IMG/VR virus record: IMGVR_UViG_644736364_000003 | Origin: a virus | Taxonomy: Duplodnaviria > Heunggongvirae > Uroviricota > Caudoviricetes | DNA: 46,137 nucleotides | Strand: one strand, 5' to 3' | Shown: piece after piece, positions 1-46,137 of the stretch | How positions within the stretch are numbered: position 1 is the stretch's first letter | How the letters are laid out: every line of letters begins with the position of its first letter | The notes under the pieces: model-generated | What the model saw: the letters and a program-made list of their open reading frames with translations, nothing else | Databases searched by the model: none | What the model was told of the DNA's origin: nothing | Program-made: the position numbers and the translations under genes

Positions 1-1164
1 TTACGCCTTCTTTATATCCTCCATAATTCCACAGTGGGACATATTTGGGACATTATCACCAAAAATGTCGTCTATTTTCCTTGCATGCTCTGTCAAATGA
101 TTAGGCGCAAGGTGAGCATACCTACGAACCATTTCTATGGACTCCCATCCGCCCATTTCCTGAAGCACAGATAATGGGACGCCTGACTGGATCAGCCAGC
201 TTGCCCAGGTGTGTCTGAGGTCATGGAAACGGAAATCTTCAATTCCTGCACGACGACAAGCTGATAGCCATGATGTCTTGCTGTCGATGCGCATCTTCCT
301 GACCGCAGGCGTTGATGTTCCATCTGCTCGCTTAGCCGCCTTGGTATGTACAAACACCCATTTGTGATGCTTGCCTATTTGATCACGCAACACTTTACAG
401 GCGGTATCGTTCAGCGCCACACCAATGGCGCGGTTTGATTTGCTCTCTTCTGGATTCACCCAGGCAACTCGTCGCTGCATGTCGATTTGTTGCCATTCCA
501 GATTTATGATGTTCGACTTTCTCAGACCAGTTGCCAGCGCAAACTTGACGACAGATTTCAGTGGTTCGGGGCACTCATCAATAAGGCGTTTTGCTTCCTC
601 CTTTTCCAGCCATCTGACTCGCTTGTTTCTGACCGCTGGTATCTTGATGACAGGCGCTTTTTCCAGCCACTTCCAGTCGCGTTCTGCAGCACGGAGAATG
701 GCCTTTATCATGGCAAGATGCTTTGCCTTTGTCTGAGTTGATACTGGCTTTGGTTCATAAACAGGCGGTTCTTTACCTTTCCTGATGGCGGCCTGAACTT
801 TCTGTTTCCATATTTCTTTCGTCTTTCTGTTATGCATTCTGCTTACAGCAGAGTAAATCTTTGCCTCCGAGATATCTTTAAGCCTTATACCCTCAAAATG
901 TTCAAGCCAGAACTCAATCCGGCTTTTATCTGAATCGAGAGATTTTTTATCAGCTTTTTCCTCAAGCCATCTTAGGCAGGCCTCTTCAAAAGTGACATCA
1001 GGTAAATCCCCTAGCTTTTCTACTCGCCAGAGTTCTGCTTTTCGCTTGTCGTGCAACTCCTGAGCTTGCCGCTTGTCCTTTGTGCCAAGAGATTCCTTAA
1101 TTCGTTTCCCGCCCGGGAGCGAATACGAGGCATACCATATTTCATTTCTGCGGAAGAGTGACAT
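1..1164 (-). CDS. int: Tyrosine site-specific integrase (lambda/P22 family)
   Basis: 387 aa; C-terminal catalytic region [11 protein letters not shown]...[19 protein letters not shown] typical of phage tyrosine recombinases; N-terminus resembles P22-type Int as recalled. Confidence 0.9.
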
Positions 1165-1391
1165 TTTCTTTCCTCTGTTATGCCATCACCCGCGCTCACC
1201 TGGACAGTATGCAGCGGAGACTGAAGCGCCGCAATGCAAGCTTGCCGTGTTGTGAGGTAAGGAGATTTTGGCTTGGTTGGATCTTTACGTGTTGCCTGTA
1301 GGCGGCCTGTTCGTATCCAGTTGGTGGCGGTTGGTCTGGATATCTTAAGAAACTGACAGGCCTCATCGAGTGTGAGGCTGTATGGCTCCAT
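1020..1391 (-). CDS. xis: Excisionase-like HTH protein (AlpA/Xis family)
   Basis: Start [31 protein letters not shown] with GAGGTG RBS; sits directly upstream of int; 3' end overlaps int by about 145 nt. Confidence 0.6.
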
Positions 1392-1696
1392 TATTTCACC
1401 TCTTGCTGTGTCATTGTTGAAAAATGGATACCAGCTCGTTGCTGCCAGACGATCCAACCGAGAGTCATATCCCATGCCATGTATTCGTTATCGCCGTTTT
1501 TTACTCTCCGACGATCTACTAAGTCACCGAAACGCTTTTCCATGAATAATTCATAGGCTTCGCGTTCATCTGGCTCTACTTCCAGAGATACGAGTGCGAT
1601 TTCATAAGCACGGCGCTCAATATCGTCTCGAACCTCTAGGCTGCTGATTCGTTCTTTGATTTCTTTAATCAGTTCTTTATTGGTAAATGTGGTCAT
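1391..1696 (-). CDS. Hypothetical early protein (YfdT-like by position and length)
   Basis: 101-aa ORF in leftward early operon, tightly packed with neighbours. Confidence 0.5.
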   Translation of the reverse strand: MTTFTNKELIKEIKERISSLEVRDDIERRAYEIALVSLEVEPDEREAYELFMEKRFGDLVDRRRVKNGDNEYMAWDMTLGWIVWQQRAGIHFSTMTQQEVK

Positions 1697-2058
1697 TATG
1701 CTCCAGCCTCCGGTGCTTTTGGCATTACTGCCCAGTGAGTGATATTGACGTTTTCAAGGTCCCCGACCTGAAATGTCCACTGCCATTCTCCGGTTTCTTT
1801 TTGTCCCCAGGTGTACCAGAGAGAACGCCAGCCAATCAGCCAGCCTTCTCCATTAGCATCAAATAACAGAACACTTTCATTTGCTGGTGGCAGTTCAGCT
1901 GACACTGGTATTATTTTGTTTTCCAGTGCCGCACATTTAGCTTCAAGCGCGTCGAATTTACGTACCAGGTACTCAGCATTTGTTTCGTTCACTTTCAGAT
2001 CTCGCGGTACACATTTCCCGCGAAGAAACCCTTCCATTTCGAAAACATTCATGCGCAT
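1696..2058 (-). CDS. Hypothetical early protein, DUF551-like C-terminus (YfdS-like)
   Basis: 120 aa; Trp-rich C-terminal motif GWLIGWRSLWYTWGQ...WQWTF; operon context. Confidence 0.5.
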   Translation of the reverse strand: MRMNVFEMEGFLRGKCVPRDLKVNETNAEYLVRKFDALEAKCAALENKIIPVSAELPPANESVLLFDANGEGWLIGWRSLWYTWGQKETGEWQWTFQVGDLENVNITHWAVMPKAPEAGA

Positions 2059-2585
2059 TTGCGTAACTCCGATAAATCGTTAAAACGTTCCATAAACATC
2101 CCGTAGGCATGACCCGGTGCCAGTGGAATCACGTTGAACATCTCTGTTGCCGGGATGCCTTCCAGTACAGGCCAGAAAGAGCCATCATCAAGCCCGAGAT
2201 CGCGGCGTTCGGTTGCCAGCATGATGAGATCGGCATATTTCACGGGTGTACTCATAACTGGGGGTAACCCGTATTTCTCACGGATTACGGCGTCTATTTT
2301 TTCTTCCATCCGTTTATAGTCAGGAAGAAGGCGTTTCAGTGGTGCGGGAATGTCCTGGCAATACGCTTCTGTTGCATCATGCATTAACGCTTCAAAAGCA
2401 AATTCCTGCGGCACCAGCTGGCTGCAAAGAACCGCATGTTGGGCGACGCTGTAGAAGTGCGAAAGATGACCGGCAAAGCGACAGATATTTGAAAGGGAAA
2501 CCGCGATATCGTTAATATCGATGTCGTCTTTATTTATCTTGTCATAATAAAAATGCTTCCCGGAAAAAGTTTTAATAAATGACAT
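2049..2585 (-). CDS. yfdR: HD-domain 5'-deoxynucleotidase-like protein (YfdR-like)
   Basis: 178 aa from MSFIKTF with GGAGAA RBS; His/Asp-containing motifs (HLSHFYSVAQHAV, ALMHDATE) consistent with HD phosphohydrolase. Confidence 0.6.
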   Translation of the reverse strand: MSFIKTFSGKHFYYDKINKDDIDINDIAVSLSNICRFAGHLSHFYSVAQHAVLCSQLVPQEFAFEALMHDATEAYCQDIPAPLKRLLPDYKRMEEKIDAVIREKYGLPPVMSTPVKYADLIMLATERRDLGLDDGSFWPVLEGIPATEMFNVIPLAPGHAYGMFMERFNDLSELRKCA

Positions 2586-2712
2586 TTTGTTCTCCACGTA
2601 TATGCACTGCACCGCGCTGAATTCTGGTAAAAGGAAGCCCTCACCATCCGGTGATTATTGAGTTAATTACGTTTCCATAAATGCCCCCGCAGGGGCATTT
2701 GCAGTAATGAAA

Positions 2713-3537
2713 TCAGGCGGTGAAAGTACCAATAAAGGTTTCTACTTTGCTGTCCTTGAATTTCTCAACAAGCAGATCACGAAATTCGTTAGCCATTTCC
2801 TCCTGCACTGCTTCCAGCTGAATAATGCGCAGAACCAGTACAGGACGATCGCCAGTGAGAATGCTGAGGCGTAATTTAAACGGACGTTCTTTCAGGCCTT
2901 CAAACGGAACGCATTTAAATTCAAATGCCACTGGCATAATGTCTTTGGTTTTCGCTTCGACAGACTCCATCAGGGAGCGTTTGCCGCTGAAGTCATTGTC
3001 TTCAAAATCAGCGGTCTGGTTTGCTTCAATCGTGATTTTACGGACTGCCGCAGCTGCTTTTGTTGCCTGAATAGCGTCACCATTAGCATCAAAGCCCACA
3101 AGGTAGTCGGCCCAGTCTTCAATCCATTCTGCCAGTGACTTCTGGGAGTTACGCTCGCCATTAACAGACAACAGAGCAGAGAACGGTGCTGTCTTTTTCA
3201 GTTTGAGAGTGGCGGTGTTATCTGCGTGACCTGGTTCATCAATAGTACCCAGATTAAGCACACTGACAGCACGCATATTATCAGCATCGATAAAGCAGCG
3301 GGTGCCTTCATCTGCAAGATCTTTAGAATAACGGGTAAAGTCATCGATGCTGGCAGTGGAAAGCGCACCACGGAAACGGAAGCGATTTAAATTAAATTTT
3401 TCCAGATCATGAATGCGGAAATTCTCAGGCAATGCCACAGCATCGGCACCAATCTTACTGATAATTTCATTAACACCCTGAGCAGAAATAAGGGCATGGA
3501 TTTGATTAATTGCGGTTGCGTCTAAGTTCTGAGACAT
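2713..3537 (-). CDS. yfdQ: YfdQ-like phage protein (DUF2303 family)
   Basis: 274 aa ORF with GAGGA RBS; length and position match the CPS-53 yfdQ homologue as recalled. Confidence 0.5.
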
Positions 3538-3602
3538 AATAAGTCCTCACTATATAAAGATATTCAGTGATGAGATAAATAATCAGTTTATTAAAAACGA
3601 TA

Positions 3603-3965
3603 TTAACGACCAGCTGCGCGGAGTTTTCCGTCAGGTTCACCGGCAAGAGTCAGTAATTGTCCCTGGTCTTCCTGCAGAATAGTCAGGCGACCACCGCGAT
3701 TGACATACATCGGCGTTTCGGTGGTGTCTTCTTCGGAAATTTTCCCGCGGTTAGTTGGGCGAACATATGAGAGTTTGTGTTTGATTTTCACACGGTTCTC
3801 ATCAAACGGTTCGATTTCCAGATTGAGTGAGACCTTCCCTTTGGTTTTCGTGTTCATCACACCGGAAGCGACTTCACTTAGAACTGCGCCGATTTTTGTT
3901 TCAAATACGCCGCCGTCCAGCTCCCCGATAAATGCCTGCACATCAGTACTGCGTTCACTAGCCAT
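3603..3965 (-). CDS. Hypothetical early protein (YfdP-like); first gene of leftward operon
   Basis: 120 aa from internal Met MASERSTDVQ with AGGAG RBS; the longer track ORF 3603..4151 lacks an RBS at its start. Confidence 0.5.
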   Translation of the reverse strand: MASERSTDVQAFIGELDGGVFETKIGAVLSEVASGVMNTKTKGKVSLNLEIEPFDENRVKIKHKLSYVRPTNRGKISEEDTTETPMYVNRGGRLTILQEDQGQLLTLAGEPDGKLRAAGR

Positions 3966-4611
3966 TTTGCTGCTCCTCATCATATCGACCCTGCAATGTC
4001 GGTTAGTTTCTCCACAAAACAGAGAAGAACACCTGCGGTGGTAGCCGCCCGGATGGATTGGGTTATGAGCCCGTCGTCCGATGATGTTCTTCTCTGTTTT
4101 GTAAAAAGAGCGGTACCAGCCGGAAGCAAGTGTACAAACTGGTACCGCCAAAGCAGTGGCTGTTGTGGTGACCGGTGCTGATCTCCGGCTTGCGGTTATT
4201 TCAGACTCTCACGGGCATTTAATTGCCCCGCCGAACAGCTCTTTTCCGCAATAGCTGCAATGTCTTTCGCGCATCAGCCTGCGCATTCACCACAACGCTG
4301 AGAGCACTTAGCCAGTTACGGCACCACACTTTGTCGCGGTTCCATAAATGCCCTCATCGTTGCACCCTGGTCTCTTCCCAGGCGTCAAACCGAATCGCCA
4401 CGCTGGTTAGGCGTCTTATCAGCATCCTCATTGACTTGCACATTCCGGCTATCTGGTTTGTTTGCCCGAGCAAGGAGTGGATTGTCCCCTTTAACGTCCC
4501 CAGACCGCTAACGACGCATGTGCCATACGCCGTGTTACAACCAAATTTTGTTAGTACCTTGTTTGTAGGTCTGGAGAGAAAGATAAAATGAAGTTGCGCA
4601 TTATGCAAGTG

Positions 4612-4634
4612 TTTTATTGCGAGATAAGCAATTT
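4612..4634. promoter_or_regulatory. Putative left operator (OL-like) repressor-binding site
   Basis: Motif TTTATTGCGAGATAAGCAAT nearly identical to a motif in the cI-cro intergenic region. Confidence 0.35.
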
Positions 4635-4687
4635 GGTGGGTAATGAAAAGCCACCTTCTGGTGGCTAATTGATGTTGAGGTAGGGGG

Positions 4688-5380
4688 TTAATTGTGTCGC
4701 TTAAGGGTCTGTGACTGACTGATTAAGACCTTTCCAAAGACCATAAACCGGTGTTCGTTTTCGCTGGTAATTCCCCATTCGCGGTAAATCTGATTATCAG
4801 AAATTACCAGCAGTTTATCAGGTATCATTTGCAGTCGTTTGACGTAAATTTTATCATCAAAACCAAATACATATATACCATCCCCATCAAACTGATTGAT
4901 ACTGATATCAACGAAGATGAGATCTCCTGGCTCAATGGTTGGACACATACTGTCCCCACGAACGTTGATAACTTTAATGTGATTTGCTGGTCGTCCACCA
5001 AACATCGATACAGCATTATCAGTTCTGTATTCAATGGCATGAATCACATCAATGACATCACCGCCCTGGATAAGGCCATTTCCCGCACTGGCACTGACAT
5101 CCAGCATTTCAATACGGAATACATCCTTCACCTGCGTAACATCCTCACTAATACTGTTTTTACATACAGTATTACTTTTGAGGTCTGAGGTAAAGAGATC
5201 AGCAATATCAACACCTAAGCTCCTGGCAATATTACTCAGGGCTTGTTCAGTGAATTGTTTCTGCTTACCTGTTTCGAGGCGCGAGATATTCGCCGCATCC
5301 ACTCCTATTGCTTCAGCGAGATCGGCGATTTTCATGTTCTTCGCCTGGCGAAGTTGTCTGACTCGATTTCCTATGTTCAT
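4688..5380 (-). CDS. cI: Prophage repressor, HTH-XRE plus S24 (LexA-like) peptidase domain
   Basis: 230 aa; N-terminal HTH (IADLAEAIGVDAANISRLETG), Ala-Gly cleavage site (ASAGNG), GDSM serine motif and downstream Lys (YVKRL). Confidence 0.85.
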   Translation of the reverse strand: MNIGNRVRQLRQAKNMKIADLAEAIGVDAANISRLETGKQKQFTEQALSNIARSLGVDIADLFTSDLKSNTVCKNSISEDVTQVKDVFRIEMLDVSASAGNGLIQGGDVIDVIHAIEYRTDNAVSMFGGRPANHIKVINVRGDSMCPTIEPGDLIFVDISINQFDGDGIYVFGFDDKIYVKRLQMIPDKLLVISDNQIYREWGITSENEHRFMVFGKVLISQSQTLKRHN

Positions 5381-5394
5381 GCGTTTATTACATT

Positions 5395-5450
5395 TCTTTA
5401 TTGCGCGTTAAGCAAATCAACTTGCGCAAAATATTTGCGTGAAATAATAT
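5395..5450. promoter_or_regulatory. Putative right operator/promoter region (OR; divergent cI and cro promoters)
   Basis: Repeated TTGCG/CGCAA inverted-repeat motifs (TTTATTGCGCGTTAAGCAAAT; CGCAAAATATTTGCG) in the 97-bp cI-cro spacer. Confidence 0.4.
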
Positions 5451-5477
5451 GCTCATCACGCAATATGTGGAGGTTAT

Positions 5478-5738
5478 ATGCAATCACCATTACGGAATGT
5501 GCGTAAGGCGCACGGATTTACTTTGCAGCATGTTGCTGCGGGCGTTCAGGTCAATCCAGCGACGCTGAGTCGTATTGAAAGACTGGAACAAATTCCATCT
5601 ATCGATCTTGCAGAACGTCTGGCCAATTTTTTTAAGGGTGAAATCAGCGAAATGCAGATTCTTTATCCGGCACGTTTTCAATCTAGCCAAAACCAGAATG
5701 GGTTTAAACCACAGGAACAGGAGGTAAGCCGTGGGTAA
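5478..5738 (+). CDS. cro: Cro-like HTH regulator
   Basis: 86 aa; HTH (FTLQHVAAGVQVNPATLSRIE); GGAGG RBS; divergent from cI. Confidence 0.7.
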   Translation: MQSPLRNVRKAHGFTLQHVAAGVQVNPATLSRIERLEQIPSIDLAERLANFFKGEISEMQILYPARFQSSQNQNGFKPQEQEVSRG

Positions 5739-6288
5739 GCATCATTGGAAAGTGGAAAAACAACCTGAGTGGTACGTGAAAGCTGTCAGAAAAACTATCG
5801 CGGCATTGCCTGGGGGTTACGCTGAAGCTGCTGACTGGCTGGATGTAACAGAGAACGCTTTATTCAACCGCCTTCGTGCAGATGGCGATCAGATTTTCCC
5901 GCTGGGATGGGCAATGGTTTTACAGCGCGCGGCTGGCACTCACTACATTGCGGATGCTGTCGCACAATCTGCTGGTGGGGTGTTCGTATCGCTTCCTGAA
6001 ATTGAGGAAGTAGAGAACGCCGATATAAACCAGCGCCTGCTGGAAGTCATCGAACAGATCGGGAATTACTCAAGGCAGATTCGTTCGGCAATCGAAGATG
6101 GGGTCGTGGAGCCACACGAGCAGACAGCAATTAATGATGAGTTGTATCTGTCAATTTCGAAGCTCCAGGAGCATGCAGCACTGGTCTACAAAATCTTTTG
6201 CGCTCCAGAAAAGAGTGACGCCCGCGAGTGTGCAGCTCCGGGCGTCGTGGCGTCGATTGCTTCTGGTTGTGGAGAAACTAACGCATGA
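5731..6288 (+). CDS. CII-like / YdaT-family regulatory protein (putative)
   Basis: 185 aa, GTG start after AGGAGG; position immediately after cro; family assignment from memory only. Confidence 0.4.
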   Translation: MGKHHWKVEKQPEWYVKAVRKTIAALPGGYAEAADWLDVTENALFNRLRADGDQIFPLGWAMVLQRAAGTHYIADAVAQSAGGVFVSLPEIEEVENADINQRLLEVIEQIGNYSRQIRSAIEDGVVEPHEQTAINDELYLSISKLQEHAALVYKIFCAPEKSDARECAAPGVVASIASGCGETNA

Positions 6289-6613
6289 ACAGTTTAACGG
6301 CAAATAACCGTTTGTCGCAACAGCTGGTGGTCAGCGTCGCTGAACACCTGTTGTTACGGCATGAATGCAGATTACCAAATCACCTGGCTGTAAGTAACCA
6401 CAGAGAACTTTACCTGACTGTGGGGGGCGAGTTGTGCAGGAACTTAACCGCTGGTTTCGTGACGGAAGAGGACTTTATGTTCATGTTATTCGTTGGGAGC
6501 CAGAAACACAGCGCGTTATCTATCTTCGCAAAGACTACCAGCATGAGTGCTTTAGTCCTTTGTGGAAATTCAGGCGTGATTTTGTTGAGTGTGAAGGACC
6601 ACCAGCACATTGA
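6285..6613 (+). pseudogene. Small gene apparently frameshifted at a G6 homopolymer (about 6422-6427); intact form would be about 110 aa
   Basis: ATG overlaps upstream stop (ATGA coupling); frame 0 open to 6430, then a protein-like ORF continues in the mod-2 frame (VVQELNRWFRDGRGLYVHVIRWEPETQRVIYLRKDYQHECFSPLWKFRRDFVECEGPPAH) to a stop near 6613. Confidence 0.3.
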
Positions 6614-6721
6614 TTCTGCCATTCCGGGACGTTACACTGTTCAGGCACCTTATAAAGCGGGTGTCGGGATTGGCGTCCTGGAATTGCATACGGCGACAAT
6701 TGGCGCGTTAGCGTCTTTTTT
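6610..6721 (+). promoter_or_regulatory. Leader element copy 1: sigma70-like promoter (TTGATT-17-TACACT) followed by intrinsic terminator hairpin (GGCGC-GTTA-GCGTC-T6); candidate short RNA/attenuator
   Basis: Promoter-like hexamers with 17-nt spacer; hairpin plus T-tract about 75 nt downstream; same architecture conserved in copy 2. Confidence 0.35.
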
Positions 6722-6887
6722 GTTGCTACAACTCAGCTATACCCAAATTATGGTGGGCTGGGTGGGGGCACCGAAAGGTGCGCCGGTTTCCGTATGCGCC
6801 GGTTACGCCAACCCTGCTCAGTTCACCACCAGCGAAATTGGCGTTTCCGGTGGTGGAAGTTATCCATTGCATACGGAGGCTGCCATC

Positions 6888-7433
6888 ATGGCTACGATCC
6901 CAACCCTCACTCAACCTGAAATTGCCATCGTTGATGGTCAGGCTGTTACTTCATCCCTGGCTGTTGCCAACTTCTTCTCCAAACGTCATGACGATGTACT
7001 GAAAAAGATCCGCACGCTTGAATGTTCCGCATCATTCACTGCCCGCAATTTTTCGGTGAGTGATTACACCGATTGCACAGGCCGCAAACTACCTTGCTAT
7101 CAAATAACCCGCGACGGCTTTGCGTTTCTTGCTATGGGTTTCACGGGTAAACGTGCTGCCCAGTTCAAAGAGGCATACATCAATGCCTTTAACCAGATGG
7201 AGAAACAGCTTTCAAAGCCCGCTGTACCGAGCGACGTTGCACATAACGCCAGCGTTCTCTATTCCTACATTTCATCAATTCATCAGGTCTGGCTGCAGCA
7301 GCTTTATCCTATGTTGGCAAAAGCCGAATCTCCGCTGGCTGTTAGCTTGTATGACTATATTAATGATGCTTCGGCGCTGGCCTGCCTCATAAATTTGTCG
7401 CTGAATCCTTCAGAGGTAAGGGGGCGTAAATGA
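6888..7433 (+). CDS. Rha-like phage regulatory protein, copy 1
   Basis: 181 aa from MATIPTL with GGAGG RBS; N-terminal motif (VDGQAVTSSLAVANFF...ITRDGFAFLAMGFTGKRAAQFKEAYINAFNQME) typical of Rha/pRha family. Confidence 0.7.
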   Translation: MATIPTLTQPEIAIVDGQAVTSSLAVANFFSKRHDDVLKKIRTLECSASFTARNFSVSDYTDCTGRKLPCYQITRDGFAFLAMGFTGKRAAQFKEAYINAFNQMEKQLSKPAVPSDVAHNASVLYSYISSIHQVWLQQLYPMLAKAESPLAVSLYDYINDASALACLINLSLNPSEVRGRK

Positions 7434-7475
7434 TCCGGAATATTTTCAAACTGTTTACCAATCGCCACCAGCATA

Positions 7476-7587
7476 TTGATTCTGCAATTCCGGGACGTTA
7501 CACTGTTCAGGCACCTTATAAAGCGGGTGCCGGGATTGGCGTCCTGAAATTCGCACATGCGCATAACCGCGCTTCAGCGGTTTTTTT
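7476..7587 (+). promoter_or_regulatory. Leader element copy 2: promoter-like TTGATT-17-TACACT plus terminator hairpin (ACCGC-GCTTCA-GCGGT-T7)
   Basis: Same arrangement as copy 1; terminator stem differs in sequence but keeps pairing (compensatory changes). Confidence 0.35.
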
Positions 7588-7750
7588 GCGCACGTTTCCT
7601 CACATCCAAATTATGGTGGGGCGTGCAGGGGCATCGAAAGATGCGCCGGGGTCATGTGCGACCGGTTACGCCAACCCTGTACGTCTCACCACCTCTGTGA
7701 TTGGCGTCCCATGTGGTGAGTTTTCAAAATTCGCACATGAGGATGTCACT

Positions 7751-8296
7751 ATGGCAACCACCCCTACCCAAACTCACCCTAAAATTGATGTTATCCATGG
7801 GAAGGCTGTTACCTCTTCTTTGGCCGTTGCCGAATATTTCTGCAAGCAGCACAAAAACGTTATTCAAAAAATCCAGACGCTTGAGTGCTCTGTTGAATTC
7901 ACTGAGCTGAATTTTCAGCCCAGTGATTACACCGATTGCACAGGCCGCAAACTCCCTTGTTACCAAATCACCCGCGACGGTTTTGCGTTTCTTGCCATGG
8001 GCTTCACGGGGAAACGTGCTGCCCGGTTCAAAGAGGCATACATCAATGCCTTTAACCAGATGGAGAAACAGCTTTCAAATCCCTCTGTACTGAGCGACGT
8101 TGCACATAACGCCAGCGTTCTCTATTCCTACATTTCATCAATTCATCAGGTCTGGCTGCAGCAGCTTTATCCTATGTTGGCAAAAGCCGAATCTCCGCTG
8201 GCTGTTAGCTTGTATGACTATATTAATGATGCTTCGGCGCTGGCCTGCCTCATAAATTTGTCGCTGAATCCTTCAGAGGTAAGGGGGCGTAAATGA
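7751..8296 (+). CDS. Rha-like phage regulatory protein, copy 2
   Basis: 181 aa from MATTPTQ; paralogue of copy 1 with near-identical C-terminal half. Confidence 0.7.
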   Translation: MATTPTQTHPKIDVIHGKAVTSSLAVAEYFCKQHKNVIQKIQTLECSVEFTELNFQPSDYTDCTGRKLPCYQITRDGFAFLAMGFTGKRAARFKEAYINAFNQMEKQLSNPSVLSDVAHNASVLYSYISSIHQVWLQQLYPMLAKAESPLAVSLYDYINDASALACLINLSLNPSEVRGRK

Positions 8297-8517
8297 TCCG
8301 GAATATTTTCAAACGGTTTACCAATCATACTTTCCGTTGTCCTCGTCCGGGTCAGTGGTACACCACGCCTGCAGGGCATGTTCTACGTGTTAGCCTGGTT
8401 GACCGTGAATGTCAGAAGGTGATTTGTGAACCGCTGGGCCGTAATTACCGCATCAGTATGCCGCTTATAGCCTTTTGCTCCGGAAAAAACATGAAGCATC
8501 TCGGAGGTGCAGCATGA
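8293..8517 (+). CDS. Hypothetical small protein (74 aa)
   Basis: ORF MIRNIFKRFTNH...; stop overlaps next gene start (ATGA); its first 11 codons are duplicated at 7430. Confidence 0.4.
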   Translation: MIRNIFKRFTNHTFRCPRPGQWYTTPAGHVLRVSLVDRECQKVICEPLGRNYRISMPLIAFCSGKNMKHLGGAA

Positions 8518-9332
8518 GTATGGAGCTGATGGTTAAAGCGATGAAAATTCGAGTGGGTAATCCATTGCGAAAACTGGTTCTGATCAAGCTGGCTGATAAT
8601 GCCAGCGATCAGGGTGAGTGCTGGCCCAGCTACCAGCATATTGCTGACCAGTGCGAGATTAGCAAACGTTCTGTGATGAATCATATTGCGGCCCTTTGTG
8701 AGTCCGGGCTGGTAAAAAAAGTCACCCGGAAAGGTGAAAAAGGTAACTCAAGTAATATCTATCTCCTTCATCTTGATGGTGCAGGAGATTCACTAGGGGG
8801 TAGTGCAAATAATTCACTATCTGGTGCAGCAAATTCACCAGGTAGTGCAGGAGTTGCACCAGGGGGTGGTGCAGGAGATTCACCCAGAACCAGTCACTCT
8901 TTTGAACCAGTCAAAGAACCAGTCAATGAACCAATAGCTGTTGGTGCATCTGCTGATGAGTCTGTGCGAGTTCGTTCAAACCGACCGGAATACTCTCCGG
9001 AGTTTGAGCAGGCATGGCTGGCATACCCCAAACGTGCTGGTGGCAATTCAAAATCTGCAGCCTTCAAAGCCTGGAAAGCCCGTTTGAATGAGGGGGTAAA
9101 ACCCGAAACCATGCTGGAAGGTGTGAAACGCTACGCGGGCTGGGTATCTGCGATGGGTAACAGCGGCACACAATTTGTGAAACAGGCTGTCACGTTCTTT
9201 GGTCCGGATCGTCATTTCGAAGAATCCTGGGAAGTTCCTGCGGTATCTGCAGCCAGACGCGAGGACCCGTACTTCAAAGCCAGTTACGACAACGTGGACT
9301 ACAGCCAGATCCCGGCAGGATTCAGGGGGTGA
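8514..9332 (+). CDS. Replication-initiator-like HTH DNA-binding protein with Gly/Ser-rich linker
   Basis: 272 aa from MSMELMVK after GGAGG; N-terminal HTH (PSYQHIADQCEISKRSVMNHIAALCESGLVKK); lies where lambdoid replication genes normally sit. Confidence 0.5.
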   Translation: MSMELMVKAMKIRVGNPLRKLVLIKLADNASDQGECWPSYQHIADQCEISKRSVMNHIAALCESGLVKKVTRKGEKGNSSNIYLLHLDGAGDSLGGSANNSLSGAANSPGSAGVAPGGGAGDSPRTSHSFEPVKEPVNEPIAVGASADESVRVRSNRPEYSPEFEQAWLAYPKRAGGNSKSAAFKAWKARLNEGVKPETMLEGVKRYAGWVSAMGNSGTQFVKQAVTFFGPDRHFEESWEVPAVSAARREDPYFKASYDNVDYSQIPAGFRG

Positions 9333-9334
9333 TC

Positions 9335-9823
9335 ATGAGTCTTTTGAATGAAGTTCAGAAATTCATTGAAGCCCATCCGGGGTGTACTTCCGGAGACATT
9401 GCGGATGCTTTTGCAGGTTACTCACGGCAGCGCGTTCTGCAGTCAGCAAGCAAGTTACGTCAGAGTGGGCGTGTGGCTCACCGTTGTGAAGGAGATACAC
9501 GCAGACATTTCCCGCGCCTGACTGAGAGAGCACAGGAGCCGGAACCACAACCAGTTCGTGAAACCAGACCTGTGCGCAATTTCTGTGTCGGCACTAACGA
9601 CCCGCAGGTGATTTTGTGCCTGACTCGCCAGGCGGAAGAACTGGAGTCTAGGGGCTTATTCCGTCGAGCTGCAACGGTGTGGATGGAGGCATTCCGTGAA
9701 AGCCACTCCCAGCCAGAACGAAACAATTTTCTGGCGCATCGTGAGCGGTGCTTACGGAAAAGCAGCAAGCGCGCTGCATCGGGTGAAGAGTGGTATCTGT
9801 CAGGGAATTACGTGGGGGCTTAA
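9335..9823 (+). CDS. PerC-like transcriptional activator family protein (putative)
   Basis: 162 aa; C-terminal segment LTRQAEELESRGLFRRAATVWMEAFRESH resembles PerC/Pch family as recalled. Confidence 0.4.
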   Translation: MSLLNEVQKFIEAHPGCTSGDIADAFAGYSRQRVLQSASKLRQSGRVAHRCEGDTRRHFPRLTERAQEPEPQPVRETRPVRNFCVGTNDPQVILCLTRQAEELESRGLFRRAATVWMEAFRESHSQPERNNFLAHRERCLRKSSKRAASGEEWYLSGNYVGA

Positions 9824-10476
9824 TGAGTAATAAATATTGCCAGGCGCTGGTGGAGCTGCGGAACAAACCAGCCCATGAACTGAAGGAAGTGGGCGATCAG
9901 TGGCGCACGCCGGACAACATTTTCTGGGGAATTAACACCCTGTTTGGCCCGTTTGTTCTGGATCTGTTCACTGATGGTGATAACGCCAAATGTGCCGCTT
10001 ATTACACTGCGGAAGACAACGCGCTGGCGCATGACTGGTCTGAACGTCTTGCGGAGCTTAAAGGTGCTGCCTTTGGTAATCCCCCGTACAGCCGCGCCAG
10101 TCAGCATGAGGGGCAATACATCACCGGCATGCGTTACATCATGAAACATGCCAGTGCCATGCGTGATAAAGGCGGGCGCTATGTTTTCCTGATCAAAGCT
10201 GCCACCAGCGAAGTGTGGTGGCCGGAAGATGCAGATCATATTGCTTTTATTCGCGGGCGTATTGGTTTTGAACTGCCTGCCTGGTTTATCCCGAAAGACG
10301 AAAAGCAGGTGCCAACAGGTGCTTTCTTCGCTGGTGCTATTGCTGTTTTCGACAAGACCTGGAAGGGACCGGCAATCAGCTACATAGGGCGCGATGAACT
10401 TGAGGCATGTGGTGAGGCGTTTCTGGCGCAGGTTCGCCAGCAGGCGGAAAAACTGGTCAGGGAGATGGCGGCATGA
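9823..10476 (+). CDS. Phage N6-adenine DNA methyltransferase (Dam-like, orphan)
   Basis: 217 aa; catalytic NPPY motif (GNPPYSRA); no adjacent restriction endonuclease. Confidence 0.8.
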   Translation: MSNKYCQALVELRNKPAHELKEVGDQWRTPDNIFWGINTLFGPFVLDLFTDGDNAKCAAYYTAEDNALAHDWSERLAELKGAAFGNPPYSRASQHEGQYITGMRYIMKHASAMRDKGGRYVFLIKAATSEVWWPEDADHIAFIRGRIGFELPAWFIPKDEKQVPTGAFFAGAIAVFDKTWKGPAISYIGRDELEACGEAFLAQVRQQAEKLVREMAA

Positions 10477-10799
10477 CGACGTTAACTCAATGCCAGCAGC
10501 AGGTGCTGGATATGCTGATTTCTTATCAGAAAGAACGTGGCTTCCCGCCAACCAATCAGGAGGTGGCAACCATGCTGGGATACCGTTCGGTGAATGCAGC
10601 GGTGGAGCATCTTCGCGCACTGGAGAAAAAAGGCGTCATCACGATAAAGCGTGGCGTGGCCCGGGGGATAACGCTTCATACTGCGATGAAGGACGACGAC
10701 AGCGAGGCGGTCGGGATTATCCGCGCACTGCTTGCCGGTGAGGAAAACGCAAGGCTGCGTGCAACCCACTGGTTACATGAGAGGGGCCTGAAAGTATGA
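10473..10799 (+). CDS. LexA N-terminal DNA-binding-domain protein (no peptidase domain)
   Basis: 108 aa; QQQVLDMLISYQKERGFPPTNQEVATMLGYRSVNAAVEHLRALEKKGVI closely parallels the LexA winged-helix DBD. Confidence 0.7.
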   Translation: MTTLTQCQQQVLDMLISYQKERGFPPTNQEVATMLGYRSVNAAVEHLRALEKKGVITIKRGVARGITLHTAMKDDDSEAVGIIRALLAGEENARLRATHWLHERGLKV

Positions 10800-11191
10800 A
10801 GCTAATACTGCCTTTTCCGCCCAGCGTGAACACGTACTGGCGACACCCCAACAAAGGGGCGTTTGCTGGTAAGAGCCTGATAAGCGCGGCGGGGCGAAAA
10901 TTCCAGAGCGCGGCGTGTGCAGCAATAGTTGAGCAGTTACGTCGTCTGCCGAAACCAACGTCGGCACCTGCTTCAGTGGAGATCGTGTTGTTTCCTCCGG
11001 ATAACCGGATCCGCGATCTGGACAACTATAACAAGGCGCTGTTTGACGCCCTGACCCACGCGGGTGTGTGGGAAGACGACAGTCAGGTGAAAAGAATGCT
11101 GGTGGAGTGGGGACCGGTTATCCCGGAGGGGAAGGTCGAGATCACTATCAGTAAGTACGAAAAAGCGAGTTGCAAATTAGCAACTCGGTAA
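10796..11191 (+). CDS. rusA: RusA Holliday-junction resolvase
   Basis: 131 aa; N-terminal LPFPPSVNTYW and Asp-rich motifs (DLDNYNKALFDALTHAGVWEDDSQV) typical of RusA. Confidence 0.85.
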   Translation: MKLILPFPPSVNTYWRHPNKGAFAGKSLISAAGRKFQSAACAAIVEQLRRLPKPTSAPASVEIVLFPPDNRIRDLDNYNKALFDALTHAGVWEDDSQVKRMLVEWGPVIPEGKVEITISKYEKASCKLATR

Positions 11192-11353
11192 CGGAATTGA
11201 GCAACACCCTAAATTTGGGTATTACCTCGTTAAAGATACTGTATTTATGAACAGTGTATCCTTGATAACTATTAAAAATCGCAGTAAGTTCATCCTGCAT
11301 CAACGAAAAGGGAGTGCAGTCCCGCTCGTGGATAAAAATTTGTGGAGAAACCA

Positions 11354-12169
11354 ATGAATCAGTTGCTTGTAATTGATGGCGTTTCTGTGCGCCAGTACTT
11401 CGAATCTAACTACTGTCTTAACGACCTTCAGAAAGCAGCTCTTCTTGCCGCTGGTGAGAATCGCTCCTCCCGTTCGCTGGAAGTTCACGAGTTTATGCGT
11501 CGTCCTGAAACGAAGGCTCTTGTGGAATTATTGGAAGAAGAAACTACGGGAGATTCCCGTAGTATTCCTGTCATCACCATTCAGGGGCGCAATGGTGGGA
11601 CGTATGTCTGTAAAGAGCTGGTCTATGCATATGCAATGTGGATCAGCCCGGCATTCAGCTTAAAAGTGATACGTACTTTTGATGCGCTTCATAATTCATC
11701 ACCAGAAGAAACCACATCCGACAAAATTAAATCCGGGGTCATTCTGCTTGAATCAGCAGCAAAGACTCTAAATCTGTCAAACTCCTCGAAACTTGGTGCA
11801 TACCAGAAATTATCAAAGGTAGCTGGTCTTCCTGAACTTATGCCGATCTATGCCATTGATGCACCTGCTGATGCGCCAGATGGTTCAAGCCGCCCTACGC
11901 TGTCGCTGAGTGCACTGCTGAAGCAGTATGGTATCCGCCTGACGGCTAATCAGGCATATCACCAGATGGCGAAGCTGGGGATCGTTGAACAACGCGAACG
12001 ATACAGCCGTACCGCGATTAACAACATCAAAAAATTCTGGTCGCTGACCGCGAAAGGCTGCATGTTCGGCAAGAACATCACCAGTCCTGCAAATCCGCGC
12101 GAGACGCAGCCGCATTTCTTCGAATCCCGATTTCCTGAGCTGTTAAAGCTGCTCGATACCGTTCATTGA
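11354..12169 (+). CDS. KilA-N domain protein (antirepressor-like)
   Basis: Start MNQLLVIDGVSV after GGAG RBS; KilA-N-like N-terminus; preceded by 150-bp AT-rich spacer. Confidence 0.6.
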   Translation: MNQLLVIDGVSVRQYFESNYCLNDLQKAALLAAGENRSSRSLEVHEFMRRPETKALVELLEEETTGDSRSIPVITIQGRNGGTYVCKELVYAYAMWISPAFSLKVIRTFDALHNSSPEETTSDKIKSGVILLESAAKTLNLSNSSKLGAYQKLSKVAGLPELMPIYAIDAPADAPDGSSRPTLSLSALLKQYGIRLTANQAYHQMAKLGIVEQRERYSRTAINNIKKFWSLTAKGCMFGKNITSPANPRETQPHFFESRFPELLKLLDTVH

Positions 12170-12170
12170 G

Positions 12171-13166
12171 GTGACTGTGAGAGCACTACTGACCCCTGAA
12201 ATTGCCCCGCGTATGGGGATCGTATTGTTCAGGCCAGGTTCAGAGCTGATGCCCCTGTTTATGCAGGGGCGTGTCCTGCTGGAGCCTGAGCCGGAGCGTT
12301 ATTCATCTTTCGCCAGTGGTGCCGTTCCGGCGGCATCACAACCGCTGGCGGATGATCCTGCCGTTCGGGCCGTGTTCCGCCATGAGGCAGTGATCCGTCG
12401 TGCTGGTGGCGTGGAATGTCTTGAAAGCTGGTTACTTCGTGAAAAAGGCTGCCAGTGGCCTCATTCCGGATGGCACAGCGAGAACATGACCACAATGCGA
12501 CACGCTCCGGGTGCAATCCGTCTGTGCTGGCACTGCGATAACCAGCTGCGCGATCAGTTCACGGAACGGCTGGAATCAATGGCAACGGATAACTGTGCCC
12601 GCTGGGTGTTGTCTGTTGTGCGTCGGGATCTCGGTTTTGATGACAGTCACGTTGTGACAATGCCGGAACTGTGCTGGTGGCTGATTCGTAATGACCTGGC
12701 GGATGCCTTACCGGAAAGTGCAGCCCGTAAGGCACTGAGATTACCGAAGCCTGTTGTGCCGTCTGTCACCCGGGAAAGTGACCTTGTGCCTTCGGTTCCT
12801 GCCACCAGCATCATCCAGGATAAAGCGAAAAAGGTGCTGGCGCTGAAAGTGGATCCGGAGTCGCCGGAGTCTTTTATGTTACGCCCCAAACGTCGCCGCT
12901 GGGTTAATGAAAAGTACACGCGCTGGGTTAAGACGCAGCCGTGTGCATGTTGTGGAAAGCCTGCTGATGATCCCCACCACCTGATAGGCCACGGTCAGGG
13001 GGGAATGGGTACAAAAGCGCATGACCTCTTCGTGCTGCCTTTGTGCAGAAAGCATCACGACGAGCTGCATGCGGATACCGTGGCATTTGAAGAGAAGTAT
13101 GGCTCCCAGCTGGAGCTGATATTTCGTTTTATCGATCGTGCGCTGGCAATAGGCGTGCTGGCCTGA
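12171..13166 (+). CDS. DUF968-family protein with C-terminal HNH-like Cys/His motif
   Basis: 331 aa; C-terminus CACCGKPADDPHHLIGHG...LPLCRKHHDELH; family recalled from Qin-type prophages (YdfU). Confidence 0.55.
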   Translation: MTVRALLTPEIAPRMGIVLFRPGSELMPLFMQGRVLLEPEPERYSSFASGAVPAASQPLADDPAVRAVFRHEAVIRRAGGVECLESWLLREKGCQWPHSGWHSENMTTMRHAPGAIRLCWHCDNQLRDQFTERLESMATDNCARWVLSVVRRDLGFDDSHVVTMPELCWWLIRNDLADALPESAARKALRLPKPVVPSVTRESDLVPSVPATSIIQDKAKKVLALKVDPESPESFMLRPKRRRWVNEKYTRWVKTQPCACCGKPADDPHHLIGHGQGGMGTKAHDLFVLPLCRKHHDELHADTVAFEEKYGSQLELIFRFIDRALAIGVLA

Positions 13167-13183
13167 TTTTGTGGAGAAAGTTG

Positions 13184-13555
13184 ATGCGTGATATTCAAAT
13201 GGTTCTTGAACGTTGGGGGGCATGGGTGGCAAATAATCACGAGGATGTGGAATGGTCATCTGTTGCTGCAGGTTTTAAGGGATTAATTCCTTCGAAAGTA
13301 AAATCCCGCCCGCAATGTAGCGATGACGATGGCCTGATCATTAGCTCTGCGATGACAGTTCTTAAGAAAAAGGAACCGTATCAATACGAATTACTGGAAA
13401 TGTATTATGTGTATGGGGTTACATTACGGGTGTTGGGGGTAAAACTGGGGATATCACTTAATCAGGTTGTTATCAGACTGCAGAAAGCTGAAGGGTTTAT
13501 TGACGGTTGTCTGGCAATGTTGGGGGTATCTTTAGAAATTGATTGTTACATATAG
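13184..13555 (+). CDS. Q: Late-gene antiterminator Q (small QuuD/phage-82-type)
   Basis: 123 aa from MRDIQMVLERWGAW with GGAG RBS; position immediately before late region. Confidence 0.65.
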   Translation: MRDIQMVLERWGAWVANNHEDVEWSSVAAGFKGLIPSKVKSRPQCSDDDGLIISSAMTVLKKKEPYQYELLEMYYVYGVTLRVLGVKLGISLNQVVIRLQKAEGFIDGCLAMLGVSLEIDCYI

Positions 13556-13630
13556 TAATAAATTCAATCAAAGTAAATAATCATATTTTATTATAACCTC
13601 CTGATGATACCTGTTCATTGGGAGGTTATT

Positions 13631-14248
13631 ATGGATAAAAATGTAGAGCATGTATTAGTTGATGCAATTGAAAATAAGCAATCTTTAACAGTCGTTTACT
13701 TAGGAGGGAGCCAGCCCGGAACATTAAGGAATATTTCTCCGATTAGTATAAATGGGGATAAATTGCGGGCAAGATGCCATAGTTCTGGAGCAGTAAAGGT
13801 TTTCAATCTTGGGAAAATACAGTTACCCAGTGACTCCTGCGCGGTATCTATGCACTATGGAGATTTAGAAGTTAAAGCTTATGAGACGATGCAGAGCGTA
13901 AATGACAACTTTCATGCCCTTTATCCTGAAGGACGATGGGGTGTTGATTTTAATGAGCATCGCTTTGCTTTATTTGATTTTTTTAAAAACGGGAAACGAA
14001 AAAAAACGGCATTTATGGCAATTGAGTTCAGGGAAAGAGATGAAGAGAAAATAATAACAGGTGTAACAATTGATATTGGTATATCTGGAACAGTGATTTC
14101 TGAGAAGTCCCGAATCCCAAAAAGACGACCATGGGTAGTGGTTGGTCCCGAACACGGAGAATACAGTACTTATTCAACTTTGGACAAGGCTGCTACAGCG
14201 TTTTTTGAGAGGCTTTCGTTGATAGCATCCGGCCTGGAAGATAATTGA
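13631..14248 (+). CDS. Cargo (moron) protein of unknown function with WYL-like N-terminal motif
   Basis: 205 aa; GGGAGG RBS; AT-rich relative to flanks; N-terminal pattern LTVVYLGG...LRNISPISI...LRARCHSSGAVKVFNLGKI fits WYL-domain consensus by eye. Confidence 0.45.
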   Translation: MDKNVEHVLVDAIENKQSLTVVYLGGSQPGTLRNISPISINGDKLRARCHSSGAVKVFNLGKIQLPSDSCAVSMHYGDLEVKAYETMQSVNDNFHALYPEGRWGVDFNEHRFALFDFFKNGKRKKTAFMAIEFRERDEEKIITGVTIDIGISGTVISEKSRIPKRRPWVVVGPEHGEYSTYSTLDKAATAFFERLSLIASGLEDN

Positions 14249-14377
14249 TTTTATGTTTGGTATTCAGAGTTCGCCGTGCTTAAGAAAGTCAAGATTCTAA
14301 AAATACTGAATGAGCTACTTGTGTTATAACAAAAATGCTATTAGTGTGTTAAGAGTGGTTACTTCGCCACACAACTT

Positions 14378-14402
14378 AAACCCGCCACTGAGCGGGTTTT
14401 TT
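14378..14402 (+). terminator. Rho-independent terminator (tR'-like candidate)
   Basis: AAACCCGC-cactga-GCGGGTTTTTT: 8-bp stem with GC core followed by T6. Confidence 0.7.
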
Positions 14403-14526
14403 GTACCTGTAAACTTGGTGCAGTACAGTAAACACGCTGGTGGTCGTGAATACTGGCTTTTTATCTTGCTGGCTTTTTAGACAAGAGTTATTGGTATGTC
14501 ACGTTAACCGGAAAGGGTAAAAAGAC

Positions 14527-14724
14527 ATGCTGAAACAGCAGGATATGACAGAAACCGCCAGAGTTGTGTTTGATGAATTAAGCGTTACCGAACCGGCGAC
14601 AGTCGGGGAGATTGCGCAGAATACTTACCTTTCACGCGAACGCTGCCAGTTAATACTGACCCAGCTTGTTATGGCGGGTCTGGCAGACTATCAGTGCGGT
14701 TGTTACAGACGCCTTCAGTCCTGA
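14527..14724 (+). CDS. Small putative winged-helix protein (65 aa)
   Basis: ORF with HTH-like segment ATVGEIAQNTYLSRERCQLILTQLVMAGLA; weak RBS. Confidence 0.35.
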   Translation: MLKQQDMTETARVVFDELSVTEPATVGEIAQNTYLSRERCQLILTQLVMAGLADYQCGCYRRLQS

Positions 14725-14858
14725 AGGCTTTTTATTTGTGGTGAATGGGCGGCTGGTGGGGGGGCGACACCTGTCAGTCCTTTGCTTATGTGTTGATGAT
14801 AATTTACCTTTTGGGGCTATAATTGAGCTAACCAATTGCTAATGAAAGTAAAATTATA

Positions 14859-15566
14859 ATGGCTGTTGTCTGTTCAGTTATCATGGTTTGCTCCCCAATT
14901 AATATTTTTCTTGAAAAGGATACGTTGTCACTTAAGCCAGGCTCAGTTGTTCTGGCCACCAAATGCATCAGGGAGCTTTTCCTTATGCATTATGGCAAAG
15001 TTAAAATTGTCGATATAAGCGAATCCGTCGTAAGTCAATATCTGGAAAGTCAGCATAAGCTGACGAGGACTCGTCTGACTGACATTCCGCTTTACCTGTT
15101 GCTGGAACCCAACAATCCTGCGTTGGCTGCGGCTTTAATTACCAGCCAGGGATTTTCCGGAGAGGCCACGGATATGTTTCTTATGATGGCCTGCCTGTCT
15201 CTGTTTGAAACAGATGAACGGATGTCATTGTTTTTAAGTGGATGTTTATCCAGCATAAGTGCCAAAGTCAGGGCGATAATTCAGACAGATATATCAGCAA
15301 GCTGGACGCTTGGTGCGATTGCTCTACAGTTGCATATGAGTGAGAGTTTGTTAAAGACAAAACTGAAAAATGAAGGGGGCATGTTCAGTCGCTTGTTGCT
15401 GGAAGAGCGGATGCGTGTTGCTGTAAATATGTTATGTTCCCGGCATGGACAGGCTATAGCAGAAAAATGCGGTTATTCAAGCAGGTCCTACTTTATTTCT
15501 GTATTTCACCGCTATTATGGCTTCCCGCCAGACAGATATGTATCCAGGCAAGGGCTTGATTATTGA
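14859..15566 (+). CDS. AraC-family transcriptional regulator (AppY/GadX/YdeO-like prophage moron)
   Basis: 235 aa; C-terminal AraC HTH pair (...YSSRSYFISVFHRYYGFPPDRY); N-terminus MAVVCSVIMVC resembles AppY MDYVCSVVFIC as recalled; low GC. Confidence 0.8.
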   Translation: MAVVCSVIMVCSPINIFLEKDTLSLKPGSVVLATKCIRELFLMHYGKVKIVDISESVVSQYLESQHKLTRTRLTDIPLYLLLEPNNPALAAALITSQGFSGEATDMFLMMACLSLFETDERMSLFLSGCLSSISAKVRAIIQTDISASWTLGAIALQLHMSESLLKTKLKNEGGMFSRLLLEERMRVAVNMLCSRHGQAIAEKCGYSSRSYFISVFHRYYGFPPDRYVSRQGLDY

Positions 15567-15594
15567 TTTTCATCTGATTATTATTTTTTGGCTC

Positions 15595-15670
15595 GGCCCT
15601 TTAGCTCAGTGGTGAGAGCGAGCGATTCATAATCGCCAGGTCGCTGGTTCAAATCCAGCAAGGGCCACCA
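15595..15670 (+). tRNA. ileZ: tRNA with CAU anticodon (Ile2 lysidine-type, or Met)
   Basis: Cloverleaf folds by hand: acceptor GGCCCTT/AAGGGCC, D-arm GCTC..GAGC, anticodon loop TTCATAA, T-loop GGTTCAAATCC, 3' CCA; resembles ileX. Confidence 0.8.
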
Positions 15671-15677
15671 TCACATA

Positions 15678-15754
15678 CCGCCATTAGCTCATCAGGATAG
15701 AGCGCCAGCCTTCGAAGCTGGTTGCGCGGGGTTCGAGTCCTCGATGGCGGTCCA
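15678..15754 (+). tRNA. tRNA-Arg (anticodon UCG)
   Basis: Acceptor CCGCCAT/ATGGCGG, anticodon stem CCAGC/GCTGG with loop CTTCGAA, T-loop GGTTCGAGTCC, CCA end. Confidence 0.8.
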
Positions 15755-15767
15755 TTATCTGTACCCT

Positions 15768-15844
15768 GCGTTATTAGCTCAGCCGGACAGAGCAATTGCC
15801 TTCTAAGCAATCGGTCACTGGTTCGAATCCAGTACAACGCGCCA
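15768..15844 (+). tRNA. tRNA-Arg (anticodon UCU)
   Basis: Acceptor GCGTTAT/ACAACGC (one A-C mismatch), anticodon stem ATTGC/GCAAT loop CTTCTAA, T-loop GGTTCGAATCC, CCA end. Confidence 0.8.
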
Positions 15845-15854
15845 GACTTATTTT

Positions 15855-15886
15855 TCCCGGCTCGCTTTTGCGGGCTTTTTTTTAAA
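15855..15886 (+). terminator. Possible terminator after tRNA cluster
   Basis: Short GC hairpin (CTCGC-tttt-GCGGG) followed by CTTTTTTTTT. Confidence 0.4.
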
Positions 15887-16335
15887 TGTCTCACAATTCA
15901 GACGGTTGACAGTTGTCTGTTTTGCGGGGAGTTTGTTAAAAGAAACTGGCATGGTGAATCCCCCTGTGCGGAGGGGCAATCAGCAACTGGTGTTTTGTCA
16001 CCGACCCTTATCCTTTCTGTGCGGGTTCAGGTGCTGATACTGAACTCACCGGGAGGCACCCGGCATCATGTGCATGATGATACAGATACGCGGCTTTAGC
16101 CCCTCTCCGGAGGGGCTTTCTTGTGGGCAAAAAAAGCCCGAGTGGGTTCGGGCAACAGCATGAGATATACATTTTTATAATCGAATGGATTTTAACCAGA
16201 ATTCATAAGGCTGCGCAACTGCGCGGTCTTTTTCGAATTGCGGGCTGTCGTCTCTCTTCTGCCATTGTCCTGTAACTTCCGGACTTCAGCCCGCTCCTTA
16301 TTTTACTCACAATATTATCCCGGCCGGGAGGATTC

Positions 16336-25824: not shown

Positions 25825-27413
25825 AACGAACGCCTGTCCTGATTGATGTGAACGGCGTTCCGCTTCGTGAGAGTCTCAGCTACAACGGGGGCGGTGCAGG
25901 ATTTGGCGGGCAAATGGCTGAGTGGTTGCCACCGGCGCAGAGTGCCGATGCGGCCCTGCTGCCCGCGTTGCGTCTGGGGAATGCCCGGGCAGATGATCTG
26001 GTGCGCAATAACGGAATAGCGGCTAATGCGGTGGCTCTGCATAAGGATCACATTGTCGGGCATATGTTTCTGATCAGCTACCGTCCGAACTGGCGCTGGC
26101 TGGGGATGTGGGAGACCGCAGCAAAAAGCTTTGTCGATGAGGTGGAGGCGGCCTGGTCGGAATACGCCGAAGGGATGTTTGGCGAGATCGACGTGGAAGG
26201 AAAACGCACGTTCACGGAATTTATCCGTGAAGGTGTGGGCGTTCATGCGTTTAACGGCGAAATCTTTGTGCAGCCGGTCTGGGATACGGAAACCACGCAG
26301 TTATTCCGTACGCGTTTTAAAGCCGTGAGTCCGAAACGGGTGGACACGCCTGGACACGGTATGGGGAACCGTTTTCTGCGGGCCGGTGTGGAGGTCGATC
26401 GATATGGCCGTGCCGTCGCGTACCATATCTGTGAGGATGATTTTCCGTTCTCTGGTAGTGGACGATGGGAACGGATCCCGCGTGAACTTCCCACCGGGCG
26501 TCCGGCCATGCTGCATATTTTCGAGCCGGTGGAGGACGGGCAGACCCGTGGGGCTAATCAGTTTTACAGCGTCATGGAACGGCTGAAGATGCTCGATTCC
26601 CTGCAGGCAACACAGCTTCAGTCGGCCATAGTGAAGGCGATGTATGCAGCGACGATTGAAAGTGAACTTGATACCGAAAAGGCCTTTGAATATATCGCCG
26701 GCGCGCCACAGGAGCAGAAGGATAATCCGCTTATTAATATTCTGGAGAAGTTTTCCAGCTGGTATGACACGAATAACGTGACACTGGGCGGTGTCAAAAT
26801 TCCGCACCTTTTCCCTGGTGATGATCTGAAACTACAGACTGCGCAGGATTCAGACAATGGATTTTCTGCGCTTGAACAGGCGCTGCTGCGGTATATCGCC
26901 GCCGGTCTTGGCGTTTCCTACGAACAGTTGTCCCGTGATTACTCGAAGGTCAGTTATTCAAGTGCCCGCGCCTCCGCCAATGAGTCGTGGCGCTATTTTA
27001 TGGGGCGGCGAAAATTTATTGCGGCCCGGCTGGCCACGCAGATGTTTTCCTGCTGGCTGGAAGAGGCACTTCTTCGGGGGATTATTCGTCCGCCACGGGC
27101 ACGTTTTGATTTTTATCAGGCGCGATCAGCCTGGTCACGGGCAGAGTGGATTGGTGCCGGAAGAATGGCCATTGACGGGCTCAAGGAAGTCCAGGAATCA
27201 GTGATGCGCATTGAGGCCGGACTGAGCACGTATGAGAAAGAGCTGGCGCTGATGGGCGAGGATTATCAGGACATTTTCCGCCAGCAGGTCAGGGAATCTG
27301 CTGAGCGGCAAAAAGCCGGACTCTCACGTCCGGTGTGGATAGAGCAGGCGTATCAGCAGCAGATAGCGGAGAGTCGCAGGCCGGAAGAGGAGACAACACC
27401 ACGTGAGACGTAA
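25821..27413 (+). CDS. B: Portal protein (lambda gpB-like)
   Basis: Start MKRTPV overlapping W stop; ...FEPVEDGQTRGANQFYSVME...LQSAIVKAMYAATIESELDT collinear with lambda B. Confidence 0.9.
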   Translation: MKRTPVLIDVNGVPLRESLSYNGGGAGFGGQMAEWLPPAQSADAALLPALRLGNARADDLVRNNGIAANAVALHKDHIVGHMFLISYRPNWRWLGMWETAAKSFVDEVEAAWSEYAEGMFGEIDVEGKRTFTEFIREGVGVHAFNGEIFVQPVWDTETTQLFRTRFKAVSPKRVDTPGHGMGNRFLRAGVEVDRYGRAVAYHICEDDFPFSGSGRWERIPRELPTGRPAMLHIFEPVEDGQTRGANQFYSVMERLKMLDSLQATQLQSAIVKAMYAATIESELDTEKAFEYIAGAPQEQKDNPLINILEKFSSWYDTNNVTLGGVKIPHLFPGDDLKLQTAQDSDNGFSALEQALLRYIAAGLGVSYEQLSRDYSKVSYSSARASANESWRYFMGRRKFIAARLATQMFSCWLEEALLRGIIRPPRARFDFYQARSAWSRAEWIGAGRMAIDGLKEVQESVMRIEAGLSTYEKELALMGEDYQDIFRQQVRESAERQKAGLSRPVWIEQAYQQQIAESRRPEEETTPRET

Positions 27414-28908
27414 TCTTTCACACATTATTGCCGCAGCATTCAATGAACCGCTGCTTCTGGAGCCCGCCTATGCGCGGGTTTTCTTTTGCGCGCTCGGGCG
27501 CGAGATGGGGGCAGCAAGTCTTTCGGTACCACAACAGCAGGTACAGTTTGATGCTCCCGGAATGCTGGCTGAAACGGACGAGTACATGGCCGGAGGTAAA
27601 CGACCGGCCCGTGTTTACAGGGTGGTGAACGGTATTGCTGTACTGCCGGTGACCGGCACGCTGGTGCACCGGCTGGGTGGTATGCGGCCATTTTCCGGAA
27701 TGACAGGCTATGACGGCATTGTCGCCTGTCTTCAGCAGGCAATGGCGGATAGCCAGGTGCGGGGCGTACTGCTGGACATTGACAGTCCGGGCGGGCAGGC
27801 CGCCGGCGCGTTTGACTGCGCTGACATGATTTACCGCCTCCGTCAGCAGAAGCCGGTCTGGGCACTGTGCAATGACACGGCCTGTTCTGCAGCCATGCTG
27901 CTGGCGTCGGCCTGCTCCCGACGGCTGGTTACCCAGACATCCCGTATCGGTTCCATTGGCGTGATGATGAGCCATGTCAGCTATGCCGGTCATCTGGCGC
28001 AGGCCGGTGTGGATATCACGCTGATTTACTCAGGGGCGCACAAGGTGGATGGCAATCAGTTTGAAGCGTTGCCGGCAGAGGTTCGCCAGGACATGCAGCA
28101 GCGGATTGATGCGGCGCGCCGGATGTTTGCCGAAAAAGTGGCGATGTTTACCGGTCTGTCTGTTGATGCAGTCACGGGAACAGAGGCCGCTGTTTTTGAA
28201 GGTCAGTCCGGCATTGAGGCCGGGCTGGCGGATGAATTAATCAATGCGTCGGATGCCATCAGTGTGATGGCCACGGCGCTGAACAGTAATGTCAGAGGAG
28301 GCACTATGCCGCAATTAACTGCAACGGAAGCCGCCGCGCAGGAGAACCAGCGAGTGATGGGGATCCTGACATGCCAGGAAGCGAAAGGACGTGAACAGCT
28401 TGCCACGATGCTGGCAGGACAACAGGGCATGAGCGTTGAACAGGCCCGGGCGATTCTGGCCGCGGCGGCACCGCAGCAGCCGGTGGCATCCACGCAGAGT
28501 GAAGCCGATCGCATTATGGCGTGTGAAGAAGCGAACGGTCGTGAACAACTGGCGGCAACGCTGGCGGCGATGCCGGAGATGACGGTGGAAAAAGCCCGCC
28601 CGATCCTGGCTGCTTCACCGCAGGCGGATGCCGGACCATCACTCCGTGATCAGATCATGGCACTGGATGAGGCAAAAGGGGCTGAGGTGCAGGCTGAACA
28701 GCTGGCTGCCTGCCCGGGAATGACTGTGGAGAGCGCCCGGGCTGTGCTGGCTGCGGGATCAGGTAAGGCAGAACCGGTCTCTGCATCCACAACCGCCATG
28801 TTTGAACATTTCATGGCGAACCATTCACCGGCAGCGGTACAGGGTGGCGTGCCACAGACGTCAGCAGACGGTGATGCGGACGTGAAAATGCTCATGGCCA
28901 TGCCATGA
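27403..28908 (+). CDS. C: Head protease / scaffold (lambda gpC-Nu3-like; S49 ClpP-like)
   Basis: AFNEPLLLEPAYARVFFCAL...WALCNDTACSAA...IYSGAHKVDGN collinear with lambda C; C-terminal region has three tandem about 40-aa repeats. Confidence 0.9.
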   Translation: MRRNLSHIIAAAFNEPLLLEPAYARVFFCALGREMGAASLSVPQQQVQFDAPGMLAETDEYMAGGKRPARVYRVVNGIAVLPVTGTLVHRLGGMRPFSGMTGYDGIVACLQQAMADSQVRGVLLDIDSPGGQAAGAFDCADMIYRLRQQKPVWALCNDTACSAAMLLASACSRRLVTQTSRIGSIGVMMSHVSYAGHLAQAGVDITLIYSGAHKVDGNQFEALPAEVRQDMQQRIDAARRMFAEKVAMFTGLSVDAVTGTEAAVFEGQSGIEAGLADELINASDAISVMATALNSNVRGGTMPQLTATEAAAQENQRVMGILTCQEAKGREQLATMLAGQQGMSVEQARAILAAAAPQQPVASTQSEADRIMACEEANGREQLAATLAAMPEMTVEKARPILAASPQADAGPSLRDQIMALDEAKGAEVQAEQLAACPGMTVESARAVLAAGSGKAEPVSASTTAMFEHFMANHSPAAVQGGVPQTSADGDADVKMLMAMP

Positions 28909-28944
28909 AGCCAGTGCTGACCATCAATAGGAGGTTTTTACAAT

Positions 28945-29292
28945 ATGGTGACGAAAACCATCACTGAACAGCGTGCGGAAGTACGTATTTTTGCCGGTAA
29001 TGATCCGGCTCATACCGCCACAGGCAGCAGCGGGATTTCCTCGCCAACACCGGCACTGACGCCCCTGATGCTGGATGAAGCCACCGGAAAACTGGTGGTC
29101 TGGGACGGACAGAAAGCCGGTAGTGCGGTTGGCATACTGGTACTGCCGCTTGAAGGCACAGAGACGGCGCTGACGTATTACAAGTCGGGAACCTTTGCGA
29201 CGGAGGCAATCCACTGGCCTGAAAGTGTGGATGAACACAAAAAGGCCAACGCCTTTGCCGGCAGTGCCCTGAGTCACGCGGCGCTGCCGTAA
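28945..29292 (+). CDS. D: Head decoration protein (lambda gpD-like)
   Basis: NDPAHTATGSSGISSPTPALTPLMLD...YYKSGTF matches lambda D. Confidence 0.85.
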   Translation: MVTKTITEQRAEVRIFAGNDPAHTATGSSGISSPTPALTPLMLDEATGKLVVWDGQKAGSAVGILVLPLEGTETALTYYKSGTFATEAIHWPESVDEHKKANAFAGSALSHAALP

Positions 29293-29349
29293 CACGTTAT
29301 CAGGCCACCGCGGTGGCCTGACTGATTTCTGAATGAAAGGAACTGATTT

Positions 29350-30378
29350 ATGGGATTGTTTACGACCCGCCAGTTACTCGGTTATACCGAACAAAAAGTT
29401 AAATTTCGTGCGCTGTTTCTGGAGCTGTTTTTCCGCCGTACGGTGAATTTCCATACCGAAGAGGTGATGCTGGACAAAATTACCGGAAAAACGCCGGTGG
29501 CGGCCTATGTCTCCCCGGTTGTTGAAGGAAAAGTGCTGCGTCATCGTGGTGGTGAAACCCGCGTGTTGCGTCCGGGCTACGTCAAGCCGAAACACGAATT
29601 TAATTACCAGCAGGCGGTTGAGCGCCTTCCTGGTGAAGATCCATCTCAACTGAATGATCCGGCTTACCGCCGTCTGCGTATCATTACCGATAACCTCAAA
29701 CAGGAAGAGCACGCGATTGTCCAGGTGGAAGAAATGCAGGCGGTAAATGCTGTGTTGTATGGCAAATACACCATGGAAGGAGACCAGTTCGAGAAAATTG
29801 AGGTCGATTTTGGCAGGTCGACGAAGAATAACATCACTCAGGGTAGTGGTAAGGAGTGGTCAAAACAGGATCGTGACACGTTCGATCCTACACATGATAT
29901 TGACCTCTACTGCGACCAGGCCAGCGGTCTTGTGAATATTGCCATTATGGACGGTACCGTCTGGCGTCTTCTGAATGGTTTTAAGCTGTTCCGCGAAAAA
30001 CTGGATACCCGTCGCGGTTCAAATTCTCAACTCGAAACGGCAGTGAAAGATCTGGGCGCAGTGGTGTCCTTCAAGGGGTATTACGGCGATCTGGCCATTG
30101 TGGTGGCGAAAACGTCTTATATAGCAGAAGACGGTATCGAAAAACGTTATCTTCCAGATGGCATGCTGGTTCTGGGGAATACTGCTGCAGATGGGATCCG
30201 TTGTTACGGTGCCATTCAGGATGCTCAGGCGTTGTCCGAAGGTGTGGTGGCCTCTTCCCGTTATCCGAAACACTGGCTGACGGTAGGGGATCCCGCCCGT
30301 GAATTTACCATGACGCAGTCCGCGCCGCTGATGGTGTTGCCGGACCCGGATGAGTTTGTGGTGGTACAGGTGAAATAA
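29350..30378 (+). CDS. E: Major capsid protein (lambda gpE-like)
   Basis: 342 aa; ...YVKPKHEFNYQ...RRGSNSQLETAVKDLG...TGDPAREFTMTQSAPLM collinear with lambda E. Confidence 0.9.
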   Translation: MGLFTTRQLLGYTEQKVKFRALFLELFFRRTVNFHTEEVMLDKITGKTPVAAYVSPVVEGKVLRHRGGETRVLRPGYVKPKHEFNYQQAVERLPGEDPSQLNDPAYRRLRIITDNLKQEEHAIVQVEEMQAVNAVLYGKYTMEGDQFEKIEVDFGRSTKNNITQGSGKEWSKQDRDTFDPTHDIDLYCDQASGLVNIAIMDGTVWRLLNGFKLFREKLDTRRGSNSQLETAVKDLGAVVSFKGYYGDLAIVVAKTSYIAEDGIEKRYLPDGMLVLGNTAADGIRCYGAIQDAQALSEGVVASSRYPKHWLTVGDPAREFTMTQSAPLMVLPDPDEFVVVQVK

Positions 30379-30429
30379 TCCGTGAGCGGGGGCGAAATGC
30401 CCCCGTGTCTTTTTTCACAGGGGGCTGAT

Positions 30430-30804
30430 ATGGCAACGAAAGAGCAAAATCTGAAACGGCTTGATGAACTGGCCCTGATTCTGGGGCGTGAGCCGGATAT
30501 ATCCGGGAGTGCCGCAGAGATAGCGCAGCGGGTGGCAGAATGGGAAGAGGAAATGCAGTCATCCGGCGATGATGTACAGGTTATGAATATGGATATCCGG
30601 GAGCGTGAAACCGCGGCTCATGATGTTCGTGAGGAAACATCCGGCGCGTTAACGCGCATCAGAGTTCTGACCTGCCTCCATCTCTGTGGCGTTGATGGTG
30701 AAACGGGGGAATCCGTTGAGCTTGCGGATGTTGGTCGGGTGATTCTGATTATGTCCTCAGATGCAAAAACACACGTTGATGGTGGAATGGCTGTTTATGC
30801 GTGA
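30430..30804 (+). CDS. FI: DNA-packaging protein FI-like
   Basis: Start MATKEQNLKRLDEL after GGGGGC RBS; position between E and FII. Confidence 0.7.
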   Translation: MATKEQNLKRLDELALILGREPDISGSAAEIAQRVAEWEEEMQSSGDDVQVMNMDIRERETAAHDVREETSGALTRIRVLTCLHLCGVDGETGESVELADVGRVILIMSSDAKTHVDGGMAVYA

Positions 30805-31150
30805 TTTTCAGAATGCCTTTGATGCCGCCCTTGCCGGGGTGGACAGTACGATTGTTGAAGTGATGGGCATCAGTGCGCAGTTCACCTCCGGTGCACAGCG
30901 TGGCGGCGAGGTTTATGGCGTTTTTGACGATCCGGAGTCGCTGGGTTTTGCCAGTAGTGGGATCCGTATTGAAGGAAGTAACCCGTCATTATTTGTGCTT
31001 ACGGATACGGTTTGTGCTGTACGGCGTGGTGACACGCTGACCATTAACGGCGAGATGTTCTGGGTGGACCGTGTTTCTCCGGATGACGGAGGGAGTTGTT
31101 ATCTCTGGCTCAACCGGGGGCAACCACCTGCCGCCAGCCGTCGTCGCTGA
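30797..31150 (+). CDS. FII: Head completion protein FII-like
   Basis: ...GDTLTINGEMFWVDRVSPDDGGSCYLWLNRGQPPAASRRR matches lambda FII C-terminus. Confidence 0.8.
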   Translation: MRDFQNAFDAALAGVDSTIVEVMGISAQFTSGAQRGGEVYGVFDDPESLGFASSGIRIEGSNPSLFVLTDTVCAVRRGDTLTINGEMFWVDRVSPDDGGSCYLWLNRGQPPAASRRR

Positions 31151-31161
31151 AAGGGGGATGT

Positions 31162-31740
31162 ATGGCCATACAGGGTCTTGAGCAGGCCGTTGAAAACCTC
31201 AGCCGTATCAGCAAAACGGCGGTGCCCGGTGCCTCCGCAATGGCCATTAACCGCGTTGCTTCATCCGCGATATCGCAGTCTGCGTCACAGGTTGCCCGTG
31301 AGACAAAGGTACGCCGGAAACTGGTAAAGGAAAGGACCAGGCTGAAAAGGGCCACGGTCAAAAATCCGCAGGCCAGAATCAAGGTTAACCGGGGGGATTT
31401 GCCCGTAATCAGGCTGGGTAACGCGCGGGTTGTCCTGTCCCGACGCAGGCGTCGTAAAAAGGGGCAGCGTTCATCCCTGAAAGGTGGCGACAGCGTGCTT
31501 GTGGTGGGAAACCGTCGTATTCCCGGCGCGTTTATTCAGCAACTGAAAAATGGCCGCTGGCATGTCATGCAGCGTGTGGCCGGGAAAAACCGTTACCCCA
31601 TTGATGTGGTGAAAATCCCGATGGCAGTGCCGCTGACCACGGCGTTTAAACAGAATATTGAGCGGATACGGCGTGAACGTCTTCCGAAAGAGCTGGGCTA
31701 TGCGCTGCAGCATCAACTGAGAATGGTAATAAAGCGATGA
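31162..31740 (+). CDS. Z: Tail completion protein Z
   Basis: MAIQGLEQAVENLSRISKTAVPGASAMAINRVASSAISQSASQVARETKVRRKL... near-identical to lambda Z as recalled. Confidence 0.9.
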   Translation: MAIQGLEQAVENLSRISKTAVPGASAMAINRVASSAISQSASQVARETKVRRKLVKERTRLKRATVKNPQARIKVNRGDLPVIRLGNARVVLSRRRRRKKGQRSSLKGGDSVLVVGNRRIPGAFIQQLKNGRWHVMQRVAGKNRYPIDVVKIPMAVPLTTAFKQNIERIRRERLPKELGYALQHQLRMVIKR

Positions 31741-32132
31741 AACATACTGAACTCCGAGCAGCCGTACTGGATGCACTGGAGAAGCATGACACCGGGGCGA
31801 CGCTTTTTGATGGTCGCCCCGCTGTTTTTGATGAGGAAGATTTTCCGGCAATTGCCGTTTATCTCACCAGCGCTGAATACACGGGCGAAGAGCTGGACAG
31901 CGATACCTGGCAGGCGGAGCTGCATATTGAAGTTTTCCTGCCTGCTCAGGTGCCGGATTCAGAGCTGGATTCGTGGATGGAGTCCCGGATTTATCCGGTG
32001 ATGAGCGATATCCCGGCACTGTCAGATTTGATCACCAGTATGGTGGCCAGTGGCTATGACTACCGACGCGACGATGATGCGGGCCTGTGGAGTTCAGCCG
32101 ATCTGACTTATGTCATTACCTATGAAATGTGA
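31737..32132 (+). CDS. U: Tail terminator protein U
   Basis: [38 protein letters not shown]... near-identical to lambda U. Confidence 0.9.
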
Positions 32133-32139
32133 GGACGCT

Positions 32140-32880
32140 ATGCCTGTACCAAATCCTACAATGCCGGTGAAAGGTGCCGGGACCACACTGTGGGTTTATA
32201 AGGGGAACGGTGACCCTTATGCGAACCCGCTTTCAGACGTTGACTGGTCGCGTCTGGCAAAAGTTAAAGACCTGACGCCCGGCGAACTGACCGCTGAGTC
32301 CTATGACGACAGCTATCTCGATGATGAAGATGCGGACTGGACTGCGACCGGGCAGGGGCAGAAATCAGCCGGAGATACCAGCTTCACGCTGGCGTGGATG
32401 CCCGGAGAGCAGGGGCAGCAGGCGCTGCTGGCGTGGTTTAATGAAGGTGATACCCGTGCCTATAAAATCCGCTTCCCGAACGGCACGGTCGATGTGTTCC
32501 GTGGCTGGGTCAGCAGTATCGGTAAAGCGGTGACGGCGAAGGAAGTGATCACCCGCACGGTGAAGGTCACCAATGTGGGACGCCCGTCGATGGCTGAAGA
32601 TCGCAGTACGGTGACGGCAGCAACCGGCATGACGGTAACGCCAGCCAGTGCTTCCGTAGTGAAAGGGCAGAGCACCACGCTGACCGTGGCATTCCAGCCG
32701 GAAGGTGTAACCGACAAGAGCTTCCGTGCGGTGTCTGCGGATAAAACAAAAGCCACCGTGTCGGTCAGTGGTATGACCATCACCGTGAACGGCGTTGCTG
32801 CAGGCAAGGTCAACATTCCGGTTGTATCCGGTAATGGTGAGTTTGCTGCGGTTGCAGAAATCACCGTCACCGCCAGTTAA
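32140..32880 (+). CDS. V: Major tail tube protein V
   Basis: [67 protein letters not shown]... near-identical to lambda V. Confidence 0.9.
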
Positions 32881-32895
32881 TCCGGAGAGTCAGCG

Positions 32896-33318
32896 ATGTT
32901 CCTGAAAACAGAATCATTTGAACATAACGGCGTGACCGTCACGCTTTCTGAACTGTCAGCCCTGCAGCGTATTGAGCATCTCGCCCTGATGAAACGGCAG
33001 GCAGAACAGGCGGAGTCAGACAGCAACCGGAAGTTTACTGTGGAAGACGCCATCAGAACCGGTGCTTTTGTGGTGGCGATGTCCCTGTGGCATAACCATC
33101 CGCAGAAGACAAAGCTGCCTTCCATGAATGAAGCCGTTAAACAGATTGAGCAGGAAGTGCTTACCACCTGGCCTACAGAGGCAATTTCTCATGCTGAAAA
33201 CGTGGTGTACCGGCTGTCCGGTATGTATGAGTTTGTGGTGAATGATGCCCCTGAACAGGCAGAGGACGCCGGGTCTGCAGAGCCTGTTTCTGCGGGAAAG
33301 TGTTCGACGGTGAGCTGA
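32896..33318 (+). CDS. G: Tail assembly chaperone G
   Basis: MFLKTESFEHNGVTVTLSELSALQRIEHLALMKRQAEQAESDSNRKFTVEDAIRTGAF... matches lambda G. Confidence 0.9.
   Translation: MFLKTESFEHNGVTVTLSELSALQRIEHLALMKRQAEQAESDSNRKFTVEDAIRTGAFVVAMSLWHNHPQKTKLPSMNEAVKQIEQEVLTTWPTEAISHAENVVYRLSGMYEFVVNDAPEQAEDAGSAEPVSAGKCSTVS
33295..33301 (+). promoter_or_regulatory. Programmed -1 ribosomal frameshift slippery heptamer GGGAAAG (G to G-T fusion)
   Basis: GGGAAAG sits at the 3' end of G exactly where the -1 frame T ORF begins, as in lambda. Confidence 0.6.
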
Positions 33319-33734
33319 GTTTTGCCCTGAAACTGGCGCGTGAGATGGGGCGACCTGACTGGCGCGCCATGCTTGCCGGGATGTCATCCACAGAGTATGC
33401 CGACTGGCACCGCTTTTACAGTACCCATTATTTTCATGATGTTCTGCTGGATATGCACTTTTCCGGGCTGACGTACACCGTGCTCAGCCTGTTTTTCAGC
33501 GATCCGGATATGCATCCGCTGGATTTCAGTCTGCTGAACCGGCGTGAGGCTGACGAAGAGCCTGAAGATGATGTGCTGATGCAGAAAGCGGCAGGGCTTG
33601 CCGGAGGCGTCCGCTTTGCCCCGGACGGAAATGAAGTTATCCCCGCTTCCCCGGATATGGCGGGCATGACGGAGGATGACGTAATGCTGATGACAGTATC
33701 AGAAGGGATCGCAGGAGGAGTCCGGTATGGCTGA
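33300..33734 (+). CDS. T: Tail assembly protein T (translated as G-T fusion by -1 frameshift)
   Basis: ORF in -1 frame relative to G overlapping its 3' end; no independent RBS; same layout as lambda. Confidence 0.8.
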   Translation: MFDGELSFALKLAREMGRPDWRAMLAGMSSTEYADWHRFYSTHYFHDVLLDMHFSGLTYTVLSLFFSDPDMHPLDFSLLNRREADEEPEDDVLMQKAAGLAGGVRFAPDGNEVIPASPDMAGMTEDDVMLMTVSEGIAGGVRYG

Positions 33735-36288
33735 ACCGGTAGGCGATCTGGTCGTTGATTTAAGTCTGGATGCGGCCAGATTTGACGAGCAGATGGCCAG
33801 AGTCAGGCGTCATTTTTCCGGTACGGAAAGTGATGCGAAAAAAACAGCGGCAGTCGTTGAACAGTCGCTGAGCCGACAGGCGCTGGCTGCACAGAAAGCG
33901 GGGATTTCCGTCGGGCAGTATAAAGCCGCCATGCGTATGCTGCCTGCACAGTTCACCGACGTGGCCACGCAGCTTGCAGGCGGGCAAAGTCCGTGGCTGA
34001 TCCTGCTGCAACAGGGGGGGCAGGTGAAGGACTCCTTCGGCGGGATGATCCCCATGTTCAGGGGGCTTGCCGGTGCGATCACCCTGCCGATGGTGGGGGC
34101 CACCTCGCTGGCGGTGGCGACCGGTGCGCTGGCGTATGCCTGGTATCAGGGCAACTCAACCCTGTCCGATTTCAACAAAACGCTGGTCCTTTCCGGCAAT
34201 CAGGCGGGACTGACGGCAGATCGTATGCTGGTCCTGTCCAGAGCCGGGCAGGCGGCAGGGCTGATGTTTAACCAGACCAGCGAGTCACTCAGCGCACTGG
34301 TTAAGGCGGGGGTAAGCGGTGAGGCTCAGATTGCGTCCATCAGCCAGAGTGTGGCGCGTTTCTCCTCTGCATCCGGCGTGGAGGTGGACAAGGTCGCTGA
34401 AGCCTTCGGGAAGCTGACCACAGACCCGACGTCGGGGCTGACGGCGATGGCACGCCAGTTCCATAACGTGACGGCGGAGCAGATTGCGTATGTTGCTCAG
34501 TTGCAGCGTTCCGGCGATGAAACCGGGGCATTGCAGGCGGCGAACGAGGCCGCAACGAAAGGGTTTGATGACCAGACCCGCCGCCTGAAAGAGAACATGG
34601 GCACGCTGGAGACCTGGGCAGACAGGACAGCGCGGGCATTCAAATCCATGTGGGATGCGGTGCTGGATATTGGTCGTCCTGATACCGCGCAGGAGATGCT
34701 GATTAAGGCAGAGGCTGCGTTTAAGAAAGCAGACGACATCTGGAATCTGCGCAAGGATGATTATTTTGTTAACGATGAAGCGCGGGCGCGTTACTGGGAT
34801 GATCGTGAAAAGGCCCGTCTTGCGCTTGAAGCCGCCCGAAAGAAGGCTGAGCAGCAGACTCAACAGGACAAAAATGCGCAGCAGCAGAGCGATACCGAAG
34901 CGTCACGGCTGAAATATACCGAAGAGGCGCAGAAGGCTTACGAACGGCTGCAGACGCCGCTGGAGAAATATACCGCCCGTCAGGAAGAACTGAACAAGGC
35001 ACTGAAAGACGGGAAAATCCTGCAGGCGGATTACAACACGCTGATGGCGGCGGCGAAAAAGGATTATGAAGCGACGCTGAAAAAGCCGAAACAGTCCGGC
35101 GTGAAGGTGTCTGCGGGCGATCGTCAGGAAGACAGTGCTCATGCTGCCCTGCTGACGCTTCAGGCAGAACTCCGGACGCTGGAGAAGCATGCCGGAGCGA
35201 ATGAGAAAATCAGCCAGCAGCGCCGGGATTTGTGGAAGGCGGAGAGTCAGTTCGCGGTACTGGAGGAGGCGGCGCAACGTCGCCAGCTGTCTGCACAGGA
35301 GAAATCCCTGCTGGCGCATAAAGATGAGACGCTGGAGTACAAACGCCAGCTGGCTGCACTTGGCGACAAGGTTACGTATCAGGAGCGCCTGAACGCGCTG
35401 GCGCAGCAGGCGGATAAATTCGCACAGCAGCAACGGGCAAAACGGGCCGCCATTGATGCGAAAAGCCGGGGGCTGACTGACCGGCAGGCAGAACGGGAAG
35501 CCACGGAACAGCGCCTGAAGGAACAGTATGGCGATAATCCGCTGGCGCTGAATAACGTCATGTCAGAGCAGAAAAAGACCTGGGCGGCTGAAGACCTGCT
35601 TCGCGGGAACTGGATGGCAGGCCTCAGGTCCGGCTGGAGTGAGTGGGAAGAGAGTGCCACGGACAGTATGTCGCAGGTAAAAAGTGCTGCCACGCAGACC
35701 TTTGATGGTATTGCACAGAATATGGCGGCGATGCTGACCGGCAGTGAGCAGAACTGGCGCAGCTTCACCCGCTCCGTGCTGTCCATGATGACAGAAATTC
35801 TGCTTAAGCAGGCAATGGTGGGGATTGTCGGGAGTATCGGCAGCGCTATTGGCGGGGCTGTTGGTGGCGGCGCATCCGCGTCAGGCGGTACAGCCATTCA
35901 GGCAGCTGCGGCGAAATTCCATTTTGCGACCGGAGGATTTACGGGAACCGGCGGCAAATATGAACCTGCGGGGATTGTTCATCGCGGGGAGTTTGTCTTC
36001 ACGAAGGAGGCGACCAGCCGGATTGGTGTCGGCAATCTGTACCGCCTGATGCGGGGCTATGCGGAAGGTGGTTATGTCGGCGGTGCCGGAAGTCCGGCGC
36101 AGATGCGGCGGGCGGAAGGCATTAATTTTAATCAGAACAATCACGTGGTGATTCAGAACGACGGCCCCAACGGGCGGGCAGGGCCGCAGCTGATGAAAGC
36201 GGTGTATGAGATGGCCCGCAAGGGGGCACAGGATGAACTCCGGCTGCAGTTGCGTGATGGCGGTATGTTATCAGGGAGCGGTGGATGA
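33727..36288 (+). CDS. H: Tail tape measure protein H
   Basis: 853 aa (same length as lambda H); coiled-coil-rich middle, Gly-rich C-terminus; position after G/T. Confidence 0.9.
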   Translation: MAEPVGDLVVDLSLDAARFDEQMARVRRHFSGTESDAKKTAAVVEQSLSRQALAAQKAGISVGQYKAAMRMLPAQFTDVATQLAGGQSPWLILLQQGGQVKDSFGGMIPMFRGLAGAITLPMVGATSLAVATGALAYAWYQGNSTLSDFNKTLVLSGNQAGLTADRMLVLSRAGQAAGLMFNQTSESLSALVKAGVSGEAQIASISQSVARFSSASGVEVDKVAEAFGKLTTDPTSGLTAMARQFHNVTAEQIAYVAQLQRSGDETGALQAANEAATKGFDDQTRRLKENMGTLETWADRTARAFKSMWDAVLDIGRPDTAQEMLIKAEAAFKKADDIWNLRKDDYFVNDEARARYWDDREKARLALEAARKKAEQQTQQDKNAQQQSDTEASRLKYTEEAQKAYERLQTPLEKYTARQEELNKALKDGKILQADYNTLMAAAKKDYEATLKKPKQSGVKVSAGDRQEDSAHAALLTLQAELRTLEKHAGANEKISQQRRDLWKAESQFAVLEEAAQRRQLSAQEKSLLAHKDETLEYKRQLAALGDKVTYQERLNALAQQADKFAQQQRAKRAAIDAKSRGLTDRQAEREATEQRLKEQYGDNPLALNNVMSEQKKTWAAEDLLRGNWMAGLRSGWSEWEESATDSMSQVKSAATQTFDGIAQNMAAMLTGSEQNWRSFTRSVLSMMTEILLKQAMVGIVGSIGSAIGGAVGGGASASGGTAIQAAAAKFHFATGGFTGTGGKYEPAGIVHRGEFVFTKEATSRIGVGNLYRLMRGYAEGGYVGGAGSPAQMRRAEGINFNQNNHVVIQNDGPNGRAGPQLMKAVYEMARKGAQDELRLQLRDGGMLSGSGG

Positions 36289-46137: not shown

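Follow-up and report, generated by a model that had tools for sequence, protein, structure and literature searches.

The five genes yfdP, yfdQ, yfdR, yfdS and yfdT of the Escherichia coli K-12 prophage CPS-53 (KplE1) have already been studied for an effect on replication initiation. Purified YfdR binds the initiator protein DnaA of the host at its domain I, an interaction in which DnaA Phe46 is important; multicopy yfdQRS or yfdQRT inhibits initiation at oriC in vivo, yfdP being dispensable (PMC4776307, Noguchi and Katayama 2016), and extracts oversupplied with YfdQRST are likewise inhibited for initiation in vitro (PMC4776307). The authors themselves proposed a role in the ancestral phage, but the effect on DnaA appeared only on overexpression and, in their words, may be an artefact; deletion of yfdQRST from K-12 caused no change (PMC4776307). 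The outcome proposed for YfdR is that of lambda P and Bacillus subtilis SirA, which bind DnaA and block host initiation. SirA and YfdR both depend, within DnaA domain I, on Phe46 or its equivalent (PMC4776307), whereas lambda P binds domain III and doubles as a helicase loader; neither protein is related to YfdR in sequence. A first-pass annotation of the DNA considered here did not bring up this YfdR-DnaA link, the best experimental lead.

Outside K-12, the yfdR/yfdQ/yfdP trio is common in early-left operons (PMC12315714). The whole module is orf28-orf32 of the Shigella phage SfV, its genes are sb35-37 in ST64B and gp37-39 in LLS, and it also occurs in SfIV and in Stx2c phages; in the plaque-forming phages SfV and mEp460 it lies in an equal early-left arrangement, mEp460 lacking a stand-alone yfdT. 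The module proteins of ST64B and LLS have diverged much further than those of the E. coli copies, which are near-identical.

The window, i.e., the whole 46,137-nucleotide stretch analysed, is a lambdoid prophage adjoining a tRNA-Arg gene of the UPEC E. coli strain MS7163, and its late genes are lambda-like. Five leftward open reading frames at 1391-3965 had been annotated as a counterpart of the CPS-53 cluster, and all five were found there:

3603..3965, minus strand: yfdP, 120 aa, first gene of the module and partner of yfdQ
2713..3537, minus strand: yfdQ, 274 aa, DUF2303 family
2679..2700, minus strand: GC-rich hairpin without a U run, in the yfdQ-yfdR gap (sequence and fold)
2049..2585, minus strand: yfdR, 178 aa, HD-domain phosphohydrolase / DnaA-binding protein
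1696..2058, minus strand: yfdS, 120 aa, coiled-coil N-terminus and DUF551
1391..1696, minus strand: yfdT, 101 aa, without a known domain

The proposed correspondence in order and length (120, 274, 178, 120 and 101 aa) is exact, and the protein comparison with K-12 bears it out at 97-100% identity: 98.3% for YfdP, 98.9% for YfdQ, 99.4% for YfdR, 100% for YfdS and 97.0% for YfdT. At the nucleotide level, megablast matched 1391-3965 to CPS-53 of MG1655 over 100% of its length (2575 bp) at 97.6% identity (E = 0), the K-12 annotation under the match reading yfdP, yfdQ, yfdR, "phage protein" and yfdT; 42 of the codon differences are synonymous and nine non-synonymous. [quoted passage not shown] The description of the genes as tightly packed holds for yfdR/yfdS and yfdS/yfdT, which overlap by 10 nt and 1 nt, but not for the yfdP-yfdQ and yfdQ-yfdR junctions, where the gaps are 65 nt and 127 nt, respectively, the latter containing the GC hairpin. 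The five genes are thus confirmed as the yfdP-yfdT cluster of CPS-53, already studied, in a near-identical copy; the finding is correct but ordinary.

The surroundings of the module are those of an early-left operon:

1..1164, minus strand: integrase, downstream end of the leftward gene string
1020..1475, minus strand: xis-like HTH_17 open reading frame, downstream end of the leftward gene string
4594..4631, no strand assigned: two TTGC-N7-GCAA palindromes, candidate left operator / PL region (motif count)
4649..4666, minus strand: intrinsic-terminator-like site just past the cI stop codon
4688..5380, minus strand: CI-like repressor (HTH and S24 peptidase), same-strand upstream neighbour of the module

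The leftward genes lie between the CI-like repressor and xis/int, downstream of the operator-like palindromes, so that both gene order and upstream repressor operators agree with a lambdoid PL operon, and the label "early-left" given to the module at first pass is a reasonable one. TTGC-N7-GCAA occurs seven times in the window against 1.7 expected; besides the two copies at 4594-4631, one at 5401-5415 sits between cI and cro, and operator-like palindromes are thus found on both sides of cI. We infer that PL lies at 4594-4631, where no consensus sigma-70 promoter was scored. No N homologue was found among the window ORFs, and Pfam and PHROG searches found no recognisable recombination gene in the early-left region.

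SfV matches this arrangement: its int, xis and orf28-32 are disposed as here, and it is 96.6% identical from xis through a terminator-like hairpin that precedes yfdP. Its immunity region differs, having orf33 and other terminators where the prophage has ~620 nt without an annotated gene. CPS-53 differs as well: it carries IntS/TorI rather than the SfV-type int/xis present here, and it has lost the whole stretch between a point 19 nt upstream of yfdP and the interior of yfdO, including a leader RNA, the operators, cI, cro and the Rha genes.

Two elements upstream of yfdP proved to be conserved beyond the E. coli copies:

4007..4111, minus strand: structured leader RNA of ~105 nt (inverted repeat, fold, covariation)
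4101..4149, minus strand: terminator-like hairpin GGCGGUACCAG...CUGGUACCGC followed by UCUUUUU, directly 5' of the leader hairpin

In the leader, two small stem-loops are closed by a long basal stem, which has 23 pairs in the consensus that was tested; the apical core is invariant, and the fold z-score is -7.24. Among 22 diverse variants, 96.3% of cells were paired, compared with 38-60% in slid controls, and 39 cells were compensatory, compared with at most 10; a covariance model scored 111.8 bits on the minus strand and 34.5 on the plus strand. In other lineages, the terminator-like hairpin has a different GC-rich stem with compensatory changes but the same U run. The only Rfam match to the leader, mir-3617, was rejected as spurious (22 bits, cut-off 107). 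This unannotated, covarying leader RNA and the terminator-like hairpin before it are new here.

The leader stands at the start of early-left operons in a large number of lambdoid phages and prophages, and was traced in LLS (which is N-less), ST64B, phiNP and SfV. It resembles the put RNA of HK022, a cis-acting antiterminator, in being structured with two adjacent stem-loops and in lying early in the leftward operon of an N-less lambdoid phage, and a put-like mechanism has been proposed for such phages by the authors of the LLS study. However, the covariance model finds no convincing match in HK022 (the best, 18.9 bits, is a plain hairpin), nor is there a second copy downstream of PR in the window, and a put homologue is not supported. 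The leader could instead mark a site of processing, for example, or act in antitermination as an element with no relation to put.

Our first search for related loci returned only those with 99-100% identical YfdQ; diversity was reached through the sequence of PDB 9o7m and the leader motif. Among the 83 leader-bearing phage loci so compared, no gene behind the leader is as constant as yfdR, which is present in 79 and in 18 of the 83 occurs without yfdP-yfdQ. Some phages have the leader joined straight to the point of the 2679-2700 hairpin, and in these yfdP-yfdQ is absent. Both yfdS and yfdT are found in only part of the related loci. YfdS passes the DUF551 model (PF04448) marginally, with 22.2 bits against a cut-off of 22.0 over residues 50-117, and YfdT belongs to phrog_660, a family without a known function. 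A paralogous relationship that would explain the interchangeability of YfdS and YfdT was considered and dropped (BLASTP E 0.32, not significant). The cluster is a composite of the yfdP-yfdQ pair, yfdR and a variable yfdS/yfdT part, which is also new here. Within E. coli, the module matches 3036 of 5426 complete genomes, 1935 of them with at least 80% coverage.

The pair itself has a wider range, being present in elements of Xanthomonas, Vibrio and Methylobacter as well; it is a two-gene phage unit in its own right, and a much older one. YfdQ matches Pfam PF10065 (DUF2303) over residues 7-272 with 307.9 bits (cut-off 26.6), and the family comprises 1771 clusters at 50% identity, almost all of single-domain proteins of ~270 aa. 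An AF2 model (pLDDT 74.1) has no fold neighbour, and the sole solved relative is the 36-chain deposited structure 9o7m, titled "YfdQ Protein". We found no paper carrying that code; a cryo-EM preprint on the CP2-like phage PhiXacm4-11 was considered as its source, but its accession codes are different ones and YfdQ does not appear in it. CP2 ORF38 and ORF36 were not found in the PDB. It is possible, if somewhat doubtful, that the leader is an undescribed cis-acting regulator and that YfdP-YfdQ forms a new kind of large early-phage assembly.

The identity, gene order, position and distribution of the module follow directly from these comparisons; its function is argued from the K-12 experiments. 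In our preferred reading, to which we assign a probability of roughly 0.5, the module is the yfdPQRST cassette of SfV/mEp460/ST64B-type phages in intact context, expressed on induction and curbing host initiation through YfdR and DnaA. Inactivation of the CI repressor would allow leftward transcription to start near the operator pair at 4594-4631, and the transcript would pass the terminator-like hairpin and the leader RNA, so that the five genes would be expressed before xis and int. YfdR would then bind domain I of DnaA at Phe46, in competition with DiaA and DnaB, and YfdR, YfdQ and either YfdS or YfdT might together hold back new rounds of host chromosome replication during phage development; YfdR also keeps an intact HD active site, and a weak action on nucleotides has been reported for it. 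Action on DnaA is the most likely of the functions considered and is taken from experiments on a K-12 protein 99.4% identical to this YfdR. The conserved HD ligands and the 42 synonymous against nine non-synonymous differences from K-12 also count in favour of this reading, and the gene set that the YfdQRST initiation inhibitor requires (intact yfdQ and yfdR with at least one of yfdS and yfdT) is present. As K-12 homology ends 19 nt upstream of yfdP, CPS-53 is without leader, operators and cI, a loss that fits the absence of a deletion phenotype in K-12 (PMC4776307). The loci with yfdR but not yfdP-yfdQ (18/83) fit an obligatory partnership of YfdQ and YfdR poorly. With no consensus PL promoter, a hairpin before yfdP, no N homologue and a single copy of the leader, the route by which transcription reaches the genes can only be inferred.

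It is also conceivable, though unlikely in our judgement, that YfdR is mainly an enzyme, an early HD-domain dNMP phosphatase that reshapes the deoxynucleotide pool or removes an unwanted nucleotide and thereby aids phage replication. The first-pass annotation, from which this idea comes, named it an HD-domain 5'-deoxynucleotidase; the HD domain is there and the PGAP name is "5'-deoxynucleotidase", but scores fall below the YfbR family cut-offs. The HD motifs are present on alignment, as H50, H69-D70 and D119 align with Atu1052 (PDB 2gz4, E 3.7e-14). These four ligands, together with the YfbR-type residues E73 and D78, are conserved in aligned close homologues ~65-88% identical to the query, and across 16 homologues the H...HD...D positions vary little or not at all. 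In PHROG and PGAP the family is named as a deoxyribonucleoside 5'-monophosphate phosphatase, PMC4776307 cites published assays of K-12 YfdR, and the constancy of yfdR behind the leader (79/83) is also in favour of an enzyme. Against this, YfdR remains below threshold on Pfam HD_3 (17.0 bits, cut-off 22.5), YfbR-like PF12917 (24.3, cut-off 25.9) and NCBIfam NF003009 (19.9, cut-off 122). It shares the HD..E....D.P.P.K and VKxAD motifs with YfbR, the HD-domain 5'-deoxynucleotidase encoded on the E. coli chromosome, but the similarity is local (33% over 40 aa, pairwise E 9e-5) and does not extend to full length. [quoted passage not shown] Deleting yfdR from an engineered strain left CMP yield unchanged (PMC10870394), and a phosphatase would cut the nucleotide supply that a replicating phage needs. 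A similar objection applies to a device for anti-defence, in which the HD hydrolase would destroy a nucleotide immune signal or, as the first-pass annotation suggested, counter nucleotide-depletion defences: conversion of dNMP to nucleoside removes nucleotides and would worsen depletion, none of the five proteins has any match in PADLOC-DB, we found no link in the literature, and the cluster has been kept promoter-less in K-12. That HD domains hydrolyse many nucleotide species and that temperate phages often use early accessory genes against defences are general points, and even with the high variability of the S/T part we consider such a role very improbable.

Somewhat less probable than a mainly enzymatic YfdR is that the cassette, above all YfdP-YfdQ, is an unrecognised replication or recombination accessory replacing the missing Red/Erf-type module. 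The early-left region is without a recognisable recombination gene, the window contains 18 Chi sites, as for phages with "no Rec module" (PMC12315714), in Xanthomonas phage CP2 and Vibrio phage VvAW1 the P-Q pair is surrounded by genes for Erf, exonuclease and SSB, and deletion of yfdQ reportedly causes weak MMS sensitivity. However, the cluster is found also where the phage has a complete Rec module, and not every phage that lacks such a module has the cluster (PMC12315714), such a function was judged unlikely by the authors of that study (PMC12315714, Genome Research 2025), and there is no similarity to a recombinase, nuclease or SSB in either sequence or fold: compared with Exo/Bet/Gam, Erf, RecET and Sak4, the five proteins gave no Pfam, PHROG, NCBIfam, PDB or fold match.

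Annotated, widespread and studied in K-12, the cluster is already known; as first stated, the finding adds little. Its value is in the context, because the prophage shows what CPS-53 has lost, namely repressor, operators and leader, and provides a natural setting for the DnaA-binding results, in which the genes would form an early set switched on at induction. The live relatives mEp460, SfV and LLS are suited to asking whether a temperate phage stops host initiation through DnaA domain I, and two concrete leads, the P-Q pair as a separable unit and the conserved leader, bear on how early-left genes are controlled in N-less lambdoid phages.

Five ORFs occupy positions 1391-3965, each preceded by a Shine-Dalgarno-like motif, and their number and lengths are as the first-pass annotation had stated:

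3603-3965, minus strand, yfdP, 120 aa ORF
2713-3537, minus strand, yfdQ, 274 aa ORF
2679-2700, GC hairpin within the yfdQ-yfdR gap
2049-2585, minus strand, yfdR, 178 aa ORF
1696-2058, minus strand, yfdS, 120 aa ORF
1391-1696, minus strand, yfdT, 101 aa ORF

The tight packing also described there holds at the 3' end, where yfdR and yfdS overlap by 10 nt and yfdS and yfdT by 1 nt, but not at yfdP-yfdQ (65-nt gap) or yfdQ-yfdR (127-nt gap). Using megablast against complete E. coli genomes, the module is a 100% match in MS7163 and a 97.6% match over its full length in K-12 MG1655, where the genes under the match are yfdP, yfdQ, yfdR, a "phage protein" (yfdS), and yfdT. The proteins are 98.3% (YfdP), 98.9% (YfdQ), 99.4% (YfdR), 100% (YfdS), and 97.0% (YfdT) identical to those of K-12, and the codon differences across the module are 42 synonymous and 9 non-synonymous; the proposed resemblance to yfdP-yfdT is thus confirmed and not due to chance. 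The module sequence was matched in 3036 of 5426 complete E. coli genomes, with coverage of at least 80% in 1935.

The window is a lambdoid prophage adjoining a tRNA-Arg gene in uropathogenic E. coli MS7163. Its left end carries an integrase and a xis-like gene, and it also has head and tail genes of lambda type, three tRNA genes, and a Q antiterminator. The large terminase subunit (23709-25635) is annotated in MS7163 as frameshifted, and the prophage may therefore be unable to package DNA. The xis-like gene is a 151-codon minus-strand ORF (1020-1475) that has an HTH_17 excisionase-type domain and overlaps the integrase start; PGAP shows only a 66-nt pseudogene fragment there (1326-1391), and the SfV annotation gives the equivalent ORF as a full xis. 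Two tandem Rha-family genes (6285-8296), the second annotated without its N-terminus, have near-identical C-terminal halves, and the two share the repeat TTGCACAGGCCGCAA at 7073 and 7936. Downstream of Q lie a tRNA-Met, tRNA-Arg, tRNA-Arg cluster (15596-15845) and then a SASA-family carbohydrate esterase (16337-18298), which recalls the layout of Stx-converting phages.

The functional phage SfV shares the int-xis-orf28-32 layout at 96.6% identity, and the module is present in SfIV, mEp460, Stx2c-converting phages, and several new E. coli phages. The CPS-53 prophage remnant of K-12 shares only window positions 1329-3984 and 9257-10089: homology stops 19 nt upstream of yfdP (window 3984; L001:8594) and restarts in the O-like/PerC/methyltransferase genes (yfdO, yfdN, and yfdM). 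CPS-53 is thus a deletion derivative, having lost everything from that point to inside the O-like replication gene, the control region included, and the MS7163 prophage displays the architecture from which it arose.

The module lies between the CI-like repressor gene and xis/int, on a single strand throughout. Seven copies of the palindrome TTGC-N7-GCAA lie in the window (1.7 expected), and the left control region comprises:

5401-5415, TTGC-N7-GCAA palindrome between cI and cro
4688-5380, same strand as the module and xis/int, CI-like repressor (HTH and S24 peptidase)
4649-4666, terminator-like site after cI
4617-4631 and 4594-4608, TTGC-N7-GCAA palindromes just downstream of cI
4101-4149, minus strand, terminator-like hairpin with a U run, upstream of yfdP
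4007-4111, minus strand, leader RNA of ~105 nt directly after that hairpin; its basal stem is long and its apical core invariant

The palindrome pair and the terminator-like site after cI are arranged as in a left operator-promoter region; no sigma-70 consensus promoter scored at this candidate region, so the leftward early promoter PL is one that we infer. The ~720 nt between yfdP and cI (3966-4687) have no annotated gene in MS7163 and hold no N-like ORF. The mEp460 annotation places two small plus-strand ORFs in the equivalent region, and a 25-codon minus-strand ORF at ~4209-4286 has two CxxC-like spacings.

In the consensus that was tested, the leader basal stem has 23 pairs. Pairing held in 96.3% of cells over 22 diverse variants (38-60% with the partners slid), and 39 cells were compensatory, where the slid controls gave no more than 10. 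Conserved U-G pairs, together with covariance-model scores of 111.8 bits on the minus strand and 34.5 bits on the plus strand, show that the predicted RNA belongs specifically to the leftward transcript. The terminator upstream of it varies in sequence with lineage, its GC stem and U run being kept. SfV, ST64B, phiNP, LLS, and over 100 viral contigs have the leader, in some cases before a first gene other than yfdP; neither CPS-53 nor the PGAP annotation of MS7163 includes it. The authors of the LLS work had suggested a mechanism like that of put, the RNA antiterminator of HK022, for such N-less phages; by the covariance-model test the leader is not a put homologue, as HK022 gave no convincing match and the window has a single copy. 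The leader was not found in Rfam.

The yfdP-yfdT cluster is composite. All 70 viral contigs selected by YfdQ carry yfdP, yfdQ, and yfdR, yfdS and yfdT being variable. Among 83 contigs selected by the leader motif, 61 have the P-Q-R trio, 18 have yfdR without P-Q, one has P-Q without yfdR, and three have neither combination. In the 18 contigs that have yfdR without P-Q (including L098, L107, L112, and L130) the leader is joined to yfdR, and several joints sit at a hairpin homologous to that of the yfdQ-yfdR gap, which suggests hairpin-mediated module exchange. Adjacent P-then-Q genes with no HD gene occur in Xanthomonas phage CP2, Vibrio phage VvAW1, and a Methylobacter genomic locus:

L091:2639-3892, L092:4491-5738, L086, L088, and L089, P-then-Q pairs without YfdR in Xanthomonas, Vibrio, and Methylobacter elements
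L091:3068-3892, CP2 ORF37, YfdQ homologue

YfdQ matches DUF2303 over its full length (307.9 bits). Its family forms 1771 clusters at 50% identity, almost all of them of single-domain proteins some 270 aa long, and has a set of near-invariant polar residues. YfdS passes DUF551 marginally (22.2 bits, cut-off 22.0), YfdP and YfdT matched no family in a local Pfam copy, and their PHROGs are families of unknown function. The only solved relative of YfdQ, PDB 9o7m ("YfdQ Protein", 36 chains), is ~37% identical to the window protein and 94-99% identical to proteins of CP2-like Xanthomonas phages; we found no publication for this entry, and it was missing from the fold libraries searched. A DUF2303 protein was reported, from mass spectrometry, to be associated with the virion of Burkholderia phage JC1 (PMC9144972).

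Noguchi and Katayama found that yfdQRST in multicopy suppresses over-initiation; purified YfdR bound DnaA, with DnaA Phe46 important for the interaction, and extracts oversupplied with YfdQRST inhibited oriC initiation in vitro. In K-12, deletion of these genes had no effect, and the authors allowed that what they saw on overexpression could be artefactual (PMC4776307). We give a probability of about 0.5 to a reading in which, on induction, transcription from the cI-proximal side would express the cassette ahead of xis and int, and YfdR, with the aid of YfdQ and of YfdS or YfdT, would bind DnaA domain I and so restrain host initiation. Gene identity and context are observed directly, the transcription route to the yfd genes is inferred, and the DnaA step rests on those overexpression experiments with K-12 proteins.

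YfdR may also be an enzyme, as its conserved HD site suggests: H50, H69-D70, and D119, with E73 and D78, are kept across aligned homologues, and YfdR aligns with the HD protein Atu1052 (PDB 2gz4; E 3.7e-14) and locally with YfbR. The yfd similarity and the HD motif, the two points on which the first-pass annotation was to be judged, are thus both present. [quoted passage not shown] Somewhat less probable still is a hidden replication or recombination accessory. The P-Q pairs of CP2 and VvAW1 do neighbour Erf, exonuclease, and SSB genes. The yfdR/yfdQ/yfdP trio is common in lambdoid early-left operons, including those of phages with no recombination module, and a recombination role was judged unlikely (PMC12315714, Genome Research 2025). 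This prophage has no early-left recombination module and has 18 Chi sites (GCTGGTGG; 13 plus, 5 minus; 1.9 expected from shuffles) at 1883-20507, all within the first 20.5 kb, fitting the "Chi-rich, no Rec module" class of that study. The first-pass annotation identified the yfd cluster correctly, but its functional speculation is unsupported: a dNMP phosphatase runs in the opposite direction to countering nucleotide depletion, and PADLOC matched none of the five proteins, leaving an anti-defence device very improbable.

With these two studies, the gene cluster and its standing as an early-left module of phages were both known before; the P-Q pair and the leader RNA are the only parts that might repay more work.

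Follow-up and report, generated by a model that had tools for sequence, protein, structure and literature searches.

Covarying RNA modules and an intrinsic terminator in the early-left leader of a lambdoid phage without N, nut or put

The described systems closest to the locus considered here are the N/nutL region of phage lambda, the put RNAs typified by phage HK022, and the small prophage RNAs STnc100, PasD and DicF. The put element is compact, with two stems in about 70 nt and a highly conserved sequence (PMC9378689) that follows the pattern ...CGAACGGCGCG...AAACCAUGCGUCGG...GGCGGGUUCAGGAUGAACGGCAAUG.... STnc100 and PasD are reported to be Hfq-associated sRNAs of unknown function (PMC13192938), found, like one of the elements described below, in lambdoid prophages. 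DicF is a small RNA that comes from an untranslated part of an immunity-region operon (the dicB operon of the Qin prophage) and ends at an intrinsic terminator.

The DNA analyzed, which I will call the window, is a stretch of 46,137 nt from a virus of the Caudoviricetes (IMG/VR record IMGVR_UViG_644736364_000003). The interval of interest, 3966–4687, is bordered on one side by the minus-strand ORF of a cI-like repressor (4688–5380) and on the other by the first leftward gene, which encodes a YfdP-like protein of 120 amino acids (minus strand; phrog_204, a family of unknown function). The initial annotation had described it as a gap of 720 bp between OL and that gene. The coordinates are correct, but the terminator of the repressor gene and OL/PL itself lie inside the interval, and the leader proper is an untranslated minus-strand stretch of about 610 nt (about 4573–3966). 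It consists, in order, of module C, helix H1, module B, terminator T1, module A (H2) and the ribosome-binding site of the first gene (Table 1). The palindromes of OL are of the same type as those of OR. The −35 element of PL probably lies within the second OL palindrome, with transcription predicted to start near 4573. The putative −10 hexamer was missed by a consensus promoter scan; the same arrangement of palindrome and TATCTT is seen at another locus (L172).

Table 1. Features of the interval between the cI-like repressor gene and the first leftward gene, with positions in the window.
Feature	Position	Strand	Sequence or description
Intrinsic terminator of cI-like repressor gene	4642–4666	−	AGCCACC-AGAA-GGUGGCU + UUUUCAUU
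OL	4594–4631		Two 15-bp palindromes: TTGCTTATCTCGCAA (4631–4617) and TTGCATAATGCGCAA (4608–4594)
Putative PL −10 hexamer, TATCTT	4580–4585	−	Read from the sequence only
Module C	4363–4546	−	Multi-helix RNA of ~180 nt; alignment of 33 diverse copies
H1 long-range helix cassette	4293–4362	−	5' strand CAACGAUGAGGGCAUU (4362–4347), 38-nt payload, 3' strand AGUGCUCUCAGCGUUG (4308–4293)
Module B	4162–4296	−	tRNA-shaped four-way junction; P1 GUUGUGGUG(A)/CACCACAAC (4296–4287 / 4170–4162)
T1 intrinsic terminator	4103–4148	−	GCGGUACCAG...CUGGUACCGC + UCUUUUU, −21.2 kcal/mol
Module A (H2)	4016–4100	−	H-type helix of ~20 bp (AAAACAGAGAAGAACAUC / GGUGUUCUUCUCUGUUUU) closing a three-way junction
Start region of YfdP-like gene	3963–4003	−	Small hairpin (4003–3984), Shine-Dalgarno GAGGAG, ATG (3965–3963)

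The coding capacity of the region was assessed by sorting the variable columns of 85 blastn alignments to related loci according to codon position. The YfdP-like gene gives a distribution of 34/29/87 over the three positions (p = 1e-9) and YfdQ one of 116/85/221 (p = 2e-16). No such periodicity is found in 3966–4560, where every ORF and all six frames are flat (p > 0.6) and many columns contain indels. Both ORFs noted initially are present, 4354–4608 on the minus strand (84 aa, with a TTG start) and 4223–4591 on the plus strand (122 aa), and a Pfam search of the ORFs in the gap returned no match. The PHROG families that cover the gap are all of "unknown function" and lie on both strands of the same DNA, and for most complete E. 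coli genomes in which the region occurs NCBI PGAP leaves the gap blank. The interval 3966–4687 is non-coding. Its minus strand folds with a z-score of −6.45, as against −3.70 for the plus strand, and since the invariant or frequent G.U pairs of the modules would become A.C mismatches on the opposite strand, the minus strand is the RNA strand.

Module B in its window copy proceeds from P1 through J (AAU) to P2 (GCGCA-GGCUGA-UGCGC, 4284–4269), a variable insert of 79 nt and P4 (GCCGG-AGAUCAGCA-CCGGU, 4189–4171). The loop L2 (GCUGA) kisses the loop L4 (UCAGC) over 5 bp. Its resemblance to tRNA and tmRNA is one of layout: a 7-bp closing helix stacks coaxially on a 5-bp hairpin to give a tRNA-like stack of 12 bp, a second hairpin stands in the place of the D arm after a connector of 2–3 nt, the side arms make contact through their loops, and a hypervariable domain of 6–178 nt occupies the place of the anticodon arm, a large insertion at that position being shared with tmRNA; in the genome the module takes the slot and register of a tRNA. 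The differences are equally plain. Module B lacks the consensus nucleotides of the T-loop and D-loop, its loop contact is made of Watson-Crick pairs, and its closing helix continues in place of a free CCA end (A-N-CCA follows the helix in only 16 of 125 copies).

Copies of module B were gathered with a structural filter that required pairing of P2, P4 and the core of P1, so that these helices can be judged only by how varied their pair types are. The kissing interaction was never a selection criterion, and it is nonetheless complete in 93 of 98 distinct scaffolds, a total reached by none of 1000 shuffles. It includes four double-compensatory variants (GAUGA:UCAUC, GUCGA:UCGAC, GCUUA:UAAGC and ACUGA:UCAGU). 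When 23 sequences were aligned, 99.6% of cells were paired and six pairs were found changed on both sides; no shuffle out of 500 matched this, and slid controls were 25–55% paired. Structure prediction and covariance analysis, suggested initially as a check, bear out a structured leader, with a strong minus-strand fold and compensatory changes in its modules. Two other identities proposed for module B were rejected. A riboswitch, consisting of an aptamer and a terminator, was set aside: the terminators following B have no common sequence or distance from it and lie clear of P1, and the downstream genes share no function. RydB was set aside as well, the Rfam rydB model matching only the P4 hairpin (13.7 bits, E = 2). 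RydB of K-12 has a similar hairpin, with a loop able to pair with its own 5' end, but no P2 arm.

Module C contains hairpin Ca (4533–4511), an invariant 18-mer, (A/G)UAGCCGGAAUGUGCAAG, and hairpins Cd (4414–4400, with loop CUAACCA, in the family YUCACCA) and Ce (4383–4366, with loop GAAGAGA). Compensatory changes occur in four helices among the aligned copies; at one pair, 18 sequences have GC and 15 have AU. The module has no match among Rfam families. In P1 the module lies between trnI and ban, following tRNA-Ile; in Uetakeviruses it lies upstream of tRNA-Arg, in a gap between structural genes; and at L172 it directly follows the promoter. The final 4 nt of the H1 cassette overlap the start of P1 of module B. 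The retrieved loci contain 60 H-type cassettes with variable payloads, their helices falling into three sequence variants connected by compensatory changes. In Uetakeviruses, what comes after this same H 3' strand is a genuine tRNA-Arg, in register with the first G of module B.

Terminator T1 sits 13 nt after module B, between PL and the first gene. By a strict rule, a terminator follows B in 33 of 125 contexts. T1 is homologous to the DicF-like terminator of the copy in e14, and its setting recalls that of DicF. The string UUUGGCGGUA(C/U)CAGUUU is common to DicF, T1 and the e14 homologue, though the stem of T1 is longer than that of DicF. The e14 homologue scores 28.5 bits (E = 3.7e-4) against the DicF model (RF00039, gathering threshold 48 bits), which finds no match at E ≤ 10 in 4085–4330 of the window. 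Beyond T1, one arm of module A ends in CGGGCUCAUAACCC, identical to the core of the initiator-tRNA anticodon stem-loop, and the second arm is GCGG-CUACCA-CCGC. Homologues of module A are found in SfV-like phages, in e14 (the "ymfH" CDS) and in P1.

Taken together, B and T1 have the architecture of STnc100 (RF02076) as given by the Rfam consensus structure: P1, AAU, P2, a middle domain, P4, P1', a spacer and a terminator. The closing helix (xUGGUG/CACCAx), the 5-bp hairpins, the abutment of the P4 hairpin on the 3' strand of P1 and the total length of about 200 nt are also alike. On the other hand, the hairpin and loop sequences of STnc100 are unlike those of B, which has the GCUGA:UCAGC kissing pair and the insert of variable length, has spread far past enterobacterial prophages, and belongs to the PL leader, with no separate promoter. 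The window possesses a bona fide STnc100 elsewhere, at 15920–16128 (131.7 bits), right after its tRNA cluster. The STnc100 model (gathering threshold 47 bits) finds no match at E ≤ 10 on either 3400–5600 or 4085–4330. The e14 homologue in K-12 matches over the full STnc100 model with 29.2 bits (E = 1.8e-4) and matches the B model with 22.5 bits (E = 1.4e-3). The B model, run on the window's own STnc100, aligns in the same register, but the score is not significant (12.7 bits, E = 0.39). Since the window copy has no STnc100 match and the direct match of the B model is not significant, the case for homology between B and STnc100 rests on e14 as a single intermediate.

Modules B and C are each found in more than 120 IMG/VR contigs, and the unrelated phages that have B number in the hundreds. 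A 25-mer of module B occurs exactly in 51 species-representative genomes of Gamma-, Beta- and Alphaproteobacteria and one genome of the Geobacteraceae, this identical core extending from phages of E. coli to prophages of Janthinobacterium and Martelella and the Geobacteraceae genome. Some part of the region is present in 2915 of 5426 complete E. coli genomes. A tRNA gene lies on the same strand within 300 nt of B in 18 of 125 contexts, and about 85% of copies have no tRNA gene within that distance. Module B also appears in the tRNA regions of virulent Ackermannviridae, N4-like phages and T1-like phages. A literature search with the exact sequences of the element found nothing.

The leader occupies the position of N and nutL in lambda, from PL to the first leftward gene, and like that region it is long and structured, but the window has no N protein, boxA or boxB. 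TBLASTN, a check proposed at the outset for N-family proteins, was run with six N-like ORFs of related loci and gave a best E value of 0.55 across the 46-kb window; with no Pfam match and no codon periodicity either, the initial annotation was right that the gap holds no convincing N-like gene. The search for boxA/boxB-like motifs, likewise proposed, was negative: no canonical boxA (CGCUCUUA or UGCUCUUUAACAA) is present in the leader within 2 mismatches. Two boxA-like strings were considered and rejected. CGCUCUUUUUA (4112–4102) is the 3' half of T1 with its U-tract; it reads CGCCCUUUUUA in e14 and is not conserved in e14 or at another locus (L026). AGUGCUCU(U/C)..CGUUG, upstream of B, resembles the rrn boxA (UGCUCUUU) and is the 3' strand of helix H1, with compensatory variants; the 5' strand of helix H, (C)AAC.GAGCAUU, lies upstream of it. 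In lambda-type phages, B is found between the complementary N-leader flanks GCUUUGGGGU and ACCACCAAAGC, which in lambda form the stem cut by RNase III, a parallel to the processing proposed below. Elsewhere, modules B and C are present in phages that also have boxA/boxB and a bona fide N gene, and they are therefore add-on modules rather than substitutes for N.

The initial annotation had suggested that the leftward operon might rely on an RNA element like put of HK022, and this is half correct: RNA structure does dominate the leader, but it is not put-like. There is a likeness of situation, in that a structured RNA, here probably close to the promoter, stands in the early-left leader of a lambdoid phage lacking N and has a terminator after it, and hairpin Ca shares with stem I of putL the string CAUGCGUCG-NN-AGCG and a CGGCG/CGUCG stem. 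Module C is nevertheless larger, with four or more helices in about 180 nt, and is found away from promoters too. A covariance model (R1) built from 17 put RNAs, which gives HK022 putL 102.5 bits, finds nothing on 3966–4687 at E ≤ 10 with filters off; its best match anywhere in the window, 11.8 bits, lies inside a coding region. Blastn with put found no match in the leader. The identification of C as put, prompted by 13 of 15 nt in common with putL, was rejected in view of the negative model. Processive antitermination, in which RNA polymerase, modified by the leader RNA, would pass T1 and the terminators beyond it, with module C as the candidate element, is an improbable account of the locus. 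It would suit the negative searches for N, nut or another antiterminator, as well as the place of C, which begins some 30–40 nt past the predicted PL start with T1 downstream, and which at L172 comes straight after the promoter. But the phages that blastn finds with putL number no more than about a dozen, all of them put phages and none of the window's type, and C occurs also behind tRNA-Ile in P1 and in the structural-gene gap of Uetakeviruses. It precedes canonical boxA sites in other lambdoid phages, and so is tied neither to N-less phages nor to terminators. Somewhat better placed, though still unlikely, is mimicry of tRNA, with B and A serving not as base-pairing sRNAs but as decoys, or competing substrates, for tRNA-recognizing enzymes or defenses of the host (anticodon nucleases, VapC-type toxins, RNase P and modification enzymes are candidates). 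Following the H helix, B takes the place of a tRNA, in the same register, and has the stack, connector and D-like arm described above; it sits in the tRNA regions of virulent phages; and its 25-mer is identical across proteobacterial classes, an exactness that suggests a universal protein or RNA partner. In module A, GGGCUCAUAACCC equals the core of the tRNA-fMet anticodon arm, and the GGG/CCC stem is kept in e14, P1 and two further loci (L208 and L060). Yet the CAU triplet of A is AAU in e14, and the domain of B at the anticodon position is hypervariable, with no anticodon-like loop. Besides the missing T- and D-loop consensus, ARAGORN finds tRNAs in the window only at 15595–15844 and none in the leader, where the Rfam tRNA model has no match either. 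Actual tRNA genes in the gap, which a "tRNA-Arg" label and short blastn matches with numerous unrelated phages had suggested, were rejected on the same results; the matches are module B.

There are two further explanations. Conservation at the level of DNA only, as recombination or mosaic-junction sequence or as decayed tRNA genes, would agree with the mosaic, cassette-like spread of the modules over unrelated phages and with their adjoining tRNA genes. It is made very unlikely by the compensatory changes in the helices and in the loop–loop interaction, by the G.U asymmetry that singles out one RNA strand, and by a paired scaffold that is strongly constrained while the insert is free to vary. 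A small protein hidden in the gap, either the very small unannotated N analogue proposed in the initial annotation or some other micro-ORF, is scarcely credible. ORFs do occur on both strands, and CDSs have been annotated at such regions (mEp460_036, mEp460_037, ymfH of e14 and PHROG families), but these lie on opposite strands of the same DNA, codon-position bias is absent from every frame, indels are frequent, and similarity to Pfam families and to N is absent. An ATG ORF of 25 codons (MRRLMRERH...) that begins within P2 of module B was rejected not only for its codon flatness but also because the compensatory change GCGCA to GCACA in P2 would produce the non-conservative replacements R to H and R to C, and because GGUGA directly abuts the AUG with no spacer.

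The reading I prefer, with a probability of roughly 0.45, is that the leader is a segment for the production and processing of non-coding RNA, in which T1 attenuates the early-left operon, rather than a site of antitermination of the N or put type. On loss of the repressor, PL would transcribe the leader, whose high degree of structure may render it resistant to Rho. Most polymerases would halt at T1, yielding an RNA that comprises C, H1 and B, which host nucleases for stable RNA might then trim into discrete, stable products: the long helices of H1 and H2 would be cleaved by RNase III, and B would receive a cut of the RNase P type at its tRNA-like 5' end. Only the fraction of polymerases that read through T1 would reach yfdP, yfdQ, xis and int, whose mRNA would owe its 5' end to cleavage in H2. 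The released RNAs may have functions of their own. Several observations weigh against this proposal. B and T1 of the window have no STnc100 match, the searches for tRNA were negative, and most copies of B have no tRNA gene within 300 nt. Moreover, an efficient T1 would mean that xis and int depend for their expression on some form of read-through, and none was found; C or B may yet have an unrecognized part in antitermination.

A broader interpretation, more tentative than the proposal of an RNA-producing leader, is that B, C and the H cassettes may belong to an uncatalogued phage-RNA system that extends over the Proteobacteria, travels with tRNA genes and engages a universal host machine. Module B would be a tRNA-shaped scaffold with exchangeable cargo at the position of the anticodon arm, Watson-Crick kissing loops replacing the contact between D-loop and T-loop, and STnc100/PasD would be one enterobacterial offshoot of a larger class. 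The machine that handles tRNA-shaped RNAs would release or stabilize the cargo, or else the scaffold would act as a decoy for defenses directed at tRNA.

Part of this leader is present in about half of the complete E. coli genomes, where it has been left blank or assigned doubtful CDSs (ymfH in e14 of K-12, plp in P1 and several PHROG families) that can now be corrected to RNA modules supported by covariation. Module B is a very widespread phage RNA scaffold matched by no Rfam family, and prophage sRNAs of the STnc100/PasD type gain through it a much wider structural context. For the common group of N-less phages that includes SfV, mEp460, cdtI, Stx2c phages and e14, which have an intrinsic terminator before the first leftward gene and no known antitermination device, how xis and int come to be expressed once the phage is induced is now a question concrete enough to test.

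The window is the end of a lambdoid prophage, with the genes and signals listed in the table below. The initial annotation had marked all of 3966-4687 as lying between OL and the first leftward gene. The gap between repressor and leftward genes is real, but the interval also spans the cI terminator, both OL palindromes and the likely PL -10, so the leader proper is about 610 nt. Another locus (L172) has the identical arrangement of palindrome and TATCTT.

Features of the leftward early region and elements of module B
Feature	Position	Strand	Remarks
integrase	1..1164	-	
YfdR-like gene, HD domain			between integrase and YfdQ
YfdQ/DUF2303	2713..3537	-	
YfdP-like gene	3603..3965	-	
gap	3966..4687		
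module A (helix H2)	4100-4016	-	
terminator T1	4148-4103	-	
module B	4296-4162	-	
B P1			(U)GUGGUG/CACCAC(A), 7 bp, sometimes longer
B connector			A-AU
B P2			GCGCA-GGCUGA-UGCGC
B insert			6-178 nt, median about 65
B P4			GCCGG-AGAUCAGCA-CCGGC, preceded by AA, abuts P1 3' strand
helix H1	4362-4293	-	
module C	4546-4363	-	
likely PL -10, TATCTT	4585-4580		in the gap, outside the leader
two OL palindromes	4631-4617 and 4608-4594		in the gap, outside the leader
cI terminator	4666-4642		in the gap, outside the leader
cI-type repressor, HTH + S24 peptidase domains	4688..5380	-	
cro	5478..5738	+	
CP76/cII-like gene			rightmost of these genes, after cro

Coding was assessed by the codon position of variable columns in 85 blastn alignments with related loci. 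The control genes gave strongly uneven distributions over the three positions (34/29/87 for the YfdP-like gene, p=1e-9; 116/85/221 for YfdQ, p=2e-16). The two ORFs that the initial annotation had named in the gap do exist; no ORF of the gap and none of the six frames of 3966-4560 departs from a flat distribution (p>0.6), indel columns are frequent in the gap alignments, and the ORFs have no match in Pfam. PHROGs places only families of "unknown function" over the gap, on both strands of the same DNA, a pattern that fits ORF calls placed on conserved non-coding sequence, and PGAP annotates nothing there in most genomes among the matches listed. The earlier view that no N-like gene is present holds up: tblastn with six N-like ORFs from related loci (two ending ...GKSIPLI as lambda N, two ...SLTAR as P22 gp24) found nothing in the 46 kb (best E 0.55). 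I take the gap to be non-coding structured RNA, with a probability of about 0.9.

Annotated CDSs or PHROGs do cover modules A, B and T1: "ymfH" in e14, a prophage of E. coli K-12 (L322 2502-2813), "plp" in P1 (L004 3346-3723), mEp460_036/037, phrog_3651 and phrog_33599. The P1 "plp" CDS overlaps tRNA-Thr and has a non-ATG start codon. These are probably mis-annotated structured-RNA DNA, since the homologous sequence, as measured in the window copy, has no codon periodicity.

A prophage of E. coli CEA212U matches the gap at 100% identity, and of 5426 complete E. coli genomes 2915 have some part of it. Whole-length relatives (mEp460, phiSTEC1575-Stx2k, Stx2a/Stx2c phages and cdtI) are SfV-like lambdoids. 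Blastn against GenBank phages shows a mosaic whose sub-segments recur across unrelated phages: 4290-4546 in phiV10-like Uetakeviruses beside tRNA-Arg, in P1 and P7 between trnI and ban, and in the mEp390 PL leader; a core of about 40 nt (4263-4310) in Ackermannviridae, N4-like, T1-like, Klebsiella, Erwinia and Edwardsiella phages; and 3966-4150 in SfV, SfIV and e14. The fold z score is -6.45 on the minus strand (the direction of PL) vs -3.70 on the plus strand. Rfam 15 has no family for any part of the gap at E<=10, and ARAGORN calls no tRNA in it. The leader is non-coding, is read on the minus strand, and comprises four modules supported by covariation.

IMG/VR pattern scans with either conserved end of module B each gave at least 120 contigs, and a structural filter on the matches listed left 98 distinct scaffolds in 125 distinct contexts, a collection by exact pattern that biases the conserved ends of modules. 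The P2 loop ends in five nucleotides, GCUGA, that can pair with UCAGC in the loop of P4. This kissing pairing, which the filter did not demand, is complete in 93 of the 98 scaffolds, includes four double-compensatory variants (GAUGA:UCAUC, GUCGA:UCGAC, GCUUA:UAAGC and ACUGA:UCAGU), and reaches a total matched by 0 of 1000 shuffles. When 23 sequences were aligned by MAFFT with the structure entered as a pseudoknot, 99.6% of cells were paired and in six pairs both partners had changed (none of 500 shuffles matched this; slid controls were 25-55% paired). Single positions in P2 and P4 show several pair types (GC/AU/CG and CG/UA/AU), and the G.U pairs identify minus as the RNA strand. The GUUG at 4293-4296 (-), both the end of the H1 3' strand and the start of the P1 5' strand, can pair either with the H1 CAAC (4362-4359) or with the CAAC at the end of P1 (4165-4162), so that the two helices have four nucleotides in common.

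The geometry of B would be tRNA-like: 7+5 bp make a 12-bp stack, a side arm follows 2-3 nt later, the side-arm loops are in contact, and a variable domain occupies the place of the anticodon arm. ARAGORN detects no tRNA in B. In Uetakeviruses, what comes after this upstream helix strand is a genuine tRNA-Arg, and its first G and the first G of B are in register. A tRNA gene lies within 300 nt of B on the same strand in 18 of the 125 contexts, and an intrinsic terminator by a strict rule within 120 nt downstream in 33. An exact 25-mer from B occurs in 51 species-representative genomes, including many Enterobacterales, Aeromonas, Janthinobacterium, Massilia and Undibacterium, as well as Lysobacterales, Moraxellaceae, Martelella and one Geobacteraceae MAG. 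The K-12 gene rydB (L323 2214-2281, NC_000913.3 1764713-1764780) contains GCCGGAGAUAAGCGCCGG, almost the P4 hairpin with the UAAGC loop variant, and the 5' end of RydB (CUUAUC) can pair with this loop. It is a weak match, with 13.7 bits (E=2) for Rfam rydB against the window and 12 bits for the B model against rydB, and may reflect a degenerate relative or a chance likeness.

Module C is marked by an invariant 18-mer, GUAGCCGGAAUGUGCAAG, found in more than 120 IMG/VR contigs (in the window its first letter is A); B accompanies C in at least 16 contigs. Among 33 diverse copies, compensatory changes occur in four helices, Ca, Cb, Cd (4-bp stem, loop YUCACCA) and Ce (5-bp stem, loop GAAGAGA). One Ca pair is GC in 18 sequences, AU in 15 and broken in none. 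Invariant U.G pairs again identify minus as the RNA strand, and C would begin some 30-40 nt past the inferred PL start. The AAGAG of the Ce loop (4366-4383 -) is also found in H-helix 5' strands, and the two could possibly compete for the CUCUU 3' strands (4293-4308, 4016-4033 -).

In the H1 cassette the 5' strand, CAACGAUGAGGGCAUU, is 38 nt upstream of the 3' strand AGUGCUCU..CGUUG; the latter, just 5' of B, was read at first as a boxA. Sixty cassettes of this type were found, with unrelated payloads and three sequence variants whose differences are compensatory. Module A is a helix of the same kind, with about 20 continuous pairs closing a three-way junction (-42 kcal/mol). One of its arms ends in GGGCUCAUAACCC, which is also the core sequence of the anticodon arm in E. 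coli initiator tRNA. This arm keeps its GGG/CCC stem and 7-nt loop in e14, P1 and two IMG/VR copies (L208 and L060), with the triplet AAU in e14. In the window, CGGGCUCAUAACCC at 4059-4073 (-), about 95 nt ahead of the start codon of the first leftward gene, has the three G-C pairs and loop CUCAUAA of the initiator tRNA-fMet anticodon stem-loop core.

The initial annotation had suggested that the leftward operon may depend on an antiterminator RNA like the put of HK022, or else on a very small N analogue. Put RNAs were gathered from GenBank (phages including HK022, HK75, O276, HK639, phiEt88 and CobraSix) and IMG/VR, and 17 were aligned to build a covariance model. With filters off, the model scored HK022 putL at 102.5 bits and had no match in the leader at E<=10. 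The Ca hairpin (4511-4533 -) does have a CGGCG/CGUCG stem in common with putL stem I (L324 3737-3812), and the string CAUGCGUCG-NN-AGCG is common to both (13/15 nt); given the negative model, the string is not evidence of membership. A nut site fares no better, canonical boxA being absent from the leader within two mismatches. The boxA-like CGCUCUUUUUA of T1 simply forms the 3' half of the terminator, and e14 does not conserve it. In other phages, B has a boxA/boxB site on one side and a genuine N gene on the other, and is bordered by complementary GCUUUGGGGU and ACCACCAAAGC, the sequences on either side of the RNase III-cut stem in the lambda N leader; canonical GCUCUUUAACAA sites come after module C. 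Since B and C coexist with N systems, they accompany N rather than replace it.

T1 is an intrinsic terminator 13 nt past B (13 predicted pairs, -21.2 kcal/mol, then UCUUUUU). The Rfam consensus of a known small RNA, STnc100 (RF02076), as laid over the copy that the window itself has, starts with P1 (GcaUGGUG/CACCAugC) and AAU, followed by a hairpin of 5 bp, middle hairpins, a second 5-bp hairpin that runs directly into the P1 3' strand, a spacer of about 30 nt and a terminator, which is the layout of B plus T1. The e14 leader is organized like that of the window: ymfK repressor, PL, ymfJ, a B variant, terminator, module A (CDS "ymfH") and xisE. On this stretch cmscan finds a full-length STnc100 (29.2 bits, E=1.8e-4, short of the 47 bits set for gathering) and, at the terminator, DicF (28.5 bits, E=3.7e-4). 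A B model built with the window copy left out (R2) scores 37.1 and 26.4 bits on the window's B, split by a 79-nt insert, 22.5 bits (E=1.4e-3) on the e14 variant, and, in the correct register, only 12.7 bits (E=0.39) on the window's own STnc100 (15920-16128, directly after a tRNA cluster). By these sequence comparisons B plus T1 resembles STnc100 in architecture, linked through one intermediate, e14; as RF02076 is defined, it falls outside that family. STnc100 and PasD have been reported to be prophage sRNAs that associate with Hfq and whose function is unknown (PMC13192938).

Two other regions of the window carry known RNAs. At 15595-16183, a tRNA-Met/Arg/Arg cluster, a terminator, a bona fide STnc100 (131.7 bits) and a convergent AsxR form an arrangement typical of Stx phages downstream of Q/PR'; STnc100 follows tRNAs here as B does in other phages. 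Two tandem copies of isrK RNA followed by C4 antisense RNA (6645-6833 and 7511-7696, +; above Rfam gathering scores) lie within two neighbouring Rha/antirepressor-like ORFs, 6285..7433 and 7430..8296, that are partly duplicated; the arrangement looks like a duplicated isrK-C4-antirepressor immunity module.

How the leader might work can be sketched tentatively. Its dense structure would shield PL transcripts from Rho, and most would stop at T1 to give an STnc100-like RNA. Cleavage by RNase III at the long H1 and H2 helices, together with an RNase P-type cut at the tRNA-like end of B, would set free discrete C and B RNAs. Transcripts that read through would gain a defined 5' end shortly before the ribosome-binding site of yfdP, and T1 would attenuate yfdP, yfdQ, xis and int. 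I put this scheme as a whole at slightly under even odds. The released RNAs are candidates for a base-pairing sRNA, for a tRNA mimic or decoy, and for an unrecognised antiterminator. The module sequences are absent from the searchable literature, a search that leaves outside it a large catalogue of candidate viral RNAs. The element is grouped here with known small RNAs of the STnc100 and DicF type, found in prophage leaders and as "morons", and there is a real chance that B and C stand for a wider class that has yet to be described.

Follow-up and report, generated by a model that had tools for sequence, protein, structure and literature searches.

The repeated motif that flanks the repressor gene of this caudoviral DNA very likely belongs to the operators of a lambdoid cI/Cro immunity switch; the predicted operator is a 15-bp dyad, TTGCG-N5-NGCAA. 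The analysis covered one stretch of 46,137 nt (referred to below as the window), in which the initial annotation had noticed a motif on both sides of the cI gene and had taken the copies for OR and OL sites of an S24-type repressor. This assignment holds up: the copies correspond, in a lambdoid immunity region, to OL2 and to the OR site next to pRM, and the dyad recurs at fixed OR positions and as an OL pair in about 25 relatives. The organization of the locus is that of a lambdoid switch, with a repressor in which an N-terminal HTH domain is joined to a LexA/S24 autopeptidase (Ala-Gly cleavage site, Ser/Lys dyad) at the C-terminus, divergent cI and cro genes with a short spacer of 97 bp that holds several dyads over pR and pRM (two full sites and a half-site), and a second cluster of the same consensus over a leftward promoter beyond cI (OL1, OL2 and pL).

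The repeated motif and the predicted operator dyad

The motif TTTATTGCG-N3-TAAGCAA (full form TTTATTGCGNNNTAAGCAA) occurs in two exact copies in the window, TTTATTGCGAGATAAGCAA at 4613-4631 and TTTATTGCGCGTTAAGCAA at 5397-5415, and a search for additional copies, as proposed in the initial annotation, found none elsewhere in the window with three mismatches allowed. The left copy stops 56 bp past the cI stop codon (4688), close to the claimed distance of about 60 bp, and the right copy lies inside the 97-bp cI-cro spacer (5381-5477), where it had been placed. The TTGCGC/GCGCAA elements said to occur nearby were found at 4594-4599, at 5401-5406 and as the palindrome TTGCGCAA at 5422-5429. On its own the repeat carries little weight as evidence: Markov simulation of 46-kb sequences produced a repeated word with the 9-N3-7 mask in 30% of cases (mean 0.41 pairs), and with three mismatches allowed the motif reached at least two matches in 11 of 100 shuffles. 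It is the dyad core TTGC-N7-GCAA, not the 19-mer, that exceeds chance, with 7 copies in the window vs 1.68 expected (0/100 shuffles reached 7), three of which flank cI; further weight comes from the location of the sites and from their conservation among relatives. The exact identity of the two 19-mers is lineage-specific (the A at 4627 is found in 2/42 distinct OL variants, while 38/42 have T), and the functional unit, as judged from these comparisons, is the 15-bp dyad TTGCG-N5-NGCAA rather than the 19-mer.

When a symmetrised matrix, for which only A and C sites from relatives with at most 76% cI identity served as training set, was run over the ~46,000 positions of the window, its three highest scores fell on 5401-5415, 5449-5463 and 4617-4631, and OL1 came 8th. 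Simulated sequences contained on average 0.21 matches scoring at least as high as the third-best site, and none of 300 contained three. The other matches, at 7120, 7983, 7722 and 20955 (scores 12.3-12.4) and at 8651 (11.7, under the cut-off of 11.9), were rejected as operators, as they are at chance level (1.26 per window expected at scores of at least 11.9). In the loci of relatives the density of sites is 16.4/kb in the OR and OL zones vs 0.31/kb elsewhere, a 53-fold difference. TTGC-N7-GCAA sites are present in nearly all loci in which the repressor has the helix (A/S/G)N(I/V)SR(L/V)ETGKQK; the operator regions of e14 YmfK, PhiR5_1 and Acinetobacter L110, where the repressor has a different HTH, contain other repeats and no such sites. 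The predicted operator sequence follows the DNA-binding specificity of the repressor, which is the basis of heteroimmunity.

The dyad layout is kept in about 25 relatives from Citrobacter to Serratia (cI 54-96% identical), which are not phylogenetically independent, and the recognition helix ANISRLETGKQK is identical or nearly so across the cI family. Across the 22 distinct OR sequences compared, the best-conserved elements are ATTACA, TTGCG..GCAAA, ACTTGCGCAA, TAAYAT and ATGC..ACGCAA, while the centres of the sites and the DNA between them are variable; from the cI ATG to site C the alignment is free of indels, bar a 1-nt insertion that shifts site A in 1/22. The OL of 20/25 relatives comprises two sites 22-24 bp apart, located 41-66 bp from the cI stop, with a terminator on one side and a -10-like element at a fixed distance on the other. 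A first scan of viral contigs for related loci returned only those with cI at least 99% identical, useful for microdiversity, not for deep footprinting. In the 42 distinct OL sequences from phages with such cI genes, the half-sites and the pL -10 are essentially fixed, and the N5 centres, the base at position 11 and the spacer vary. As read from these alignments, the OL and OR copies are under visible purifying selection.

Genes, predicted promoters and sites around cI

The cI gene (4688-5380, minus strand) encodes a 230-aa protein with an N-terminal HTH_3 domain (PF01381, 1e-10) and a C-terminal Peptidase_S24 domain (PF00717, 6e-19), 99% identical to the repressor of mEp460, 96% identical to that of SfII and 42% identical to a phage protein annotated as "C2 protein". 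Ala99-Gly100, Ser144 (GDSM) and Lys181 (VKRL) are invariant in a 4-sequence family alignment, and GDSM and KRL align to UmuD, which is also the nearest PDB match of the C-terminal domain; that of the N-terminal domain is a derivative of the 434 repressor (1sq8, E = 2e-4, residues 2-60). The cro gene (5478-5738, plus strand) encodes an 86-aa HTH_3 protein (PF01381, 5.8e-10). Its recognition helix, compared by manual inspection only, resembles that of cI (PATLSRIE vs AANISRLE), and a BLASTP comparison of the cI N-terminal domain with Cro gave no significant alignment; a common specificity of the two proteins is expected from their common HTH_3 fold and the manual comparison of the helices. Downstream of cro there is a CII/CP76-type regulator (PF06892) of the YmfL type, unrelated to lambda CII.

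Regarding the left operator, the motif copy singled out in the initial annotation is OL2 (4617-4631, TTGCGAGATAAGCAA, forming the core of 4613-4631; PWM score 15.8, rank 3), and the second site, OL1 (4594-4608, TTGCGCATTATGCAA; score 11.9, rank 8), had only been hinted at there. Both predicted operators match TTGC-N7-GCAA, and their centres are 23 bp apart. In the 42 OL variants, TTGC and TGCAA of OL1 are unchanged and its centre (4599-4603) varies; TTGCG and GCA of OL2 are likewise unchanged, the last A differs in 1/42 and the centre varies, and the spacer between the sites shows a 1-bp indel polymorphism. The claim of pL near 4600 is consistent with a family-conserved putative leftward promoter just left of this position, the -35 (TTGCAT on the minus strand, 4608-4603) coinciding with the right half of OL1 and being followed after 17 nt by the -10 TATCTT (4585-4580). 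Positions 4577-4589 are unchanged in all 42 variants, and most relatives in which OL has two sites carry an (A/T)ATAA-type element equally far from OL1. Transcription from pL would start at ~4573, with the centre of OL1 at about -28. The pL leader shows low variation among close relatives, and the small ORFs between pL and the yfdP-like gene had no Pfam or PHROGs match. Between the cI stop and OL2, a terminator scan identified an intrinsic terminator of the cI transcript (4649-4666, minus strand; AGCCACC-AGAA-GGTGGCT, then TTTTC). Most relatives have a G+C-rich hairpin with a T-run at this place, the stem sequences being different, and the SfII annotation places a putative rho-independent terminator there.

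As to the right operator, the motif copy corresponds to the pRM-proximal site, the second full site lies partly beyond the range considered in the initial annotation, and the middle element amounts to a half-site only. The pRM-proximal site A (OR3-like; 5401-5415, TTGCGCGTTAAGCAA, a TTGC-N7-GCAA match within 5397-5415) has the best PWM score in the whole window (17.0) and is found at offset 23 from the cI ATG in 21/22 family sequences (in the remaining one it is shifted by the 1-nt insertion), and its centre varies. The putative -35 of pRM coincides with the right half of this site (5410-5415, minus-strand TTGCTT), and the predicted -10, minus-strand TGTAAT at 5387-5392, lies 6 nt before the cI ATG; the latter hexamer, ATTACA on the other strand, is at a fixed offset in the 22 distinct OR sequences. 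The cI ATG is not preceded by a Shine-Dalgarno sequence, and the placement of the -10 implies that the cI mRNA would be leaderless, starting at ~5380, with the centre of site A at -28. OL1 at pL and site A at pRM have matching geometry, both being centred at -28.

Site C (OR1-like; 5449-5463, ATGCTCATCACGCAA, reverse complement TTGCGTGATGAGCAT) has the second-best score in the window (16.1), is found at offset 71 in almost the whole family, with very little change in ACGCAA, and keeps a conserved centre-to-centre distance of 48 bp from site A. It overlaps the end of the putative pR -10 (TAATAT, 5445-5450, plus strand) and the predicted pR start at ~5457, from which transcription would proceed rightward into cro. 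Family members share TAAYAT at a constant offset, its second and sixth positions being almost always A and T, respectively, and it follows by 17 nt the putative pR -35 TTGCGC (5422-5427). The latter belongs to the middle element B (5420-5429), the invariant block ACTTGCGCAA, which is the most conserved of the cI-cro spacer and contains one consensus half-site. A manual count from the OR alignment gave a 3/4 match to the other, right half in about half of the relatives and 0/4 in the window. No full 15-bp middle operator, as a lambda-like three-site OR would need, was found in the window (registers 5415, 5422, 5425 and 5435; PWM scores -38.7 to +3.1); the palindrome CGCAAAATATTTGCG at 5425 was ruled out as such, as it does not score at the level of a site.

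A consensus promoter scan did not call pL or pR, because their hexamers match only 8/12 and 7/12 consensus positions, respectively, nor did it call pRM (8/12); the three predicted promoters are weak by consensus. The sole call of the scan in OR, minus-strand TCCACA-16-TATTAT, was rejected as pRM: its -35 consists of the cro Shine-Dalgarno region read on the opposite strand and is unconserved, whereas ATTACA at 5387-5392 is conserved.

A degenerate operator-like dyad (GTGCGTAAGGCGCAC, 5499-5513) is found in cro codons 8-12, 50 bp downstream of site C. Its PWM score in the window is 2.2, whereas most relatives have a full operator match at this place (scores 11-21 in Kp4874-4, Eeyore, L091, L095, L104 and L105). 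In the relatives, codons of this site include Leu TTG in 15/16 cases and Ser TCG in 11/11 (background 10% for each), with variable third positions of the Arg and Lys codons in the centre, and the dyad appears to be decaying in the lineage of the window. We tentatively offer a combined reading, which is possible but rather doubtful: OR would consist of two full operators and the invariant palindrome TTGCGCAA as a deliberately crippled middle site, pRM and pL would share an architecture with the operator at -28, and an extra operator within cro (codons 8-12, ~50 bp past the pR start) would be kept by codon choice in most family members. If this is true, the cro-internal site could serve as a roadblock, as an HK022-like anti-virulence element or as a loop anchor.

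The proposed switch and alternative explanations

We propose that the S24 repressor (4688-5380) reads the dyad as a dimer, through its 434-type HTH domain. Repressor bound to OL1 would cover the -35 and the spacer of pL and turn off leftward early transcription. Site C would cover the pR start point together with the last bases of the -10, and ACTTGCGCAA the pR -35, so that repressor at C, probably aided at B by cooperative contacts, would silence pR. Site A would cover the -35 and the spacer of the leaderless pRM, and its occupation would limit the repressor's own synthesis. RecA-stimulated self-cleavage at Ala99-Gly100 would release pL, pR and pRM altogether. During lytic growth Cro, with its recognition helix resembling that of cI, would be expected on the same sites; that it binds them is very probable, and we regard this as part of the main explanation rather than as a rival to it. 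Binding, the order of occupancy, cooperativity, OL-OR looping over ~820 bp and the exact transcription starts are inferred. The analogy with lambda OR3 in the order of occupancy may fail, because site A, the expected weak autoregulatory site, has the best matrix score.

An improbable alternative is that the dyads belong to a different regulator encoded in the module (Cro alone, or CII/YmfL of the CP76 type), which might use them, for instance, as activator sites for an establishment promoter. The half-site TTGC is indeed the tetramer recognised by lambda CII, a CII-like gene follows cro, and the binding protein is here a prediction from sequence. The CII sites of lambda are, however, direct repeats, TTGC-N6-TTGC, straddling the -35 region, whereas the repeats found here are inverted with N7, and the CII of this module, a PF06892 protein, is unrelated to that of lambda; we rejected the dyads as lambda-type CII sites on these grounds. 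The sole direct repeat of TTGC, at 5422 and 5435, is spaced by N9. Moreover, the dyads are placed for repression, over the -35 or the start points of pL, pR and pRM, and they co-occur with the cI helix ANISRLETGKQK, being absent in e14 YmfK, PhiR5_1 and L110 with their other HTH. Somewhat less probable still is that the shared 19-mer reflects shared promoter architecture, with the likeness of OL2 and site A resulting from local duplication or gene conversion of a -35 and an A/T-rich spacer. pL and pRM do have the same layout (right half-site as the -35, 17 nt, -10), the T-rich 5' flank TTTA of the 19-mer falls in the pRM spacer, and the extra identity at 4627 is restricted to a lineage (2/42 variants). 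Against this, pL is overlapped by OL1, not by OL2; in site C and in the OL sites both half-sites are retained in dyad symmetry although only one of them could act as a -35; and both halves are invariant while the centres vary, a dyad that a promoter alone does not need.

Least credible is a functionless chance match. The frequencies given above for the masked word (30% of simulated 46-kb sequences) and for two matches with three mismatches (11/100 shuffles) would allow it, but both copies adjoin the ends of the repressor gene, are internally symmetric and are recovered by a matrix from distant relatives, and their position is conserved across genera with visible purifying selection. The distant-relative matrix, the OL microdiversity and the family footprints of OR and OL effectively refute it.

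Comparison with other immunity systems

Phage lambda has 17-bp operators (OR1-3 and OL1-3) with the promoters pR, pRM and pL, rex genes, an OL-OR distance of ~2.4 kb and a leaderless cI mRNA from pRM. The module shares with lambda an autocleavable S24 HTH repressor and a small Cro that diverge from a ~100-bp spacer, dyads over pR and pRM, a second cluster over pL beyond cI and, judging from the -10 placed 6 nt before the ATG, a leaderless cI mRNA. It differs in the operators, which are 15 bp long and of another sequence, in the number of sites (two rather than three in OL; two full sites and a conserved half-site in OR), in the lack of rex and the shorter OL-OR distance (~820 bp), in the N-terminal domain of the repressor, which is of the 434 type and not the lambda type, in the lack of a recognisable N gene in the module and in its CP76/YmfL-type CII.

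The 434 operator is ACAA-N6-TTGT, read by the recognition helix QQSIEQ. As in 434 and P22 c2, the dyads described here are short, with conserved arms of 4-5 bp and a non-conserved centre. The arms are, however, TTGC/GCAA, the centre is an odd 7 bp, the total length is 15 bp rather than 14, and the helix is AANISR rather than QQSIEQ (QQAIEQ in the solved derivative). The domain type is the same, but the operator specificity is not that of 434, and the likeness suggested by the sequences is weak, at the level of the fold.

HK022 CI has a homologous C-terminal domain (43% identity over residues 19-228), and both phages have a short OL-OR distance, which in HK022 is ~700 bp, with OL-OR looping demonstrated (PMC8053113). 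An additional CI operator downstream of OR contributes to HK022 immunity (PMC8053113), and the cro-internal dyad of the relatives could be comparable to it; the former lies ~300 bp past OR, whereas the candidate described here is 50 bp past site C and degenerate. HK022 operators would be unrelated to those of the module, because the N-terminal domain of HK022 CI is lambda-like, and HK022 cI, of which only the C-terminal domain is shared, was not used as a source of operator data. e14 YmfK/YmfT was likewise set aside (unrelated HTH and GTACC-type repeats; the neighbouring YmfL shares its name with the cII here), as was a paper on the RacR operator, which concerns a different repressor (PMC9638921). 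The searchable literature on mEp460, SfII, e14/ymfK and half-site strings yielded neither an operator study nor measurements of binding, transcription starts or expression for this immunity type.

Like 933W, the module represents a lambdoid switch carried by Shiga-toxin phages, in this case Stx2a and Stx2k phages, with repressor and operator sequences different from those of 933W. The OL of 933W reportedly has only two sites, as is said to have been found by Koudelka et al. in 2004. The N-terminal domain of the 933W repressor is HK022-like, and the threshold of Stx induction is set by operator affinities and repressor level (PMC3202840).

On its predicted features, the locus is a standard lambdoid switch with ordinary predicted repressor sites, of a very common E. 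coli immunity type with uncharacterised specificity; it would add one more specificity to the lambdoid paradigm, not a new mechanism. The consensus TTGCG-N5-NGCAA and the promoter map may be used to predict homo- and heteroimmunity among these prophages, to design reporters and virulent or clear mutants, and to study the induction threshold in Stx phages with this repressor. Of 5426 complete E. coli genomes, 1039 (19%) contain the OL-cI-OR module, whose carriers also include mEp460, SfII and the Stx2a- and Stx2k-converting phages.

Predicted operator sites flanking the repressor gene

The left end of the window is a lambdoid prophage early region. A P22-type integrase gene (1-1164), homologues of CPS-53 yfdT/S/R/Q/P and the cI repressor gene (4688-5380; HTH_3 and Peptidase_S24 domains) follow one another on the minus strand; the plus-strand gene of a small Cro protein (5478-5738; HTH_3) and then a CII gene of the CP76/YmfL type (5731-6288) lie beyond the spacer. 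Over the cI-cro region, phage mEp460 shares 99% identity with the window, Stx2a (Stx2a_1447, WGPS2) and Stx2k phages share 96-98.6%, and Shigella phage SfII shares 90%.

The initial annotation proposed that a motif shared by both sides of cI marks operators OR and OL. Indeed, TTTATTGCG-N3-TAAGCAA was found exactly at 4613-4631, ending 56 bp past the cI stop codon, and at 5397-5415 in the 97-bp cI-cro spacer, with no further copies in the whole window. The terminator scan placed the intrinsic terminator of the cI transcript (4649-4666, minus strand; hairpin with a TTTTC tail) between the cI stop and the left copy. Taken alone, the repeat is not beyond chance, because 30% of simulated 46-kb sequences contain some repeated 9-N3-7 masked word. 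The dyad TTGC-N7-GCAA, which forms part of the motif, occurs seven times in the window versus 1.68 expected (seven were reached in 0/100 shuffles), and three of these copies are the candidate operators OL1 (4594-4608), OL2 (4617-4631) and site A of OR (5401-5415).

As a test independent of the window phage, a symmetrised 17-column matrix was trained on relatives with cI at most 76% identical, using the two OR sites that are obvious in each. Its top three matches in the whole window were site A (score: 17.0), the second candidate OR site C at 5449-5463 (score: 16.1) and OL2 (score: 15.8); OL1 ranked eighth (score: 11.9). Simulated windows contained on average 0.21 matches of at least 15.8, and three such matches in 0/300 simulations. 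The finding of the initial annotation is both correct and ordinary, and the architecture is textbook lambdoid. cI has a 434-type N-terminal domain, whereas the arms of the operators and their spacing are unlike those of 434.

Conservation among relatives

The scan of one genome per species yielded 24 loci with cI relatives (identity from 96% down to 32%) from Shigella, Citrobacter, Kluyvera, Klebsiella, Buttiauxella, Pantoea, Mixta, Rosenbergiella, Proteus, Serratia and others, to which Klebsiella phage Kp4874-4 (cI 71%) and Escherichia phage Eeyore (cI 68%) were added. The cI recognition helix (A/S/G)N(I/V)SR(L/V)ETGKQK is kept across relatives. The OR alignment (22 distinct sequences) revealed no indels from the cI ATG to the third element and conservation gathered in five blocks: ATTACA (5387-5392; TGTAAT on the cI strand), TTGCG..GCAAA (site A), ACTTGCGCAA (5420-5429; the middle of OR), TAAYAT, and ATGC..ACGCAA (site C). 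Variation is free at the centres of both A and C and in the DNA between sites. As for OL, 20 of 25 loci have a pair of dyads 22-24 bp apart, 41-66 bp past the cI stop, mostly with a terminator hairpin between cI and the dyads and a -10-like (A/T)ATAA at a fixed distance before them. Dyad density in the OR/OL zones of the relatives is 16.4 per kb versus 0.31 per kb elsewhere. Relatives with a different HTH domain (e14 YmfK, PhiR5_1 and an Acinetobacter locus) have other repeats, without the TTGC-N7-GCAA dyad; the N-terminal domain of HK022 cI is also different.

Among near-identical phages (80 viral contigs with cI at least 99% identical, plus phage records), 42 distinct OL sequences were found. 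TTGC 4594-4597, TGCAA 4604-4608, TTGCG 4617-4621, GCA 4628-4630 and the whole of 4577-4589 are invariant; variation falls at 4599-4603 and 4622-4627, in the spacer between the two sites and to the right of OL2, and the changes in OR are likewise confined to site centres and inter-site positions. The A at 4627, responsible for the 19-mer identity with the OR copy, occurs in only 2/42 variants (T in 38/42). Invariant half-sites, variable centres and the rarity of this A point to TTGCG-N5-NGCAA, rather than the 19-mer, as the predicted functional unit. An extra T at 4611/4612, present in 26/42 variants, changes the distance between OL1 and OL2 centres from 23 to 24 bp; operator phasing therefore tolerates ±1 bp.

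Putative promoters and switch

Three promoters could be assigned from their conservation, all weak by consensus and none called by the consensus promoter scan. The putative leftward promoter pL (minus strand) would take its -35, TTGCAT (4608-4603), from the right half of OL1 and use, after 17 nt, TATCTT (4585-4580, inside the invariant 4577-4589) as -10, starting near 4573, in agreement with its earlier placement near 4600. For the repressor-maintenance promoter pRM (minus strand), the right half of site A would supply the -35, TTGCTT (5415-5410), followed after 17 nt by the -10 TGTAAT (5392-5387). The rightward pR (plus strand) would use TTGCGC (5422-5427), 17 nt and TAATAT (5445-5450), starting near 5457. 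Both OL1 and site A are centred at -28 of their own candidate promoter, and site C covers the predicted pR start.

cI is annotated as 215 aa from the internal Met16 (5335) in mEp460 and Stx2a_1447, and as 230 aa (start 5380) in SfII. We prefer the 230-aa form because the Pfam HTH_3 match starts at residue 7, so that only this form contains the complete domain, and because family members conserve residues 1-15. The conserved pRM -10 lies 6 nt upstream of this ATG, and no Shine-Dalgarno sequence precedes it, which implies a leaderless cI mRNA, as for lambda pRM.

In the classical lambdoid model, cI dimers at OL1/OL2 would silence pL, dimers at C, plus the half-site block B (5420-5429), would silence pR, and cI at site A would limit pRM. 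Cro would reuse the same sites, and prophage induction would proceed by RecA-stimulated cI cleavage at Ala99-Gly100 through the Ser144/Lys181 dyad.

Some features sit awkwardly with lambda. Site A, which by analogy with lambda OR3 would be the weak site, scores highest with the matrix. Conservation in the cI-cro spacer peaks at ACTTGCGCAA, although this block amounts to no more than half an operator: the matrix found no full operator at the middle of OR in any register tried in the window, and in a manual count from the alignment the second half matched 3/4 in roughly half the relatives and 4/4 in none. In its place, the window lineage retains a CGCAA-N5-TTGCG everted repeat at 5425-5439 whose centre varies. 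Most relatives, L084, L085, L091, L095, L104 and L105 among them, have a full operator match within cro codons 8-12, ~50 bp downstream of site C. This match appears to be held by codon choice (Leu TTG 15/16, Ser TCG 11/11, background 10% each), while third positions of the central Arg and Lys codons vary. In the window the site (5499-5513) is degenerate (GTGCGTAAGGCGCAC, score: 2.2), with Leu to Val, Ser to Ala and Gln to His changes in this lineage. HK022, in which a further operator lies downstream of OR and looping spans ~700 bp, is a precedent (PMC8053113).

Distribution and neighbouring elements

The OL-cI-OR module (4570-5480) is present in 1039/5426 complete E. coli genomes (80-100% identity, up to 3 copies per genome) and in Stx2a- and Stx2k-converting phages. 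We found no paper in the searchable literature on the operators of mEp460, SfII or Stx phages with this repressor; the SfIV/SfII genome paper records no more than the existence of cI and Cro and the failure to recognise N, cII and cIII (PMC3851460). For so very common an immunity type, having a consensus for the operators and a map of the promoters is of modest practical value.

A 26-mer, GGCTACTTCGTGGGCGTCCTGCCTGT, absent from the window, is kept just downstream of pL in prophages of differing immunity types (SfII, e14, Kluyvera, Pantoea; L001:1443-1468, L087:2385-2410, L091:2317-2342, L096:2326-2351 and E. coli K-12 e14, L112:2147-2172) and may be a leader RNA element. In the window, ~600 nt (3966-4572) separate the putative pL start from the nearest leftward gene that could be recognised (yfdP-like, phrog_204). 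This stretch matches nothing in Pfam or PHROGs and lacks a convincing ORF; the plus-strand ORFs that the mEp460 annotation places there look spurious, and ~4171-4280 is replaced or deleted in many close relatives. In the left arm (1-3965), a P22-like integrase and Xis stand beside homologues of E. coli K-12 CPS-53/KplE1 yfdP, Q, R, S and T (including DUF2303 and HD-domain proteins, among others), a gene mix that shows how mosaic the prophage is in origin. Two tandem P1 immI-like antirepressor modules (6632-7433 and 7498-8296) each have an isrK-like RNA (6645-6721, 7511-7587), a C4 antisense RNA with weak a1/b1 target matches (6746-6833, 7609-7696) and an Ash + Rha-domain protein (6285-7433, 7430-8296); they probably add another layer of control to immunity, with cI (4688-5380) as its target.

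Follow-up and report, generated by a model that had tools for sequence, protein, structure and literature searches.

In P1/P7, the immI locus is the subject of work reportedly published by Citron and Schuster in 1990 on the c4 antisense RNA and its a1/b1 and a2/b2 sites. According to the P1 annotation (NC_005856), the c4 RNA and these sites are followed by icd and ant. A related arrangement, isrK-orf45(STnc1160)-anrP, is found in Salmonella Gifsy-1, where anrP transcription is driven by the isrK promoter (Hershko-Shalev et al., 2016, PMC4825925), IsrK provided in trans increases AnrP translation 139-fold and IsrK is followed by a processed RNA, STnc1160 (PMC4825925). Compensatory mutants (G28A/C162U and G31A/C159U) were constructed; the published model ascribes activation to translation of a uORF (orf45) and to translational coupling rather than to a C4 decoy, and the intervening RNA is not described as a C4 homolog there (PMC4825925). 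The Rfam models of C4 and isrK also pick up relatives of P4 CI and seqA (PMC10111431). A further Rfam motif, c4-a1b1 (RF03163; Weinberg et al., 2010, PMC2864571), holds a1/b1 and reaches the gathering level in P1.

The window analyzed here is a 46,137 nt stretch of viral DNA. It contains two tandem units (A, approx. 6599–7464; B, 7465–8328) of 863–866 bp each, with a repeat spacing of 863–866 bp, placed in a lambdoid prophage, in its early-right region between a cII-like gene and a replication gene; in contrast, the Gifsy-1 locus adjoins antQ. In each unit, a conserved promoter-like element is followed by a 77 nt RNA ending in a hairpin and a T-run, and by a 181 aa Rha gene. Judged from its sequence, each unit probably (roughly 85%) forms a full antisense-RNA immunity cassette of the kind known from P1 immI, P4 immunity and Gifsy-1 isrK in front of a Rha-family gene, with a predicted C4 antisense RNA as its central regulator. 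The following features were identified.

6434..6613, + strand: DUF4222 gene (Pfam PF13973, E 1e-13; PHROG 1343)
6610..6638, + strand: promoter-like element of cassette A, TTGATT-N17-TACACT (regex match, alignment to the unit B copy)
6645..6721, + strand: IsrK-A sRNA, 77 nt (Rfam RF01394, 58.9 bits, gathering score 50), with a1 UUGGCGU at 6670-6676, b1 GCAUACGG at 6686-6693 and the terminator stem at 6702-6715 plus T-run
6746..6833, + strand: C4-A antisense RNA (Rfam RF01695, 80.7 bits, gathering score 45), with b' loop UUUCCGUAUGC at 6787-6797 and a' linker ACGCCAA at 6805-6811
6838..6879, + strand: target region of cassette A (RNAduplex), with a2 UUGGCGU at 6838-6844 and b2 GCAUACGGAGG at 6869-6879
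6888..7433, + strand: rha-A, 181 aa Rha-family regulator (Pfam PF09669, Phage_pRha, E 5e-31)
7430..7473, + strand: tandem junction (alignment and ORF list)
7476..7504, + strand: promoter-like element of cassette B, TTGATT-N17-TACACT (regex match, alignment)
7511..7587, + strand: IsrK-B sRNA, 77 nt (Rfam RF01394, 62.3 bits, gathering score 50), with a1 at 7536-7542, b1 UCGCACAUG at 7551-7559 and the terminator stem at 7565-7582 plus T-run
7609..7696, + strand: C4-B antisense RNA (Rfam RF01695, 75.1 bits, gathering score 45), with b' loop UCAUGUGCGA at 7652-7661 and a' linker at 7668-7674
7701..7743, + strand: target region of cassette B (RNAduplex), with a2 at 7701-7707 and b2 UCGCACAUGA at 7731-7740
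7751..8296, + strand: rha-B, 181 aa Rha-family regulator (Pfam Phage_pRha, E 1e-32)
8293..8517, + strand: 74 aa gene (phrog_1153), its start overlapping the rha-B stop codon (ORF list, PHROG)

The two Rha paralogs had been placed at exactly these coordinates in the initial annotation, and both match Pfam Phage_pRha. rha-A also matches PHROG 821/518 and families annotated as anti-repressor, and an Stx2c phage carries a copy 99.4% identical to it. Based on annotation, Rha is a putative antirepressor-like regulator of the “Bro network” type, acting as antirepressor or transcription factor. Upstream, the locus is bounded by the DUF4222 gene, whose stop codon shares bases with the −35 hexamer of cassette A; downstream lies the 74 aa gene, which also comes after the cassette in single-unit phages. 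Alignment by segment bore out the earlier description of a tandem with a near-identical 3′ part and a diverged 5′ part. Units A and B share 44/46 positions in the promoter, 35/36 in the 5′ half and 23/41 in the 3′ half of IsrK, 63/88 in C4, 29/54 in the a2-b2 leader, 67% over rha codons 1–56, 91.5% at 7056-7231 and 202/202 at 7232-7433. The proteins accordingly agree in 33/56 residues (59%) over aa 1–56, 54/59 over aa 57–115 and 66/66 over aa 116–181. Differences between the units accumulate at IsrK b1, in the C4 loop and around the Shine-Dalgarno sequence, where they complement one another.

The promoter-like element noticed earlier was located 278 nt (A) and 275 nt (B) upstream of the rha ATGs. 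In cassette A, position 1 of the Rfam isrK match comes 7 nt after the end of the element, the same distance as between the annotated P1c4 promoter and the isrK-like match in P1. A generic promoter scan did not call the element, which agrees with the sigma-70 consensus at only 8/12 positions. The putative small RNAs following it have the size that had been predicted, and both exceed the Rfam gathering score of isrK. Hairpin 1 of IsrK shows compensatory changes among 41 homologs, and the fold of IsrK by itself is not more stable than that of shuffled sequence (z-scores −0.8 and −1.7). The hairpins with T-run at its 3′ end were recovered as the two highest-ranked terminator-like sites of a scan. 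Covariation between the two terminator stems had been taken as a sign of a functional structure; two copies are weak evidence of this, and stem A holds one G-U pair. Nevertheless, the structure itself is sustained by the homologs, as 48/48 unique homologous terminator segments form a hairpin with 5 bp or more immediately 5′ of a T-run, with 21 different stem pairs. The proposal of short RNAs or attenuators controlling Rha was thus essentially right but incomplete, since the C4 RNA located between the IsrK terminator and the rha start codon of each unit had been overlooked. C4-A folds at −45 kcal/mol (z-score −3.9; 0/200 shuffles fold as well) and C4-B at −46.5 kcal/mol (z-score −5.1).

The order of elements equals that of P1 immI, i.e., promoter, a1/b1 (inside IsrK in the window), C4 with a'/b', and a2/b2, at nearly equal spacing. 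Counted from the transcription start (a predicted one in the window), a1, b1, C4, a2, b2 and ATG are found at +26, +42, +106, +195, +226 and +244 in the window and at approx. +25, +39, +113, +193, +222 and +240 in P1. P1 and the window have homologous C4 folds (68.8 versus 75–81 bits), and in both cases b2 adjoins or covers a ribosome-binding site. The a1b1 leader of P1 matches the c4-a1b1 model (51 bits) as well as the isrK model (35 bits, E 5e-6); the window copies, although in the same position, score 20–22 bits with the former, whose gathering score is 46.7, and are better described by the latter. Other differences from P1 are the absence of icd, such that b2 lies over the regulator gene's own ribosome-binding site, a Rha-family protein in place of the downstream Ant1/2, the a box (UUGACAG in P1, UUGGCGU in the window) and the lambdoid prophage as opposed to a plasmid prophage. 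With Gifsy-1 the locus shares an IsrK with its own promoter and leaky terminator, a structured region of approx. 170 nt and an antirepressor-like gene, and the Gifsy-1 pairs G28/C162 and G31/C159 fall exactly on the a1-a' pairing found in the window. However, the window has two cassettes with different b codes. By analogy, P4 immunity (CI RNA, seqA, seqC) appears similar in having a processed small RNA between upstream and downstream complementary sites. It would differ in acting by premature transcription termination of the replication operon, whereas the downstream site of the window lies on a Shine-Dalgarno sequence.

In cassette A, b2 takes in the Shine-Dalgarno sequence GGAGG of rha-A (6875-6879), with RNAduplex energies of −16.7 kcal/mol for b'/b2 and −10.3 for a'/a2; in cassette B, it overlaps the GAGGA of rha-B (7739-7743), with −16.1 and −10.3 kcal/mol. 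Direct repeat D6 (7547-7564, 7727-7744) corresponds to the b1/b2 pair of cassette B. Duplex prediction also supports pairing of IsrK-A with C4-A and of IsrK-B with C4-B. The a box is common to both units (UUGGCGU pairs with ACGCCAA), but the b codes differ (GCAUACGG in A, UCGCACAUG in B), and the changes in IsrK are matched in the loop of C4 and at the ribosome-binding site. Taken over the two units, cognate loop-target energies range from −13.7 to −16.7 kcal/mol, compared to −6.8 and −7.4 when the A loop is set against B targets and −10.5 and −10.7 when the B loop is set against A targets. We collected 106 unique homologous units from IMG/VR, two of which were not parsable; the other 104 contain 37 distinct b codes. 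Over these 37 loops, mean cognate energies are −11.5 (b1) and −12.6 kcal/mol (b2) versus −4.9 and −6.1 for non-cognate combinations, and the cognate partner ranks first within its row in 34/37 (b1) and 33/37 (b2) cases. A second a-box allele is matched in three places (a1 GTGGAAA, a' TTTCCAC, a2 GTGGAAAG). The informative covariation is, by these predictions, the three-way match of IsrK b1, the C4 loop b' and b2 over the rha Shine-Dalgarno sequence rather than that of the terminator stems, where it had been placed. In the heteroimmunity of P1 and P7, too, short complementary boxes determine specificity.

The rha frame extends without a stop through both leaders, and the ORF list contains the resulting 382 aa and 288 aa frames. 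It is quite unlikely that long “Ash-Rha” proteins (382/316 aa and 288 aa) are the real products, even though the translated leader matches Pfam PF10554 (Phage_ASH, E 1e-13), PHROG profiles (PHROG 821) and the RefSeq annotation take in the leader, and the gene frame is open for at least 300 nt upstream in 48/98 units, compared to 6 and 12 for the other frames. The supposed coding region would have to accommodate two RNAs that exceed their Rfam gathering scores, together with a promoter and an intrinsic terminator, while Shine-Dalgarno sequence and ATG are conserved at 6888 and 7751. Further, the leader-to-gene frame relation varies among homologs, with 1 or 2 nt indels right before the ATG breaking the frame in related units. 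The three codon positions vary to a similar extent in IsrK (0.75/0.70/0.76) and in the a2-b2 leader (0.58/0.68/0.61), unlike in the first 55 rha codons (0.65/0.44/1.00). The Gifsy-1 orf45 is also conserved in nucleotides, not in amino acids (PMC4825925). The leader is therefore not conserved as protein, and the initial annotation was correct in regarding the long frames as artifacts. A plain attenuator, in which hairpin and T-run only limit read-through, no RNA acts in trans and the second unit is a decaying duplicate, has still less to commend it. Both units do have terminators, and in RefSeq the second Rha gene is flagged as a pseudogene; yet rha-B is intact with 181 aa and a full Pfam match, cassette B is found alone in other phages, and the three-way covariation of a and b boxes requires RNA-RNA pairing.

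A structural switch as published for Gifsy-1 is a possible, though tentative, alternative. Here, a1/b1 of IsrK would pair in cis with the C4 region and close the uORF start, until IsrK in trans displaces this pairing and ribosomes translating the uORF continue into rha; a processed C4 would be inessential. It is favored by experiments made directly on the homologous locus of Gifsy-1 (mutants, native gels, 30S footprinting) and by an ATG at transcript nt 106 (6750, 7613), which opens a frame into rha in both units. However, neither 6750 nor 7613 is preceded by a visible Shine-Dalgarno sequence. The uORF fate is not conserved among the 106 homologous units either: it is in frame with the gene in 47, stops before it in 31, runs out of frame in 15 and has an ATGA overlap in only 7. 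In Gifsy-1, orf45 ends in such an overlap on anrP; since the uORF of the window runs in frame into rha with no ATGA end, the Gifsy-1 model is not transferable unchanged. It would also leave unexplained the complementarity of the C4 loop to the rha Shine-Dalgarno region in 33/37 specificity classes and the C4 fold and RNase P-type features shared with P1. To a similar degree doubtful is termination as in P4, with C4 pairing like CI RNA with a1/b1 and a2/b2 on the nascent RNA and IsrK being mainly the product of C4-enforced termination, with no independent regulatory role. In unit A, b1 ends 8 nt before the terminator stem, isrK has been equated with seqA relatives (PMC10111431), and the Gifsy-1 authors note the CI/seqA/seqC parallel and raise this idea for STnc1160. 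On the other hand, constitutive STnc1160 together with IsrK strengthened the IsrK effect in Gifsy-1 (PMC4825925), and the position of b2 on the Shine-Dalgarno sequence points to control of translation.

We return to the C4-centered immunity cassette. A constitutive sigma-70 promoter would start transcription near 6645 (A) and 7511 (B). Most transcripts would end at the intrinsic terminator and yield the 77 nt IsrK with a1 and b1, as is seen for the Gifsy-1 homolog. Read-through transcripts would carry C4, which RNase P excises in P1, with b' presented in a 12 nt hairpin loop and a' in the unpaired linker next to it. Sequence and covariation suggest that C4 pairs with a2 and b2 of the rha leader. 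Because b2 covers the Shine-Dalgarno sequence, rha translation would be blocked, possibly with Rho-dependent polarity as in P1. IsrK would compete for C4 as a trans decoy and/or second cis target, since its a and b boxes equal those of the mRNA target, and its excess would free rha, in line with the activation of AnrP in Gifsy-1. The a1/b1 sites may serve as decoy, or as termination target as with P4 seqA.

At the tandem junction, the duplicated first 12 codons of the 74 aa gene, whose ATG overlaps the rha-A stop codon as ATGA, are fused to the promoter block of unit B, and the string TTTACCAATCGCCACCAGCA at 7454-7473 is diagnostic of this fusion. This junction is present in 12/5426 complete E. 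coli genomes and in 8 IMG/VR contigs, in several cassette combinations. Three b-code cassettes are linked by it in at least three combinations (A-B, B-C, A-C), and an identical junction occurs in two more contigs whose cassettes have a different a box. Both cassettes also occur singly elsewhere, cassette B with 99.9% identity in one phage (L082). Duplication followed by divergence, as suggested previously, thus appears less likely than recombination of cassettes that were already different.

The switch of IsrK leader RNA and C4 antisense RNA is of a known, ordinary phage type; the two-code tandem is a rare arrangement. Some cross-talk between the cassettes is conceivable, as the a box is common to both and the B loop still reaches −10.5 kcal/mol when paired with A targets. 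Given their different b codes, however, the two cassettes would provide largely separate control channels for two Rha paralogs which differ in their N-terminal domain.

The two Rha-family (antirepressor-like) regulator genes, rha-A (6888-7433) and rha-B (7751-8296), belong to a lambdoid prophage, where they lie in the early-right arm within two adjacent repeat units, A (approx. 6599-7464) and B (approx. 7465-8328). The surrounding genes are as follows:

4688-5380, minus strand, cI-like repressor gene
5478-5738, cro-like gene
5731-6288, cII/YmfL-like gene
6434-6613, DUF4222 gene
between the DUF4222 gene and the 74-aa gene, the two repeat units
8293-8517, 74-aa gene
8514-9332, replication-protein gene

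Both rha ORFs are intact (181 aa each) and belong to the Pfam family Phage_pRha (PF09669), with E-values of 5e-31 (rha-A) and 1e-32 (rha-B) and scores of 107.5 and 113 bits over amino acids 21-106 (gathering score 29.9). The Rha domain also matches PHROG families labelled “anti-repressor” or “Ant” (E 9e-32 to 2.5e-19) and others labelled “transcriptional regulator”, labels which are to be read at the level of annotation only. A pairwise alignment of the two units, proposed in the initial annotation, was carried out and gave a repeat period of 863-866 bp with mosaic identity:

promoter block, 44/46 identical
IsrK, 5′ half, 35/36
IsrK, 3′ half, 23/41
88 nt of C4, 63/88
final 54 nt upstream of the ATG, 29/54
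rha codons 1-56, 67%
7056-7231, 91.5%
7232-7433 (rha 3′ end), 202/202

The initial annotation had described a promoter-like element and a hairpin with T-run in front of each of the tandem Rha genes, and this arrangement proved real according to ORFs, Pfam, the alignment and a terminator scan, in which the two hairpins were the best terminator-like sites of the region. An Rfam scan of the window at gathering thresholds gave four matches within the region, two to isrK and two to C4. The 75-80-nt promoter-to-terminator elements coincide exactly with the isrK matches, both of which span model positions 1-77 and are members of that family:

6610-6638 and 7476-7504, promoter-like elements (copies 44/46 identical)
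6645-6721, IsrK-A (RF01394), 58.9 bits, gathering score 50
7511-7587, IsrK-B (RF01394), 62.3 bits, gathering score 50
6702-6715 and 7565-7582, hairpin and T-run
6746-6833, C4-A (RF01695), 80.7 bits, gathering score 45
7609-7696, C4-B (RF01695), 75.1 bits, gathering score 45

Assignment of the elements to the family c4-a1b1 (RF03163) was rejected, as the scores of 20.4 (6632-6684, E 0.029) and 21.6 bits (7498-7550, E 0.013) compare with a gathering score of 46.7. A generic sigma-70 scan of 6200-8600 called no promoter at its threshold of 9/12 matches, of which the promoter-like element reaches 8/12. Since the elements are conserved and correctly spaced to the IsrK start, we retain them as likely promoters. 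The covariation of the terminator stems, originally noticed between the two units, holds in a larger sample: every one of the 48 unique homologous terminator segments forms a hairpin of 5 bp or more immediately before the T-run, with 21 different stem pairs in use. These folds were examined one by one, because indels caused the MAFFT/RNAalifold alignment of IsrK to misplace the terminators. Compensatory changes are also numerous in IsrK hairpin 1 (41 homologues).

Short regulatory RNAs had been suggested for the leaders, which is borne out by IsrK, but a C4 antisense RNA in each leader had been overlooked. The C4 matches are full-length and lie between the IsrK terminator and the rha start codon. 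Their predicted minimum-energy fold is the family structure, a long outer stem with two inner hairpins, which places both among the C4 RNAs; z-scores against shuffled sequences are −3.9 (A) and −5.1 (B). The outer stem is followed by a 3′ tail ending in CACCACC. Hartmann et al. reportedly linked C4 of phage P1, in 1995, to excision by RNase P from the operon transcript. Differences between the units concentrate in the 3′ half of IsrK, in the 12-nt loop that caps the second hairpin of C4 and in the stretch before the rha ATG, and these three places complement one another:

6686-6693, b1 in IsrK, unit A, GCAUACGG
7551-7559, b1 in IsrK, unit B, UCGCACAUG
6787-6797, b′ in the C4 loop, unit A, UUUCCGUAUGC
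7652-7661, b′ in the C4 loop, unit B, UCAUGUGCGA
6869-6879, b2 in the rha leader, unit A, GCAUACGGAGG
7731-7740, b2 in the rha leader, unit B, UCGCACAUGA
within b2, Shine-Dalgarno sequence of unit A, GGAGG
7739-7743, Shine-Dalgarno sequence of unit B, GAGGA, overlapped by b2

In addition, a single-stranded linker common to both C4 RNAs (a′, ACGCCAA) complements UUGGCGU in a1 of IsrK and a2 of the rha leader. The segments exposed in the C4 structure are able to pair with the leader at predicted energies of −10.3 kcal/mol (a′/a2) and −16.7 and −16.1 kcal/mol (b′/b2). Cognate loops and targets pair at −13.7 to −16.7 kcal/mol; on the B targets the A loop reaches −6.8 and −7.4 kcal/mol, and on the A targets the B loop reaches −10.5 and −10.7 kcal/mol. 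Folds of the approximately 250-nt leaders differ between the units, with b′ pairing b2 in cis in unit A, and an intact C4 plus a local leader hairpin in unit B; no mechanistic conclusion was drawn from them. The unit B leader is also predicted to fold on itself at 7700-7746 (CCCAUGUGGUG with CGCACAUGAGG), which would sequester the Shine-Dalgarno sequence of rha-B independently of C4.

Homologous units were collected from IMG/VR by means of the conserved a′ core, which yielded 106 unique units of 361 nt, among them the two of the window; 104 could be parsed and contain 37 different C4 loop sequences. Against b1 of IsrK, cognate pairing averages −11.5 kcal/mol and non-cognate pairing −4.9 kcal/mol, the cognate partner being the best in its row for 34/37 loops. 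The corresponding values for b2 of the leader are −12.6 and −6.1 kcal/mol (33/37). Perfect Watson-Crick stretches typically measure 8-10 nt for cognate and 3-5 nt for non-cognate combinations. The b-box code is hypervariable, with at least 37 alleles, and kept matched in three places. Since a′ served as the search pattern, these units are uninformative on variation of the a box. Another a allele, itself matched in three places (GTGGAAA, TTTCCAC, GTGGAAAG), was found in the IMG/VR contigs L126 and L128, and P1 has a third. Sequence and covariation together show two RNAs per unit, a and b boxes matched three ways, and a b2 box placed on the Shine-Dalgarno sequence. In L128, the second cassette has a b1 box in IsrK (CAATATAGA) that is mismatched to the C4 loop, and a b2 box that matches it, which suggests a recombinant IsrK mismatched to its own C4. 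A further contig (L036) has IsrK/C4 cassettes at two sites, 4099 and 7358 (3.26 kb apart), whose b codes differ, an arrangement offering a non-tandem route for one phage to carry two codes.

This kind of system is already known, as are IsrK and C4 themselves: it occurs in P1 immI, in P4 immunity and in Gifsy-1 isrK. The annotated P1 immI comprises the promoter P1c4, a1, b1, c4, a2, b2, icd and ant. Both this order and the repetition of a1/b1 as a2/b2 are found in the window, with spacing that agrees within a few nt.

Distance of each element from the transcription start in P1 and in unit A of the window
a1: P1 about +25; unit A +26
b1: P1 +39; unit A +42
C4: P1 +113; unit A +106
a2: P1 +193; unit A +195
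b2: P1 +222; unit A +226
ATG: P1 +240; unit A +244

In P1/P7, a gene icd lies between b2 and the antirepressor gene, and ant is expressed in dependence on icd translation; no icd-like ORF was found in the units of the window, where the ORF 8-9 nt downstream of b2 is rha itself. Applied to P1, Rfam gives 68.8 bits for C4 and 51 bits for c4-a1b1. The isrK model also matches the P1 a1b1 leader (35 bits, E 5e-6), including a terminator-like hairpin and U-run, and since it does so, we regard IsrK as the lambdoid counterpart of that leader. In the Salmonella prophage Gifsy-1, the antirepressor-like gene anrP is transcribed from the isrK promoter, the long transcript is translationally silent, translation of AnrP rises 139-fold with IsrK in trans, and downstream of IsrK there is a processed RNA, STnc1160 (PMC4825925). 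The compensatory mutants described there (G28A/C162U and G31A/C159U; PMC4825925) concern pairs, G28/C162 and G31/C159, that fall exactly on the a1-a′ pairing of the window. Unlike in Gifsy-1, where the stop codon of a uORF overlaps the regulator start (AUGA) and translation is coupled, the units of the window have no such overlap. The same study names P4 CI/seqA as a structural parallel and leaves P1 c4 unmentioned (PMC4825925). Relatives of P4 CI and seqA have been detected by the Rfam C4 and isrK models (2023, PMC10111431), and both RNAs have been reported for APSE phages (PMC7313666).

By analogy, transcription in this prophage would start near 6645 and 7511, and the majority of transcripts would end as IsrK; promoter activity, a leaky terminator, activation by IsrK and the a1-a′ pairing are here adopted from the homologues. 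C4 would derive from the read-through transcripts and, as in P1, from which translational repression by C4 is borrowed, would block rha translation by pairing with a2/b2. Because the same boxes are present in IsrK, it probably acts as a competitor for C4. These boxes could instead act in other ways: a1/b1 may be a cis-acting structural partner, following the Gifsy-1 model, or a termination target, following the P4 model, rather than a decoy. The suggestion that RNA controls Rha was right in outline, but lacked C4 and the three-way box code.

An alternative to be considered is that the leader encodes protein. In RefSeq, the first gene is a “Rha family” protein of 316 or 381 aa which includes the leader, and the second is a pseudogene; among the database records examined, none lists an RNA gene, and all give only the long “Rha” protein or a pseudogene. 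The translated leader matches Pfam Phage_ASH (PF10554) with 52 bits (cut-off 26). An ATG in the 5′ stem of C4 (6750 in A, 7613 in B) opens a frame of 46 codons that continues into rha without a stop. In 48 of 98 units, the frame of the gene extends upstream for 300 nt or more without a stop codon, an observation that shared ancestry and high G+C explain only in part. Nevertheless, an Ash-Rha fusion or protein-coding leader was rejected due to frame variability and absent codon periodicity. Among 106 units, the frame from the C4 ATG is joined in-frame to the gene in 47; in 31 a stop codon precedes the gene, in 15 the frame runs on out of phase with the gene, and in 7 it ends in an ATGA overlap. 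In addition, 1- and 2-nt indels occur directly upstream of the ATG among homologous units. The three codon positions vary to a similar extent in IsrK (0.75/0.70/0.76) and in the a2-b2 leader (0.58/0.68/0.61); in the first 55 rha codons, the third position shows the expected excess (0.65/0.44/1.00). Conservation of the leader as protein in homologues, which would speak against an RNA, was consequently not found, and the long fused ORFs are artefacts, as initially proposed. Moreover, a coding region of this kind would contain the predicted promoter, the terminator and two structured RNAs. The Phage_ASH match most likely represents translated RNA sequence. The translated IsrK/C4 leader (6633-6887, 7430-7750) is matched by PF10554 and by the PHROG profiles 821, 3960 and 4908; translated RNA genes appear to form part of the basis of these families, and to them the over-long RefSeq Rha proteins and the pseudogene call for the intact rha-B can be attributed. 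Further upstream, a 382-codon frame is opened by an ATG at 6285 that overlaps the stop codon of the cII/YmfL-like gene, and this frame overlaps the DUF4222 gene (6434-6613, in another frame); 6285-6433 is a possible small gene.

Using 6285-8520 as DNA query, matches were obtained in 1823 of 5426 complete E. coli genomes (approximately one third), Stx-converting phages included. The contiguous 2236-bp tandem occurs in only four of the 5426, and 12 contain the full length of a 141-nt query spanning the junction. Strains with the tandem include MS7163 and CEA212U. All 24 phage-collection records with at least 80% query coverage match within about 1370 bp, i.e., a single unit. A 20-nt junction string is present in 8 IMG/VR contigs. 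The initial annotation described a tandem duplication with diverged 5′ parts; divergence in place is less likely, as the same junction joins several pairs and the cassettes also exist singly. The junction connects A to B in the window, B to a third b-code cassette, C, in L082, L129-L132 (IMG/VR contigs) and E. coli strain SCU-172, and A to C in L127; in L126 and L128 it connects cassettes with another a box. Cassette B of L082 is 99.9% identical to that of the window. Cassette A is found alone, with an identical leader, in phage Ayreon, and cassette B alone in O55:H7 DEC5D; across homologous units, an identical b code precedes differing downstream genes. Because the pairs vary and A and B occur singly elsewhere, we interpret the tandem, from sequence comparison, as a rare, still-recombining product of cassettes that differed beforehand. 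The 202-nt identical rha 3′ ends would fit recent recombination or gene conversion.

The late region (14859-19569) has a layout typical of Stx phages and contains no toxin genes:

14859-15566, AraC-family ORF
15595-15844, tRNA-Met/Arg/Arg
15920-16128, STnc100
16131-16183, minus strand, AsxR
16336-18297, NanS-like esterase, directly after AsxR
18999-19214, holin

Taken as a whole, the tandem may constitute a small recombining array of specificity cassettes, with two antisense “immunity codes” and two Rha variants joined at one junction, a reading to which we assign a probability of roughly one in five. An ATG at 7430 overlaps the rha-A stop (ATGA) and opens a 288-codon frame through IsrK-B and C4-B into rha-B; a frame opened by ATGA into the second rha also occurs in the tandems L082 and L133. 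Translation of rha-A, reinitiating at 7430, might unfold the second switch and relay activation from cassette A to B.

The practical value of these results is a corrected annotation of the region; to the known system they add an explicit three-way a/b box code and a rare tandem with two different codes, a suitable object for a specificity-swap experiment. By analogy, the cassettes would decide the production of Rha, an antirepressor-like protein, and plausibly feed into prophage induction, as the homologous switch does in Gifsy-1. If the array reading is true, two classes of phages with the same codes, whether co-resident or incoming, could be silenced by the prophage or could trigger it, which would amount to RNA-coded cross-talk between prophages in multi-lysogen strains.

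Follow-up and report, generated by a model that had tools for sequence, protein, structure and literature searches.

Gene organization at the locus

The window, by which we mean the whole stretch of 46,137 nucleotides that was analysed, is a lambdoid prophage with an integrase at its left end. The genes are arranged in the order cI (S24 type), cro, CII-like, Rha/Ash, an HTH_36 replication gene, PerC, Dam and a short LexA-like gene, after which follow RusA, KilA-N, DUF968 (HNH-like, with an HNHc_6 match to the protein) and Q. A previous reading of the sequence alone (hereafter the sequence-only reading) had described an open reading frame for a 108-aa protein at 10473-10799 and had pointed to a cleavable S24-type cI in the same prophage. 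Both are present in the sequence, the former with exactly these coordinates on the plus strand, the latter on the minus strand with an HTH and a Peptidase_S24 domain. The genes and signals that concern us here are:

4688-5380, minus strand: cI repressor gene, HTH_3 plus Peptidase_S24
10461-10464, plus strand: GGAG Shine-Dalgarno sequence of the LexA-like gene, 8 nt 5′ of the ATG, read from the sequence
10473-10799, plus strand: LexA-like gene, ATG start, TGA stop, 108 aa, from the ORF list and the sequence
10796-11191, plus strand: gene for a RusA Holliday-junction resolvase, from Pfam RusA

The start of the LexA-like gene overlaps the stop of Dam in an ATGA (10473-10476), and its own stop overlaps the start of RusA in a second ATGA (10796-10799). 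Because of these overlapping starts and stops, Dam, the LexA-like gene and RusA look translationally coupled. A simple scan of the plus strand around the gene gave no promoter or terminator matches, and an Rfam scan gave no match. In lambda, what lies between the replication genes and Q is transcribed from pR as delayed-early genes. By analogy, the position of the LexA-like gene between these landmarks suggests that its product would be made only after inactivation of cI or on infection. The arrangement of LexA-like gene, RusA, an optional KilA-N or Rha-ANT gene, DUF968 and Q is kept among relatives down to about 40% identity, with RusA as the near-constant downstream neighbour (synteny of loci L002-L025). 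Separately, the KilA-N neighbour showed a PADLOC match to the candidate system PDC-S22 (E=7.6e-10).

The LexA-type domain, its recognition helix and the C-terminal hairpin

Three parts of the protein can be placed on the DNA as follows:

10473-10676, plus strand: LexA-type winged helix-turn-helix, residues 1-68, from PF01726, AF2 and Foldseek
10587-10613, plus strand: recognition helix, residues 39-47, SVNAAVEHL (SPNAAEEHL in E. coli LexA), from alignments
10695-10781, plus strand: predicted helical hairpin, residues 75-103 with helices 75-87 and 93-103, from AF2, conservation and pN/pS

The sequence-only reading had proposed a close likeness to the N-terminal winged helix of LexA together with the absence of an S24 autoprotease, and both parts of this proposal are borne out by our searches. 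Residues 1-65 match the entire Pfam model LexA_DNA_bind (PF01726, positions 1-65 of 65) with E=2.9e-19 and 69 bits, where the cutoff is 23.7, and phmmer against the PDB aligned residues 2-70 and 2-90 with E. coli LexA (2-70 and 2-86, respectively) at E values of about 1e-15. Identity to DNA-bound LexA amounts to 49-52%. The AF2 model of the protein (pLDDT 78.5) contains the elements of a winged helix, namely helices at residues 6-22, 28-35 and 40-52 and strands at 56-58 and 66-68, and Foldseek superimposed this first domain on DNA-bound LexA (3JSO_B) with an rmsd of 1.1 Å over 67 columns and 51% identity; 1LEA was also among the matches. The lexA equivalog model TIGR00498, on the other hand, was matched at positions 1-91 of 203 only and with a score of 70.4, below its cutoff of 110.95. 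Peptidase_S24 gave no Pfam match, the protein ends at residue 108 with RusA directly 3′ of it, and the S24 peptidase and dimerisation domain of LexA with Ser119 and Lys156 is missing. Since there is no autoprotease, RecA-stimulated self-cleavage of the LexA kind is impossible for this protein. One marginal PADLOC match of winged-helix type was also obtained, to CARF3--CARF (E=3.9e-4).

The reported DNA contacts of helix III in E. coli LexA are S39, N41, A42, E44 and E45 (PMC3091678; also PMC13416735). Four of these five reported contacts (S39, N41, A42 and E45) are kept in the phage protein and the fifth, E44, is replaced by valine. Overall, seven of the nine residues of the recognition helix are identical to E. 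coli LexA. The residues retained are S39, N41, A42, A43, E45, H46 and L47 together with K53, G54, R64 and G65 of the wing, while R28 of LexA is N28 in the phage protein. For the role of E44 and R28 we relied on a secondary citation and on conservation analysis.

For the latter, column entropies of 18 non-redundant family members were compared with those of 13 full-length LexA sequences. The 13 sampled LexA proteins show no variation at R28, F37, S39, N41, A42, A43, E44, H46 and L47, whereas positions 28, 37, 40, 44, 45 and 46 belong to the most variable ones in the 18 family members (1.7-2.6 bits), with positions 28 and 44 reaching 2.4-2.6 bits. Among the LexA positions compared, S39 is the sole invariant one in the family and N41 nearly so. 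Profile hits of LexA type read S.NAAE[E/D/Q]HL, whereas position 44 is never acidic in any member of the short hairpin family, where it is V, A, T, F, L or Y. A relative from Citrobacter with 68% identity carries SVNTITGHL, which amounts to four helix changes with respect to the window protein. Within the window's own subfamily the recognition helix is conserved and close to that of LexA. Such diversification of the recognition surface among relatives would be unexpected if their common target were the invariant enterobacterial SOS box, and it weakens the case for strict LexA mimicry. With E44 and R28 replaced, the protein probably differs from LexA in specificity or affinity, and it may bind no more than some of the SOS boxes or related sites. 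The suggestion that the gene encodes an uncleavable LexA mimic finds support only in part: a LexA winged helix that lacks the protease and keeps four of five reported contacts agrees with it, but the exchange of E44 and R28 and the variability of the helix do not. As described below, the SOS-box promoters ahead of divergent relatives and the placement of the window gene in an operon kept silent by an S24-type cI also speak for it, while SOS boxes in phages that lack the gene and the properties of GIL01 gp6 speak against it.

Residues 69-74 form a low-confidence, flexible linker in the AF2 model, and the hairpin that follows has a pLDDT of about 83-85 over residues 81-100, that is, over most of its length. 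Its hydrophobic pairs I82/I83, L86/L87 and W100/L101 are conserved in relatives of 40-50% identity. The most economical reading is that the hairpin replaces the C-terminal domain of LexA as the dimerisation element. HMMER carries the LexA alignment on through residues 78-90, where the motif LLAGEE comes to lie opposite VAAGEP of the LexA cleavage region (Ala84-Gly85). A88-G89, which aligns with A84-G85 of LexA, is near-invariant in the close subfamily, but the pair becomes A-N through a change of G89 to N in close relatives and is replaced by unrelated residues in the wider family. In the AF2 prediction LLAGEE forms the turn between the two helices and not an extended strand. The continued alignment may be what is left of an ancestral full-length LexA.

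Family distribution and SOS boxes

An identical coding sequence is represented in RefSeq by WP_000210143.1, "LexA family transcriptional regulator", from E. coli O104:H4 and many further strains. Of 5426 complete E. coli genomes, 2232 carry a near-identical gene (at least 90% nucleotide identity), the maximum being four copies in one genome. The gene is also present in 50 phage records, among them SfII, SfIV, mEp460 (where it is named "LexA DNA binding domain protein") and a large number of Stx2c phages. Over its full length (residues 1-108) the protein matches the profile of PHROG 362, "transcriptional repressor" (positions 1-106 of 106, E=1.2e-59). Members annotated in lambdoid prophages are mEp460_046, SfII_44, SfIV_43 and the homologue in SfV; the window gene is 96-100% identical to the annotated genes and shows no structural difference from them, and the order Dam, LexA-like gene, RusA, KilA-N, DUF968 and Q is the same. 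To call the gene an orphan, as had been done, is therefore misleading, since it is annotated by RefSeq in thousands of genomes and belongs to PHROG 362; by these sequence matches the protein is a member of a widespread and already annotated phage family. Literature searches found no experimental or functional study of this PHROG 362 family. To our knowledge no K-12 strain carries the gene, and this absence may explain why it has been neglected.

A scan of genome contigs with an alignment of close relatives gave loci of Shigella and Citrobacter only. An exhaustive profile search showed that relatives at 40-50% identity share the architecture of a LexA-type head plus hairpin. Relatives down to about 40% identity have about 104-135 aa (one gene call has 165 aa) and the same tail. 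Between the window gene and its relatives pS is 0.7-0.9, which is saturated, and pN is 0.19-0.38, in the DNA-binding domain and the tail alike. Judged from these lengths and substitution values, the gene is under purifying selection and its short length is no truncation artefact.

Exact matches to CTGT-N8-ACAG occur four times in the window compared to 0.57 expected, and two of them belong to excellent 20-mers. The sites concerned are:

5152-5171: SOS box TACTGTTTTTACATACAGTA, 17/20, inside the cI ORF
5149-5174, no strand assigned: palindrome TAATACTGT-N8-ACAGTATTA, 26 bp with perfect arms, at cI linker codons ~70-76, containing the 17/20 box
11237-11256, plus strand: LexA box TACTGTATTTATGAACAGTG, 16/20
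11215-11256, plus strand: SOS-type promoter/operator TTGGGT-16 nt-TACTGT, upstream of the KilA-N gene

The box TACTGTATTTATGAACAGTG sits in the 150-bp intergenic region between RusA and KilA-N, and its left arm doubles as the -10 element. A score of 16 was reached only once in 50 shuffles. We regard this site as a candidate LexA-type operator; its architecture is the same as that found upstream of the LexA-like operons in three divergent loci (L019, L020, L021). The box inside cI is kept in the cI genes of SfII (18/20), ST64B (16/20) and a Klebsiella phage (17/20), although the linker 'NTV.KNS' that this DNA encodes is where the repressor varies most. The LexA-like gene is absent from both ST64B and the Klebsiella phage. 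Likewise, the variant with a box between RusA and KilA-N is found in 184 of 5426 genomes, compared to 2232 with the LexA-like gene, and no SOS boxes lie within several kb of the gene in loci L005-L008, L023-L026 and L028. Boxes and gene do not co-vary, and we therefore rejected the window SOS boxes as specific evidence for the target of the protein. Most simply, they are sites of host LexA; the palindrome inside cI probably serves host LexA and does not depend on the LexA-like gene. A search for a private operator, in the form of perfect palindromes with arms of 5-6 bp common to four divergent loci, gave trivial matches only, and the palindromes common to six loci with the same recognition helix were all located in coding sequence and none in non-coding sequence.

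A different setting was observed for a group of divergent relatives, which we refer to as subfamily B (P0132, P0133, P0137, P0141, P0166 and P0201; P0132, the only one of them that was scanned, matches PHROG 362). Here the gene does not follow Dam but belongs to an operon headed by a strong SOS box. Six loci extended far enough upstream to be judged (L009, L019, L020, L021, L027 and L030), and each of them had such a box; they represent about four independent upstream contexts, L027 and L030 having upstream sequence of the L019 type. The boxes score 15-18/20 with perfect CTGT and ACAG arms, and they overlap the promoter -10 in L019, L020 and L021 and abut it in L009. The operon consists of an optional first gene, a gene for a 75-85-aa protein of phrog_1813, the LexA-like gene, a gene for a 67-aa protein of phrog_1212, RusA, DUF968 and Q. 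The first gene encodes DinI (L019, L027, L030) or a 95-aa protein made up of RecA_C only (L021), or it is missing. RusA is absent in L019, L027 and L030, where DUF968 comes after a small ORF, and the phage repressor in L009 has no S24 domain. Several subfamily B proteins have lost both E44 and E45 (SSNAVLLHL, SQNTVFIHL). The boxes of subfamily B are explained by host LexA alone. Given this LexA-controlled placement beside known or likely modulators of RecA, the layout would suit a protein that shapes or ends the SOS response and that may regulate its own expression in the manner of lexA.

Possible functions and comparison with known systems

We tentatively favour, at somewhat less than even confidence, a function as a dimeric, RecA-insensitive repressor of LexA type that is made after induction and binds SOS-box-like palindromes with shifted specificity. 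The protein would be produced only upon prophage induction or fresh infection and would dimerise through its hairpin. As most of the LexA recognition helix is retained, the dimer would be expected to bind a palindrome of CTGT type resembling an SOS box. Being uncleavable, it could then restore LexA-type repression at a time when host LexA is destroyed by RecA*. Likely sites would be promoters with SOS boxes in the phage itself or in co-resident elements, and host SOS genes may be included. SOS-driven expression would in this way be turned into a pulse, and the SOS response would be damped during lytic growth. The fold and the retained residues, the lack of a protease, the selected hairpin, the position in the operon and the SOS boxes ahead of the subfamily B operons support reading the protein as such a repressor, as do two window SOS boxes that are far better than those in shuffled sequence and the fact that no conserved private-operator palindrome was found. 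In LexA, spacing and cooperativity depend on the C-terminal dimer, and its absence from the phage protein counts against this reading, as do the exchange of E44 and R28, the differing recognition helices of close relatives, the SOS boxes that do not co-vary with the gene and the activator gp6 described below.

[quoted passage not shown] Targets would in this case be SOS genes of the host and SOS-driven genes of the phage itself, as well as colicins and the antirepressors or toxins that rival prophages keep under SOS control. In related phages, the gene would share an operon devoted to 'SOS shut-off' with DinI or with a decoy made of the RecA C-terminus.

A serious contender to the repressor of SOS boxes, although we would not call it probable, is a phage-specific factor that was derived from a LexA domain, recognizes its own non-SOS operator and represses or activates a phage promoter. 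There is a precedent in the Bacillus tectivirus GIL01, whose truncated LexA homologue gp6 binds GaCACAnnTGTGaC and acts as an activator (PMC6182141). The loss of the LexA-invariant residues E44 and R28 and the hypervariability of positions 28, 37, 40 and 44-46 in the family agree with such a factor, the four recognition-helix changes in the relative of 68% identity are the pattern expected for private operators that co-evolve with their regulators, and synteny with RusA, DUF968 and Q is kept down to 40% identity. However, no palindrome was common to the divergent loci and no non-coding one to the loci with the same helix, and seven of nine recognition-helix residues are still those of E. coli LexA. 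Late transcription of lambdoid phages runs by Q antitermination and needs no activator of this kind. A resemblance to gp6 in particular is not backed by sequence kinship, as the two proteins gave no BLASTP alignment and differ in their best PHROG.

Improbable in our view is a role outside of transcription, in which the protein would serve as a DNA-binding accessory of a RusA/DUF968 module and target or modulate these enzymes. The gene does adjoin or nearly adjoin both partners in nearly all loci, in many cases with overlapping stops and starts, but inserted genes separate it from RusA in L005, L009 and L021, gene order of the lambdoid nin-like type is often kept without functional coupling, and the fold shows only a winged helix of transcription-factor type. 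We give still less credence to an interference with host LexA, be it through competition for half-sites without repression or through LLAGEE as a decoy or substrate for the catalytic domain of LexA. The alignment of residues 78-90 with the linker and cleavage region and the near-invariance of A88-G89 in the close subfamily would suit the latter. LLAGEE is, however, a predicted inter-helix turn, and A-G is replaced in close as well as wider relatives; on account of this predicted turn and poor conservation, LLAGEE is unlikely to be a cleavage site or decoy. That the gene is a non-functional remnant of a captured lexA, which its resemblance to a truncated LexA might suggest, has practically no likelihood left and is effectively refuted by the selection analysis, given a pN much below pS in both domains, a length and tail conserved across 40-98% identity, thousands of intact copies, and the apparent translational coupling of the gene within its operon.

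If SOS boxes are occupied by the protein, part of the SOS regulon would escape the control of RecA during induction, through a gene that is very common in prophages of E. coli, Shigella and STEC. Mutagenesis, colicin release and responses to antibiotics could be affected, and so could the induction of other prophages in the same cell, Stx phages among them. If a private operator is used instead, the protein would be, like that of GIL01, a further case of a captured LexA head turned into a phage regulator. The protein is small and soluble-looking, and its gene is very common in prophages of pathogenic E. coli and Shigella.

Among known systems, host LexA shares the winged-helix fold (rmsd 1.1 Å), with about 50% identity over residues 2-70 and a weak residual likeness of the phage protein through the linker and cleavage-site region. 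The two differ in that LexA carries an S24 catalytic and dimerisation domain where the phage protein has a two-helix hairpin, and in that the latter is phage-encoded, is located in a lytic early operon and scores below the equivalog cutoff. Phage repressors of the S24 type (lambda cI-like) combine an HTH with Peptidase_S24, which the LexA-like protein lacks. Temperate phages also possess SOS-controlled antirepressor or DinI operons, such as tum-orf97 of coliphage 186 and the Gifsy antirepressors. The divergent relatives are similar to these in that their LexA-like gene is accompanied by DinI and by genes for small proteins behind an SOS-box promoter, whereas the window gene is part of a cI-controlled operon and is not placed behind an SOS box. 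We know of no LexA DNA-binding-domain protein in the 186 and Gifsy systems.

The only studied phage-encoded truncated LexA homologue that we found in a full-text literature search is gp6 of GIL01. [quoted passage not shown] Like the protein described here, gp6 is encoded by a phage and has the DNA-binding domain of LexA but no protease; its expression follows once the SOS response has derepressed the early genes, and the GIL01 circuitry contains LexA boxes. In contrast to the 108-aa LexA-like protein with its hairpin, gp6 has 66 aa and no C-terminal hairpin, its key residue K38 corresponds to the position of N41, and it matches PHROG 3502 best and 362 only weakly. Lysogeny of GIL01 is kept by host LexA, whereas the lambdoid phage in the window has an S24 cI of its own. 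On this sequence comparison gp6 and the LexA-like protein are independent captures of the same domain, which makes gp6 an analogue and no member of the family. As gp6 is an activator on its own site, it illustrates that proteins of this kind need not be LexA mimics.

Operons of the divergent branch

In the divergent branch of the LexA-like family (LexA winged-helix heads lacking an S24 domain), the gene belongs to an operon led by a consensus-grade SOS-box promoter. The operon regions were located on six related phage or prophage loci:

L019, 513-1518: SOS-box operon
L027, 4386-5390: SOS-box operon
L030, 4385-5324: SOS-box operon
L021, 4907-6070: SOS-box operon
L020, 5561-6357: SOS-box operon
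L009, 5531-6408: SOS-box operon

The front gene encodes either DinI or a stand-alone RecA C-terminal-domain protein of 95 aa, and is followed in order by phrog_1813 (conserved, 75-85 aa), the LexA-like gene, phrog_1212 (67 aa), RusA, DUF968 and Q. The phage repressor of L009 is without S24. The operon may serve SOS-driven induction or SOS shut-off.

Defence or counter-defence cargo was observed close to the Q/lysis region in three related prophages (L020 9794-11390, L027 6967-8359 and L030 9536-9829), comprising across these loci AcrVA2-like and Cas1-like genes, Kiwa KwaA/KwaB and an Acb2/Tad1-hairpin protein.

Tandem and fused LexA heads

Six database proteins (P0128, P0129, P0130, P0138, P0139 and P0144) carry two LexA_DNA_bind domains in tandem on a single chain without S24; they are 141-352 aa long, one being fused to a PTPS domain, and could represent single-chain "pseudo-dimers" of the LexA head. 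Dam and LexA_DNA_bind Pfam domains occur together in one chain of ~180 aa in P0025, P0092 and P0098; these entries may result from fusion or from a frameshift in the gene call. The Dam annotation of phage ST64B (sb44, L015 11275-12168) is unusually long, and a tblastn search of ST64B found no LexA-like sequence.

SOS-type sites within the prophage

Two sites with SOS-box character were identified in the window:

5149-5174, inside the S24-type repressor gene cI (4688-5380, minus strand): 26-bp palindrome with perfect arms, TAATACTGT-N8-ACAGTATTA
11215-11256, upstream of KilA-N (gene at 11342-12169): promoter of SOS type, with TTGGGT and TACTGT separated by 16 nt

The palindrome includes an SOS box matching at 17/20 positions and lies in the linker-coding part of cI. 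Its CTGT and ACAG arms are kept in cI of SfII, ST64B and a Klebsiella phage despite the encoded linker being the most variable portion of the protein, which suggests DNA-level selection for a LexA site within cI.

The region downstream of cI (~540-700 bp; window 4152-4687) has a RefSeq counterpart without an annotated gene, and its only sizeable ORF is the unannotated 4223-4591 (plus strand). Two Ash+Rha-domain genes occur in succession (6285-7433 and 7430-8296), where an O104:H4 prophage has a single one. The recurrence of an N-terminal peptide ("MIRNIFK.") at 7430 and 8293 (8293-8517) points to a local duplication.

At the second site, TACTGT doubles as the left arm of the SOS box TACTGTATTTATGAACAGTG. 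With this promoter in front of it, KilA-N may be under direct LexA control from the prophage state. The RusA ORF carries a near-perfect 22-bp palindrome, CGAGTTGCAAATTAGCAACTCG, at its 3' end (11166-11187), and no T-run follows this palindrome on the plus strand. In mEp460 and SfII other KilA-N alleles adjoin RusA directly, without the SOS-type promoter; the RusA/KilA-N intergenic variant carrying it occurs in 184 of 5426 complete E. coli genomes and also in SfIV.

Follow-up and report, generated by a model that had tools for sequence, protein, structure and literature searches.

A WYL-domain protein encoded between the antiterminator gene Q and the late promoter of a lambdoid prophage

Described relatives and the make-up of the locus

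DriD of Caulobacter, CapW, BrxR and PafBC are transcription factors of wHTH-WYL-WCX architecture that sense single-stranded DNA (ssDNA), and to our knowledge all ssDNA-sensing WYL proteins studied so far are transcription factors. WYL modules without a helix-turn-helix (HTH) domain are also known, namely the accessory WYL domain of the Thermotoga PIF1 helicase and the Cas13d accessory protein WYL1, in which an RHH domain or a helicase core accompanies WYL and the partner enzyme is known. WYL domains reportedly bind other ligands too, such as ssRNA in the case of WYL1 and, in one report, c-di-GMP. For the remainder of the locus described here, the closest counterparts are found in the prophages of Escherichia coli Sakai. 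[quoted passage not shown]

We analyzed a window of 46,137 nucleotides from a virus of the Caudoviricetes (IMG/VR record IMGVR_UViG_644736364_000003), which is an intact lambdoid E. coli prophage that is of the same type as the Stx phages but lacks stx. All features below lie on the + strand. An earlier note on this DNA had described the region behind Q as a single AT-rich cargo island with three open reading frames. All three were found at the positions it gave (13631–14248, 14527–14724 and 14859–15566, encoding 205, 65 and 235 amino acids), and identical prophages in RefSeq are annotated with the same three genes. The low GC content is real but not uniform: it is 0.34–0.40 between about 13300, a point within the 3' half of Q, and about 14350, 0.46–0.50 over the 65-aa gene (ORF65) and 0.39–0.45 over the AraC-type gene, compared with 0.51–0.60 in the flanks. 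This unevenness indicates at least three compositional and evolutionary pieces, and the idea of one 2-kb island had to be given up, since the pieces also differ in distribution. The block thus consists of three juxtaposed modules, the 205-aa gene (ORF205), the PR' leader and psr. Two of them are already known, one as the leader of the late promoter and the other as an acid-resistance regulator of the PsrA type, whereas ORF205 is a widespread, unstudied phage protein.

The late-promoter leader and the psr module

The antiterminator gene Q (13169–13555, 128 aa; Pfam PF06530, E = 1.5e-47) encodes a protein 56–59% identical to Q of Sakai Sp5 and Sp4, and among IMG/VR loci this Q allele is always linked to ORF205. 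PR' was placed by homology only (14319–14354: −35 TTGTGT at 14319–14324, −10 TAGTGT at 14342–14347, start at about 14354), its hexamers being weak (3/6 consensus positions each) and missed by a promoter scan. The site aligns with the mapped PR' start of Sp5, for which the U-tract of tR' at +258 served as a cross-check. In an alignment of four phages, an initial transcribed block (AAGAGTGGTTACTTCGCCAC..., 14351–14405) is conserved from the mapped start site onwards while the sequences upstream differ, and in front of it 4/4 phages share T1, A2 and T6 of the −10 element. The block ends in a GC-rich hairpin followed by U6 (14378–14402, spanning roughly +25 to +49 of the transcript from PR'; −13.8 kcal/mol for the 48 nt of 14365–14412 holding it), whose stem is conserved with compensatory changes in three other phages.

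The earlier note was right that a terminator stands downstream of ORF205, but its suggestion that ORF205 is transcribed from the late promoter up to this terminator is not supported. The block beginning at the Sp5 start site, with its −10 element, lies 3' of ORF205 in the window and in JNE120393, and in Sp4 it follows a gene for a CAAX protease. ORF205 therefore lies between Q and PR', outside the late transcript, as cargo inserted into this gap, and a position between PR' and tR' was rejected on the Sp5 comparison. The Q-to-PR' slot is occupied by the WYL protein in the window, by the CAAX protease in Sp4 and by nothing in Sp5. Compared with the PR'-StxS-tR' leader of Sp5, the window shares the Q family, the transcribed block with its first hairpin, and the tRNA trio and nanS-p downstream; it differs in the 618-bp gene separating Q from PR', in weaker promoter hexamers, in the absence of stx, and in having ORF65 instead of the StxS body and tR' after the first hairpin. 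STnc100, considered as the short RNA of PR', was rejected because 1.5 kb separate it from the homologous leader upstream; in the literature it appears solely as a prophage sRNA next to esterase genes.

The second module, common to many Stx phages, comprises PR', the leader with its hairpin terminator, ORF65 and a second intrinsic terminator. ORF65 (14527–14724) encodes a small winged-helix-like protein with weak matches to TrmB, MarR and DprA winged helices; it matches phrog_331 (E = 6e-37), and over residues 1–49 its identity to Sakai ECs_1086 is 100%. The gene forms part of a leader cassette that many Stx and lambdoid phages have conserved. The second terminator (14711–14735), recognized by a terminator scan and by its fold, overlaps the ORF65 stop codon and is conserved in Sp4 and phiSTEC1575. 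We also considered ORF65 as a split-off HTH partner of ORF205 and rejected it because the distributions of the two genes differ: the ORF65 stretch was matched in many of 303 phage records and ORF205 in none of them, and ORF65 is absent beside the non-E. coli ORF205 homologues examined.

The third module is, judging from its sequence, a self-promoted psr gene of the PsrA/PsrB type. A promoter-like site (14796–14823; ATGATA, 16-nt spacer, TATAAT) that scores best on the + strand in a promoter scan (10/12 positions) and is nearly invariant in Sp4 and phiSTEC1575 precedes an AraC-type gene (14859–15566, 235 aa; HTH_AraC, E = 2.4e-13), whose product is identical to Sakai PsrA (ECs_1087) at 173 of 195 positions (89%). 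The gene lies in a lambdoid prophage, after Q and just upstream of three tRNA genes (15595–15844; ARAGORN, anticodons CAT, TCG and TCT) that correspond to ileZ-argN-argO of Stx phages, as on the Sakai Sp4 map. The expectation of an acid-resistance or host-reprogramming regulator was thus sustained in the form of a Psr allele, whereas AppY, YdeO and GadX themselves were rejected, the scores being below the equivalog cut-offs (for the YdeO model NF007407, 106 bits against 348, over the full length, residues 1–227 aligning to 1–230 of 253 model positions). The upstream 126 nt with the promoter-like site are conserved with the PsrA locus, and the ORF65-like gene, psr and ileZ-argN-argO have identical order and orientation. 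On the other hand, the window allele has 22 substitutions and a 2-residue deletion relative to PsrA, and PsrA and PsrB belong to E. coli O157:H7, whereas this prophage resides in an extraintestinal, non-O157 E. coli with no LEE in evidence.

Structure and distribution of the ORF205 family

ORF205 (13631–14248, 618 bp) is a real, selected gene, because comparison with a 72%-identical E. coli variant gives a dN/dS of 0.23 and full-length homologues exist at 25–45% identity; an in-frame ATG upstream at 13604 would extend it to 214 aa. A 20-bp leader hairpin (13587–13635; RNA fold −23 kcal/mol, z = −5.7) buries its Shine-Dalgarno sequence (GGGAGG, 13620–13625) and its ATG, and holds a −10-like TATTAT (13589–13594) in the 5' arm. 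The variant retains the hairpin (−21.6 kcal/mol, z = −5.0); one double compensatory change and four one-sided changes separate the two versions. This conserved hairpin over the ribosome-binding site may gate translation of ORF205.

Residues 1–65 (13631–13825) form a WYL domain of one α helix followed by a five-stranded Sm/SH3-like barrel, the fold that the earlier note had seen by eye. The Pfam WYL model (PF13280) scores ORF205 itself at only 16.5 bits (E = 0.0085), short of its gathering cut-off of 21.8, and it matches 40 of 82 family members at E ≤ 0.01 (best 4.6e-6); PGAP (NCBI) still names the gene a WYL domain-containing protein. The call is confirmed by a profile-to-PDB match and by fold comparison. 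The AF2 model of the protein has pLDDT 87, with uncertain interdomain geometry (pTM 0.58). The ligand-contact residues lie on β2, the β2-β3 loop and β5, where the β4 and β5 equivalences were drawn by motif and secondary-structure register, not structural superposition, and a conserved pocket is made up of Y23, S27, R33, K44, K56 and F58. Among 82 diverse members, Y23, R33 and K56 are invariant, and F58 and S27 are conserved in 95% and 87%. In the profile alignment, Y23, S27 and R33 pair with Y168, S172 and R178 of DriD, which contact ssDNA phosphates (PMC9186387), and the closest sequence matches are ssDNA-sensing regulators.

Like the DriD group, ORF205 has the YxGGSxPGxxRxxxP loop with the Tyr, Ser and Arg of the phosphate contacts, a conserved basic and a conserved aromatic residue on the last strand (K56, F58), and a second domain joined by a flexible linker. 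Unlike that group, it reads K-L-R for the W-Y-L tripeptide (the equivalent of DriD Arg176 being variable), has no N-terminal wHTH, and is a lone phage gene that does not adjoin a regulated operon. No HTH family in Pfam or NCBIfam matched the protein, which begins at helix α1 of the WYL domain, in agreement with the earlier note. It is likewise distinct from the PIF1 WYL domain and WYL1 in lacking a fused enzyme or a conserved neighbour. Partner domains of other proteins with the N-domain motif were uninformative.

[quoted passage not shown] These ~120 residues indeed showed no sequence match to known families in Pfam, NCBIfam or PDB; neither ORF205 alone nor a C-domain profile gave a significant sequence match against PDB, and Foldseek against viral structures returned low TM-scores only. 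An assignment as WCX was rejected, the topology being unlike that of DriD WCX and no WCX similarity being detectable. Signatures of a nuclease, pore, NADase or other effector are missing from the domain, as is a conserved acidic/histidine catalytic set. Lacking both HTH and WCX, ORF205 cannot act as a WYL transcription factor.

The family comprises about 490 clusters at 50% identity from many phyla (490 representatives at E ≤ 1e-3, mostly full length, 185–210 aa). By means of a degenerate DNA pattern, 23 full-length members were located in genomes of many phyla. Throughout the family the gene is a single accessory one, with no conserved partner seen. Outside E. coli it usually stands beside CI/Cro-type immunity genes (S24 repressors or Cro), and in P2-like elements between the C repressor and the integrase; some E. 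coli members are directly upstream of stx2. Fusions to BRCT occur, as do variants of 356–374 aa whose C-terminal extension has no Pfam or PDB match. The setting of the family gene, a lone accessory within or next to the immunity/lysogeny module, makes a role connected with the physiology of the lysogen probable. For E. coli this link is extrapolated from other phages, because in that species the gene sits at the end of the early operon, outside the immunity region. The proposal that ORF205 regulates a phage-defence module is not supported: it has no DNA-binding domain, the neighbours of ORF205 and its homologues were Q, ORF65, repressors and integrases with no defence gene among them, and in PADLOC-DB 2.0 it matched only generic Cas-associated WYL models (E = 1e-3 to 1e-5). 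A literature search by protein accessions and PHROG family found no paper.

Possible roles of ORF205 and their meaning

The explanation that we favour takes the block as three modules and ORF205 as a sensor or binder of single-stranded nucleic acid acting through protein contacts; taken whole, we consider it evenly balanced between right and wrong. The WYL domain appears to keep the phosphate and base contacts used by DriD, CapW and PafBC for ssDNA, so that ORF205 most likely binds single-stranded nucleic acid, with ssDNA as the best guess from sequence, and the basic and aromatic residues in FKNGK and RPW of the C-domain may contribute to binding. The signal would then be relayed through contacts with other proteins or through the protein's occupancy of the nucleic acid, and in a lysogen the protein might respond to DNA damage and induction or to incoming DNA. 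In a narrower version, which we regard as rather unlikely, ORF205 would found a class of stand-alone phage ssDNA sensors, whose WYL pocket directly reads DNA damage or the DNA of an incoming phage and whose C-domain acts on another protein, for instance RecA, SSB, the prophage repressor or a target of exclusion. Temperate phages would in this way gain an ssDNA input to superinfection immunity or to the lysogeny switch, separate from RecA-mediated repressor cleavage, and the leader hairpin would limit synthesis to transcripts starting inside it.

Alternatively, ORF205 could be a single-gene superinfection-exclusion or abortive-infection protein of lysogens, in which the WYL domain detects ssDNA or replication intermediates and the C-domain blocks the infection. 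The recurrence of the family gene in classical exclusion slots (next to cI/cro, and within the C-int operon of P2), the CAAX/Abi-like nature of the protease in the Q-to-PR' slot of Sakai Sp4, and the ties of known WYL proteins to defence (PMC9122601, PMC11662680) speak for such a function; however, PADLOC returned nothing beyond the generic WYL models, and the C-domain bears neither an effector signature nor a conserved catalytic set. We regard the idea as rather improbable.

ORF205 directly follows RusA, KilA-N, a DUF968/HNH gene and Q in line, with no terminator between Q and ORF205, an arrangement that would suit a nin-region accessory of DNA metabolism, expressed lytically with Q and binding ssDNA in the manner of Orf/NinB-type mediators. 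The BRCT fusions, which point to DNA-end or repair contexts, and the conserved ssDNA-contact residues are consistent with this. Other phages, however, carry the gene in the immunity/integrase module and not among replication or recombination genes, and the ribosome-binding-site hairpin would keep early read-through transcripts from being translated. We consider such a role clearly unlikely.

Quite improbable in our view is a reading along the lines of the earlier note, in which ORF205 is a late-leader moron, expressed constitutively from a PR' right after Q, with transcription stopped at 14378–14402. PR' is constitutive in lysogens (PMC7547250), PR' of Sp5 starts 22 nt past the Q stop codon, and in the window a −10-like element (TATTAT; TACAGT in the variant) is conserved 34 nt past that codon. 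Against this stand the Sp5-start block and its −10 element, which follow the cargo gene in the window, JNE120393 and Sp4 alike; moreover, no usably spaced −35 precedes 13589–13594, and in the variant an insertion of 11 bp displaces all that lies 5' of the −10-like element. Finally, a counter-defence decoy competing for the ssDNA cue or a partner, and thereby blunting derepression of BrxR- or CapW-controlled systems or another ssDNA-triggered response, would fit a phage-borne family that keeps the sensor domain of its closest matches, the ssDNA-sensing regulators themselves, and has lost the output domain, but it is very unlikely, as ssDNA is no scarce small ligand and is hard to sequester, ORF205 has no WCX for heterodimers with host regulators, the gene is outside the early anti-defence position, and no precedent is known.

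ORF205 presents the sensor of the ssDNA-responsive WYL proteins detached from the DNA-binding output and joined to a family-specific domain, and its family, with hundreds of sequence clusters, is found in temperate phages across many phyla. For the annotation of lambdoid phages, a gene after Q is not necessarily part of the late transcript, and the Q-to-PR' gap is a cargo slot in this phage type. In addition, a known family of acid-resistance regulators, psr, is present in prophages of extraintestinal E. coli. If ORF205 does bind ssDNA, it would open a simple, testable way to study how prophages sense DNA damage or invading DNA by means other than LexA/CI cleavage.

Composition of the block

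The three ORFs described in the earlier note, ORF205 (13631-14248, +, 205 aa), ORF65 (14527-14724, +) and the AraC gene (14859-15566, +), were all present and were also called by RefSeq. The segment 13400-15700 was 100% identical to the chromosomes of E. coli MS7163, CEA212U, N53 and N62. In N53, the matching prophage is annotated as a complete lambdoid type adjoining a tRNA-Arg gene, and has the layout of a Stx phage without stx (before the block: integrase, CI-like XRE repressor, Rha, PerC-family regulator, RusA, KilA-N, DUF968 and Q; after the block: three tRNAs, NanS-p-type esterase, lysis, terminase, head and tail genes, and Lom). GC content was 0.34-0.40 between the 3' half of Q (13169-13555, +) and ~14350, 0.46-0.50 in ORF65 and 0.39-0.45 in the AraC gene. 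Of 5426 complete E. coli genomes, no more than 26 contained the entire block; the pair of Q and ORF205 occurred in 71 genomes, whereas matches to the ORF65 and tRNA parts ran to thousands of genomes and 303 phage records. Because of this uneven GC content and the unlike distributions of its parts, the block (13556-15590) is a mosaic; the low-GC stretches of the proposed AT-rich cargo island were confirmed, but not its being a single island.

Apart from ORF205, the block is known biology. ORF65, a member of phrog_331 (no known function) with weak winged-helix matches, lies downstream of a leader hairpin, with a terminator of its own behind it; the stretch from this hairpin through ORF65 showed ~89-93% DNA identity in many Stx2 phages and phiP27, and residues 1-49 were identical to Sakai ECs_1086. 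The AraC protein and PsrA (ECs_1087) shared 89% identity; conservation extended to the promoter-like site upstream and to codons 1-42, and both genes occupy the same place ahead of ileZ-argN-argO. PsrA and PsrB activate gadE and hdeA, increase acid resistance and repress type III secretion (PMC10877973). Identification of the AraC protein as YdeO or GadX was rejected, since both models scored below their equivalog cut-offs. The first tRNA (15595-15670), called tRNA-Met (CAT) by ARAGORN, is of the ileZ type; the Sakai annotation lists this type as tRNA-Ile (anticodon cat), as do some RefSeq records of the same prophage. The interval from the tRNAs to nanS-p contains a full-length match to the STnc100 sRNA (15920-16128, +; 131.7 bits) with a terminator at its end; directly after it, on the opposite strand, lies an AsxR/AgvB-type anti-sRNA match (16131-16183, -; 63 bits, exactly the gathering score).

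Elsewhere in the window, a nin-like region at ~9200-10700, positioned by correspondence with 1930-3400 of comparison locus L001, encodes a PerC-family regulator, an N6-adenine methyltransferase and a short LexA-family protein (108 aa). In the duplicated-Rha region, a unit of isrK-like RNA and then C4 antisense RNA (P1/P7 ant-control type) occurs in two tandem copies (6645-6833 and 7511-7696, +), which suggests a duplicated antirepressor control module.

Probable position of the late promoter and expression of ORF205

The assumption, shared with the earlier note, that the late promoter PR' directly follows Q was given up on comparison with the Sakai prophage Sp5. In the dRNA-seq mapping of Sy et al. 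(PMC7547250), the Sp5 PR' start site lies 258 nt upstream of the terminator tR'; in current coordinates this site is 22 nt past the Q stop codon, with a -10 element TATCAT ahead of it and the tR' U-tract exactly at +258. The sequence from the start site reads AAGAGTGGTTAC.T.GCCAC, continuing into a GC hairpin with a U run, and this stretch is kept at 14351-14402 of the window, in E. coli JNE120393 and in Sakai prophage Sp4. The hexamer ahead of it keeps T1, A2 and T6 (TAGTGT, TAATCT, TATGCT), and sequences further upstream diverge. The Q proteins of all four phages belong to PF06530, those of Sp4 and Sp5 being 56-59% identical to that of the window. Because the block beginning at the Sp5 start site recurs after ORF205 together with a -10-like hexamer, PR' of the window quite probably lies at 14319-14354, with weak hexamers. 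The strong terminator at 14378-14402 would then be the first hairpin of the late leader (~+25 to +49). The suggestion that ORF205 is transcribed from the late promoter did not hold, as by the Sp5 comparison it sits upstream of PR'.

Q and PR' are separated by a cargo slot of variable content: ORF205 in the window, a CAAX/Abi-type protease in Sp4 (slot at L013 12088-13057) and nothing in Sp5 (L083 1825-1846). Sp4 has what looks like a remnant of the Q 3' end adjoining PR'. More than 45 of the 66 IMG/VR motif hits were the E. coli gene, and in nearly all E. coli loci whose contig reached far enough upstream, ORF205 started 462 nt (474 nt in its 72%-identical variant) past the start of the same Q allele. 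This distance was 0.8-1.4 kb longer in two IMG/VR E. coli prophages (L046 and L050); in L046 ORF205 is in two pieces, suggesting an insertion element. Downstream of ORF205 in E. coli, the ORF65 allele varies, and next comes either psr or a DNA methyltransferase; stx2 follows in some cases. In the Stx2 prophage of JNE120393 (L012 3475-7073), the order is Q, the ORF205 variant, ORF65, DNA methyltransferase, tRNAs and stx2A.

No terminator was found between Q and ORF205, so early read-through transcripts should include ORF205. Its Shine-Dalgarno sequence and ATG are paired inside a 20-bp hairpin (13587-13635, +; -23 kcal/mol, z -5.7). The variant keeps this hairpin (-21.6 kcal/mol, z -5.0): at the start codon both partners of one pair have changed in a compensatory way (AUG to GUG, opposite U to C), and four other changes affect one side only, none being disruptive. 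The 5' arm contains a -10-like hexamer with conserved T1, A2 and T6. Speculatively, a transcript starting just past this hexamer would be missing the greater part of the 5' arm and could be translated, whereas read-through transcripts could not.

The ORF205 family and its WYL domain

An exhaustive HMMER search gave 490 cluster representatives at E <= 1e-3, of which 186 reached E <= 1e-10; almost all were 185-210 aa long and aligned end to end. In an 82-sequence alignment, Y23, G26, R33, A47 and K56 were invariant, F58 was conserved at 95%, and the C-terminal part showed the motifs FKNGK (118-122), RPW (166-168) and LDxAxxxF. The dN/dS between ORF205 and its variant was 0.23. As judged from its sequence, ORF205 is a real, conserved gene. 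When a degenerate DNA pattern for YxGGSQPGxxRxIxP was run on one-genome-per-species data, 23 full-length members were recovered, from taxa including Vibrio, Shewanella, Marinobacter, Pseudoalteromonas, Salinivibrio, Jiella, Planctomycetota, Nitrospinaceae, Thermodesulfobacteriota and Vicinamibacterales. Among sequenced phage isolates, only two had a member, as did one plasmid-like P2-type element. Among the variants (L010 8001-8921; L015 4725-5591; L014 2006-3115; L024 2332-5396), an N-terminal BRCT domain is fused in Serratia and Enterobacter P2-like elements, marine-phage forms carry a C-terminal extension of ~170 aa with no recognised identity, and two adjacent genes on a single viral contig have only the N-terminal WYL module in common.

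The earlier note had regarded ORF205 as an uncharacterised protein with an N-terminal WYL fold, no HTH partner and an unrecognisable C-terminal part, and each of these points was upheld. The window protein scored below the Pfam WYL threshold, and 40 of the 82 family members matched; the family profile found DriD chains first in the PDB (E 6.6e-5), followed by BrxR and CapW-like proteins; and an AlphaFold2 model (pLDDT 87) showed two domains joined by a disordered linker. No HTH was detectable in ORF205, whose first WYL helix is the start of the protein. The C-domain, in which an antiparallel sheet of at most seven strands is preceded by one helix and followed by a long one, had no sequence relative in the PDB and differs in topology from the DriD WCX (beta-alpha-beta-beta-alpha-beta-alpha); a fold search of ORF205 in a viral structure library gave nothing useful. 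Lacking an HTH and having a non-WCX C-domain, ORF205 therefore falls outside the wHTH-WYL-WCX regulators, with which it shares the sensor domain.

The profile alignment paired DriD FRYEGGSTPGRTREVTP with YxGGSQPGxxRxIxP of the family, so that Y23, S27 and R33 correspond to DriD Tyr168, Ser172 and Arg178, which form hydrogen bonds to the ssDNA backbone (PMC9186387). From strand register and the Pfam motif, and not by superposition, we infer that K44 occupies the place of the WYL tyrosine and that K56 and F58 occupy those of Arg204 and Trp206.

Neighbourhoods and probable role

No partner gene was conserved across the neighbourhoods compared. The relative adjoins an S24 CI repressor and cro in a Shewanella lambdoid prophage, and in two IMG/VR contigs it lies tail to tail against an S24 repressor. 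The long variant of Pseudoalteromonas phage PY3 has an integrase on one side and a LexA-type repressor on the other, and the BRCT-fused variant of the Serratia and Enterobacter elements is flanked by the C repressor and the integrase, which both run in its direction. Other sites are beside Rha and after tail-fibre genes, after a terminase gene, and within small islets of the chromosome. A wider sample of 27 loci added 87 neighbours; Peptidase_S24 (4), YdaS (4) and P22_Cro (3) were the commonest families among them, and most had no family.

The idea of a defence regulator was not supported, PADLOC giving only generic WYL models and an HTH being undetectable. The chief pointer to the biological role of the family is its recurrent link with the immunity/lysogeny module. 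Based on conservation and genomic context only, ORF205 is most likely a stand-alone WYL sensor that would bind single-stranded nucleic acid and signal via the C-domain peculiar to its family, with a lysogeny-related function.
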